A stretch of DNA of 59,686 nt, the filler included, from Sphacelaria rigidula (lineage: Eukaryota): NCBI GenBank assembly GCA_964200075.2. It is 8 parts of 8 records of this genome, joined end to end, with 100 filler letters (N's around TTAATTAATTAA, not from the genome) between each part and the next. Parts side by side here need not be neighbours in the genome. Positions count along the whole stretch, not along the records: positions 44,841 to 52,213 come from CAXNAA020015205.1; 7 more parts are not named here. One strand, 5' to 3'. Made by a program: the position numbers and the translations under genes. Shown here in pieces: positions 1 to 59,686 of this stretch. The notes under the pieces were generated by a model, which did not search any database, was not told the origin of the DNA, and was given only the letters and a program-made list of their open reading frames with translations. Every line of letters starts with the position of its first letter. Positions within the stretch are counted from its first letter, which is position 1.

Positions 1-59
1 AAAGCGTGCGTACGCCACATGATGGCGAAAAAACGATCGCTTGCTCCCCAGAACCCCCC

Positions 60-172
60 CCCCCCCCCGAACCGGCCAGAAAAGTGCACGGAGGCGATGA
101 TCACATATGCCGTTAGAGCGGGTTTCGTGATGCACGGCGCGACTCATTTGGGCGTTATAGCTGACTTCAGAC
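60..172 (+). repeat. Unclassified interspersed repeat
   Basis: Aligns closely with 29684-29794 (ccgaaccggcc..aagtgcacggaggcgatgatca..cgcgactcatttgggcgtt). Confidence 0.85.
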
Positions 173-299
173 TGCTACACGCCTCTCATGTCGTCGAAAT
201 TGGTTCAAACGAGCCCAATAGTGGGACTGCAGCCGGTTTGTCGGACGGTCTCCGGTGCACTTTTTGTAGGGGGGCTATCTCGGCATTCGCTGTACAAGG

Positions 300-494
300 A
301 GAGGTCGTGGCCACAGACGACGAAATAGGAAAGGGATAAGATACGTGAAATATTGGTGTAATGAACGCAAAAGAGGTGATGAGCGTCGATATGTTGAGTT
401 GTCTCGATTTGAAAAAGGGACAGTGCTCCGTCTCGAAAGGGATGTGTGGTCAATGGTCAAACGACTAAGGCAAGCAACACATGAGAACCCCCCG
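300..494 (+). mobile_element. 5'-truncated copy of the LINE 3' end (tail type A), ending in a C-run
   Basis: Homologous to 51450-51650 (tggccacaga..ggataagata..gtgctccgtctcgaaagggat..acgactaaggcaagcaa..gaacccccc). Confidence 0.85.
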
Positions 495-2765
495 TTGGGC
501 GTCTGTGTACGTTTTTGTACAAGAAAAGGTTTTCAGAGGTGACCTTTCGTGGAGCGGCTCGCGGCGAAGATAATCTACACCTGCGTGTGTTTGGTTGTCA
601 AGCCAGCAGTCTCTGCAGCAGCGTTTCCTGAGTTTGTTAGCCCTACTCGCTTGTCACCCGTCAGTTTTGATATCCCCATCCAATTTCACGAGTGTTTGTT
701 GTCCGCTGAACGTTAGGCATTCCTTCCTTCGTCGCGTTGGTGGCAGCCGAGATTCGAACCTGGGAGCTTCAGTTCATGGAGCGTGCATAGCTGTCGTGAC
801 GATGTCGCCGATGGGAAAATATTGTTGTCCTCGAGAAAAATGAGACTTCCCCCCTTATTTGTGGTAGTATCCACACCTACAGTATCTCTCATTCAAATAG
901 GAGCATTGGAAATTCATATCGCAAAAACTGCTTTGATGAGGTTTTAAGAAATCATTCTATACTTTGCTCAAGTTTATTTTTGACAAAATGAATGCTCTAC
1001 GGTATGATATGATCGGTCCCGTAAACAAGTGCCCAACAGTGCATGAGAGTTTTCTCATCTTCATCCATCCATTTATTTTCAGTATATGGGCGGCATAGTA
1101 TACACTGTATGTGTATACTGGTGGAGTGAGTGCCACGGCACGAGGTGCTGTGAATTCCACACAGCTCTTCGATAGGGCATCTATCTTACTCTGTACGGCG
1201 GTATGAGATCACTCACTTGTTGGATGCAATACAGCTTTTGTAGCCCATCGTCGATCATAACACAACGGTGCGGTAGTTACTTTTTGTATTGCTTCCACGC
1301 GTCTTCTGCAGTACACCTGTTTTCCTTTGGCACGGGAGCACGAGGGGGTTCTTTGGGTAAGGGTCATGACTGATTTTGTTCTCTTGTAAACTTGGGGTTT
1401 GGGTTAAGATTTGGGTCTTAATGTCGGTTCTTTCGTCTTCTTTGCGCTACTGTCATTTCACTCCCCCTCAGTAGAATGGTGCGTGCAAGATCACACGCTG
1501 TACGAAGTTCGTTCGCGCTTTCCACACCTTGCAGCACATGATGAAGAAAAAAAGAGGGGACTGGATGTAATGTGTTGACGAAACTGGCTCTATGCCAACA
1601 TCAGCACTGTCCATCGAGATGCACTTTGGCTATCTTGTCTCTAGTCTCTTCGCGATTTTTTTGCATCTCCCTTTTCACTTCCTCTCGGCCGATTGCCAGC
1701 CAACCAGCGACCATCGTGGTTCATGGTTGCTTGTTGTTTGCTATGTTCCGTCGCACATATCAACCCCCGTCACGACGAGGAAGAGAGGAAAAGAAAGAGA
1801 GGGAGTGTGAGTGGTGTGTCAGCGGTGGTGGCTCTCCTATGGGCGACTCTCAAAAGCCACAACCCGTGGTTGTGGCAGATGCCCTTTTGACACTGTGTTC
1901 GCCACGACACACCTCCCTGGTGTCCCCCGCCGATCTCAACCCGTAGGTGCTATTTGCCCACGTTGTTTGCGGCAATGACCTTGTCTTTGTCAGTCTTTGG
2001 TCTCTATACCGTAGGCGAACCAATTCCTTCGTCCAACCATTCGTGAAACAGCCCCTAGGATACGCATTTTCTCCAGAAAGCGACCCTTTAAATGTCTGCT
2101 GCACAGGTGCATGACGCGACCCTAAAGGTGACGCACAGCTTACGGTCCTGCTCACTAACTTTATCGCACTCATCAATACATTGCTTCCACGGTTTCTGTC
2201 AGTCTGCGCACGGTGCTGTATTGTACTCTCTCCGGTTTGTGGGGCACGAGTGTTGGATTGCGACAAGCAATCCATCACCACACGGGGGTAGCACTGCGCA
2301 GAAGCGTCTTGCTATGTTCGTTCGTGTATTCACCGGTTGGTCACAAGATCGTCTGGGTTACCGGCTACGCGTCGACTGTTTTGACAGCATAAGGGCTTCA
2401 GATGGCGCCACGCATGGCGGGCGAGCCTGACTTCCAACACCTCTGACATCGTAAAATGAGGCGATTCAACAGATAGCTGGGGTAGTGAAATGATCTCAAA
2501 CCAGTGGTGAAATGATGGTAATTCAACGGTGAAATGACGCCGATTTAGCAGTGAAATGATGCTTGCTCAACAATGAAATTATGCCGAAGTAACTTGACAT
2601 ATATCGATGCCATCCCAACGCGCCACCCTGACCCGATATGAGCCTGATATCACTCCCGCTGCAGTTCTGATAGCACTTTATCCCTGTGACCGCCAGGGTG
2701 AGTCATCTGTGGAACCAGGGCCATGTCCTCTCAAAAAATGGTCGAAGGGTAGAAGACTCGGACAA

Positions 2766-4238
2766 CCGGAAAAATTGAGAGTGCACCCCAGTCCACCTCC
2801 CAAAATTATGTGCAACCTGGGATAATGGTGAAAACACGTACGGTTATTCAGTGCTGCATGACCACCCCGACCGTGGTCATCTGGATCACACTTTCAATCG
2901 GGATCAGCACAACCAACTCCAAGTACAGCACAGTGCCTTGCAATACGGTAGCATAAATTTGTTTTCTTTTCATTACTCGACGCGTGGGAGACTTCCCTTC
3001 GTGTGCGTGACTTCCCAATGCCAGCTCGAAAACGAGAAAACTGTGCTCTGTGTTGGCTAGTTCAAATATCTGAGCTCAAAACTCTATGCTCGCCTGCTTC
3101 TCATCAATGTTTTTTCCACTCCGACAAATTATGGAGAGGAAGAGCCTTGAATGTGAAGACAACAACAACAACAATAACAACAACAAGAGGTGCAGCCTGG
3201 TGTACCCGGCCGCCCAGAGGACCCAAGGTAGAGAGCGTGGCGTGTATCGCAGCAGAAAATATCATGGTGACTGTATCATGCTCTTCTGTTTGTTGGTAGT
3301 ATTGAGTCTATCGGTACCGCAATGTGCGCCGTGCCGCCTGTACAATATCCTTCTGCTGTTTCGTGAAACATGGAGAACGTGTCACCCCGAGGGTGGGTCA
3401 TGGGTCCCTTCGGATTCTAGGGTGGCGAAACCCAAGTAAAAAGCTGAGGACAGCACAATGCTGTACCGTACAGCACGGCACATACCGCGCCGTCTTATCT
3501 CCGCCGCCCCGCTGCATTTCTTCCCTTCGTCTATGGGGATCACCGAAGAATCCGATTCCACCAAATATCCGGAGAGGGTGACCTCTTTCTGCCGCCAGGC
3601 TGAAAATTTAACCCTTCGACCACCAGGGTGAGCCACGTGGGTCTCGTGTTCATTTCATGAGAAAATTGTGCCGAAGTGACAAATAAACCACCCTCAGGGT
3701 GACACGTTCTCCATGCTTTTCCAAACAGTGGACGGATATCATAGCGACGGTACGGCGCGCGTAAAGGTGCCGATAGACTCAGCACTATCAAACAGCACAA
3801 TACAGTCGCCATGACGTTGTCTGCCGCGGTACACGCCACGCTCTCTACCGTCGGTTCTCTGTGTGGCTGGATACACGAAACGGCAGCTCTTTCTCTTGGC
3901 AACTTTTCGGAGTGGAATATAGAGTTTTGAGCTCAGATATTTGAAATAGGCAACATAGAGCACAATTTTCATATTCGAGCTGACAGTAGAAAGTCAAGCA
4001 CACAAAAGGAAGTGGGCCACGCGACGGTAGTGAGAGAGAAGGCAAAAACATGTTACTGTACTGCACCGTACTGTACTATACTCGGCATTGGTTGTGCTGA
4101 CCCCGGTTGGAAGTGTGATCCAGGTGACCACGGTCGGGTTTGTCGTGCGGCACTGATCGGCCGCATGTTCTTTTGCCATTATCCCAGGGCGAACATGGGT
4201 TTCGAAGGTGCACCCGGGTGCACATTCATTTTTTGCCC
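2766..4238. mobile_element. Foldback-type non-autonomous element with ~550-630 bp inverted arms
   Basis: 2766-3396 is the diverged reverse complement of 3688-4238; shared blocks include ctgggataatgg, ccgaccgtggtca.ctggatcacactt, atctgagctcaaaactct and gagagcgtggcgtgta. Confidence 0.85.
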
Positions 4239-6183
4239 AGATAAGCTGCTCTTGCGAAGATAGGTTTCAGACGTGGATAGTCCGGCTTTTGCTTCGAGTT
4301 GTGTGCACATGAAAGCAGCATCTGCACTTCAGTTCCACTTTGTCCCTTTTTGTCGTAGTTTCACTAGGCCAATCAATAATACTAGTTTTTCATGTTTTGA
4401 ACTTACCCCGTTTGTTTTACCTCTTCAGTTTTACGATTCTCATTTTTTTAGGGACCGTTTCCGTTTCGTTTACAGTACGTCGGGTACGTGTATCTTTTGA
4501 CCGCGGCTGGGCCCCCTCGGGGATGAGTTGATGTGTGACAGTTAATCCATCCGTTGGTTTGAGATGCACGGTAGCTCGGTGGATGATGATCCATCAGCGA
4601 GGTTGTGCTCAGGGAGGGTAGGCAGGCCACTGTTTCGAGTATGTGTTTAGGCCCAACGCATGCATCCCAAAACTCATGAGTCCATCATTTGATTCAGGAC
4701 GTGAATATGGATGCAAAAAACAGTGTACTGCTCGAAATGTAGACGAGTTGCATGGTATGGTCGAAGATGGGGAAATAGCCGTCCTCGGGTGGTCGTATCT
4801 ACCGTATATTGGGGTGATGAATGCCGTGTTGTTCTGTGTTTGGAAGAGCTCATGACAGATCCACGATCACGTAGGGCAGGGCCGCCTACCTTTCCGGAAG
4901 TTTTCATCCGAGATGAAGAACAAAAATGTCTTTCGAGTTGATATTCGGGGAAACTCGGACCCGAGGGCAATGACAAACCCTTACCGTGGAAGACCTCGGG
5001 GATAAGATCGTCTCATCGCTTTTTCCAAGGGGCGTATGAAGGATAATTTTCCCGGGGACGGAGAGGTATTGCTGCAACCGCTATGTCCTACCCTGTTGAT
5101 TCGTCTATGGGCAAGTACCACATTCCCGAAGTTCAGTGGATGGATTTGGCCGGGGCGGTGCATGATTCGGCAGCGGAGCGAGAAAGAACTCCAACCATCT
5201 ACGACGGAGGATATATATCTTGTCGAGGGGACTGCCATCCAGCGTTATGCTCTAACGCCGATGACCTTGAATACAATAGAGATAGCTTTACGGTAGTGAA
5301 CTCGAACTGTTCCAACTACAGTACTGGGCGCCTGTACTATTGTTTGTTCAGAAGGTTTTTTTCTCGCGACTACACTTCGAGAGAACTCTGAAGTGCTAGC
5401 GTCGGTAAATTCAGGTGAAATAAACAGATCGCCTTCCCCCTCCAGTGCCCAAGTTAGTGTTCGTTGGTGTTGTCTGGCGATACGAGTAGATACCCTGTTT
5501 ATCAGGAGGGTGTTATTGACCGTAAAACACAGTTATTCGGCTCTAGTGCAATGAGTGAGTAAAAAAATCATGTACATTTCTTCACAAATACGATCGGGAC
5601 AGGCTCGATCGACCGAAAATACCGAAGAGTCCGAATCTGGGTTTAAACGTGACAAGACACCCTATGACCGATCAGCCCGCAAGTCACTCAATATTGAGTA
5701 CAGATGTTTTTTATTTCTTGGAATGTGAAACAGATACAAGTATCTTCAGACCCTCAATGTGATGAGCGGTGGCAACCGAAAAAATCTAGCAAAATCGCCA
5801 ATTACGAAGAAATCACCAATATCAGTTCAGGCGCCGGGTACTGTATTCTTCAGGGACAACTATTGAGAAACCCTATTTCGTCGAGGACAACATCAACGCA
5901 CCCTCTCCTGGCAATGCTCCTGCACGGGGTGATATCAGTCGCTTTGGCGCGTAACGTACGGAGGATAGTGCGGTAGGAGACGGGAGATATGTCACGAGAA
6001 CGTCTACATCCTACCCTGATGATCTACGAGCCTTCTGCTGTCACCCAAAGGATTTAATGTTTTTACCCCCGCGCCCAAGGTAGCCTGGTCCGATGAAAAC
6101 CCGACGCGCTCCCTCCGTCCCGGCTTTGTAGGGGCGGACCCCCTATGGGGTTGGCATCGGTCCGCAATGACGCTGTTGTACAT

Positions 6184-6663
6184 GCCACTCACAGCGTAAG
6201 CTAGGCAATCAGGTTACCGTTTTGTTGTGCGTGCTTGCGTTTTTTTTGCGGTAACCATGATGGTGGTCGAGTCAGATCATATTGTGCGGGGGGGGAGAAC
6301 TTGAACTCCGCGCAAAGAGATGTTCGTACTACGTAGTGTTGAATATGGTGAGACACACATGAGGCAGTGCGTACGCCATGGGTGTCTCTCGAGGTGGCGA
6401 TACCAGAGAATGAAGTAACTCATTGGGGGCTGTCACCCAAATGTAAGATAATCAGTAGGCTTTGGGCCCAACAATCTTCGCAGGATGCAGCTCACCCTCC
6501 ATGCGTCTCGCCGAAAACACCACGGCACTTTGCGCTCGTTGATTGATTGTGAGCCTGGCCCGGCGAAAACTCGGCGTGCTCCGTCCCGGCTTCGTAGGGA
6601 TGCGAAGTCAACAGTCAAATTACTACGGCATGCAAGATCATGAGTACACCCTCCTTCCCCCCC
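6184..6663 (+). mobile_element. Non-coding SINE-like element with LINE-related tail (type B), ending in a C-run; may extend 5' to ~6000
   Basis: Colinear with the reverse complement of 21742-22197; fragment at 14949-15035; tail homologous to the LINE tail. Confidence 0.85.
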
Positions 6664-7249
6664 AAGCGCGGTGAGAGGATATTGCCTGACGTTTTAGCCA
6701 GTATTGTACGAACAACGATGCTCCTGGAGATGAGGACGGTACCATTACAACCGCTGTTTCGTACCCTTTCGATTTATGACATGACCCTTTCTCTCCAATC
6801 CCGGGGATGAAAAGCATCTCGTCCCCTGCCCGAATATACTTGAGGGCGTGACCTGTTCATGTGACCCCAAAACGACCTTGCAGATAGTTTTTCATCCTCC
6901 GAACTAATGGGTTTCAAGCCATCATTTGATACAATTGACGTGAAGAACAAAAACGAAAAACATCCGTTTGGGATCAACGTGCACAAGCCGCCCCGATGTG
7001 CACCAACTCAAACACTATAGCACAGCGAACTTTACTTCAGCAGCGTTCTCAAACGAGTGAACCGCTTGTGTCATACTCCAACATTTCAATGCACCATGTT
7101 CCGGAAGAAAATTACGTCGATTTCCAAGCGCCCAAGTTGTGACGAAAAAGCGCAGGGCTGATACTGTGAGCTTTTGACCGTGGGCGGCGTGAGCAGTAAA
7201 TCACATATGGGGTTCAAATGATTGCAGCATGGCCAACGTAATATTTTGG

Positions 7250-7374
7250 GCAATATACAAAAATGGATACACCCTGGTGCTTTTGGAACAAAAACGGGGA
7301 GCGCTTTTTTCGTCCTGGGGCGCGGCGCTGCACGCTGGCTGAACACCTCGAAACACGTTCCAGTACCTCAGCCC
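7250..7374 (+). mobile_element. Terminal fragment of the MITE family seen at 8738-9410
   Basis: atatacaaaa..tacaccctggtgct..cggcgctg..gctgaaca.ctcgaaa matches 8740-8863. Confidence 0.8.
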
Positions 7375-7474
7375 NNNNNNNNNNNNNNNNNNNNNNNNNN
7401 NNNNNNNNNNNNNNNNNNTTAATTAATTAANNNNNNNNNNNNNNNNNNNNNNNNNNNNNNNNNNNNNNNNNNNN
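7375..7474. other. Artificial contig spacer (N44-TTAATTAATTAA-N44)
   Basis: Identical 100-nt linker with stop codons in all frames; separates contigs of near-identical length. Confidence 0.99.
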
Positions 7475-7477
7475 CCC

Positions 7478-7549
7478 ACCGTCTCGAAAGGGATGCGTGG
7501 TCAATGGTCAAATGACTAAGGCAAGCAACAAATGAGTACGCCCCCCCCC
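7478..7549 (+). mobile_element. LINE 3' tail (type A) ending in C9
   Basis: ccgtctcgaaagggatgcgtggtcaatggtcaaatgactaaggcaagcaacaaatgagtacg followed by C9. Confidence 0.9.
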
Positions 7550-8737
7550 TTTGTATATGAGAGTGTTTCCTGCGGCTTTTCTCAGGGTTGGACGATATTG
7601 TGTAACCCCTGCTTGTACGCGTGGCGAACCAGTTTATATGTGTCAATTCACCTGTCAGTCAAGCAACGGTGGTTACCCGAACCTGGATATCGCCGATGCT
7701 GTTTTTTATATACATGTATATATCGATGAAATTGTTTTGCGCATCGTATGTAAATACTGTTCGGAAGCGCTCGGCAGGTGAAAATCCATCTGTGAGCTCA
7801 TTTCCAGCATCCTACACGAACGAATACGTGGAGCAGGGTCAACTGTATGGTGGATGGTGTGCACCCAACAGCGATACTTACTGTATCTCGAAACGCAGGT
7901 GTGAATCTCTGGAGTAGTGCAGGGGGGAGTGAGTGCCACCTGACCGACGGGAACTCAATGAGGCAAACAAGCGGCGAAAAACGAGATGCCGGTTGCATCA
8001 GCACACCTCGTCGTCAAAAGTTTATATCGTTTCAGCGCGCTTTTCTCCCTCTCTGCAAGTATCGCGAGCGCACAAATCAAACGAATTTCCGCACAACTCG
8101 TCAAGGGCTGTCAAAAGTAATGCCATCGAAACAGCAGAATTTGAACCTTGAACGGATAGGCTTGCCAGAGGCTCGGGGCACCGTAGATCGCGCATGTGTC
8201 GTCGTGCCGGCTGTAGAAGATTTACTGCAGCAGCGTCTGCGCAAGCACTCGCGTTGTTTGTTTTTTTTGCTGCTGATGCGAACTCACGCGAACGAGCAAG
8301 CCGCGAGGCGAGAAGTGGACGTTGTGTCGATGACTCCACCAGTGTACACTGTACTGTATATATATACAGTGGAATAATGTATACAGTCAGCATACTGCAC
8401 TAGCTTCCCGTGTCTCGATCGACAGTCATGTGTTTCTTCCATCTCCGTGCTTCCTGTAGCGCTGTGCGCCCCTTGCTTTCCGTGTCCTGATACTTCTTTC
8501 ATGTGGCGCGGCGCTCTCATTGCGTCGGTCGCTCAAGGCCAAGACTGTCGAAGCGCGTAGGAGGCAGGGCTTACGAGAACCTATCGGCAATACCCCGACA
8601 CGTGCGTTCGCGTAAGGGGAATCATCAACGGGTATATATTTCCCCCCTCCAAAATCTCCATATTTCTCGGGGGGGAGGGAGTTCTCCTAGATATGAGACA
8701 GCAGATTTCCCAACCAGGTGAGGCGATAAATCAAGGG

Positions 8738-9410
8738 CAATATACAAAACAGGGTACACCCTGGTGCTCCTGGGACAAAAAAGGGTAAAGCATTTTTCGA
8801 TTTGGGGTGCGGCGCTGGACGCGGGCTGAACATCTCGAAAACACGTTCCAGCGCCTCAGCCCCACGCCCAAGGCGTCAGTCTGGGCACCATGTCCGACCA
8901 TGTTTGTTTTGTACACGTGGTGCTAGGCTTAACTACGGCGCGGAAAAGGGCAGCCTGTGAGAGTGCCCTTTTTTGTAAACAATTCAGGAGGGTACACTTT
9001 TGATGTCTGCTAAAAAATCATCTCTTACCCTTTCTTCTTAACGTGTGGACCCTTTCATGCTCAAGTGCATACCCTTCTTGATCCTTTCTTGTTTCAAGTG
9101 CATTTTTCTGTGATTCACACCCCACCAAAAAGGCCGAAACACAACGACCGAGAAGTTGTGGTCCCCAGCTGGTTGGCGCGCAGACCCGGAAGATACGACG
9201 ATGTATACAGAACGCAAACGCTTGTGTGCCAGAGCTCACAAAGATCCGACGATGATGCATGAAAAATCTTTTCGACACACACGCCCGAACGACAGTAAAC
9301 ATGTTTATTAAACCTTTGTGAGCCCCGGCAGCGCCGCACCCCAAACCGAAAACATGCGTCACGCTTTTTGTTCCAGGAGCACCAGGGTGTACCCTTTTTT
9401 GTATACATGT
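8738..9410. mobile_element. MITE-like element with ~80-bp terminal inverted repeats
   Basis: 8740-8818 (tatacaaaa.agggtacaccctggtgctcctgg..tttggggtgcggcgctg) recurs inverted at 9329-9408. Confidence 0.8.
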
Positions 9411-11368
9411 ACATGTATCATTTCACAATTTTCACCACTTTTGCCGAGTATTCTCCGGCGGCAAGGCATTTTATCCCGCGCTTTCTTTTGCAGTGCACGA
9501 AGAAGGCGCAGCGGTACATCACTGTTCAGGTTTGGGTGTCATCCAACACCTGTGGCGCTTGTTCTGGCCATCGAAAGTCGCCCACGCTGGCTCTTTTTCG
9601 CGGGGTGTCCATCCCGAACCACAAAAGCCTACCAAGATCGTGGAAAACTTCAAACAAGAACCACAAAAGCCTGTTTATGGCGGGGTATTCTTTCACCATG
9701 ATTTTCTTTGCGTTCTCGTTGATTAGGGAACACGAAGGCAGGGGGTTTGCAGCGAACGTCACGAGAACATGGAAGCAAAGCAATTGAAAACAGCTGGACA
9801 TTGCCTGTGACTTAGTCAGCAGCAAACACAAGTCGAATGATCTGAGATCCCTTATTATTTAGTACTGACGTAAAACCTCGAACGCGATCATATCTGCGCA
9901 ATGTGTGGCCCAATTATGCGAACATGACAATCCACAAAAGCATGGTGAAGAACACTCAAGAATGTGTAGATTGGTATTAGAGGAAGGGGTCACAGTCACA
10001 GCTGCAGCAGGGGAAGTCGCTGATGGCCCGGTGTACATTGATACAGTGGATACCCACGGTGCGTGGAGTTTCATTTCTTCAACACCCTGCTGTCTGATGA
10101 CGGCTAAATAGAGTGGGTATTATGACAGTTGAGCACACAGGCTGCGGCGGATCCTGCCAGCCTCATCATCAATCTTCGCCCAGTTTTGGACAAACGCTCG
10201 AAGAAACACAGCAAACAAGCATCGTTTATGGTCCGCTATATAATATGTGAGGGTTGGGAGCTGAACATCCCCTTAAAAAATCTCGACAGTCAAAGATTAA
10301 GCTCCTGTCGCGCGACCCGTGGGTAGTGCACGGGACCCTTGCCGGCGTACCTGGCACTGGGGGCGACATCCCGGTACAGACAGTCGCATCACGACCGGGA
10401 CGGCCATGCAAACAGGCCGGCAGCCGGAATGACCGTTGCACTGATGTTCTTCTAGCGTTATCAACTTAGAGTACGGCCGCCCAGGCTTTCCACGCGAATA
10501 TTTCGGTGATTACCTCACTTCCACTTTGGCCATGTGCTGTGGATTATTCCACGATCTCATCGCCTGATATGTATGGAAATGTATTACACTCTAGACAAGC
10601 GCTTTCTACATTCAGCAAACAATTTCAAAACATGACCTGTGCACAGTGTTGGAGCTATTGCCTTCTGCGACGTGCACAGTACTCGTACAAAAGTGGGAAC
10701 AGCGCGCAGGATGACTTCAGGGCAGTGTAGAAATCTCCACGCGGTATGAATTGCTACAGACGGCTTGTGCGCCATAGCGGCTGTGTTACCATCCGCTCAA
10801 GATACAGGCAGGAATTATAGCGGCAGAGGCGGCCTATTACTCTTGCATGCGCCACCTAGGGCAAATGCACGCTTAGCTGCAACACCGATCGCTGTGCTAG
10901 GTGTGGCAGAACGAGGGGTGGTACACCACGTACACACAGACAGCAAGTAGTACCATACAAGTGTGATTTGAAATCCGTGCGCACGGGGTCGGGCCGGCGT
11001 TCAGAGAACCCGGCACAAGTTCGCCGTGTACTACCGGAACGCGACCTTATTTCAGTAGCAATCCCTTGCGATGTGTGCTATGACGGGTCTCGTGTGTGAT
11101 GGTGTTTCTCTACCTCCGCACACCGCCCGTGGAGCGAGCTCTTCATGCTGGAAGTGTTCACCGCTCTCCCCGCCACTCTTAGTCTGAGACAGATGAAACT
11201 GGGGAGGGTGACAGTATCTACTTGAACGTACATATTCTTGCAGACAATTGCCTCCACAATATGAAAAAGGAATGACACTGGTATATTTTCGACTTGTGTC
11301 ACCCCCGGGAGGCCAGTACCAACCTCGCGAAGGGGAACCTTGTATATATGTATATATATATATATATA

Positions 11369-11992
11369 CTTCCTCTGTCACATAAGTTAGGACCGAATTT
11401 TTCACAGACGTCCTTCACGGTCTCCGATGCTGTTTTCGTTTCTTTTCTTGAATTCCCTGGCGTTTTTTTGGTGAAATACGATGTTTTTTTTTTTTCAATT
11501 CGCATCACTCCAGGTGGAGTAGCGGCTAGAAAAAAAAAGTCGGCTCGAAAAAGGCTGTTTTTTACCCCTTTTCCACGGAAAAAAAAGTGCCGAAAAAGGA
11601 AAAAAACATGAGGAAAAAAGGAATCGTTAATCATCCTCTCCATCACTCGTGCTTGATGCCAGATAGTCCCAAGCCTTTGTGAGGGCCTCCTTGTCGTACT
11701 TGACTGTCCTTTCCAACGTTCCCGCCCTCTGCCGCGCGGATACCCCGGTGTGCTCTACACTAAATTCTCGAAAACGTTCTCAGAAACATTCTCGAAATGT
11801 AGCAGAAATTAGCCAATTTTGAGGACTTTTTGACTCATACTTCGAGACGTAACAAAATCGTTTTTTTTTTCTTGCATCAGTTAGCTGTGAAAAATATATT
11901 TCCGATTAAACTAATTATAGCATCATAGGCGCCTCCGTTGAAAAGATACGATCTGCGCCGAAATTCGGTCCCAACTTATGTGACAGAGGAAG
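11369..11992 (-). mobile_element. Internally deleted Tc1/mariner (Stowaway-like TIR) element in a (TA)n tract
   Basis: 32-bp TIRs CTTCCTCTGTCACATAAGTTRGGACCGAATTT with one mismatch, TA on both sides; 11627-11758 (-) reads VEHTGVSARQRAGTLERTVKYDKEALTKAWDYL..., resembling a mariner transposase C-terminus. Confidence 0.88.
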
Positions 11993-12023
<31 letters not shown>

Positions 12024-13192
12024 ATTATCTCACATCAGCTGACTGCAACAGTCCAGCCCGTCATCAGGAGCAGAAAAAAAAAACAGAACAAGAAAGAAAG
12101 AAATATGAACCGAAAAAAATAGAAGCAACAGCCGCAGAGAAAAAGGAAGAAGGGAAGCAGCGACAACAACGCTATGTTGCCCATAAATCAATTCAAGACT
12201 GATCGCAAATCTTTCCGAAAACCTAGCGTCAGTATTTTCTTCTCAGAGATTCCAATTGGGGGGGGAGTCGGACAAAAAAACTGGAAAATAAATTATCGTC
12301 ATCAAGGTCCGGAGGCTACTGCGGCTGGTCATGTGTCGGTTTCGAGCTGCTTGCAGACACCAAGTTTCGCAGGTGTCATACAACAGCAGTTCGGTCTCAC
12401 ATCTGCGGACACATGCACGATCAGAGCGTTCCAGTACACACACGTCAGCCCGTGACTGTACTATGCGACCGGCATCTTACGGCACAGTGAAGAAATCGCT
12501 CGTGCTGCACGGTACGTGCTGCCTCAGGAAAATTGAGTGGTTTTTTGCATATCGCACCAGTTGCCTATGGGTTGGGCGTGACTGATCGATTGATTGCACT
12601 GTAGCTGATCCCCCAGGAGTCATGATCTAGCCGTGGTCATTGTCCACATGATGGACGTACGTACCTGAGACAAAACAAAACCGAAACACTCGCTGAAGAA
12701 AAGTGAAGAGTACCACAAAAAAAAGGGTAGGAACAGACGAGCAGAGGTGCTCGTCGTACACCAAGAAAGGAAAAGCGTTGCCGGGAAAAACAAGCGCCAA
12801 CCGACCTCGACCCCACGCTTGAAAAAAAGAAACATTATTCGTGTGTTGCACAGCAAAGCAGCCCTGGCCCCACAGCACACGCTCCTTGCAGCTGATGCGT
12901 GCTGCGCGAAATCCAGTGTGCGATGATGCCACTGTTGTATTTCGATCGGTGTAATCTCACGAAACTGGCTTCATGCCCGTTCGGCTACAATCCACCCGTG
13001 GTTCGACACATTTCATGGATAATGCGAATTCTAACCCTTACCCCAACGATAACCCCTACCTGGGGCATGCCGAGGAGGATCTTTTCGAAGGCAACGTGGG
13101 AGAACCTTTTGCTCTGATTTCTTACCGAAGTAGGACGGTGCATACCAGGCCCGTCTTTTCAAGCCTTCGGCGGCGACCTCGTTCACCACCTC

Positions 13193-13559
13193 TGTGTGTG
13201 TTGTGTGTTGTCGTCCCATCTATTCTGGACGCCGGTCTACACCTTTCGTTATATGTGGGCTCACCAGCCGGGGTTACACAGGAGGAAGGGCAACACGGGA
13301 GTTATTTTTTCTCCTTTCTTTTTGTTTTTTTAGTACTCCACCTTCCTTCTGCGGTCCTCGCCTTTTTAGTCTTTATCGCGAGAGGGGTCCAGCAGTCTGT
13401 TCCCCTGGTCGACCGTGATGTCGAATGTTGTGTACCCACGACATGTCGCTCTCCACTGTTGAGCACGAGAAAAAATCCCAGATCGCTCCGAGATTCGAAC
13501 CCACGACCCAACCGTCAGAAGGTTTTGAGGTTACCAATTGAGCCACCGGGGCGACCGGC
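13193..13559 (-). mobile_element. tRNA-derived SINE, near full length
   Basis: A box TGGCTCAATTGG, B box GGTTCGAATC, unrelated body, AACACAC-type tail; copies at 27645 and 59613. Confidence 0.88.
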
Positions 13560-14309
13560 GGTGCACTATATATTGCTCCTCCACTTGGCGGAGGCGTGAG
13601 CCCCTGGTATACATGGATTGCTCTGCTTTGCATCGCGCTTCCAATTTTCTTTTCTCCTCTTTCTTTGTTGTGATGGAGAAGGAGCATAATGAGAAATCAT
13701 GCGCCGTTCTAATCTAGCAAGCTGGGGTGAGAAACAAGTGATGCCGAGACGGTAAAACAGCACGCGAACAGACCAGCGACTTTGAGGAGGGCGGCAGTCA
13801 CCCGCAAGGGTGTACACGGTTCAATAGGGCTCAGTTCAAGTGCAGGTTCGAGACGGGTAAAACAAGCTTGGCACACCACTCTGTTGAGCCAAAGCCTGGT
13901 TTCTCTCAAACCGGACCCATTCTCTTGAACCGAACTCTCTTTTCTCAACATCTTAGTCCGTTCGGCAGTTGAAACACACAAGCAGCTTCAAGCTCCACTG
14001 GCTGCAAGCACGATGCCTTGCGCGGCGGGTATGATCACAGTGTTTGTACGGCAGTATAACAGCAGAGAGGTGCAACATAACGGAGGTACCGTACCATCTT
14101 CGTAAGGCCAAGCTAGCCTGGATGAACGAGTTTGGGTCAAGATAAACAAAACAAAGTTGCATGACAGACTTCATGTAGCGTTGCAGAAGCTGCCGATGAG
14201 CGCATGTAATATGTCTGTTGCTGGGTAGGACGAGTGTAGGTACTTGGGGCTTCACTTGTGTTGAGAGAATCACTTGTACAGCAGTACAGAGTACAGTACA
14301 GTATGTGTG

Positions 14310-14800
14310 GCTTTCTGTCTTCAGGTCAGCAGAGCCACGATGTTTCAGCCGACTGCCTGAACATACTAAAAAGGATATGTAAACCATGCGATGTACACAA
14401 ACTTGCATCTTCGACCAAATGCTATTTTTGGAACCACTGTCACGTCATTTGCTTCGGTGGAATCCGCCATGTGCTGCTCTGTTCTGTGGGGATGTGTTCA
14501 AAAACCATTCTCACGTATCATGAGCGAATGCTCCTTCACCTCTTGGCTTGTAGAGGACGAGTTCACCGATGAAACACGGCTGTCTTATGACAGACGTTTT
14601 CGAAACAGAACCTCAAGGCATGCCCGACGCTGCTGGTCCTGGTATCCAAATTTCCGTACTCTCTCGTTCTAGCACGATGTCAGGTACGCCTTTCACTGCA
14701 GATGCGTTGGTGTGTGGCGGCCACAACTGCTGCTGTTCGTGTTCTCGTCTTGTGATCTTCGCAATGGTACAAGGGTCGGACAGATAATGATTCGTCTGGA
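14310..14800. repeat. Unclassified interspersed repeat
   Basis: Reverse complement matches 42465-42772 and 41790-41935. Confidence 0.8.
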
Positions 14801-14848
14801 AATTAATTGGTTTTAGTATTATCAGTCGACTCGTGACGAATCAATTCC

Positions 14849-14948
14849 NNNNNNNNNNNNNNNNNNNNNNNNNNNNNNNNNNNNNNNNNNNNTTAATTAA
14901 TTAANNNNNNNNNNNNNNNNNNNNNNNNNNNNNNNNNNNNNNNNNNNN
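14849..14948. other. Artificial contig spacer
   Basis: Same 100-nt linker. Confidence 0.99.
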
Positions 14949-15035
14949 TGAGTTGCTTTACTCTGTGGTATCGCCACTTCCAGAGACAGCCACAGCCTAT
15001 ACACTGCCTCATGGGTGCCTCATCATTTAAACACG
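14949..15035 (-). mobile_element. Internal fragment of the type-B SINE-like element
   Basis: tggtatcgccacttccagagacagccac..acactgcctcatgg matches 21978-22062. Confidence 0.85.
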
Positions 15036-16727
15036 TGTATAGCTGTGGGGGGGGATGTGTAGTGAATTTGCATATTCAACGCTCGTAATGAACATAGAAT
15101 GGTCGTTTTTGTGTACAAACGGTATTGAAAGTATTCCGCGGTGGAGGATGTGACGTCATACCTACGCTGGGCATGACGTTTAAATAGCAAGCTGGGGCCC
15201 GGGTCGAAACGGTTGTGCTGGGCGGCTTGGAACGCGTGAGTTCCAAATTTATGACCGCTGGGTGCTGTAGTTTGCAGTCATAAAATAAGAGCCAATATTT
15301 CAAGGAGGCTGTGTGTGGTGTCGACAAGACAAGCTCTCGTCGCATAATGGCGGGACGCTTACATCTTGCCGCGAGGCGACAACTGCGGCTGGTGAGCGAG
15401 GAAGATCTGCTTTGCTCATTCCAGAGTGTTTAGGTTGATACAGTGGTACGTATGGTACGATGCTGTTAACGACAAAAAATGATGAAGAGTCCGAAGCCAT
15501 GAGACAGCAGTAAGCTAGCTCGCTTTTGAAGGCGATCGTAATTTCGTACACATATTGTGCGGGAGCATTGATGTGGACACACGATCTGGGGCAACTTCAA
15601 ACAGGTGTCCTCATCTTTCTCGGCTTTGTCGGCAAGTAGTTTTCCTCCGTATAGTAGTCAACGGTAAGTTATTCACCGGCGAACGAATACCCGACAAGAT
15701 CATGACCTCAAGCAAGCATACGTGGAGAGTACATATGCTGTTGTGTGTTTTTCCGGTCCCTAAGTATACTAGCAACGGGACTACCAGGGTACTATGAAGG
15801 CTATGCTTCATGTGCGAAAACGTGCACCAGCGGCTAACCTTCGGCGCTGACTCCGCAGCCTCGAGCATGTCTACGGCCTCTGCCTCCTCCACCTTCCTTT
15901 TCGATAGCCCTTCATACTACTTACGTCGAGTTTGAATCCCGCCAGGATCGATTCACGTGGGGGAGGACGGGGTGGGAACCGGACAAACGTCGTGAAAAAG
16001 TTCCAGGCTGTACGGGCGGCGCACAAGGTGAATGATCGGGTCGTGGGTCAATCGTAGTTGATTTGACAAGCACAAAACAAATATCGACAAGCATGTGACA
16101 CTTGCAACGGCCGTTGGAGTGTGCGCGTAAATATTTTGGAGGATGACGTGCGCATTCCAAATATTCGAGATAATGCAGCACAGTATCCTAGGATACTCGT
16201 CCTCCCTATCGAGGACGTCGTCATTTTACATGTGGAACTCCACCAGATAATTCCACCGTTCTTGGGCCCACCATCATCCTACTGTACGGGCGGGAAACAA
16301 ATAGACATTTCGGATCACCAACCTTGCCCGAGGTTTCTCGCTCTTTCCTCGCTTGCCCCTGCTCCTGCCAGAACGCCTGTATTCGTTTCGTCTGGATGCG
16401 ATGAATATATGCACACAGAAACGCAACAGCCGTAGGTTACCGGGGACGGTCGGGGTAGATGCGCTGGTACAATAACCAAACGAAGTACATGTACACATAG
16501 ACACGGTGCTTGTAGTCGTGGAGGCACGTTGCGGCCACCCGATACCCGCATTTAGGGAAAGGGTTCTGGATATGTCGCAGAAACTGGGGGGCGTTTTTAG
16601 CTGACACTTACGTAGCAACGTTCAATAAATAATTGACACCAAGAACGTTTGGAGGTCTTGATCATAAAAGCAGTAGCATGCGTATACACTGTAGGAGGAA
16701 ACCCTCGACGCTCGGGACCAACCTTAC

Positions 16728-17534
16728 TTGCATATTCGGATGTACAGAAACTTCTTCACCTTCATGTTCTTGGACAATGTCAAGTACTCTTGTCACCTGT
16801 TCGTTCGAATACCACTCCAACATATCTTTCGTGGTAGAGTCCGACCTGGGACCCCCATCACCACCTCCACCTCCTCCATCCACAGCAGTCTTGCGGCTCG
16901 ATCCTACGACGTCCAGTCGTATCATCCCACCGCCCGCCATCATGGATGGATGTTGATGTGGACGGTGCCCTGTTGTTGCCTTCGAGACGTTGACATTATC
17001 TCTCGATGTGCCTGCTGCTTCAGTGACCCCTGAGGGATTGATGCCACCGACAACAGCCGTTGGCGCCGTTGTTGTGGGGGCCTTAGCGGAGACTCGATTG
17101 CCTGTGGTAGTGCTACAACCCCTGTGATGCTGCTGTCGTTCTTTACCGCTGCTGGCCGTTACGGCAGCAGTAAGATCATCGTGCTGCTTCGGTTGAGGAA
17201 TGACAATCGACACAACCACTCGAGAAAGGAGCGCTTCGGGCGGAGGATCGACGATTTTTTCTTTGTCTTGCTTTCCACTGCTTCTCTTCTTGCGGGCGCC
17301 GTCGTTAAATATACTGCTTCCGGTTCTGCTCGAGTTGCTGCCGTCCCCATTACTGCCACCGCCGCCCCCCCAGTTGGCGTATCTTCGATCAAGACTATGT
17401 TTGCTTCCGGTCGTTGAGGCAGCCGTACTGCTGTCCCCGTCGGCTGCCGAGCATTCTTCATGGTGATCCGCAGGACGTTGACTCAGGAATTTTGTCACGC
17501 GGCGTATCTCTTTGACCACGATTTCGTTCCACGC
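16728..17534 (-). CDS. Probable large exon of an uncharacterised low-complexity protein
   Basis: 807-nt open frame bounded by cag and gtaag, inside the 334-aa ORF; G/S/T-rich; no recognisable domain. Confidence 0.45.
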
Positions 17535-18196
17535 CTGTGTTAGGGGAGTCATTTGAATATATTGAATGCGACGTCGTTCTCGAGCCTGAGTTTCAGGGCA
17601 GCGCGGAGGCAGGTTATTTTGTAGAAATAAGGGCGAAGGAGCGATTGTATCGAACACATGTCGCACGGATATGGGACGAAGAAGGGTCGGTGCTTTCTAC
17701 CGTACCGAGGATATACTTCTTCGGGATTGCCTCCGTGAAGCAGCAATCTTGAAAAATTATGTTGGCGCGGCAGAGTAATAAAAACACGGTAAATGTTCTC
17801 AACTAGAGAGTTGCGTTCAGTAGCCCGTTGCACTGTAGGAATCCCTGTAACAATCAATCTACACATGATCCACCACGTGCCACAGCACCACACAATGCCA
17901 CAGGCTACGAAATAATCCTGCAGACAAATCACAACTTGTTGCATACTTTCAAATGACCGGTCAAAAGCGGCCCTATTGCACAGGGTAAGTTTTTCCCATG
18001 TGACCTATGGCAAGCATCAAACCTGCGACGGCGTGCTAATACCAGTATCCCAAACCCTTGACAGCGAGGCATTAGATATCGTCAGTGCACGAGCATCCAA
18101 GTTGTGTGAAGATCATGTCGCGAGGTGGTAGATTGGCATTAATAAGCCCGAACTCCGCGCACTTTGCGGTCATGGGGTGAATATGACCAGTCGAAC

Positions 18197-18374
18197 CTGG
18201 CGCCAGGACCCCAACTTCTCTTGCCACGATGGTGGAGGATGCCGAAGCCGCGCTTCGGCTTCCAAGCGCCTCCTTTCCCTCAGGCGACACCAACGAATGT
18301 ATCCCGCAAGAGTTACCCTGCCGAGTTGATCCTTCTCTAGATCCCCAACAGGAGCTAACGCCTCCTCAGCCTCT
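18197..18374 (-). CDS. Possible exon of the same unknown gene
   Basis: AG/GT bounded; EAEEALAPVGDLEKDQLGRVTLAGYIRWCRLRERRRLEAEAR is weakly EF-hand/coiled-coil-like. Confidence 0.33.
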
Positions 18375-20324
18375 CTGAGGAGCACACACGCACATGCGCG
18401 CGTTCATTTTGGGGGGCGGGTGCAGGACAGGTTTCGCTTCGAAAACATCCCGCAACAAACGTGTAGGACCGCGATAGGTTGACTTCTGTTCGAAGTGTCT
18501 GGGATTTATTTATGTAGAGGTACTCGCGTGGCACGCAACACACATATTGACATCATTCTGACCCATGTGGTAAATAGCTTGGTCACATTTTCTCTGACGA
18601 GGATTGTTCAACCCTGGTTCGATCTTGTTCTCATTTCACTGCGCCGTTTGAAAAAGGGACGCAGGAGCAACTCCACTCGAAGGAGGCGTGATTTTCTGAA
18701 GGAAAAACTGAGAATGCAGACTCATCTTTTATACCGCAATCACGCGACAGAAATCGCTGTTGCCTCGTCGTCCTCACATGCTTGGCATAAAATAGCTGGG
18801 GCTGCGAGAAGCATCTAACTTCCACATGAAAGAGGAAATCAACACACCGTTACACAGAAGGGTATGGACAAAACAACAAGAAACATAATACATATTATAT
18901 GTGTGTGCATGAAGAGCGTTCAACGTGTGTGCAAAGTACAGAGTGAAAACTATGGTCCAAACCATTTATTCTCAAAGCGAGTAGCGCATATCGCCGCCCA
19001 GTGAACGTCTGGTAGGATGAGATATTCTAGTACATTCATCTATCAGCGTTTTCTCTATCCAGCTTCATGAATTCTACGTTACTGAACACGCCTGTCAGTG
19101 ACGAAGCCCCCAGCGCCTTCGACAAGATCTTCCAAAGTATCCACGTCTAAACGAGTCGCGAACGGCGCGGACCACCTTCCCGGTGTTGTTCCACGGGTGT
19201 TATCGTCCGCCGCTCCTGTAATGAGGGTTAATGCCACATTTATCGACAAGAAACCGACAGCACGGCGGCACAGCAAAATGGTTTTTGTAGCAGGACTCAT
19301 CTGACCGGAAGGTAATAGTATAGACTTGTTTCCTCACGGGGTCGAATAGTTGTACGGATGTACAAACAGAACGATGTTCTCAACCGCGATTTGTACATGG
19401 AATGCGTCCATCCTTGTCCACAGAGAGGCGTTGTAGCTCATCGCCACAACAGTGTAGTAGTTGTTTACAATTATGTCCAACAGCTTTTCTAGTCAAGGTT
19501 TTCCATAGTAGTTGTTTACGAGTCAGTGCAGCAGCTTCTCTAGTCTAGGTTTCCAGCGGGACGATCCTGTACTCCCACGCTTAGAACCCCCGTTGGTATT
19601 TCCGAACTACGCCGTCGATGGCTCAGGAAAAACCCAACGCACGCGCACGAGTCTGACCTTCGGCGGCCAGAGTCTGCTCCTGTTCAAGGACTTCCCAATT
19701 TCGGACACTGCGTAACTCTCCGCCATGAACAGAGGATCTTTCATCGCCTCCTCGCGACAGTCCAGCGAGTCGCACACTTCCCCTTACTCCTTTACCCCGA
19801 TCCTCCTCGTCAGCCTAGGTCCGCGGAAAAAATACGAGGCCTTTGTCGGGATTGGTGCGGGCAGCTGCGCCGGGGTTTGTCACGTGATGATGGCGATACA
19901 ATCGCGTCATGTTTTTTTTCTCCAATTGTTTTATCGTGAAAGTAGGTGCGTGTAGCGCATCATCCGGGCGAAGACATTCTTGCGTTTTGTTTCACTGACT
20001 GTTGTGGAATGTTTAGACGTTACACGAACGTTTTCTCGTCAAGCTTGGGCTGCCAAAAGTATGACGACACGATGTGCTGCACGTTTCTTGCCACTCATGT
20101 ATCCACAACGCAGGCGCGCCATTTTTCCAACGGCATTTCCACCTGAAATGCAGGTGAAAGGAACGCAAAGCACTACCATCAGTCACCTGGACACCAAACG
20201 ACTTCCCTATCTTCACAACTATCAGGAATTCATGCCGGCAGGGGAGCTTCCTCACCGCAGACAGCCATTTCCTTCTTCATCATGTTCTAGCGTGTCCACG
20301 TTTGCGATGCTGTATCACCACCAT

Positions 20325-20365
20325 CAACCACAACCACAACCACAACCACAACCACAACCACAACC

Positions 20366-20438
<73 letters not shown>
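20325..20438 (+). repeat. Compound microsatellite (CAACCA)n(CAA)n
   Basis: Directly visible. Confidence 0.97.
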
Positions 20439-20514
20439 ACCAATACGCCGCACGCTCTCAGTCCGAAAAAACAGCAATAATGACTGCTACAAACCAATAA
20501 ACAATAAAAACATA

Positions 20515-20744
20515 GCTTCGTCTCGCCTTCTTCGCCATGCTGATCTTGTAGCTCCGCGCGAAGGCCGCGCTGTCGAACGCCGAAGCCGACGCCTTCCACT
20601 CTCCGGTTTCTAGACTTGTCGCCGCTGCTCTTGCGCGCTCACAGATCCCTCTCTCGCGCTCAGCCTGCCGTGCGGCTCGTCTTCTCGTCTGCGCCTGAAG
20701 CGCATTCGCAGCAGCCGCTGCTGCCGTGGCAGCACCGTTGTCTG
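20515..20744 (-). CDS. Possible exon with IQ-like motif; 3' boundary uncertain
   Basis: AANALQAQTRRRAARQ resembles the IQxxxRxxxxR motif; upstream AG acceptor. Confidence 0.3.
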
Positions 20745-21741
20745 CTACAATAAAGAAGTACCGACAGGAGACAACCAAACGTGCCGACGCACTCGCGGCT
20801 TGGGGTCAACATAACAGATCCGTAACCTGGAGACCTCGATTCTCTCTTTTGCACCAGATACGTGGGTGTTGGGGCAGGCGGTGCCCTTTTGCCAAGCAAT
20901 TGGGTAGAGAGTCAGTACTCTAAACGTGAATCGTATTTGGCTAGAATATTGGATTCGGTGTTCGTTATGTTGGAGATATCTATCGTCTGATCACTACCGG
21001 GGATTCGAGGGGGTCGGTTTAAGTGCAATAATCAATCGATCACCCGATCAACCGAACAACAAATTTCGTGTTTTTTGAGTGTGTATTGTAGCAAAACCGT
21101 GAAAACTGTGATCTGATCTCAAAAACATGTCCCTGTCGCTGATTCGGGGTGACCTGTTTCACATAGTTCACGTGCGATGACTGCGTGAAAAACAACTAAT
21201 GATACAAGTCTCGTGAAAACATACACGAGACGTGATGGAAGCTCAAAGGCAATTACCGTGGCCTTGTCCCTGATGATCTGCGGTGAAGCGATCAAAATTG
21301 TGATCATTTGAAACACAGGGATGCCGCATAGGCAAGAGCGCCCTTTATCAACTTCATTCCCGAGAGCAACGGACTGCTGACAATGACGATAGCATTTAGC
21401 ATTGTTGAGAACCCGTAGGTGTCACCTCGGGTCTCGCTCGGGCCCGCCGCTCGCGCTGCCGCCCGTAGGAGCCTTCCTACTTTCATGAGCGCTTGCATTT
21501 GCACCTCCGGCGAAGTCTCCTGGTCACCTCCTCCCCACAGCCTTATGTTCCTGCTGGTGGTGTTGTCTCCTCGCCCGCCGCCATCGTCTTCGCCTGCAGT
21601 ACCAAAACGGTCGCTTCTGCCGACCTGACAATCAAACGTGTCTTCTGTCCATGAAACTTTTGGCGTAGACTGCGAAGACTCTCTGTTGGTGGTGCGGCCC
21701 TGGATTTCGACGCCTGCGGCGTCGGAAACAAATACAGATGC

Positions 21742-22197
21742 GGGGGGGGGCAGTCCTCATGATCTTGCATGCCGTAGTCGTAAGACCATTGACTTTGCAT
21801 CCCTACAAAGCTGGGATGGACCACGCCGGGTTTTGGCCGGACCAGGTTCGCAATCAATCACCAAGCGCGAAACGCGGTGGAGTGTTCGGCGAGTCGCATG
21901 GAGGTTGAGCTGCATCCTGCTAAGGTTGTTCGGCCCGACGCCTACTGATTATCCTGCATATGGATGACAGCCTAGAATGAGCTGCTTTGTTGTCTGGTAT
22001 CGCCACTTCCAGAGACAGCCACGGGTTACACACTGCCTCATGGTTGTCTCATCATTTGAACACTACGTAGCACGATCATCGTCTTTGTGCGGAGTTCCGG
22101 TTCTCCTTTAAATTGACCACCATCATGGTTACCGCAAAAAAAACGCAAACGAAGAAAGAAACGGTAACCGGGCTGCCTAACTTACGCAGTGAGTGGC
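21742..22197 (-). mobile_element. Type-B SINE-like element, second long copy, ending in a C-run
   Basis: Reverse complement is colinear with 6184-6663. Confidence 0.88.
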
Positions 22198-22199
22198 GT

Positions 22200-22321
22200 G
22201 GGAGGGGGGGGAGCGTGCTCATTTGTTGCTTGCCTTAGTCGTTCAACCATTGATTGCATGGGGGGGGGAGGGGTGGGGGGGTGTACTCGTGATCATGCAT
22301 GCCGTAGTCGTAAGACGATGG
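22200..22321 (-). mobile_element. Two stacked 3' tails (type A 22200-22253, type B 22260-22321), each ending in a C-run
   Basis: Minus strand reads ..gcatgatcacgagtaca-C-run, then aatggttgaacgactaaggcaagcaacaaatgagcacgct-C-run. Confidence 0.88.
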
Positions 22322-22421
22322 NNNNNNNNNNNNNNNNNNNNNNNNNNNNNNNNNNNNNNNNNNNNTTAATTAATTAANNNNNNNNNNNNNNNNNNNNNNN
22401 NNNNNNNNNNNNNNNNNNNNN
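22322..22421. other. Artificial contig spacer
   Basis: Same 100-nt linker. Confidence 0.99.
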
Positions 22422-23405
22422 GCGGATTGAGAGTGGCTTTGATCATTCGCTTTGACTTGGCCAATTTCTCATTCCGTGTGTGCTTTTCATCGTCTCATCA
22501 CTGCCATGTGCTTACAGCTACACGTTGAAATCCTACTCAGGGGTATCGAGGGCCCCGGTGGGAAGCTACTACAGAGAGAATATTGGGCCTGGTGGAGGTG
22601 CATTTCGGAACTGAAACGGCTCATCCACTAATTGACCGCTTTTCACTCTTAATCGTACTTTCGACTCTCAATTTCACGAAAACGTTGTTATTTTTGCCTC
22701 GATTTCGGGGAGAAAAAAGGCTAAAAACCCCTCGAAATAGTTTTAGGGAGGTCGGGAGGGGTGAGGGTGGTCCATATGAAAGTAATTTGTCGTAAATTTA
22801 GGTCAGGGAAAGCACGGCTTTTGAGTTGAACCTAATTTTGTTTTCAACCCCATTTTCGAGAATCCATTCTTTGTTGTTTTCGCCGCACCACCGCCCTTGC
22901 TGGCATGTGTGTGACGGAGAACAGCAGTGAACAATGTTTTCGTGAAATTGAGAACTGAATATAGGATTGAGAGTGACATCTGTTTTCGACCGGCGTGACA
23001 TTCATATTTTAAATGGTTACACGACACGTTAGCTTCTAGCAAAATAAGAGGCCCGTTGACCCTTGGAGCTGTAGATCTGATGAAATGTCCGTACACAATG
23101 GTTGACAGAGATGACTACTCGATTTTAGAGTTGGTAAAGTTTTGAAAACAAACATGGTTTGGGGCAGGTGAGCAGTGGACCCAGCTTGTCCAGAACGTGT
23201 TTTTGTCAAAATCGGAGCCTGCCGCGACGATCCGAAGTCTGCCAACGCACACTTTGCCTAGGGGAAGCTGTGCACCCTCCTCGCTCGAGGGTCTCGTGCG
23301 CCTTGGGTCGGGGTTAGGGTTAGTGCTAGTGCTAGTGTTAGTGTTAGTCTGTAACATTCGATGATGTTCCCCATCAATCCTTATCTACTAACCTTTCTTC
23401 AGGTC

Positions 23406-23653
23406 TGTGACGCCAGCAGGTTGCTAGTACTGCACCGTCTAATGCTGTTGAGGGACTCCCCAGTTCCACTGGCCTCAAGGTCTCAGTTGTCAGCCTTCAC
23501 AACACCTTTGTTAGTTCTGGACTAAAAAGCTGCAACCCCTTACCGTCAGGTCTGGGCTACACAGCAAGGGTCATCATCCACAGGATGCCCTTGTCCCCCG
23601 ATCATCATCCAGGATCCACCATGTATTCAACGTGATGGCGTGACTTCGTCACA
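23406..23653 (-). repeat. 3' LTR
   Basis: Direct repeat of 27295-27542, about 19 differences by manual count. Confidence 0.95.
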
Positions 23654-23749
23654 GCACCCCCAAAGCGCGTTGGACGAGAATCGAGCAACAAGCTTGACAC
23701 TCAGAAAACAAACGCCGAAGCGATTGAGCAAGTCACAACTGAATCCCAC

Positions 23750-26700
23750 TATCGGCGTACGATCATAACGACGTCGATACACTGTATTGAGCGCGCATTG
23801 CACCGGCGGCAACACGCCCACCCACTCGGAAACCGCTCTACGCTGCTCGAGAAGAACAGAGCGAAGAGCACAAACTACTTCCCTGACCATGCGTTCGCAC
23901 GTACCGTTAGACCACGGAGAATACGCTACCGCAAACTGGTGATCAACGCGCAAATTCTCTCGCAATCAGGCCAAGATCGCATTCTTGAGATGCGTGTCGG
24001 TGTCACTCACCCACACACGGGGCACCCCCAAAGTTTTACACCAATTCAGTATAGACGCAGAAGTCGATTCAACAGTGCACACTGCTACTGGTTCCAGAGC
24101 CACAAAGTTGTTCAAATTATCCATGATTACCAAAAGATATCGAAATCCTGCATCCTCCGACAAACCGTGGAAAGCGAGCGGGCCACTCTGGCCCACGTAC
24201 AAGAAGTCAAAATGAACGACTTTATTCGGCGTGATCCCTTGGACCGTTTCGCCGAGCGGACGGGGAAGAGCATCGCCCGCCCTCGAGTCAGCACAGTGAA
24301 GACACTGGCGGACAAAATTGCGCTCATTAGTTTCTATCCCCTGCCAGACACAAAACTCTTGCAAGCGCACGAGCGTCGCAGCCACACCACGATACCCAGC
24401 GTCGCGCATGTGCGCGCAAATCATCAGACGTACCTGCAACTGCTTGTCAGAACTCGGCATCCATAAATCGTTTCGGCCACGCACATGCACACGAAACAGT
24501 ATTTTATTATCCAAGATAGCAGTACCAACGTCCGACTCGAAAGATTGCACACCCTCATCTTCGACCCCAAGGTCTTTTCGTTGCGCTTGGCGGACAACAG
24601 ATGTGGACGGCATCGAGTCATCAGGTTCACACGGCTCATACACAGCCACAATGCGCGCAGGCAAACTGGAAATATTTACCCAGCGCGACAGCAAGTCACC
24701 CTACGCGTTACGTTCACCCGAAATATGACAAATCGTGTACCGGTACTGGCCTAATACAACTTTCCCCCCCTCCAATCGCTGTGCCAACACCTTCGACACA
24801 GATGTCACGCATGCCTCCGGGTTGAAAATGTACGCTAGATTTCGGTGATCCGTGAAAATGTGCATGCCATTCCACAATAGATGCTCGAGACGACGAAAAG
24901 TGCCCACGACAGCAAAATCTTCCTTGTCAACGGTTGCCCAACGCATCTGTGAACCCTTGAAATTACCAGTAAGAAAAGCCAGCGGTTCATGCGTCATGTC
25001 TTCAACTGGCAACCGTTGTTGCGTTTCAGCATCAGGCACCTGCGTCACAAAACTACCCCAATGGCACTCAAATGCATCCGGAAACTTTGACACCTGACAA
25101 TTAGGACGAGGATGGAGCAGTGTCACGGCATGAGCCACCAGATCCTTCGCTGCCGCCCACGCCTGCAGCCTGCCCTCCGTCCACGATGCAGCCTTCTTCG
25201 GGAACCCCATATCTGGAGTGGGCCACCCTGCCTGCAAATTTCGTAACACCAACTCGAGCGCCAAAAGAGCCGCTATGCACAATGCCAACCAACTCGACTT
25301 CACTGGATCGTACCGCCGCGGCTTCGTCTTCACCGCACACGTCCCAGGTTGTGGCTGAACACGCATGGGCTCCACGCGCGCAGGGGGATCACCCCGCAGC
25401 GCACGACGAAACGCGTTGAATCGGCAATGCAATATGCCGCGCAGGCGCTCCGCTTTTGAGACGCTGAGGCTGTTCGCCCCAGCATCCGTCACGCTCTCCT
25501 CCAGCGCGACTTTCCGAGCGGACTCCTCTTCCGCCTTATCAATAAATATCTCCGGGCCGCGCTCTACCAAGCGTTCCACCGCCGCATCCCGCTCCTCAGC
25601 CACCTGCCTTCCATCCTCCTGAAAAGCATTTACCGATAAGCTCACGTGACAGCTGCCCAAAACGGCGGGCGTCTCCAAGCATGGGCCAGGCGGAGACACC
25701 CACGTCTTCATGGAGTCCCACAACCGCCGAGCGTTGACTCCAGTATCCTGAACCATAGGCAACACCATAAGAATAACGTCATCCGACCCCGGCATGATCG
25801 CAAACGAGATCGGAGGCAACTGTGCCGGTCCCCGGGAAGCCATCAAAGTCAGCTGCAGCGGAACCGTACGCTCTGTGACGTAAAGATGCTGACCCGACGC
25901 GGTGACGGCCTGCCGCGCCCCGAGCGAAAATGGAGTGCGCAGCGCCACACCCGGGAGAAGACGCTCCAACATCTCTACGATTTGTACCGACAGACTCACA
26001 CGACCCGCCCAGTGGGCGCGGGAACCCCACTTAGCATCTACCGCAATGGCTCCCCGCGCCCGGTGATTCGGGAGATATGACTCTGCAGCCATATATTTGC
26101 CTTGATACTCGACCAGCACCTGCTCCGTCGACTGATTGTTCGTGATCCCCACTTGGCGCCACGACTGCGCGTGCGGCGCAGGCATAGACGCCCCCGCTGG
26201 GGTCACCGGCAGAACCAAATTGCAGCGGCACTCCGGCCGACGCAGCAGCGGATACTAATTTCAGCTGAAATCCGGCCGGCTCAGCAGCAGGCATCTCGCC
26301 TTACTCTGCTGCCGGCGGCGCCAGCATTGAGCCCGATACTAGAGTGGTCGGTCCGACCTGCACCGTCCGTTACGGAGCAGCAGCCCTTGCGGCTGAGTTG
26401 GACCCAGAACCGGACCCCTGCTGACGCCGCTGCCCCTGCTGCTGCTGCTGCTGCTGTTGGGAACTCGACTGTGCACCTCCACCGCTGGAGGATCCTCCGC
26501 CGCCGCCACCACGATCACCTCGTATTTTGCCCTTGTGCTGACGATGCTGATGGCGTGCGGCATGAGACTGCCCAGACTTTCCACCGGAATACGTTAGGCA
26601 ATCGCGCGCGTAATGGCCGACCTGGCCACAACAGTGGCAAGTGCCCGCCGCATGCCTAGCATGCTTTCTGATCGCCGAAACCGATTGCGGCGGTGTTATT

Positions 26701-26816
26701 TTGTGCTTTTTATGGAATATCCTCGCAAAAATGCGTTGGAGGGGGGTGGGCACGAGTTGCGCCATGGATACCACCTGATGCCTTACCGCACCCCCCGCAT
26801 TCGCATGCTCCACCAT
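23750..26816 (-). pseudogene. Disrupted gag-pol of the Gypsy element
   Basis: CHCCGQVGHYARDC knuckle; RNase H motifs DAFECHWG, DKEDFAVV, FTDHRNL; integrase Zn finger (H..GYRG..CLHC) and core (HFDFL, SDTDTH, YSPWSNGTCER); frameshifts and stops. Confidence 0.9.
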
Positions 26817-27294
26817 CTTCTTGTATTCTACGTATTTCGTGTAGAACGAACGAGAAGCACACTCAAAAATACAAATTCCCGTAACTGGGCGGCCGCAACT
26901 CTTTCCTTAGAACGATTGGGGTTACAGTGGTCTCCGCTAGATCCATTGCCGGTACCTCGGTAGCCGACATTCTCGAGCGGACAATCGAAGATATCTGAAC
27001 CTTCTCGAACTCACAACTTATACCTGCCTTCTTCGCCGCTCCACACAGCCCTGGGGTCCTATGAACACCCGCTGCACGCAGCTCCAGCAAGTCTCCAGTC
27101 TGGATCAATCACGGGCCAGCCGCCTTTGCAGCTACCTCAGCTTGAAACCTCCTCACCCGTCCGTGAAGCTATATGCCCGAAGCTATCACAAGCTGTCCAG
27201 GCTCCTCCCTGCTGAAACCTTTCCAGCAGTCTCCTAACGATAGCACAACTAGCACTCCTAGCACTCCTAGCACTCCTAGCACTAATATCGATAT

Positions 27295-27542
27295 TGTGAC
27301 GCCAACAGGTTGCTGGTACTGCACCGTCTAATGCTGTTGAGGGACTCCCCAGTTCCACTGGCCTCAAGGTCTCAGTTGTCAGCCTTCACAACACCATTGT
27401 TATTTCCGGAGTAAACAGCTGCAGCCCCGTACCGTCAGGTCTGGGCTACACAGCAAGGGTCATCATCCACAGGATGCCCTCGTCCCTTGGTCATCATCCG
27501 GGATCCACTATATACTCAACGTGACGGCGTGATTTCGTCACA
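27295..27542 (-). repeat. 5' LTR
   Basis: Direct repeat of 23406-23653. Confidence 0.95.
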
Positions 27543-27555
27543 GGTCTTTTTTCGA

Positions 27556-27645
27556 TAGACGGCGAGGGTAGGTCACCTGCCGAATCGGCATCAATGTTCA
27601 CTTGAAAAACGTATGCGTGATCGAGATGGACTACCCGCACCGCGG
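27556..27645 (+). mobile_element. piggyBac-like MITE, interrupted copy
   Basis: Homologous to 56519-56616. Confidence 0.65.
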
Positions 27646-27905
27646 CGGTCGCCCCGGTGGCTCAGCTGGTAACCTCGGAATCTTCTGAAGGTTGGGTCGT
27701 GGGTTTAAATCTCGGAGCGATCTGGGACTTTTTCCCACACCATGCCCAACAGTGGAAAGCAACTGTGTCGTGGGTACACAGAACTCGACTCGATGGCCGA
27801 CGAGGGAAAAGGACGACTGCTGAACCCCTCTCGCGATAAAAAAGGAAAGGCAAGCACCGCAGAAGAAAGATGGAGCACCAAAAGCAAATGGGGCGACAAC
27901 ACACC
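27645..27905 (+). mobile_element. tRNA-derived SINE with internal deletion
   Basis: Homologous to 13193-13559; A box TGGCTCAGCTGG, degenerate B box. Confidence 0.85.
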
Positions 27906-27931
27906 CACCCGAATCACGGGCTAAGGGCTAA

Positions 27932-28005
27932 CCCTTAGACCGCGAGGGTAGGTAACCTACTGAATCGACATCAATATTCACTTGAAAAAAGGATGCGTGG
28001 TCGGC
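27932..28005 (+). mobile_element. piggyBac-like MITE, left portion
   Basis: ctaa-cccttagaccgcgag..tgaatcg.catcaat matches 56519 onward. Confidence 0.7.
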
Positions 28006-28329
28006 CTTGCTAGACCCCATATCGGCGCCTGTGCAGTAGAGTTTGCCAGCATCATGCTGTTTTAGAATGGTTGATATTTCTCGAATTGAGTGTGAAGCAC
28101 GAGAAGCGGAATTTATTGGGACCGACAGGCCCGTGTGCTCCTCGTGTGCGTACAAAACGCGTGTTTCGTTCAGTTCGACGCCACAGGCGCCTATTTGGGA
28201 TCTACCAAGGCCGCACTTTGCCTAGGTAATGTACGTTCCGCCCTCGCCCGAGGGTTCTCGGTGTGCGTCGGGTTGGGGTTAGGGTTAAAGGTAAGGGTAG
28301 CAATACTTGTAAAATTGTGCCAACCATTC

Positions 28330-29243
28330 TAAAACGTAGCCCAACGATCGTTAAGTACGGAAGCCCTGCAGCATCCGTCCGCTGTTGTTTGAAAGGACAC
28401 CGAGAACATGTCACACCGAGGGTGGGCCCTCTGTTTCTTCGGCACAATTTTCACTTCAAAAATGCCCACCCTGGTGGTCAAATAAGGGTTCAATTTTACA
28501 GCTGGCGGCAGGGAGGGATCACGCTTCCCGGGGCTTTGGTGGAATCTGATCCTTCAGCAATTCTGATCAACAAAGGGATGAACACAGCGGGATGACGGAG
28601 AATGAGACGACTGTACTGTACTGTTGTGTTTTTTGGGTTTTCGTGTACATACGGTACAGTACTACGTTGTCATGTGTACCGTCCTGTCTGTAGACCATAA
28701 CTCACTTTGCTGAAGAGATGGCGCGGTGGACATCATGGCGTTAACGATAGACCTAGCGCAACTGACAGACAGTAGAATATAATGTAGTCGCCGTGATGCT
28801 GTCTATTCCAGTACACGCCACTCTCTTTACCTTGGGATTTCTCTGCTTCTCTGGGTACACAAAGCAGCACCTTTTTTCCCTTCATAGTCTGTCGGTGTGC
28901 ACCATACATGGATGTAGGATGGAGATGAGTGAGCAGAGAATTTCGAGTTTCGAATTAACACAGAGCACTTTTTCGTTTCGAGCTGGCAGTTGGAAGTCCA
29001 TCACACTCGACCATGCGACGAGTAGTGAGAGATGAGAGAGAGTGCGACATCATGTTCCTGTTGTACTACTACTGTACTCTGCGTTGATTGTGCTGCCTCG
29101 GATTGAAATAGTTTAACCCAAGCTGCACCACGGTCAGGGTCGTGGTCATGCGGCGCTGACTAACCCATACGTGTTTTTTCCATTATCCCAGGGTGCACAT
29201 GAAGGTCGATAGTGCACCGGGGTGCACATTTAATTTTTCCGTG
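28330..29243. mobile_element. Second, deleted copy of the foldback family
   Basis: 28385-28610 matches the reverse complement of 3480-3720; 28965-29240 matches 3965-4235. Confidence 0.75.
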
Positions 29244-29794
29244 TTAACTAGCCTCCGTCAATCTGCCGCCTCCTTGATAATCAAAAATGACATCCTAGGC
29301 TATGTTCCCAATGGTAGTTGCGAGGCTTATGTCACCTGATTACGAATCTTCTACGTGCACTACTTCGAATTAGATATTTAGATCTCGTCAAAGTGAATGT
29401 AGTACCGATTGTTCGAATACATCGACCAAACTCTTTCGACAGCCATCCAATAGGTGAAATCGTGAAACCGCCATGTCATCACGAAGCTACTCCGATTATG
29501 ATATACAATGAGAGGGTACCCTACCGGTCGGGTACCTTTCCCAAGAATTGGATGCTCACCATCGTCAATGTTTCCTGAATAATAAAAAGCGTTTGCGCTC
29601 CGGACCCCAAAGATTGGATTTTCACTGGTTGCGAATATTTTTCGACCCGTTGTTGGGCTATGTATGACTGCTGCCGAGATAGCACCCCCCCGAACCGGCC
29701 AAAAAAGTGCACGGAGGCGATGATCATAAATGCCGTGAGAGCTGGCTTCGTGCTGCAAGACGCGACTCATTTGGGCGTTGTAGCTGATTTCGGA

Positions 29795-29894
29795 NNNNNN
29801 NNNNNNNNNNNNNNNNNNNNNNNNNNNNNNNNNNNNNNTTAATTAATTAANNNNNNNNNNNNNNNNNNNNNNNNNNNNNNNNNNNNNNNNNNNN
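29795..29894. other. Artificial contig spacer
   Basis: Same 100-nt linker. Confidence 0.99.
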
Positions 29895-29968
29895 CTCCGT
29901 CCCGGCTTTGTAGGGATGCGAGGTCAATGGTCTTACGACTATGGCATGCATGACCATGAGTACACCCT
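29895..29968 (+). mobile_element. Type-B 3' tail
   Basis: ctccgtcccggctttgtagggatgcgaggtcaatggtcttacgactatggcatgcatgaccatgagtacaccc. Confidence 0.9.
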
Positions 29969-30041
29969 ATCGTAGGATGACTCAATCATACTTACATCCA
30001 AGGAACCTACTACCTGCCGTAACACCCGTTTCAGCTCCACC

Positions 30042-30365
30042 TTAGCGCGTGGGCCTGGCACGGACTGAATGTGGAACATCGGGTCCGGGACATCTAATTC
30101 GGATTAGAAGAGATCCCGAGGCTGCTCTGAAGTAAGGCGTGTCCTCTAGAGGTAAAACCCCTTCTTCCCTAATCTGCACTGGAGCCAACTCAGGTGGCGT
30201 CTTGATCGGGCGAGCATCGAGCTTACCACTTGTGTTCGGTACATTTCTGGCGCACGTTTCCTGGGTCAAGATAATCGCCCCTACTGAGACGTTTCCCTCC
30301 GTTCGCGCACCAAGTAAAATGTTTTCGTTTCCTAGATCCACCCTTTTCGGACCCTCTTTTAGTTC
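30042..30365 (-). pseudogene. Ty1/Copia reverse transcriptase fragment
   Basis: DLG..ILLG..QE..R..PIKTP..YFRAASGSLL...C.GPDV.HSV resembles the Copia RT_2 pattern DLG..LG / YR..VGSL.Y...TRPDI..AV. Confidence 0.7.
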
Positions 30366-31410
30366 GAATGTTACCGAGACCAGTTGGGATTCCTCTGATC
30401 CCTGCCAAGCAGGTGCTATCCACGTAAAGAGGGAGCGGTACTACACCGACGCCCAGGATGTACAAACATCGGCCTACTACTGTGCTCGACGAAAATCCAG
30501 TCAGTCAGTATCAGAAACGTGTGAATAATTCCCCACCATCGGCGAGATGATGTTATTGATCCGTACAGTCAAGCCTTTAGTCTCCAAACTTTATTGGCTT
30601 GCTTAAATAAGCGTTACGTTTCGGGGGCGGTACACGTATACGACTGTATCCTTCGTATCAAATCGTGCTTGCTGGAAAGTTGTCTTGATTCCGATCATCC
30701 TGAGATACCAGTCTTTCTATACTGCTGGACATTCCAGCAATCTGATAAATTCCTGCGTAGCCAACGGTGCTGTTTTATGTGCTCTTGCGTCAGCGTCATA
30801 GAACCCTTGGATCATCGCTTCGGTCTTCTGTGTACTTGCGACGCTGTCTTTCCCGCATTTTCACCTGAAATATCACGATGGAATAACTTGCACATCTTTA
30901 GGCGGTATCGCTCCCTGCACAACATCGTGATTATTGATGAATTTGCACTCCTCAGCAATAGTTAACATCCAACCCTTTGCGCCTAGCCTTGCCATCGCTT
31001 TGTTGAAGCCGTTTTGTTAAGCTGGCATGCATCCGACTGCCCCCGGAGAGCTGATCCCCATATCACCGGCCAGTACTCGAGTAAAAAGTGCATATTTGAC
31101 ATTGGCGTGCGAATAATCCCCGAACGTACTGAGGGACTATTGAACACTTCCTGAAGAGGGGACTCATTGCCTTTTAATTCCGCGAAGTTTTGGCTGCTGT
31201 TGACGTCGTTCTTCACTTGCTGTTCTTAATTTTCTCAATTTTGGTTTTCGGCGGGTGACTTGGTTTCGTTCCAATCCGAGTCTTTCCAACCTGCAACCTG
31301 AAACACCCTCATGAACGTACCGCGTAAATCTCGTCTCCGATAGTACTTACCATAGCAGGACCGACTACTCAAGAGAAACTGATGCCCCATCTCTGTTGGT
31401 CGGAACTCAC

Positions 31411-31608
31411 CCAGGATGCACGGTGCCGTGCCGGTAACGTCGCAGAACACCTCTGATGCTCCGATCGGTCCCGTGCAGCAGTCTCCAGCACCAAACGGTG
31501 CGGCCCTGGTGCTGCAAGCTTCGCCTCCGCACGTGTCGCACTCTAGCACGCAACACACGCCTTCCGCCTCCACGCCAACGGTGCCATCGCTGCACGTAGC
31601 ATTCTCGG
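31411..31608 (-). CDS. Exon: Cys-rich module 2 of a modular, probably extracellular protein
   Basis: 198-nt AG/GTGAG phase 1-1 exon; ENATCSDGTVGVEAEGVCCVLECDTCGGEACSTRAAPFGAGDCCTGPIGASEVFCDVTGTAPCIL. Confidence 0.85.
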
Positions 31609-32527
31609 CTTTTGTTTGGCAAACAAGCAGACAAACATCGGTGGACTAGAGATATGTGTGTAGCGAGATACGCTTGAAGCGAGCCGCAGAGAGGGTCAAG
31701 AAGCGATCAGAATATTTCCCGAATTTTCGACGTCACGTCCTTCGAGTTCGTGCGACGACTCCCTCGGCCATGTTTATCGCCATTTTGAGGAGTTGTTCGG
31801 ATGGAACCGTGCAATCAGCGGGCGTGTGAGTGGGCGGTCATCGCTGCAGTGCCACCCAACAGGGCAGCACACCATACTGCACGTGTTAGGCATGATCCTG
31901 CACGCTTCCACGTTCGTTCTCGCATGTGTAGCATCGAAGTAAGTGGAACGATGAAGTTGCATTCGTTCGGCTGCGTTAAGATTGTAAATGTCTCCCTAGT
32001 TATATACTGGTTCAACCTGGACAACAGTCATTCTGACTCAGTCAGTGTCCTTCTCGAGCGCATTCTGAAGACATAACCTTGGGGAAAATAGATTTCGAAA
32101 TGACTTGAGTGCATCAGACAAGTCTGAGAAACATCTCAGTTCGCTCGCGATGCTACAATGAAAAACGGGACAAAGCATCTTATATGGTTGCTTCCTGCAA
32201 GCTCGAAGAGCTCCAGGTCAAATGGGGGTCAACATCCAGTTTGGTCACGTCGCGACAAGCCCTGACAGCCAGACGGTCTTCGCCGACGTGATTTGACGAG
32301 CTCCCGACAGAAACACTTGGTGCTAAAAACTGTCGGCAGCGAGATAGAAGGTACTCGGAAAGGGCCGTACGTGTTTGCATTACTCATTCCGGACATTCGT
32401 CGAGTATGCTCGACAATTACAACAGGTCTACCGATTGTGCGATCGGGAGTGTCGCATCGGGCGTCCAGACCTCTCTCCCCCCGGTAGAGACACCACATTG
32501 CCATACCATGCCGAGGTTTATACTCAC

Positions 32528-32554
32528 AGGCTGGCGTGGGTGTTGTGGGCGAAC
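32528..32554 (-). CDS. 27-nt Pro/Thr linker micro-exon
   Basis: gacag/GT TCG CCC ACA ACA CCC ACG CCA GCC T/gtgag, phase 1-1; flanks homologous to those of 34926-34991. Confidence 0.7.
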
Positions 32555-33850
32555 CTGTCATGCCCACCGGCCGATGTCGCCACGATACAGAGGAAACAAG
32601 CAGCGGTGGGGATGGGGCAGGGAATGGGGCAGATGAAAGTGAGGGGGTCGGACAATGGAGCAAATGGAGCTATGCCGTACCGGAGGGTAGGGGGGCACCC
32701 ATGGTTGCCGGACGTGCCTCCTCCGGGAACTGACTTGATAATCGCAAGTACCCACCCCTACCGTGTCATCATTTACTGCAACCATTTGCGCCATGCAACA
32801 TTGGTGGCCGACAGTGACAACACATTGCGACCGATTCGGGTGCTCCAATGACTCTTATTACTCTGTCGCGACCGTCGGTTCATTCAAGGGCACGTGTGCT
32901 TCACTTCGCGCGCATTCGAACGCATCGTCCAATGTATTTCATCCGCAGAGCAACAAAAGGGACATATCGCGGCGGAATGCGTCGACGACGTGAGCACTCC
33001 TTCCTCACGTCATGCCGGCCAGCATCGTGTGATCTACCTGCTGTACGTTTCGCATAGCCACACCGCGCTAGGGTCGTGATCGGGACTGGCAGGAAACTAC
33101 CCGCCACGATGTGGATCTCATTACAGTCACCGTGTGCCAGCATGTCCCCCTTACATGGTACCTCGTCTGTTGCCGGAATTATTGTGTACTTCACGGCATT
33201 CATGTTACACGACGATGGGCGTGAACAACAAGCAAAAACTATCCACTTCCAACCCAACATCACCGAGAGTCATGCAACATACTCGAGACTTGTGCAAAAA
33301 TTGAGTGACTCCAGAGACTGCATGAGCAAGACGGATGGCTCCAAACATCGAATTTCGACAGTAGACACGAAGCCTATCGTGACATGTGTAGGGAACGGAC
33401 AGAATGTTCGGAGCTCCCGTCAGAGGTTGTATTGGCGAACCGGTTGTACAGCACGGTGCTTGACCATCACGGAGGTACTGCGGCAACAGTGCTTCTCGTC
33501 CTGCTCGACTGATTCGATTGGAGGACAACACGAGTTTTTGATAATATCTGCAGTTGAGAGTCATGCGCTGACAACAGCCTAGTACATCGGATTGGCACAG
33601 CAGAGGCTGCTGGCGAGCCCTCTCTTTGCCCTATTTCAGGATACGTTGGCGGGCAAAGCGAGGACTCCCGAGCATCCTCTGCTGTACATGTCGCGCATGC
33701 TAGTGTACAGGACTTTGCAGCAGGGGCTGTCCGGGGTGAATCGTCGTCTCATGAACGTACCGCATTAATCTCGTCTCCGATAGTACTTACCACAGCAGGA
33801 CCGACTACTCAAGAGGAACTGATGCCCCATCTCTGTTGGTCGGAACTCAC

Positions 33851-34048
33851 CCAGGATGCACGGTGCCGTGCCGGTAACGTTGCAGAACACCTCTGATGCT
33901 CCGATCGGTCCCGTGCAGCAGTCTCCAGCTTCAAGGCCGTCCACCCTGTTGCCGCAACCTGGGTCTCCGCACGTGTCGCACTCTAGCACGCAACACACGC
34001 CACTCGACTCCACACCAACGGTGCCATCGCTGCATGTAGCATTCTCGG
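33851..34048 (-). CDS. Exon: Cys-rich module 1
   Basis: 198-nt phase 1-1 exon; ENATCSDGTVGVESSGVCCVLECDTCGDPGCGNRVDGLEAGDCCTGPIGASEVFCNVTGTAPCIL. Confidence 0.85.
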
Positions 34049-34925
34049 CTTTTGTTGGGCAGACAAGCAGACATACATCGGCGGATTTGAAACATGTTTG
34101 TCCCGGGATATGCTCGGTTCAGGCCGCCGAAGGGGCCAACACGCGACGAGAGCCTACTCGAAACTTTCGATATTAAGGGTGTCGAACGCGTGAGACGCTC
34201 GCTCGGCCATTTGCTTCGCAAGTTACTGCAATTGTTCGATGCAACTGCGCGACTAGCGAACGCTTGATTGAGTGGGCGGTCATCACTGCAATGATTTGCA
34301 AGAGGATATAAATCAAAATACTGGGCGAGTCAGACGTTTAGGAGTCACTTCCACATTTCTCTGCATGCAAACTGTTCAAGTCGATGCAACTTCTACACCA
34401 TGGGGATGGTCAAGGCCAGATCCGTTCGACGGCGTTCACATTGGAGATGACTGTTTCTAGTTATCTGCGGTATTGATGTGAGCGAAGGTCGTACCGATTC
34501 AGTCGATTGCTTTTTCAAACGCACGTCGGAGCCATAGCCGTGGGAACATGTGACAGCTTCACATGTTCGAGCTTATGGCATTAGATATGTCAGAGAAATC
34601 TCTCAGTTCTCTCGCGATGGTAACCAATAGGATATGGAGCAGTTTGTTTTTTGCACGATCGAGGAATTCAATGTCAAAGGTGTTTCACCATCCAGTCTGG
34701 GCGACTTCATAATAGGCCCAAAAACCAGGTGATCTTGGTTGAGGTGATTCCAGGATATTTCGACTCAACACTCAGTGCTGTAACGATCCACAGAGATAAG
34801 AAAACTATTCACAGAGGACGGTGCACGTTGATATTTCTTCTAAGCGTATCCTCGAACATCTTCCCTCCCGGCCACGTCGTTGCAGAGACACCACAGTTTA
34901 GTAGCATGCCAAAAATCACACTCAC

Positions 34926-34991
34926 AGGTTGGAGCCGGGGGCGAGGTTGACATGGGTGACGCAGTTGGTGTGGGTGACGTGAGCGGTGAAC
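34926..34991 (-). CDS. 66-nt Ser/Pro/Thr linker exon
   Basis: gacag/..SPLTSPTPTASPMSTSPPAPT../gtgag, phase 1-1. Confidence 0.75.
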
Positions 34992-36380
34992 CTGTCATGC
35001 CCATAATCGAGCAGTGACGTTGTACGAACATGCAAGACAGAAAGCAAGGAGGTGAGCACATTGTGAGAGAGAAATGTCGCAACTTGCAAAATTACGCCCT
35101 GATGAACATATTCTGAAAAGTCTCGTAGAATGCATGCAGGTTCGTAAAAATTGCCGTGATTGAGGCATTAAAGATATTCGTACAGAACGCTCAGGTTTGG
35201 ATCCTCGAACATATGACCATGCGCAGCACGCGTTTCTGCTAAACTCGGCTCGGCACCGATCCTAGCTCTGGCAACGCACACTCCGTTCAAGACAACAGAT
35301 GCACACCCCCTGCCGCAGGGTTTTCGTTTTTCCTTGGGTTGAGGTTACGGTAATGGTTAGAGGTACGTTTGAAATGTATTAGACATGGTGGTTTGACGAC
35401 GAACTTGTGAAACCCGCCTCGAAAATCACACGTACCTCTGAACAACAAGTCTACTCAGAGCATGAGGTGATGTGGGCTCAGTACAGGCCATGTTTATGCC
35501 GTAGCCGCAGTGCACCGCAGTGGCACGTGAAGAGGGAATATATACTCTTGATGATAGCTCAGGCATATTTTATTATCAAAGCTCATCCTTGCAGAACAAC
35601 ATGGCGGGTACATGAAACCAAGCACGCCTGATTAAGAAGTCTGAAGGCTGAACTATTCATACCGCAGATGGCTTTTTTTGCCAATACTTCAACACGCTCT
35701 CTCAAGAAGTGCATCAAGATTCATCGCTAACACTCGTACACGTTCTCTGTCCTGTAACCTCGGGAATTCATACAAAAGGCTCAAGCATCCTGTCCCCTGC
35801 CCGCTGACTTCCAGCGTCATTCAGCAGTCATCAAATAATACATCAATGGGCCGCAGGCTCTTTTACAACACACACAGATCTACCTATCCGGCATCACTAA
35901 AAGGCTTCTCATGAACGTAACTGCCCTAAGCTCTCAGTACAACTGTCCGCCTTCCGATTTTGCGATTCAACACATACCTAAAGTCAACCACTTCTTCAGC
36001 TGCGGCACTACGTACATGATGAAACTTGATGCTCACATGACGCTGACGAGATTTGATGTTTTCACTACGAGAGGATTTCAAAGCTCCTTGGATGTCCGTC
36101 TCCCATACTACAGTAGCGACTACCTCCTGATAGTTTGCTGTCTTGAGTAAATGTCACAAGTAGTGAGTTTGACACGCTTGAGACAAAGCAATATCTTCTG
36201 CTCCAACAGTTAACTAGTCTCTACACCTTGCAGCTTAAATTTCCAACGTAGAGGTGCTCTAGCCAAACATAAAACATGTCCATTTGTTGAACATTCCCCA
36301 TCATTGTCACCAGCATGATCTCCGTTTGCGAATACAGTGCATTTGCCGTCATCCTGAGCATCCGCGGAAAGTGTCAAACC

Positions 36381-36961
36381 CAAGGTTGTGTTATTCAGGG
36401 TGCGGTTTTCGGTATACCCGGGGTAATTTCCCGGGTATTTACTGCACCTGACAGTTTTGTGACTTCTGTAAGACTTTCATACCAGCACCTGACAGTTCTG
36501 TAAACTCCATAAACACCCTTACCCGATAATTCTAGGAGTTCTGTAAGACTCTGGTACCGTTACCGAGGGGCACGACTATGCCCTTCGTTAGATACCCAGA
36601 TACCCAGATACGGTTTTCTTGGTGACCCCCATACCCTTACCCGACAGTTTGTGTGAGCTATGCATGCCTCCCATACCCTTACCGGACAGTTGTGTGAGTC
36701 CTGTACAGAATGTACACCCGTACCCAGAGCGCGGGTATGCCCGTGAAAAAAATACCTGATTGCTGGTACAGTCTTCTGCAAGCCTCCCATATCCTACCCG
36801 ACAAGTTCTGTAATTTCTGTAACACTTTCAAACCGGCACCCCATGGTTTTGGTTCTGCAATTTCTGTAAGACTTTTATACCTTTGCCCGATATTTCTGTA
36901 AGTCTTGTAAGGAATCTCGTACCCTAAAAAACATACCCGTACCTCACAGAACACAACCTTA
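36381..36961. mobile_element. hAT-like non-autonomous element with dense subterminal repeats
   Basis: TIR (C/T)AAGGTTGTGTT; many TACCCG and TTCTGTAAGACT motifs; 8-bp flanks only partly match. Confidence 0.65.
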
Positions 36962-37267
36962 ATCAAGTCATCCTACGATAGGAGGGAGGGTATTTTGGGT
37001 CACTTCTTGCACAAACTTCGAAGGCATATCGCCGCTGAAATCAGCAACGGGTGCTCGAACGAGCTTGTTATAGATACATAACGCTCATTCACACCGATTG
37101 ACACCGCTTTGAACCAAATACAAGCGCATCGCGAGTGTTGCAGGTCATCTGACACACTTATCAGCCTTTTTTTCATGCAATCAAATACCCCCCCCCTCCC
37201 TATGTGCTCCGTCTCGCCTGGAGTGCACGTGCAACTGGAAAACACTTAAGGCACGGAACAATTGGGT

Positions 37268-37367
37268 NNNNNNNNNNNNNNNNNNNNNNNNNNNNNNNNN
37301 NNNNNNNNNNNTTAATTAATTAANNNNNNNNNNNNNNNNNNNNNNNNNNNNNNNNNNNNNNNNNNNN
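37268..37367. other. Artificial contig spacer
   Basis: Same 100-nt linker. Confidence 0.99.
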
Positions 37368-38453
37368 GAGAACGCCCCCTCCCCCCCCCCGGTTGGTAAG
37401 GGGGCCCCGCCGGGGGCAAGAAAATTCCGCCGGTTGACTCCACATGTACTCAAAATCGCGGTAATTTCTCGTCGACTAGCGCCAGCAATTCTAGCAGGTA
37501 ATTGTGGCAGAAAACATATATATATATATATATGTATGGGGGAAAAAGAAATTTCACTGAGCTTTGCGACATGAATTGGAAAACGGAGCGGTGAGACAGT
37601 AGTGCAGCATACATAGCGTTCCGTGTGTACCACCCAAGCGCCAGGAACTACTATATATATATTAGTAGCACGACAACCTGGTAAAGTTACTGAGTGTGAC
37701 TTCATCAGTCAGGAAAAATTAGCAGAAATCTCGACTCTTCCTCATGCTTCGGTATCACATTCACCAGCCACCACTGAACGCTTAGAACGCTTGATGCTGA
37801 CAATATAAAGCAAAGCACACACAACAACGCTACGAAGTATGACACATATGTCGGGTGGAATAACTGGTTCAATTAGTTGCAAAACCGATCAGCTAACCAG
37901 TTGCACCAGTTAACTGTAACTGGTCAGTTAAACTGGCAGCCAGTTCACAACTCTCGAAGAAACAGTGTGAATAATAACGGGCCTACTTGCGTTTCAGCCA
38001 TGCACGGGGTACATGCATGAGTGAAAACCGTGCCCTTGCCTTCCTCCCATTCACCCCTTGGGTGCCGACGCGTGGACAAGTTCTAACGAGCAAATGCAGG
38101 AGTTCACACGGACATTTTGATGCCTTCGTCACTTTTACGGTGTGGTCGTGCTGGCGACCGTTTGAAACATCCGCTCATGACGCTCCTCCCTCTCTCCAGA
38201 GGTGGGAACGAAGGGCTGCTGTGGAAAGCTCCCGTGACCTACGAGCACGTGTCACTGTCATTGATTTTGACTCGATCGAATGCCGTACAATACCTGTGCC
38301 TGCCACAACGACCGTCCCTTGAAGCGGGAACTCTAGAGGGTCAAGATTTTGCCCTCATGGGTGACCATGAGCACACTGCCAGCTTGCCTTTCTTGTCCAT
38401 GTTGTCCGTGTGTTATTTTGCCCGCCTTGCTTTGTTTCAACGCACTACGCCAG

Positions 38454-38605
38454 GTGCAGTACCCCGGTGCCGAGCGCGTGATGATGTCAGACCTGCGTAA
38501 CCTCAGGGCCTTGGCATGGTTCTTGCAGAAATTCGAGCTCAACTTCGATATTTTGTCAAGTCTCAGGGAGCTATCCAAGCAAATCAAGGGGGAGTTCGAC
38601 TTCAG
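38454..38605 (+). CDS. ABC1/UbiB atypical protein kinase, exon (gene incomplete at both contig ends)
   Basis: VQYPG..SDLRNL..EFDF; AG/GT; phase-compatible with the next exon. Confidence 0.92.
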
Positions 38606-39107
38606 GTGCAGAGCCTGTTTGTTTCCCTTCTACCGTACGTGCCCTGTAATATCGTGTGACCCATCTGATCGGGGGAGACAGCGTCACTCTTCCCTCCCTC
38701 CTTCTCCTCGTCTTTGTTCGAAACGAAGTCATGAACATGTCTTGCGTCCAGCCCCAATTCGTGGGTTGTCTTGCAGCTGAAGATTGCCAGGCGTTTTCTG
38801 GCACGGATTGGGAGGATGCTGATGCATAAATACCATGTCGCAATGTTGTGCACGGACGCCCGATGCGTAGTTTACGCGTTCCGCGGTCTACGTCTGGCAC
38901 ACATTTGGCCGCACAAAAGCAAACCTGGTGACGTCGAATCTCTACCTGCAACGCACTTATTATAGTCGCTCATATTGGCGGTGTTATCCCCACGTACTGG
39001 TGATTCTGCTAACCCAGCCATACATACCAACACCAATAACTTGTGCTACGACACGGCGTAACACTCGCACATCCACGCTGTGGTCCTGTCTTTTGTGGTT
39101 TGTGTAG

Positions 39108-39225
39108 GGCCGAAGCGAAGACAATGGACCGCATGTACGTTTCGCTCGGCGAAGACTTCTCGCGGATTAGCCTACCCCAGAGCCGAGTGTCTAGCAAGAG
39201 GCTTCTCATCATGTCCTACGTCGAG
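39108..39225 (+). CDS. ABC1/UbiB kinase exon
   Basis: AEAKTMDRM..KRLLIMSYVE; AG/GT. Confidence 0.9.
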
Positions 39226-39609
39226 GTGAACAGAAGGGGCAGCGATGGCGGCTGTCGGGTTCGGTGCGACTGACGTAAGATGGCGAAGCGGAACTTTCGG
39301 CGATTCCGACGGAACCATGATGTTCGAGGTATCCCCTCTTTCGTGTCTTTGAGCGAAAACATCACCGTAGTCGCCTGATCTGCAACATGCAGCAACGGAG
39401 TTAATTAAGGACGTGTGCTGAAGATGGTCGGAAATCGCGTCACGCTACTTCAAGCAGTGGTGGTCGGCACTCCCTTTTATTTATGTTGTATCGTCCCCCC
39501 CCCCCCCCCCCCCCCCCCCCCTCCCCCCCGTCTCTTCTCCTCACCAATCGTTTTGATCGTCCACAACCCTTTCATGCGCGTGCGGTCATACGCCATACTC
39601 CCTTTGCAG

Positions 39610-39732
39610 GGCGAGTCGTTAGCTCAGCTCAAGCGTGGGGGAAAGGAGCGGTTCAAGGCCGCCCGGAAACGCATCGGAAAGCACCTGTTGCACGAACTCG
39701 CAAGCGCGTGGGGACATATGATATTTACAGAA
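39610..39732 (+). CDS. ABC1/UbiB kinase exon
   Basis: GESLAQL..AWGHMIFTE; AG/GT. Confidence 0.9.
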
Positions 39733-40230
39733 GTGCGGAGGTTGGCTCTTGTTGCCTGTTGCCTGTTGGATGCAATTCACTCGCACGATTGTATCCAACC
39801 GCTCTGAGAGCCACGCGGTTTGCTGATCGCCGCTGCTTTGCTTGATCTTTTTTCAGGTTCTGCTGTTCGACCTTACACCTGGCATACGATCCCGTAACCG
39901 TAACCGTTTCCCTTGATGTAGAAAAACACGCTTGGAAATAGTCAACGGTTTCCGTCGCCCTACGTGAGAGCACGTGATGTTTGCGGCATGTGCGGTTGAC
40001 CCAGTAATAGCCGGGCATTTGCCTTTTGTCACCGCAGGACTCACGTACCCACAACCGTCATGGGGGTACTTGTAGCTGATAAGCTCCGTGGTATCTTGAC
40101 TTCCTTAATTCTTTGTCGATGTTGAATCAGAAGACGCTGAATTGAACGCGATAATCAGGCGCTTGAATCGGAAGGCACATGCGATTGAGCATGCGCTGTC
40201 TCCACGCGTCGCGTTTGCCGACGACCGCAG

Positions 40231-40338
40231 GGTCTCTTCAACGCCGATCCTCACCCGGGAAACATCCTCATCATTCCGGACGAAAAAGTGGGGCCAATAA
40301 AGCGTGTATTCGCGTTGCTGGGACTCAGAACACCCAAG
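40231..40338 (+). CDS. ABC1/UbiB kinase exon (catalytic loop)
   Basis: GLFNADPHPGNILI; strong donor aag/gtaagg; a weaker in-frame donor lies after 40287. Confidence 0.9.
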
Positions 40339-40899
40339 GTAAGGGACCAGCCACTCGGGTCATAGTTTTGCGGCGTTCCCCCTGCTCACTGCCTGTGCGC
40401 GCTCAAGCGTGTGGCGATCATGTAATGTAGGTTGTGAGGACTGTAGACACGGCCGCACCCGATGATGAAACTGGTTGAACGTCTGCCAGGTCGGGCGGAG
40501 TATGGTCGTGGGTTAGGATATTAGCTCATTTCACTACGTCGTAAGAACGTGGGTTGACGAAGAATACCCGATGAAGAACAACGGGTTGGGAGCTGTTCTG
40601 ATCCCATGCTTGGTTACATTTTGCGCAAGGCAGGTACAGTACCAGGGGAGAGATGAGTTGATCTTGGGAGAACACGGACCGGATCGGACCCGACGAAGTG
40701 GAAGGTTGAAAGTAGTAGAAACGAGCAAAAGAAAAAAGGCCACCTCTCCTCTTTTGAACTGTCGTTTCTGCCTGCGGAGAGCAGCGGAACCAGTCTTCGG
40801 GGTCTTCCATCGCCTGCGCTTTGACGTATATTGTACTGCGTTGTGTCGGCGTTGTTCATGTTTTTGTTCGCTGTACTGTGTTGTCTTTGCCGTCGACAG

Positions 40900-41018
40900 T
40901 TGCGAATAGGACTGCTAGATTGGGGCCAGACGAAGGAACTCCGGCGAATAGACCGCGAAAAAGTGGCGAACCTCATCCTGGCCGTCAGCAATCGGCAGAG
41001 CAACGAGATCGTCTCATG
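40900..41018 (+). CDS. ABC1/UbiB kinase exon
   Basis: LRIGLLDWGQTKEL; AG/GT. Confidence 0.9.
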
Positions 41019-41328
41019 GTAAATTTTTCTCGTCTTCGCTGATAGTGTACGCATGATTGTACGGGTCAATCGGCGTCGCGACGAAGCAGGGTCGTCCACT
41101 GCGCATTTTTGCAACAAGAAAAAGAAAGAAGGGAGAGGTAGGCATTTTAGCTAGAACGGAGGATTTGAAAACAACCTCAAGCAATCATACTCCGATAATT
41201 TTGTGCGGTTAATTCGGCGGAAAGAACGCGGAGACTGCGTGAATCCCTCTTGCCCCTGCATGCCTTTAACAAGGCGCTGACCTGAAGTAACCAATGTTTG
41301 TTGGTATCGCTGCACCTCGCATTTTTAG

Positions 41329-41422
41329 TTTCAACAAGCTGGGTGCAAAGCTCAGCAATCCCGATGATGCGGACAGCATAGAGAAGCTGGCGCTCGTCAT
41401 GTTCGACACAAGAACGATCAAG
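41329..41422 (+). CDS. ABC1/UbiB kinase exon
   Basis: FNKLGAKL..KLALVMFDT; phase 2 junction fits the preceding exon. Confidence 0.87.
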
Positions 41423-41789
41423 GTGAGAGGGAAGCGACCCCTTCCGAGAATTCATTATTGTACTGTTATGGGTGGGACTGGGGCCCGATGATGGGTACTC
41501 TATTTGGGGAAATGAATCACGAACACTACATACGCAAGAAGTGGACCGTGATCGGGCGAATCATATCGATAAAAAATACACGCGGCACCTAAAAACAACG
41601 ACCTGGCTCATATGAAATGTACTAAAAACATGGTACACATCTTCAAGCCTGTGAGCGCTCGGTGTCGAGATGATATTGTTCCTCCGGATAACTCGCTCCA
41701 GATCAGTGGGGGGGAACTCTTGGCGCACTAGTGCTCAGCTGTTGTACTACTCGGGAAGCGCACGCCTCCGAGCTACCACCCCACGTTCA

Positions 41790-43400
41790 CCACCATTGCG
41801 AAGACAACAAGAGAAGAAGACGAACAGCAGCACTTGTGGCCGCCACACACCAACGCAACTGAAGTGAAAGGCGGGCCTGACATCCTGCTATAACGAGAAA
41901 GTACAGAAATTTGGATACCATGAGCAGCAGCGTCGCGCATGTGGAAAGTACTGAGGGCGATGTTGATGTTGACGGTCAAGAGTTCCAACCTGTTTGGATT
42001 GGCTGCGCGCTGCATGTCCTACACATAGCTATGACTGCGGGATCGGACAGTGACTTTGTTTTGGGCCCCATGGGGTCAGGGTCATGGCATGAGAGGGAGG
42101 AATCCTATCTTGTCAGTCGCGTGGGCATGGGCTGGTACACTCTGTCCAGATCAACATCTCGAACGTCAACTTTCCCCTGATTTCAAAATCTCGTGAGGGG
42201 CGAAGTTGGACAAACGTGACGAAAAAAGTTGAGAGGCCAGCAGAGACGAGATGGATGGTGATATGGGAGTGGGCGAGGTGAATTGGTTGGTCACCGACTG
42301 CGCTCCTTCCCGCCTGTATAGTGTCCCGTTTTAACAGCAAGTTGGCTAAAGTCGCATAACTTATATGTTACTTGTAGTATGTACAGTCACGTGAAACATC
42401 GTTGCTGTGCCGACCCTGTCATACATAGCCAGTGCGTCATCAAAGATAAAAGTCGCTATACTCGTAGACGCCTTGGGTTTTGTCTCGAAAACGTCTGTCA
42501 CAAGATAGCCGTATTTCATCGATAAACTCGTCCTCTACAAGTCAAGGGATGAATGAGCATTCGCTCATGATATGTGAGGTTGTCTTTTGTGCACATCCCC
42601 ACAGAACAGAGCAGCACATGGCGGACCGCCACCAAAGGAAGTGTCATGACATTGGTTGGTGCCAAAAAATAGCATTTGGTCGAAGATGTAAGTTGGTGTA
42701 AATCGCATGGTTTACATATTCTTTCTAGTATGCAAAGGCAATCAGTTGAAACATCGTGGCTCTGCTGACCTGTTCGTACATATTCAGTGCGTAATCTATA
42801 ATAAAAATCGCTCTTGACGCCCTGGTTTCTCCGCTGGAACCGTCAGACACAACAGCCGAAGTTCATGTGTTACGGCGCCCTCTGCAACTCAATACATGAA
42901 GGGTACTCGCTATTGAAAGGCTAATTTGCCCATTGTGCACAGCGTACAGAACGAAGCAGCACCTGGTGGCACGCCACAAAGTGAAACACCGTCACACATT
43001 GCTCCTTGCAAGGAAAAACAAGCAGCCCAAAACGAAGCTTGTCGAACGTCGCATAGTTTACATATCACTCTTATATTAGTATATTTAGACAAAAACTATA
43101 TACATCATCCCAGACAGTCGCCAGCAGATGTAAGGCAGTGCACGTACTACAATCGCTCTAGACGCCTCGGCTTCTGCACTGGAGCTCTGACACGAAGCAG
43201 CCGCTAGCTATGTCGTCCTTCTGTGAACTCCTCCTCTGAAATTCGACGCTTGAAGGGATACTCGCTGTTGAAAGGCGAAGTTGCCTTTTGTGCCCAGCCG
43301 CAAAGAACTAAGCAGCAGCGCCTGTCGGCACGCCACCAAACTGCATGTCACAACTTGCTTGCGGCAAGAAAAAATAACATGCGCACCGATTTTTTTAATT
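41790..43400. repeat. Intronic repeat with three diverged ~350-bp subunits
   Basis: Recurring aaatcgctct.gacgcct and t.ctcgct.ttgaaagg motifs near 42450, 42805 and 43150; related to 14310-14800. Confidence 0.6.
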
Positions 43401-44530
43401 CGCCATGTTGGACCTCTAACAACGCTACTAATCCTCAACCCGTGCCGATCGCGCAACGCGGAGAACTCGGTGACGAAGCAGAGGATTGGACAGCGGTTTC
43501 TTGCGTGCGCTTCCCACACCCCCAAGCTAGGTCAACTAGTGACACTTTTTTCGTTTAAGCGTGATACCGAGCCGCAACGAACCCGAACGTACAAAAATGA
43601 GGTGTTTTGCGCTCTGGGGGGGGCGGGGCTCGCCGCTGACGCAACGCCAGAAAAATATGAAATTTAAATTCCCTAGATCATGTGTGTATGCGGGGGTCTG
43701 TGAAGTGCCGTGAACTCGTTTGCTCCCTGTGTCGAGAACCGCGTGATCTCCGACGCTACAGCTGTCCCATAGTAAATCGAGTGTATAAGTGATGAAGCGT
43801 GCGTTCTGTTCGAAACGTCGAGAGGGCCTCGGCACAGGTGCGACCACCTACTGACGTGTTCATTATTCCAACGCGTTTCTGATTATTTTTAGTTTGCCGC
43901 TGATTTTTGGTCGTTAGGCCCTCCAGTCCCACCCATAACTGTATACAGGAAGTGTGTTCTTGAGGGTACGGTACATAATCTCGCTTGGTGTAACGTGTAA
44001 CGAGCTATCGACCGTACGACAGCACACGTACACGGGACAACTTCGTGCTGCACGCGGCAGCACCCGTTTATTACTTGCGCGAGTTCCTCTCCTGAAAAAA
44101 CATACTACCTCCTGTACCTGGTTGTATCCATGGCGTAGTTGCCTACTGTGCTGTTTTATCAGCTTGAGGGGCTGTGGTCCAAATTTGAAACACATCACAC
44201 GCAACAATGACGAAAGCTGCCATGCTGTTGACCGCTGAAAAATGCATAATGTGAAAACGAAAGACGCCACCGGTTCCGTTCTATGCCTGGACTTGGGCTT
44301 TTCCATCAGTTGAGAGGGTGCACTTGCTGTGCGAAAGGGGTTGTGCTGCACTTCACAGCAGGAGCAACGGTCCCTGCCGTTATGCAGATCTAATGTTCGC
44401 TCAATAAGTTACACTTGCTTCGCGCATGGAAACCGTCTCTGACCCATCGCTTCTGTGACTGCGAGCCGTTCCCTCTTTGGTGCTCCACGGCTGACTTTGA
44501 CGTACCGCGCGTGCTGCTGTGGCAACGCAG

Positions 44531-44650
44531 GGGCTGGATTTCAACCCGTTCTCAAGCAACAACGTACTGAAACTCAACGCCGTGAAGGAGTACCCGCAAG
44601 AGTTTTACTTCGTCCTGAGAACGGTGCTCATGTTTCGCGGAATGGCACAG
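44531..44650 (+). CDS. ABC1/UbiB kinase exon (C-terminal lobe)
   Basis: GLDFNPFSSNNVLKLNAVKEYPQEFYFVLRTVLMFRGMAQ; cag/gtagg. Confidence 0.85.
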
Positions 44651-44740
44651 GTAGGATGCCGAGGCGTGTTGATCACTTTTCACGGTTAGGACAAATCATC
44701 ACGACTCAAAATCACCAAATTCACGATTTCTTCGATCTGA

Positions 44741-44840
44741 NNNNNNNNNNNNNNNNNNNNNNNNNNNNNNNNNNNNNNNNNNNNTTAATTAATTAANNNN
44801 NNNNNNNNNNNNNNNNNNNNNNNNNNNNNNNNNNNNNNNN
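44741..44840. other. Artificial contig spacer
   Basis: Same 100-nt linker. Confidence 0.99.
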
Positions 44841-44911
44841 TTTGTAGGGATGCGAGGTCAATGGTCTTATGACTATGGCATGCATGATCATGAGTACACC
44901 CCCGCCCCCCC
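44841..44911 (+). mobile_element. Type-B 3' tail ending in a C-run
   Basis: tttgtagggatgcgaggtcaatggtcttatgactatggcatgcatgatcatgagtacacccccgcccccc. Confidence 0.9.
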
Positions 44912-45194
44912 TCAGGGGGCCAGGTGTTGCCTATGCAGGAGTGCAACAACACAATTTGAACAAAACAATCGGATCAAGAACCAAAATTAAAAACAGAACT
45001 GCAAAACAAACAAACGGGGCGCATACAAACACGTATTTACAAGCAAAACAACAGGTTTCGTCCCGATCACTAAACAAACGAATTGAAAAGCACCACATAG
45101 GACAAAAGGCAAAATTGTAATATACACATACAACAGCAAAAAATAAGGTCAACGGCAAAGCAAAAATTGCACATCTCATTATTTATTACTCCAC

Positions 45195-45415
45195 CTCCCG
45201 GATGTGTAGCTCGAAGGGCCGCTGGATACAAAGGCCGTAGGGGTCCGATCGTCCCTGTACCAAGCGTCGTTTTTCAGCTCGTCGTCCTGCGTGCGACCCC
45301 CGATCAGGATCACTTTCTGTTTGAAGTACACCCCTACTGAGTGGGTGCGAGCTCCCGGGTTTATCTTGCAGCGCAGGCCGCCAAGGGCCTCCGACATGTC
45401 CGCAATGGAGGTTAC
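45195..45415 (-). CDS. Exon of a Kelch-repeat-like protein
   Basis: PGARTHSVGVYFKQKVILIGGRTQDDELKNDAWY fits the Kelch GG..ND.W pattern; AG/GT. Confidence 0.72.
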
Positions 45416-45839
45416 CTTAAAGGCGGGAATCGTTTTCGTTGTAACGGAAAACCAGGAGAGAAAAAAACGGGGAAATCTGTCTTGTCTTGAATATTTTTAC
45501 CGCGTCGACCTAGACCCGAATGTTTTGTAGCGATCCTGGGGAAAAGACAAGTAAGGATCGTTCGGATGTGTACCGAATACGGCATGCTGGTCCATCTCCA
45601 TGGGTTCCCCTGATCTGATGTCGTGGTTGGTTTTGCTATTTCGTCACCGCTAAGTATTGTTGTTTCACACATAGACAGTGGTTTGATGCAACAAAATGTC
45701 CATTTATGTGCGCGTCGTGTGCGCAGGAAAGCATTGTGCGGATGAATCAGCGAACATAATGACTCTGCAAGCAAGGTCAGGATGGCTGGAACGGCTTCAT
45801 CGTCACTTCGTGTCAGTTCTTGCTGTGTATCATGACACA

Positions 45840-45896
45840 GGGGAGTGTACTCATGATCATGCATGCCATAGTCATATGACCGTTGACCTCGCATCT
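45840..45896 (-). mobile_element. Type-B 3' tail
   Basis: Minus strand gatgcgaggtcaacggtcatatgactatggcatgcatgatcatgagtacactcccc. Confidence 0.85.
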
Positions 45897-45950
45897 CTTT
45901 CCCTTCTTCTCTTTCTCTACATTTGTACCTTTCCTTTTCCTCTTTTTTAA

Positions 45951-46548
45951 ACCTACTATAACACAGCCCGGATATGGACATGAAATACAGAAGTTAACCC
46001 TCCTTTTTGTTTAACCTACCATAACACAGTCCGGACATAGACATGGAATACAGAAGCTAACCCTTCTTTTTCTTTGACCTACCATAACACAGTCCGGACA
46101 TAGACATGGAGTAAAGAAGCTAACCCTTCTTTTTCTTTGACCTACCATAACACAGTCCGGACATAGACATGCAATAAAACAGCTAACCCTCCTTTTTATT
46201 TAACCTAGCATATCACGGCCTGGACATAGACATAAAATAGAAAAGCTGACCCTCCTTTTTGTTGAACCTACCATAACACAGCCCGGACATAGACATGAAA
46301 TAGAAAAGCTGACCCTCCTTTTCGTTTAACCTACCATAACACAGCCCGGACATCGACATGCAATAGAGAAGCTAACCCTGCTTTTTATGTAACCTACGAT
46401 AACACAGCCCAGATATAGACATGGAATAGAGAAGCTAACCCTCCTTGAATTTAACGTACCATAATGCAGCCCGGACATAGATATGAAATAGAGAAGCTGA
46501 CCCTCCCTTTTTTTTTAACCCACCAAAACACAGCCCAAACATGAACGT
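45951..46548 (+). repeat. Minisatellite, ~10 copies of a 62-63 bp unit
   Basis: Unit aacctaccataacacagyccggacatagacatg.aata.agaagctaaccct.ctttt repeated head to tail. Confidence 0.95.
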
Positions 46549-46899
46549 GAAATCGCGAAACATAAGAGATCTACTCTCCCATATCAAGTCGGAAAACAAC
46601 CGAGATTCTCCCCCCAATATCATAACAAACGCAAGACAATAATATAAGCCACAACCTAGACATGTAAGTAAAAGCGTGAAGCTTGGCCACCGCACATGCA
46701 AATCAAAAATACAAAATACAGAACAAGAACGGGTAGGATAGGGTCATCACCTCCTCCATGTCAAACGCCCATGGAGGTTGGGGTCTCGTGGTGAGATCCC
46801 CGTAAAACCTCACCGGTTTCCATTGGGCGGTGGAAGTCTGGTCAGACATTTCCAGAAATGTCCGACATTAAGTGCAAACGGCGTCAAATGAAGGGAAGG

Positions 46900-49800
46900 G
46901 GTGGATAATGCATGACATAAATGTCAAGACCTACTGCACTCATGAAATAAACACCTTACACATGACCGACCACATGACCTACGAGACGGAGCACCAAGCG
47001 GTACGTAGACTTCTTGAGATCTTGAAGGATAGAAGCTGGTACAAAGTGTGGGGGCATCGTTGGCCAAGCTATCGGCAGCGAAGGTCTACTCGGAAGCATC
47101 AATGGAGTAGTGACCCATAGTGAATCGTACACGGAGTGGGAAAAGTGATGTACGGAACATCCCGATGTGAGGAAGACCTTGTGTCATGCAAGCCGTCCTT
47201 GAACCTTACACGGTAAACATAAATGACCTCCCTCAAGGAAAGTAGCCAGTACAGCAGCGGGGCAAGAAGATAGAAGAAACGATCGTGGGACGCCTGGATG
47301 GTTCAGATGGTTTACCATGAAAATCGCCTGGCACAAACGAGGGGTACTTGTGTCAGAGGTGTTGAACTTGACTTCAGGCCACCGGCCCCTGTTGGAGGCA
47401 TTATTTAATGTCGGTGAGCCAGCAAAAGAACTGGAAGACACCAGACCCCCAACGAGTGCTAGGATTGCGATGTCCCAGTACGCTGACTACATCCCACCAC
47501 AACAATCAAAATGAACAAGCTGGAGATACTCTAAAGAGATCGAGAGAGAGAGAGACGGTAAGGAAGGGCGGATGGAAAAGTAAAGAGTGGTCGGGTGACG
47601 TACTAGTAGTGCTGGTATTCGGAGTACGTAGCGACAGGATGATGATAGAGTTCAAAAGGAAATACGATGGAGTTGGACTATACTGTTTGGCAATAGGAAT
47701 AGTAGAAAAGGAGGGGAGGGAGAACACTTTCGGGTCACGCTTTAATAGAGCACGAGCAAGTAGTGGGGAAGGACAGATACAATCAAGGTGTCAACATGGG
47801 TTAGAAGGGTAGGAAAGAGAGTATGCATTGCTAATGAAACAGCAAACGTGAGGCGTAGTCCACGGGTAAGCGGAGAAAAGGAGAAGCAGGAACAAGCAAT
47901 TGCCCGGGAGGGGAAGGGGAAGGGAAATAGCGGCCCGAAGCAAATAGACGAAGAACAAACCGGAAACGGGAATAACAATCAAGCAAGGGAAAATTGAAGT
48001 AAAAACGACGGAGAGAGAACAGTATACAAAAGAAGAGTAGATGTTAATTCGAAACGGAAGTAGAAAATAAGATCGCGGAACATGTGTGGATTTGCCACAG
48101 ACGAGCGCAAAAGAGTACAAATAGCTGAACAACCAAGTAACCACGGCCTAGATACAGTGGGTATACAAGGGTCATGGGAGAAAAGGGGGCGGAAATAGGA
48201 TGCAAAGTTGAAGAGTACGTATGGATAGGGCAAAAGCGGACGGGACAGAAGCTCAAGGTCAGGGGAGCGGGGGAAGTAGGATTCTCAGTCAAGGAATGTC
48301 TGTGTGACATCATAGAAGTGATCGAAGACACAAAATTCGACGAGAGCATATGAACAAGATCACAAGGAGAGTGGGGAACGAAATACTTCTCGTAGGGAAC
48401 ACCTATATGCCCCCAGCACCGATGAGCACGGTGAAAGATATATAGCGGAGGATAGGAGAGATAGTAGCAGATGTACAGAAGTATAAAAGGCAATGAGAAG
48501 TGATGTCAGCGAGAGACTTTAATGCAAGGGTTGGAAAAGCGGGTCGCCCAGGTGATATCATGGGACAATACGGGAAAGATAAGAAGAACACCAATGGGAT
48601 CGAAATGCTGAAGTCCTGGAGAACAAGGAGATAGAGACGCTGAACGGGAGATCACAAAAACCAGAGGCGCGATGGACACAGACTATGAGATGCAAAAACG
48701 AGAGAGAATTCTCCGTTCTTGACAATATAGTGGTAGAGCATGGGAATAGCAAAGGCATGGCAGCACATGTACGCGCAGAGCACGTGGGAACAACTGATCA
48801 CTGCCAAACATGGACAGAAAGCTAACAGAAAAAAGCTAACAGAAATAGCCGAGGTAGAAATTTTTACAAGTAGAGAGTCGATAACCTAAAAATGTAAGAA
48901 AATTAGCAATAGTTCCAAGAAGAGATGACCAAGGGTGCAGTGAAATTTTCCGAGCTGTTGGAACGCACAGGTACACTTGATACCGAAATGGAAAGGGATC
49001 AGGCAGGAGCGAAGATTATAGAAGGATGTGAGCAGTTGGTCAAGAACGCAGCGAGTAAAGTCATCGAGAACAAACTGATCGTATTCAACGGAGCAATAAA
49101 ATGGTGGGATGAGGGAGTAAAAGAGGCTACAAAGGTAGGGAGAGAAGCCCACGCAAGATGCATATCGAGTAAAACCATGGTAGGATGGGAGGAGTATACT
49201 GAAGCTCTAAAGGAAGTAACAAAGATTATGAAGAAGAAAAAGAAGGGAGTTTGGGACGATGTAGTGAATAAAACAAATGAATATTTCGATGGCGGGATGA
49301 AAAGAAGGTGAGTAGGGATGAAAGGGATGATGGGAAACAAGGCAGGAACGATAGACAAGGGGATATTCACACTACGGGCACAGAACGACAAAATGGTCAG
49401 TACTTCGACGGGAGAGAGAGAAGTGCTAGTCAAGCACTATCGTATACTAGGAACACCAAAAACTAACACGAAATTCGACACGGAATTCGAGAAAGAAATC
49501 TACGTGTGGGCAGGGGCGAATGTAGAGGCGTCAAAACGGGATGATGGTGGCTTCAAAGAATTGCAGAGAGACTTTACCAGAGATGAAGTAAAGGAGTGTG
49601 TAGCTTGTCTCAAAACAGAAAAGCAGCAGGGGTGGACAGAATAGTGAATCAACTTCTCAAGCGCGGGAGAGAGGGAATGCTGATCATGATGGTTATGCTG
49701 TATATATGGGGAAACGAGTATACACCCAAGAGGTGAAGAAGAGGAGTAGTCGTCAACCTTTTAAAAAAAGGAGACGAGGCTGGCGCAGGGAATGATAGAG

Positions 49801-51655
49801 GACTAAAGCTACTGAGCAACGTAGGGAAAACATCCTGTAAGATTCTAAATGATAGAGTGGGAACGATGATAGAAAATGAAGAACATATCAGTGAGGGACA
49901 AGCAGGTTATAGACCAAAACGTAGTTGCGTAGACCATGTGTACACACCAAGTAAGATTATTCAAGGTAGGAAAGACACCGCGCTGACAACGTATTGTTTC
50001 TTTTTGAGCGTACAAAAGGCCTATGGCACAGTATGAAGAAATGGGCTGTGGAAGAATATGTGGGAAACTGGGATCAGAGGAATGATCTGGAGAATTGCAA
50101 AGAAGATGAGATAACGTGCAAAAAGCTTTTTGATGCTAGACGGGGGAATATCGAAATATGTTGATATTTTACAAGGACTTGCACAAGGATGTACGTTACC
50201 ACCCACTTTATTCAAGGTATTTATCGATGACCTGATAATAGCAATACAAGCAGCAAAGCAAGGAGTCAAGGTGGGAAAAGATACGGTATCGGGATTAAGG
50301 TTCGCGGATGATTTTGCGGGGGTATTAGAAACACCAGAAATAATACGGAAGTAAGTAGAGAAGACACTAGAATACACTAGGACATGGAGAGTGGCAGCAA
50401 ACGCAAAAAAATGCGCTGTACTCGTATCTAACGAAGATAAGAAGAATCCGGGAGAGTTCAAATGGAAGTGGGGAGAAGGGGAACTGCCGATCGTAGACCA
50501 GTAGGCATACCTTGGCGTAGAGATACAAAAACACTGTTCTTGGGGATGTACACATAAACAAAGTAATATAGAAGGCTGAGACACAGATAGGCAGGATGAA
50601 CGTGATCCCCAGAGACTCACCTAGATACTAGGATTGAGAGATGTATCCTGATGAACGTGATCGTACCAAAGCTGGAATATGCAGGAGAAGTATGAGAGGG
50701 GAACGTGAAGATGGTGAAGAAGCTGGAAACAGTACAGGAGGCAGCAGCCGAGAACACACTTGGATGCTCGAAAACAACGAGAAATGTAGCATTGAGAGCA
50801 GAGTTGGTGGTGTATAGTCACTTAAAACAAACAGATATGGGAAAATTGAGATGGTAATATAGCGTTAAAATTCTGCAGATGAAGAGATTGCCAGCTGTGT
50901 TTGTAGGACTACATGGAAGAAGGAAACGAAAGGGCAGACTGGAATAAGGCGGGATAGAAAAGTCGAGAAAGTATGGAAGGAGATTGGAGGGAACCAGGAC
51001 GAAATAGTGTCCACAGATGAAGGCGCGGGGTACAAGACCAAAGTAAGAGACATGATAGAATTAAGGGAAAAATAAACGCTCAGACGCAAAGTAGACGAGG
51101 AAGAACACCTGGAGATATACGGGGGTTGAGAAAGGGGATCGGGATGAAAGCATATTTGCATGGCCCAATGAATGCGGCTAACATTTTGAAACTGCGATTT
51201 CGGGTGGGGGACCTGGACCTGCCAGAGAGGAGAAATAGGCACGCTAGTAGTCGAGAGGAGGAGAAAGTAGGTGGGCAGAACTGCCTCTGTGGCAAAGCAA
51301 TAGAGAGCAGAAGTCATATAGTGTCAGAATGTGAACTATACAAGGAGGAACGGGACGCGCTAGAGCGGCAAATGCGGGACGTAAACGAACGTGGCATGAA
51401 CTCGTTTGGTGCATTAGACAGTAGAGAGAAAACGAAGGCCATACCAGGAGGTAGATGGTGGCCACAGAAGGCGGAACAGAACGGGGATAAGATATGTAAA
51501 AGGTTTTGTGTAAGGTGTTGAAGAAGTGGAATGGGCACCAAGATGTTGGAGCTGTCTCTCTCAGGAGTAAAAACGGTGCTCCGTCTCGAAAGGGATACGT
51601 GGTCAAGGATCAAACGACTAAGGCAAGCAATAAACAAGAACCCGCCCCCTCTCCT
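46900..51655 (+). mobile_element. Decayed non-LTR retrotransposon (APE endonuclease, RT, C-terminal CCHC); 5' boundary uncertain
   Basis: APE motifs (GIQGSW, DFNARVG, TDH); RT motifs (QAGYRPKRSCVDH, QKAYGTV, GLAQGCTLPPTLF, FADD, YLG); CLCGKAIESRSHIVSEC; many stops; lies antisense in an apparent intron. Confidence 0.93.
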
Positions 51656-51745
51656 TCTGGTTGCTTCCTCTGCCTCTCCCCTCGCTCATCCCGTAACACA
51701 CAAAACAATGGCGACAACGCAGCACACCCAAGACACGTAGCACAC

Positions 51746-51922
51746 CTGAGACACTTCTCCTAAACCGGGCACGTCTGGTGAGTCCCCGAGCGCTTCAATG
51801 TAAGTGCACCCGTCCCACCCGTCAATAAGCTCAGCAAGGTCCTCGGTCTCCTCTTCTTCTTCGTCCGCCCCCGTGTAGTCTACGCCGTACCACTTGGCGT
51901 ACTGGTACGTCGGGTTACCACC
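51746..51922 (-). CDS. Upstream exon, probably of the Kelch-like gene
   Basis: 177-nt open AG/GT exon GGNPTYQYAKWYG..GWDGCTYIE..GEVSQ; phase 0 is compatible with 45415. Confidence 0.6.
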
Positions 51923-52213
51923 CTTGGGGATTTGTTTCCGTTGCGGTTGTGCGCATGCCCGCGTGCGTGTTTTCGTTTTTGTATCATGGATGAAGAGCAG
52001 GAGGAAGAAACGATAGAGGGGGAAGAGGGAAGGGGGAAGGGGGAAGGGGTGGTGGGGTGGGGGTGTACTCGTGATCCTGAATGGTTGCCGCCGCGCCCCG
52101 GTGGTGTAATCGTCCGACTATCGCCATTAGGGTGGAGAGAACGAGGGTTTGATTGCCGATGCGTTGTTTTTTTTCTTCGTAATGCCTGATTTCCACCGTG
52201 GAAAGCGTGAGAA

Positions 52214-52313
52214 NNNNNNNNNNNNNNNNNNNNNNNNNNNNNNNNNNNNNNNNNNNNTTAATTAATTAANNNNNNNNNNNNNNNNNNNNNNNNNNNNNNN
52301 NNNNNNNNNNNNN
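52214..52313. other. Artificial contig spacer
   Basis: Same 100-nt linker. Confidence 0.99.
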
Positions 52314-52852
52314 TGTTCGGGCCACCCCCCCTCCGGACGACACCCCGGTCCCACCCCGCGCAGAAGGGGGCGCCCACCGGGGGGGGGGGGGGGGGGGGGG
52401 GCGTATTTCGCTCCCAAAAACACGTTTTTCCAGCGGTAGCGAAATCACCAGCTAGACCAAAATGAAAACTGGACCCTGGACAACTGTTCACCAAAACGAT
52501 CGGGGCTTGTTCGATTGGACCAACAGATGAAAAAAAGAGCCAGAGCTTACAAAGGGCTGTGCACTTCCAGGACCCCCGACGACCGATTAGCCCGTACGTT
52601 GTTCAAAAGTGCTGATAAGAATGACCTCCTTTATTTCCCTTCGAAATACTCATGAAATCTCTCCATACCCAGGTTTTGGGGAGTTGAGTTATAACGATGT
52701 TCAAAAAGTATCCATCGACTTATAAGCAAGCCACAACATTCCACGCTCATTGTGAAGTACGAAGAACGTGTTCGACATCGCTCGGGTTCTGCGATCCCCC
52801 CCCTACACAACATAACATCCTGGGCAATATATGGTCAACAGTTGCGATGGAA

Positions 52853-52949
52853 AAAAATGTACTGCGTAAAGTATAGGCCCATGGCAACTATTGTCGCTTA
52901 CCACAATTGCAATAGGCCTATACTTTACGCAGTACATTTTTCGGTAGTG
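52853..52949. mobile_element. Miniature CACTA-like hairpin element, left end lost
   Basis: 27-bp perfect inverted repeat (52853-52879 / 52915-52941); right end reads CACTACCGAAAAA on the minus strand. Confidence 0.7.
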
Positions 52950-53375
52950 TTCACCACTTGGTCTATTAGAACCTCCCCGGAATGTCATCACTTGATTTGA
53001 GTGTAAACACCGATATTCGCATCTTTAGCGGGGCTGACAGCTCAAACTGCCCCTCGCGTTCGCAGAACGCGTTTTAGTCAAAATAGAGCCGTTTTGAGGT
53101 CTGCCAACGTCACATTTCGCCTAGAGAACGCTCCGCACCCCCCTTGGCCGAGTTCCCGGTATGCCTTGGGTTGGAGTTAAGGTGTTAGGGTTAGGATTAT
53201 TTTTGAAATACATGTCTCCGAAAATTTTCTCCATCGACCAAGTGGTCAACACACCTCACATTTTTTTCCATTACAATACCTTGTCAAGAAGTGCACTGCG
53301 AAGAATGTGCAATATATCGTCTGTTGCAATAGTCATTATGCAATAGTCCATACTCTGGATCATGACTAACGGTTA

Positions 53376-53471
53376 CATTGTCAAAAAGTGTACTGCGTAC
53401 AGTATCGACTATTGCGTCTACTGCAATAGACAATATATTACCTACTGTACGCGGTACACTTTTTGACAGTG
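53376..53471. mobile_element. 96-bp CACTG-type (EnSpm-like) miniature element
   Basis: 29-bp TIR CA(C/T)TGTCAAAAAGTGTAC(C/T)GCGTACAGTA, flanked by TA on both sides. Confidence 0.75.
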
Positions 53472-56400
53472 TAATGAATCTTCCAAGGGCAGGTCGAGCA
53501 CAGTATAGTCAATTGACGGTAGAGAGGGTGGGGTACCTTCCCGAAATCCCGATATCAAAATAAGTAGGGTCAGAAGAAAATGAAGCACACTCGCGGTTCT
53601 AGATGCTACCGTGCTGCCGTACTGTCGCTAGTTGTGCAATCCAAATTCAGTGCAACTTTGCAGACACGTGGGGCTGGAGGGTTCTTTAGCCTAGGAACTA
53701 AAGAAGTTATATGTGAAGAAATGTAATAACCAAAACTTATGTCAGACAAAGAAAAATAACAAGAATGTTAACCCATTCTTACGTGAAACAAAAAGGAGAC
53801 AGCTATAGCCTGGTCCAGTCTAGAAACGAGTTCAAGCTCTGCAAAAAATATCTCATCGATACAGACGAGTTGGGCCGTGACCCGCATATCGTATTAATCG
53901 TCTGACTAAGGAGAGGGTGCCCTTCTACTCAAAAGTTTGGGCCATTTTTTCGTTGATTATACCCCATGTCTAGTAATTCCTATACCGTACGGATATAGCG
54001 TCCATACTAGTCTATATGAAACCTCGGAGGACGTATACAGAGGATGGCGATTTTCGGTGTGGGCATTCCCCGGAGCACGGGGAAACGAGCAGAGGCACTA
54101 AAAACACTAAATCTGGGTATCGCGTCTCAGTTTTCGAGTCGTGCTTTGACTTTTTTTCTAAAGAGAACCGCAAGTGCATAATGTAAAAAAAAAATCAGGG
54201 TTGTTCATTTTTCATCGTTTTTTTCTCTCGTTTTTTACTAAAGTTCTGAGGAAAAATGAATGTTGCTCTTGACTCTCGAACCGTGACTTGAAACTGAGCA
54301 CGGAGAATTGCAAAGGCGCTGAAGGGGAAAACAAGAGCCTTACTTTCTTCTTGAGAGAGAGGGAGAGAGAGAGAGTAGGGCGTTCTCATGAAAAAATAGA
54401 TAATAGCGTACTAAAACGTCCTAGATCAGAGAAAAAAATCAACCTGTCCCACTTTTGTTGCCTTATTATGCCCTCGCGAGGTCCTGCAAAAATTCCAATA
54501 TACAAGTACCAAACCTGGGGCGGTTGGTGGCCTGCAAAGTACTGTCCCTGATTTAGACCGGCCCGGTTTTCGAACGGATCATTCTTGGCTCAATTTTTAG
54601 AGCTGGACCTCATACTTTGGTGTGGACAACAAATGAGCAATAGTAGACGCAATATATGCATGGTCTAAAAAAAGCTATTTTTTTTTCAGGAGTTGAAGGC
54701 AATAATAGTCAGGTATCAGGTTTCAGTAAAATGCCGTTAACTCATGGAAAACAAAAAGCTTTGGGTCAATGCATACGTTTTTCTATCATGGCCTTTTATT
54801 GTCCGTGCCAAGCTTTAAGGTCCAACTCCAAAATTTTAGCCGAAAATGGGCCCGCAAACTACAACTCCGCTTCTAGGCTGGCCCGGCTCGTGTCGAGCAT
54901 CACATGCACCAACCTAGCATAGATCGACCACAATTTTTTTCAAATCGATTAAAATCGGAGCATAATATCCACAAAGTGAGCACCGCTATTGGTGAGATTA
55001 CGAGGAATAACAAGACGGCTACACGAGGATGATTGGGAGAACCCTACGCGCGGTGGCATGGGAAGCTTCGTTGATCCAAAAATAACAATGCCAACAAACG
55101 TCTGGCCTACCAAATGATATACCTTACATGCTGAAAACACTCAATGTCACACTGCCGACCAATTCTTCCCACCGTTGAGCAATGCTACGGTAGGGGTGCA
55201 CTTTTTTCGCGAATTATGTCTAGTTCAGGGGCTCCTGACGATTCAAGATGCACAAGAAATATGGGTCAGGACATCCCCGTTTGCAAATTCATTCGGGATA
55301 TCCCCAGCGCATTGGAGTAATTATCCTGGCGCACTTTCACATATTTTCATAGGTCGCATTTTGCATGAGATGAAGGGCTCCTAACAATTCTAACCTCGGA
55401 CAATATTTATGCAGCCCTATCGTAGCATCACTTCGTTGTCTTACCCGGATCAGACATTTAGTAGTGACCAAATCTGCCGCCGTGAACAATCCCTTGCATA
55501 TCCTGAATCGCTCCTGCAATGCGGTAAACTTCGATTGATCTATTCTTCTGTTGTACGTCGGCAACCCAGCTGGTTTTCGTGGTGGAAACTGGACTGCCGC
55601 CATGAGGTTGAGGGAGTCCCGATTATTATATTCCGGGATGTTTCCGGCAGCTCCTGCGGAAAAACCCAGACTGATCGCCTCCCCGCCTGTGCACACGGCC
55701 TCTGGGTAAGTAAAAATTGGCTTCGATTCTGAAATATTTATTGCCACGGTTGTTCTCAGAGTTGTCGGTATGTGTGTAGAGTATCCACCGCCCTCTCCTT
55801 CGGCCGTATATTCCACTTGGAAATTAAACTAAACCTAACACCGATATATTCCATATATATATATTCAAACGGAAACACTCAGACGGCGAAAACCGGGGAT
55901 CAGCGATACGGGAGGAAATTGCACATGATCCATGACGGATCCACCTTTGGCATTCGCAAAACTGGCAGATGCTCTTGTCATGTCGGCAGCACTTGACTTT
56001 GAGGCCACAGGGACAATTCTTACAGCAACGGCTGCAAGCCCATCACCCGCACTTGTCGTTGCCAAGGCATAATTTCCTTCGTGTTTCCATCACGAATACT
56101 ACGGAGTTGTGTCCTCACGGTGGCATTTAGAGTGGTATATACTTAAAGCTGCTGCTTCGCTGCGCCTGCCTTGATCGCCTCCACAGGGGATACGCCGCGC
56201 AGCAGTCGCTCGACCACCTCCCGTCGGCGCTCGTCTGAATACGTCGCCGCCATCTGCAAGCGGCGCCCGCACAACAACCCCTTTTCGACCGCACCCCGCT
56301 GACGCTTGACCGAACGAGTCTTAGCTAATTATCACCGGGCCAGCGGCTCCTGCAGGCGGTCGCCAAGACGAGTCTCCACCGTCTGCCGCCGACGCACTTC

Positions 56401-56518
56401 TGCTCCTTTATCGGGGTTATATATCTCCACGAGGAGCCGGTTTTGCCGTCCCGGCAGACCACCCACCGTGTACGGATACTACTATTATAGCTGTGTTGGC
56501 ACGACGGCTGCAGCTTAA

Positions 56519-56616
56519 CCCTTAGACCGCGAGGTTAGTCTTCTGTTGAATCGGCATCAATTTCAAGTGAAAAAAAGTATGCATGATCCAGAAAGACTAA
56601 TCTCGCGGTCCAAGGG
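56519..56616. mobile_element. 98-bp piggyBac-type MITE
   Basis: TTAA duplication; TIRs CCCTTRGACCGCGAGRTTAGTCTT. Confidence 0.88.
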
Positions 56617-56892
56617 TTAAGCAGCCGTGTGCGACGAAAATGGCCACGACCTTGCAGCTGCACAAGCAAGTGGCCGCCAGCTGCCGAGTCGGTGGAAGGG
56701 TTCTTGTTTTCGAGGATGTACATGAGCGATTAATCGCGCTATGTGCAGCAGAAGCACAGTTGGTGCTGCTCATGGTTACTCGCTAGGTCAGCTCGGGACG
56801 TACTACCCGCACCTACACCTGCACCTGCTCTGTGGCAACCTTCTACAGATCCAGCTACTGGCCTGTGTAGCGCGGGCTGCGCAGAGGATATG

Positions 56893-57021
56893 CAACGGCT
56901 GTATCTTCGTGAAGCCGCGTACACTGTAATACAGTCTGCTGTCATGTGGTGCGGTGCTGCTGTGCTGTACATATCATAACGGTTGTATCTTCGTGAAGCC
57001 GCGTACACTATGATACAGTCT
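56893..57021 (+). repeat. Short duplication (two ~45-bp copies, 84 bp apart)
   Basis: aacggytgtatcttcgtgaagccgcgtacact..atacagtct twice. Confidence 0.85.
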
Positions 57022-57643
57022 TTGTGTACAGCACTTTGACCCCACCCTAAGTTTGTGCAGACCGAAACACAGCATGCAGCAATACAACTGTTCAGGCACT
57101 CTCCAGTGCACATCATCACGCCATGTTCGCGGTAGAGTGTTTGAATGCACAACAGCACAGCGACAACTACAGCATAAAAAATTATGGGTGTGGGAAGCGC
57201 CTTGTTCGTTTGATGCAAGACTCAACAGCCTACACACAACAGTGAGTGGACAGCACCACTATGTGCCGACAAACATAATTTTCCCTATTCTCTGTGAAGA
57301 CGGAGGTGGTGACAATAAGGCAACTGACGCACTGCCAGCAGATACCAAACCGTCTTCGCAAAGTTTTCTAAACACCACAGGGCAGTGACAACTGCAGTTC
57401 ATGAGAGGACGCGTAAGTGATTGTGTGCCGCAGCACGGTGAAACAGCACATGTCCATGTGACAGTTCTTCCCCTTGTTTCAGACTGGTCCTCATTTTTTC
57501 GCGTGTAGTGCCGATCTTCGAGCGCTCGGCCATGATAGATAGCGCTTTGCGGGAAAATCTTCGGATCCAGTCCAAGTCACCTCTGTCTGTGGGAGGAGAG
57601 TCGAGATTTCTGGCGTTGCACCCATGTACACACAACAACTCAC

Positions 57644-57797
57644 CGACTTGATCCTTGTCATCAACAACGCCCAGATGTTCAACCATATATCCCGCATAGG
57701 CGAAAGGCGACGTCCAGAAGTAATACTGGCTGAGCTGACCCAACGCGATTGTCATGACCGGCATCACAGGAAACGGAGCCATCTTTCGCTGAGCCAT
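57644..57797 (-). CDS. First coding exon of a ZIF/ZIFL-like MFS transporter
   Basis: MAQRKMAPFPVMPVMTIALGQLSQYYFWTSPFAYAGYMVEHLGVVDDKDQVG followed by gtgag; resembles the S.F.Y...MV..LG..G TM1 pattern. Confidence 0.65.
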
Positions 57798-59612
57798 TGC
57801 AACCCTTGCTGCCCAGCAGTGTAGACAAAATACTAGAGATAGTTTGTTTTCGCCCTGAGAAAAAGACCACCACAACGCTGCTGAATTGATTAGGCGGTGT
57901 AAACACTTGCATCGAAAATCTATGGTTGCCAAGAAAAAATGAAATACTGTACTGTAACCTGTTAATGTTTTTGTAACGTTCGGTATGAACCTCACACCGT
58001 TGTTGGTCCGTTCAGGGTCGGTACACCCTCAACATAAATGACGGAAGTTGAAACCAGGACCGCTCATTCATGGGGATTTTCCGTTTCGAGCGCACATTTT
58101 CGATCGAAAACAAAGATCGTGATGATGTCATTGTTGATCGAACACATGCGATGAACGATCGACTAAACTCCGATCTCACACAGATAGTGATTTCAACAAT
58201 ATTTTGAATACGATATTATATGATAATCGTAGTTGAAATCACAACTTGTCACATTCGAGATTACCTCTTCTCCGTCGCATATTTTCGATCGAAAACTGAT
58301 GCGGGACAGGGGATGATTTTGTACTGAATACGTCGCGCATTTTCTGCGCAAAGGACAGCTGTTCTGGCCGAGCGTTCAAGATCGGCACCCGGCAAACACT
58401 AGAAGTAAGACCCGGTTCAAATCAGGTGAAGGACTAAAACATGGGGTATCAACATGTCTGGATTTTGAAAACACACAACCCGCGCCGGTATACTCCGCTC
58501 GACCGGCTGGGCTAGATGCCGTGCTCCGATGAAAGAAATATTCCACAGCATGGTGTGGATATACTACACCGCGAGAGTAATGCTTACACCGGTCAGCATA
58601 GCGGCCAGTGCCGCTGGAATCGGCGCCAGCGCTGGCGGCCACGGAAAGACACAAGCAGTTATACTAAGATGTGGTTATACCGATAGACGAGCATCGCAAT
58701 GATCCCCTGCGGCGGTGATGCACCACTCGCTGTGTGCCTGTCTGCTTGCAGCTTCATTTCTTTACTGCTGCTCTATCCGCCCCTTTAGTACGTACACTCC
58801 AGGTGTGACCCGAGAGTGCTATCCAATCACAGTCATCTTTTACGACATAGTCCGCTACAAAGGTCGTTTTTCATTGGCGCTAGATTCCGCCGATTCCTCA
58901 CTAGAGGGCCTCTGATTGATTGAAAGTCACACTGCACCACGAGAATCTCCCCTCGCCCATGGATGGGTGTTGTGCCTTCGCGGGGCAAATGGAAGCTTTT
59001 GTCAAATTGTGTGGTGGACCTCGGCTAGACCGACTTTTACGGCAAAATATATCGATATTGCGGAGACCCCGATATCTCGAACCGGGGGCAATCATATTTT
59101 TATGCCTGGGAGGACCGCGTGCTTGTACGGGACCGCATCGAAATTCTGTCATCCCCCTGCTTGGGGTTTGGGGTATTGTTGGGCCCGATTGATTTTGAAA
59201 AACTTCGATCCCGAGGTCTTTTTGACCATGGTACTGTCCCCTGAGCACGCGGTCCTCTCACGCATTACGGTCCATTAGAGACGGTTCCCTACATGAGTGT
59301 CCTGAGCTGAGTACAAATCGTTTTTGTGTGTTTTTTGTGACTGCGACAAAATGATCCGATGTGTTTTGAAGTACTATGTGCGGTACCGTAGCACGCAGTC
59401 CTCTCACGCATTACACTACAGTAGCATGAGAGGAACACGCACCAGAAGTGAAGTATGAACACCATATATACAGTATGCAACAACAGTAGAGGTACCTGAC
59501 GGTTCCCGGTATATTTGACTGTTAATTTTCTGTCAGATATGCGAATCGGAGGGAGGGGTGTAACCCCCGAAGTTTGTCCGGGCTTCTGAACGAAATTTTA
59601 CCGACCATAGCA

Positions 59613-59686
59613 GCCGGTCGCCCCGGTGGCTCAGTTGGTAACCTCGTAACCTTCTGATGATTGAGTAGGGGGGTTCGATTCCCGGA
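59613..59686 (+). mobile_element. tRNA-like head of the SINE, cut by the contig end
   Basis: gccggtcgccccggtggctcagttggtaacc..ggttcgattccc. Confidence 0.85.

Follow-up and report, generated by a model that had tools for sequence, protein, structure and literature searches.

A C-ended APE-type LINE and its tail-sharing non-coding elements in the brown alga Sphacelaria rigidula

Elements and tails in the window

The window, by which we mean the whole 59,686-nt stretch of Sphacelaria rigidula DNA analysed here, consists of eight pieces of 7373–7374 nt with N spacers between them, and the equal piece lengths suggest that the pieces meeting at 37267|37368 are separate contigs. Pfam searches of 71 of the 175 window ORFs of at least 90 aa returned one weak host-gene match (ABC1) plus Gypsy-type pol fragments. 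The features treated here are a LINE, short non-coding elements and the C-ended tails of both (Table 1). Of the 16 piece ends, six (7475, 22321, 29895, 37267, 37368 and 44841) lie within such a tail or the C-run that follows it.

The sole LINE body in the window is a dead copy. Matches to Ectocarpus and ENA LINE proteins (tblastn) are spread over three frames, so the copy carries frameshifts as well as stops, and purine skew is strong across 46–52 kb. An APE-type endonuclease is followed by the RT in one reading direction; the frameshifts preclude showing a single intact ORF. The APE-like region aligns to residues 40–157 of protein P0014, overlapping the Exo_endo_phos match of that protein at residues 57–138. 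All three pieces (APE-like, RT and C-terminal) align colinearly with Ectocarpus LINE proteins, and one of these proteins has both Exo_endo_phos and RVT_1 matches. The closest protein relatives are Ectocarpus proteins that bear no family name (41–58% identity) and unnamed ENA proteins (71%). Among solved RTs, the nearest are L1 ORF2p (E 1e-27) and R2 (E 1e-17), and comparison with a protein atlas gave generic RT clusters only, with no clade name.

All eleven tail copies listed in an earlier note on this DNA are real, and they lie on five pieces at the positions it claimed. As that note had also described, the tails of type A (the APE/RT LINE) and type B (non-coding) align with each other, each of the 11 has a GAGTAC-like motif with a C-rich run after it, the run at 29895 is no more than CCC, and none has an A tail. 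Identity between the A and B tails is 79–82% over 56–63 nt, and the motif can be written GAGNAC. After GAGNAC, the runs read C6, G+C9, CCGC5 and GCT+C8TC3 in type A and AC3TC2TTC7, TG+C9, AC7AC4TC9, ACCC, AC5GC7 and ACTC4 in type B, and in the 52-kb fragment a run longer than 40 nt consists of C interrupted by A or TT. The CCC at 29895 and the C-free tandem junction at 6180/6181 indicate that copies do not require a long C-run. A profile built from the 11 tails recovers ten of them with E-values between 1e-12 and 7e-23 and, at E 2e-4, the 52-kb fragment, a test that is partly circular, and gave no further match below E 0.6 in the window. Absent from the earlier note were a diverged tail at 37204–37267, to which the nhmmer profile gave no match, a tail end at 37368–37390 and a third non-autonomous form at 69–493. 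RNAalifold predicted 14 pairs in the shared tail, 0 of them with compensatory changes, and folds of single tails had z-scores of −0.94 to +1.58, with no significant stability.

The full-length type B copy at 6181–6663 is 79.7% identical over 468 nt to 22200–21753 and has no Pfam, Rfam or tRNA match. It is directly adjoined, in tandem and with no C-run between, by the B-like copy at 6082–6180, an element for which other copies in Logan contigs have joints from 6133 to 6622, 6625 or 6627. The 5′ end of the second full-length copy, at 21742–22200, adjoins the C-run of an upstream type A fragment, and 22260–22321 is the first of three head-to-tail elements that run from 22321 down to 21742. In the third form, the tail at 424–493 is 92% identical to 7479–7544, and it matches the LINE end (51442–51646) at 73% identity over 207 nt. 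The head motif has one further occurrence in the window, at 29692, where chance predicts 0. A search with ARAGORN gave 0 genes in the window, an Rfam search of piece 1, in which a full B copy and element 69–493 lie, gave 0 matches at E ≤ 1, and the partners lack the pol III-derived head by which a SINE is strictly defined.

Table 1. Positions of the LINE, the non-autonomous elements and the tails along the window.
Feature	Position	Strand	Details
Degenerate APE/RT LINE copy with type A tail	46560..51655	+	5′ limit uncertain
LINE, APE-like region	48004–48371	+	tblastn
LINE, RT	49617–50543	+	Pfam RVT_1 E 5e-19, frame 3
LINE, C-terminal region with Cys/His motif	50618–51473	+	
LINE, end of last ORF	51521	+	
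LINE, 3′ UTR and tail	51522–51642	+	
LINE, terminal C-rich run	51643–51655	+	
Type A tail, end of LINE	51577–51655	+	
Third non-autonomous form, complete	54..493 (element 69–493)	+	
Third form, C15 on its 5′ side	54–68	+	
Third form, head	69 to ~290	+	Origin unknown
Third form, last ~200 nt of LINE 3′ region	293–487	+	Includes type A tail
Third form, terminal C6	488–493	+	
Type A tail + C6, 3′ end of element 69–493	424..493	+	nhmmer E 5.5e-21
C7, then third-form head	29685..29794 (head 29692–29794)	+	Cut by piece end; 89% identity over 110 nt to 62–171
Solo type A tail	7475..7549	+	CCC before it at piece start; ends GAGTACG + C9; E 2.5e-22
Type A tail fragment, 5′-truncated	22201..22259	-	+ C8TCCC; between two C-runs; E 1.2e-12
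B-like copy, 5′-truncated	6082..6180	+	Variant tail ending GTTGTAC; 6082–6133 vs 6552–6599, 79%
Type B element, full length	6181..6663	+	~483 nt; ends GAGTAC + ACCCTCCTTCCCCCCC
Type B tail of the preceding copy	6576–6663	+	
Type B element, full length	21742..22200	-	Ends in C9
Type B tail of full copy 22200–21742	21826–21742	-	
Type B tail	22260..22321	-	Cut by piece end; + C7AC4TC9; E 1.9e-12
Type B tail	29895..29968	+	Cut by piece start; ends GAGTACACCC; shortest C-run; E 7e-23
Type B tail	44841..44911	+	Cut by piece start; + C5GC7; E 8e-23
Type B tail, 5′-truncated	45835..45898	-	+ CTCCCC; no 5′ C-run; E 1.8e-19
Diverged B-tail fragment (~52121–52046), then long interrupted C-rich tract	52000..52121	-	E 1.9e-4
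Diverged tail variant	37188..37267 (tail 37204–37267)	+	Starts GTGCTCCGTCTCG; C9TCCC before it; cut by piece end; by eye
Tail end GAGAAC + GC5TC10	37368..37390	+	At piece start; sequence inspection

Recurrence in read contigs and metagenomes

For a genome-wide view, we used Logan contigs of four public runs from three studies, none of them recorded as RNA; X1 and X4 are treated as DNA runs, and X6 and X7 are RNA by guess only. The pattern described in the earlier note is genome-wide: in all four runs, contigs accumulate over both tails, and hundreds of them enter the C-runs before diverging. No other part of the elements is nearly as repeated as the tail. Summed depth in X1 is 3.9e6 in the bin 247–492, against 3.4e3 in 493–738 and ~72 in single-copy bins, and it stands at ~5.6e5 in the bin 1–246, where the third form begins. 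Likewise, summed depth is 4.5e6 in the bin 6397–6642 and 70 in the bin 6889–7134.

The loose ends of contigs given here all have a C-run as their consensus. In X1, X4, X6 and X7, respectively, loose ends lie behind 493 in 786, 681, 94 and 95 contigs and behind 485 in 438, 385, 46 and 53, counts of contigs that are not copy numbers. On the 5′ side, they lie before 424 in 408, 393 and 63 contigs (X1, X4 and X7) and before 426 in 39 and 37 (X6 and X7). A C-run starts at the same point, the 5′ edge of the shared tail at 424–426, in ~400 contigs per DNA run and ~40–60 in X6 and X7. Joints from 493 to 424 occur in 13, 13, 2 and 3 contigs (X1, X4, X6 and X7), and joints from the B tail at 6647 and 6649 to 424 occur in 9 and 5 contigs of X1, 6 and 4 of X4 and none of X6 or X7; both indicate head-to-tail arrays. 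Contigs of X6 and X7 also extend beyond the C-runs.

Of the 101 metagenome loci that match a degenerate tail core, two are genuine LINE ends, in which GAGTACG is followed by C10 in one and C8 in the other and then by unrelated flanks; the other 99 loci are unrelated and have no C-run. The copies do not share sequence beyond the C-run and do not finish in A-rich tails, two of the three outcomes that the earlier note had named as counting against its reading.

Ectocarpus RTEX families and other known systems

The earlier note had put this forward as a candidate novel system and knew of no described case, a proposal that fails, since the same kind was catalogued for Ectocarpus in 2025 (PMC12477816, Genome Biol 2025, Supplementary Material 3). 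In the family entries of that supplement, RTEX-1a_Ec32 is given as “single EN-RT ORF; (C)n 3′” with a “C-rich” TSD and RTEX-2_Ec32 as “(C)n termini/TSD”, and two non-autonomous families with C-rich TSDs accompany them: RTEX-N1 (607 bp), which “can be present in tandem” and is annotated “60 bp 3′ end 83% RTEX-1/RTEX-2”, and RTEX-N2 (188 bp) (PMC12477816). The LINE/partner relation of the Ectocarpus families is given in the main text (PMC12477816).

As far as those entries describe the families, the LINE of the window is like RTEX-1/2_Ec32 in its brown-algal host, in its order of endonuclease then RT and broadly in length (~5.5–5.9 kb in Ectocarpus, ~5.1 kb or more here), and like the RTEX_Ec32 families in its (C)n 3′ end, in C-rich flanks (entered as a C-rich TSD for Ectocarpus), in lying head-to-tail in tandem and in being present in very many copies. 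Its partners resemble RTEX-N1/N2_Ec32 in being short and non-coding, with a head of unknown origin and ~60 nt of the LINE 3′ end at ~80–83% identity. They differ in length (type B is ~483 nt, against the 607 and 188 bp entered for RTEX-N1 and RTEX-N2), and the host differs too, one host exon in the window having 86% identity with Ectocarpus and 96% with a protein of Sphacelaria rigidula. RT identity of the LINE to Ectocarpus proteins is only 41–58%, and the comparison with RTEX_Ec32 itself was by description. We conclude, with a probability of roughly 0.8, that the window holds an APE-type LINE family of the RTEX-1/2_Ec32 (RTE-X) kind, together with at least two partners (type B of ~483 nt and 69–493) that borrow its ~60–70-nt tail, with a proposed oligo(C)-primed insertion mechanism; the clade is assigned by the matching features and the unnamed Ectocarpus protein matches. 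A literature search that took in few subscription journals and left out Repbase Reports yielded no further account of a LINE ending in C. As far as our searches reach, a C-ended and apparently C:G-landing LINE has had only a supplementary-table mention, and its mechanism is unstudied.

Stringent LINE/SINE pairs, such as eel UnaL2/UnaSINE1 and those of CR1/L2-type LINEs, have a 3′ tail in common that ends in a short repeat. The present system is like them in that the partner bears the LINE 3′ tail and copies end in a simple repeat instead of poly(A), the repeat length varying as slippage at initiation predicts, and unlike them in its C homopolymer, with no demonstrable conserved stem-loop and no pol III-type head. 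Waldo, Kibi and Koshi are microsatellite-targeting APE LINEs of other clades. As in those, the same simple repeat flanks the copies on both sides and elements accumulate head-to-tail in it; here, unlike there, the repeat is (C)n:(G)n, and any sequence-specific nicking is putative. Within brown algae, RTE-1/2_Ec32 and CRE-1_Ec32 are entered with (CAA)n and (CA)n 3′ ends (PMC12477816). They are like the window LINE in host group and in a non-A simple-repeat 3′ end but have another terminal repeat and, in those entries, no C-rich TSD, and their repeat ends show that brown-algal LINEs usually end in something other than poly(A).

Proposed insertion into C tracts and what it may mean

In the window, a C-run lies 5′ of the element at seven of the ten visible 5′ junctions, the exceptions being 6181, 45898 and ~52121, and the exact limits of a TSD are undrawable inside a homopolymer. 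Elements are often nested head-to-tail within each other's C-runs. No empty allele was seen, and X4, a run from a second study, has both insertions of piece 1. The earlier note had offered two alternatives, that the LINE targets poly(dG:dC) tracts or that it templates a C tail. Of these, targeting is the better supported, because the 5′ C-runs and the nesting within C-runs favour insertion into C:G tracts over simple C-tailing, and we infer that pre-existing C tracts are targeted.

A mechanism can be proposed on this basis. The LINE protein would recognise the shared tail on its own RNA or on that of a partner (“stringent” recognition), each RNA ending in oligo(C). The endonuclease would nick the G-strand of a (C)n:(G)n tract, and the exposed oligo(dG) could then anneal to the oligo(C) and prime reverse transcription, with slippage giving runs of variable length. 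A second nick inside the same tract would make the duplicated target itself C-rich. Each insertion would thereby leave fresh C tracts as landing pads, which may account for the arrays and for the C-flanked solo tails. Taken furthest, this would be a homopolymer-specific retrotransposon for which (C)n:(G)n tracts serve as both landing site and primer, with the last ~70 nt plus oligo(C) as the minimal unit of retroposition. We advance this tentatively, at somewhat less than even odds; it would explain the C-runs at 424–426 and the tandem tail–tail joints. The discrete 5′ edge at 424–426, a feature not mentioned in the Ectocarpus annotation's family entries (PMC12477816), suggests that a fixed event (stop, cleavage or template switch) takes place where the recognised RNA has its limit.

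Alternatively, the insertion sites could be ordinary and the oligo(C) supplied by the RT or the RNA, through templated copying of a transcript C-run with slippage or untemplated addition at initiation, the 5′ C-runs then reflecting new copies that landed in old tails or extra nucleotides added at the 5′ junction. The wide variation in run length (3 to more than 20), the bare CCC at 29895, the three 5′ junctions that have no C-run and the unrelated 3′ flanks beyond the runs all fit such tailing. Against it, element 69–493 has a 5′ C15 with no recognisable older tail in the preceding 53 nt of the contig, the third-form head at 29685 sits behind a C7 with no tail end in the 30 nt upstream, ~400 contigs per DNA run have a C-run directly 5′ of the tail, and the curators of the Ectocarpus entries independently scored the TSD as C-rich (PMC12477816). 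We therefore regard tailing as unlikely. Far less probable still is that the runs are products of sequencing or assembly, such as poly-G from two-colour chemistry or collapse at contig ends. That assembly breaks at these places is clear from the piece ends, but most runs lie away from the piece ends, between unique flanks (488–493, 6652–6663, 7541–7549 and 21742–21750), and they are always C on the element's sense strand, whatever its orientation in the contig. All four sequencing runs (three studies), a pair of unrelated metagenome contigs and a curated Ectocarpus library have the C-runs too, and an artefact is already contradicted.

The relation between LINE and partner can also be read differently, with type B as an internally deleted LINE or a satellite spread by recombination, its tail likeness due to shared descent and not to mobilisation in trans. 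The absence of a pol III-type head (in the ARAGORN search of the window and the Rfam search of piece 1) and the tandem junctions are compatible with this, as is the published remark that RTEX-N1 “may not be true SINE” and has weak homology with the RTEX-2 5′ end (PMC12477816). We consider it improbable: the copies are scattered over different contigs, lie in either orientation, show 5′ truncations and are flanked by unrelated sequence, only the last ~60–70 nt (~80% identity) are held in common with the LINE and nothing else in the LINE body of the window, and the Ectocarpus counterpart is recorded at more than 6000 dispersed copies (PMC12477816).

On the practical side, tails and C-runs break short-read assemblies, as seen from the six contig ends that fall in them here, and masking with the published Ectocarpus library is advisable. 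With the present species, a second brown alga has repeats dominated by a C-ended RTE-X-type LINE/partner system, and from its presence in both this alga and Ectocarpus, the system is probably old and widespread in Phaeophyceae. A C-ended LINE of this kind offers a simple system for how 3′-end annealing sets the choice of target by a LINE.

C-ended tails in the window and beyond

An earlier note listed eleven copies of a tail shared by an APE-RT LINE (type A) and a non-coding partner (type B). All eleven are present, on the five contigs it had counted. In their alignment every copy ends, as described there, in a GAG-N-AC motif and a C-rich run, with no A tail in any; the shortest run is the CCC at 29895, and the longest, an interrupted one at 52 kb, exceeds 40 nt. 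Identities are 85-92% between A tails, up to 97% between B tails and 79-82% across 56-63 nt between A and B. At 6181-6663 and 22200-21742 stand two full B copies (~483 nt) that match each other at 79.7% over 468 nt. A profile built from the eleven tails, a partly circular check, recovers ten (E 1e-12 to 7e-23) as well as the 52-kb fragment (E 2e-4); it finds no further tail in the window below E 0.6. Three features had escaped the earlier note: a diverged tail at 37204, a tail end at 37368 and a third non-autonomous form at 69-493, the last bordered by C6 on its 3' side. In the tail variants at 6134-6180 and 37204-37267 the first ~13-45 nt and the GTAC/GAGAAC-type end are kept and the middle differs, which hints at further LINE or partner subfamilies.

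Tails, 5' C-runs and coding features
Feature	Position	Strand	Remark
Type A tail	424-493	+	
Type A tail	7475-7549	+	cut by its own piece's start
Type A tail	51577-51655	+	LINE end
Type A tail fragment	~22258-22201	-	5'-truncated
Type B tail	6576-6663	+	closes full copy 6181-6663
Type B tail	21826-21742	-	closes full copy 22200-21742
Type B tail	22321-22260	-	cut by piece end
Type B tail	29895-29968	+	cut by piece boundary
Type B tail	44841-44911	+	cut by piece boundary
Type B tail	45898-45835	-	5'-truncated
Type B fragment	~52121-52046	-	
Diverged tail	37204-37267	+	C9TCCC ahead of tail
Tail end and GC5TC10	piece start 37368	+	
Third non-autonomous form	69-493	+	head plus last ~200 nt of LINE, including A tail
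5' C-run, C15	before element 69-493		
5' C-run, C7	before 69-493-type head at 29692		
5' C-run, C9TCCC	before tail at 37204		
5' C-run, CCC	at cut start of 7475		
5' C-run, CCCCCGCGCCC	near 5' end of truncated copy at 6082		
5' C-runs	22204-22215 and 22260-22281		two upstream runs in three-element array
APE-like stretch of LINE	48004-48371	+	aligns to the Exo_endo_phos-bearing part of P0014, a LINE relative
Linker of LINE	48709-49632	+	tblastn
RT of LINE	49617-50543	+	tblastn; RVT_1
C-terminal region of LINE	50618-51473	+	tblastn
ABC1/aarF-type kinase gene exon	38337-38777	+	only clear host-gene fragment found in the window

Logan contigs from four public sequencing runs (X1, X4, X6 and X7; three studies) were placed on the first piece at 80% likeness. 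In X1 the summed contig depth, which is not a copy number, is 3.9e6 in the A-tail bin (247-492), 3.4e3 in the next and ~72 in single-copy bins, and 4.5e6 in the B-tail bin (6397-6642) versus 70 in bin 6889-7134; the fall at the C-run is nevertheless sharp. Contigs break off behind 493 (786 in X1, 681 in X4, 94 in X6, 95 in X7) and behind 485 (438, 385, 46 and 53), with a poly-C consensus throughout, and in all four runs no shared sequence follows the poly-C (agreement 0.44-0.57). A degenerate tail core, used to scan metagenome contigs, hit 101 loci, 99 of them matches within unrelated sequence without a C-run. The other two (L045 and L016) are true LINE 3' ends, aligned across the ORF end, 3' UTR and tail, which stop at GAGTACG followed by C10 and C8, respectively, with unrelated flanks beyond. 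Shared sequence thus does not continue past the C-run, nor do copies end in A-rich tails, the first two outcomes that the earlier note had said would speak against it.

The shared tail can be drawn with two stems, one of them a short hairpin whose loop is GAAA in A and longer in B. Compensatory changes were found at 0 of 14 predicted pairs and single tails fold no better than shuffles, so no tail structure is demonstrated. A tRNA-, 5S- or 7SL-like head was found neither by ARAGORN across the whole window nor by Rfam in the first piece (E<=1); the partners thus count as non-autonomous elements that depend on the LINE, not as SINEs in the strict sense.

The LINE copy and its surroundings

With Ectocarpus and ENA relatives as tblastn queries, the LINE was mapped as colinear pieces spread over three frames, with the RVT_1 match in frame 3 (E 5e-19), and this copy is therefore a dead APE/RT LINE carrying frameshifts and stops. 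Its last ORF stops at 51521, ~120 nt ahead of the GAGAAC-type end, and a strong purine skew over ~46-52 kb suggests a body of at least ~5.1 kb. The RT is most closely related to Ectocarpus proteins, at 41-58% identity, and to unnamed ENA proteins, at up to 71%; among solved RTs, human L1 ORF2p is nearest (E ~1e-27), followed by R2 proteins (~1e-17). Immediately upstream of the body, and adjoining the inverted truncated B tail, lies a tandem array (45938-46559) in which a 63-nt unit recurs about ten times at 80-85% identity; the array is a candidate LINE 5' UTR or separate satellite.

The window, eight pieces of 7373-7374 nt with N/TTAATTAATTAA spacers between them, is repeat-rich and holds only ten open frames of at least 180 aa. 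Besides RVT_1 in the LINE, its Pfam matches comprise fragments of Gypsy-type RNase H and integrase and a weak hit to ABC1. For the ABC1-kinase exon, identity is 96% with a protein of Sphacelaria rigidula, 88% with one of Laminaria digitata and 86% with Ectocarpus proteins; together with the relatives of the RT, this places the host among the brown algae, outside Ectocarpus. The Gypsy-type LTR-retrotransposon pol fragments (23969-26254, minus strand; RT_RNaseH E 3e-10, Integrase_H2C2 E 6e-7) are flanked by 249-nt direct repeats (23406-23654 and 27295-27543, 92% identical) that may be parts of LTRs. An imperfect long inverted repeat (2770-3413 versus 4234-3671, 75-78% identity), with a third relative at 28373-29241 in a different piece, may be a DNA transposon or foldback element. 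A trinucleotide microsatellite at 20360-20438, with a short related stretch at 3159-3186, gives self matches in a 3-nt-offset ladder. High-copy repeats without relation to the tails lie at 5316-5775 and at 7248-7374, 8735-8862 and 9328-9405, and in bin 5413-5658 such a repeat reaches a summed contig depth of up to 4e5. Six of the 16 contig ends (7475, 22321, 29895, 37267, 37368 and 44841) fall within tails or their C-runs, so this tail family is one of the chief sources of breaks in the assembly of this genome.

Insertion into C:G tracts or C-tailing

A C-run is also found on the 5' side at seven of ten visible 5' junctions in the window, the exceptions being 6181, 45898 and ~52121. At 22321-21742 (minus strand) a B tail, a truncated A tail and a full B element stand head-to-tail, each beginning in its predecessor's C-run. 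Contigs break off with a poly-C consensus before 424 (408 in X1, 393 in X4, 63 in X7) and before 426 (39 in X6, 37 in X7); at 423 the X1 and X6 consensuses are C-rich and that of X4 is the LINE 3' UTR. Direct joints of 493 to 424 occur in 13, 13, 2 and 3 contigs (X1, X4, X6 and X7), and joints of 6647/6649 to 424 likewise show tail-to-tail arrays. Finally, the window holds three homopolymer C/G runs of at least 15 (C15, C27 and G23) in 59 kb, when by our own composition-based estimate essentially none is expected. The C27, followed by C7 (39495-39529, plus strand), and the G23 (52379-52401, minus strand) adjoin no recognised A or B tail; they may be landing tracts, either empty or eroded, or may mark where unrecognised tail variants end.

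These four indirect clues from window and contigs speak for C:G tracts as the insertion sites, with a C-rich duplication, a reading to which we give a probability of roughly 55-60%. Every such insertion would seed fresh C tracts. Against this reading, no empty site was seen, the tandem junction 6180/6181 has no C and one copy carries CCC only. That the C is instead supplied by the RNA or the RT, with no preference for tracts, is considerably less probable, the 5' C-runs and head-to-tail array favouring C-tract insertion. In many contigs of all four runs the C-run starts directly 5' of the shared tail (424-426), beside the tail-to-tail joints, and the piece starting at 7475 opens in the same way. 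This suggests that the ~70-nt solo tail bounded by C-runs is apparently a discrete unit and not a random 5' truncation.

Relation to the RTEX families of Ectocarpus

The main point of comparison, a study of the TE landscape of Ectocarpus (PMC12477816), describes RTEX-N1_Ec32, a non-autonomous element of ~600 bp with >6000 copies in Ectocarpus. It shares a conserved 3' end with RTEX-1 and RTEX-2, which are autonomous RTE-X LINEs. The study's curation table gives RTEX-1a_Ec32 (5867 bp) as 'single EN-RT ORF; (C)n 3'' with a 'C-rich' TSD, and RTEX-2_Ec32 (5582 bp) as '(C)n termini/TSD'. RTEX-N1a (607 bp, TSD C-rich) is annotated with '5' head unknown', 'can be present in tandem' and '60 bp 3' end 83% RTEX-1_Ec32/RTEX-2_Ec32'; RTEX-N2 (188 bp, TSD C-rich) has a 'similar 3' tail'. 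For the remaining LINE and PLE families curated by hand there, the terminal repeat is (CAA)n, (CA)n or (A)n. Compared at the level of these descriptions, the RTEX-1, RTEX-2 and RTEX-N elements and those of the window are alike feature for feature. A C-ended LINE and partner with these features is therefore already described; no other description was found in the literature searched, whose scope excluded most subscription journals and Repbase Reports. The earlier note was thus right about the nature of the elements and probably about insertion into C tracts, and its claim of novelty falls. The window elements are a second brown alga's representative of an already known kind of C-ended LINE and partner; the mildly interesting part is the mechanism, including the apparently discrete ~70-nt solo tails, a feature absent from the published annotation.
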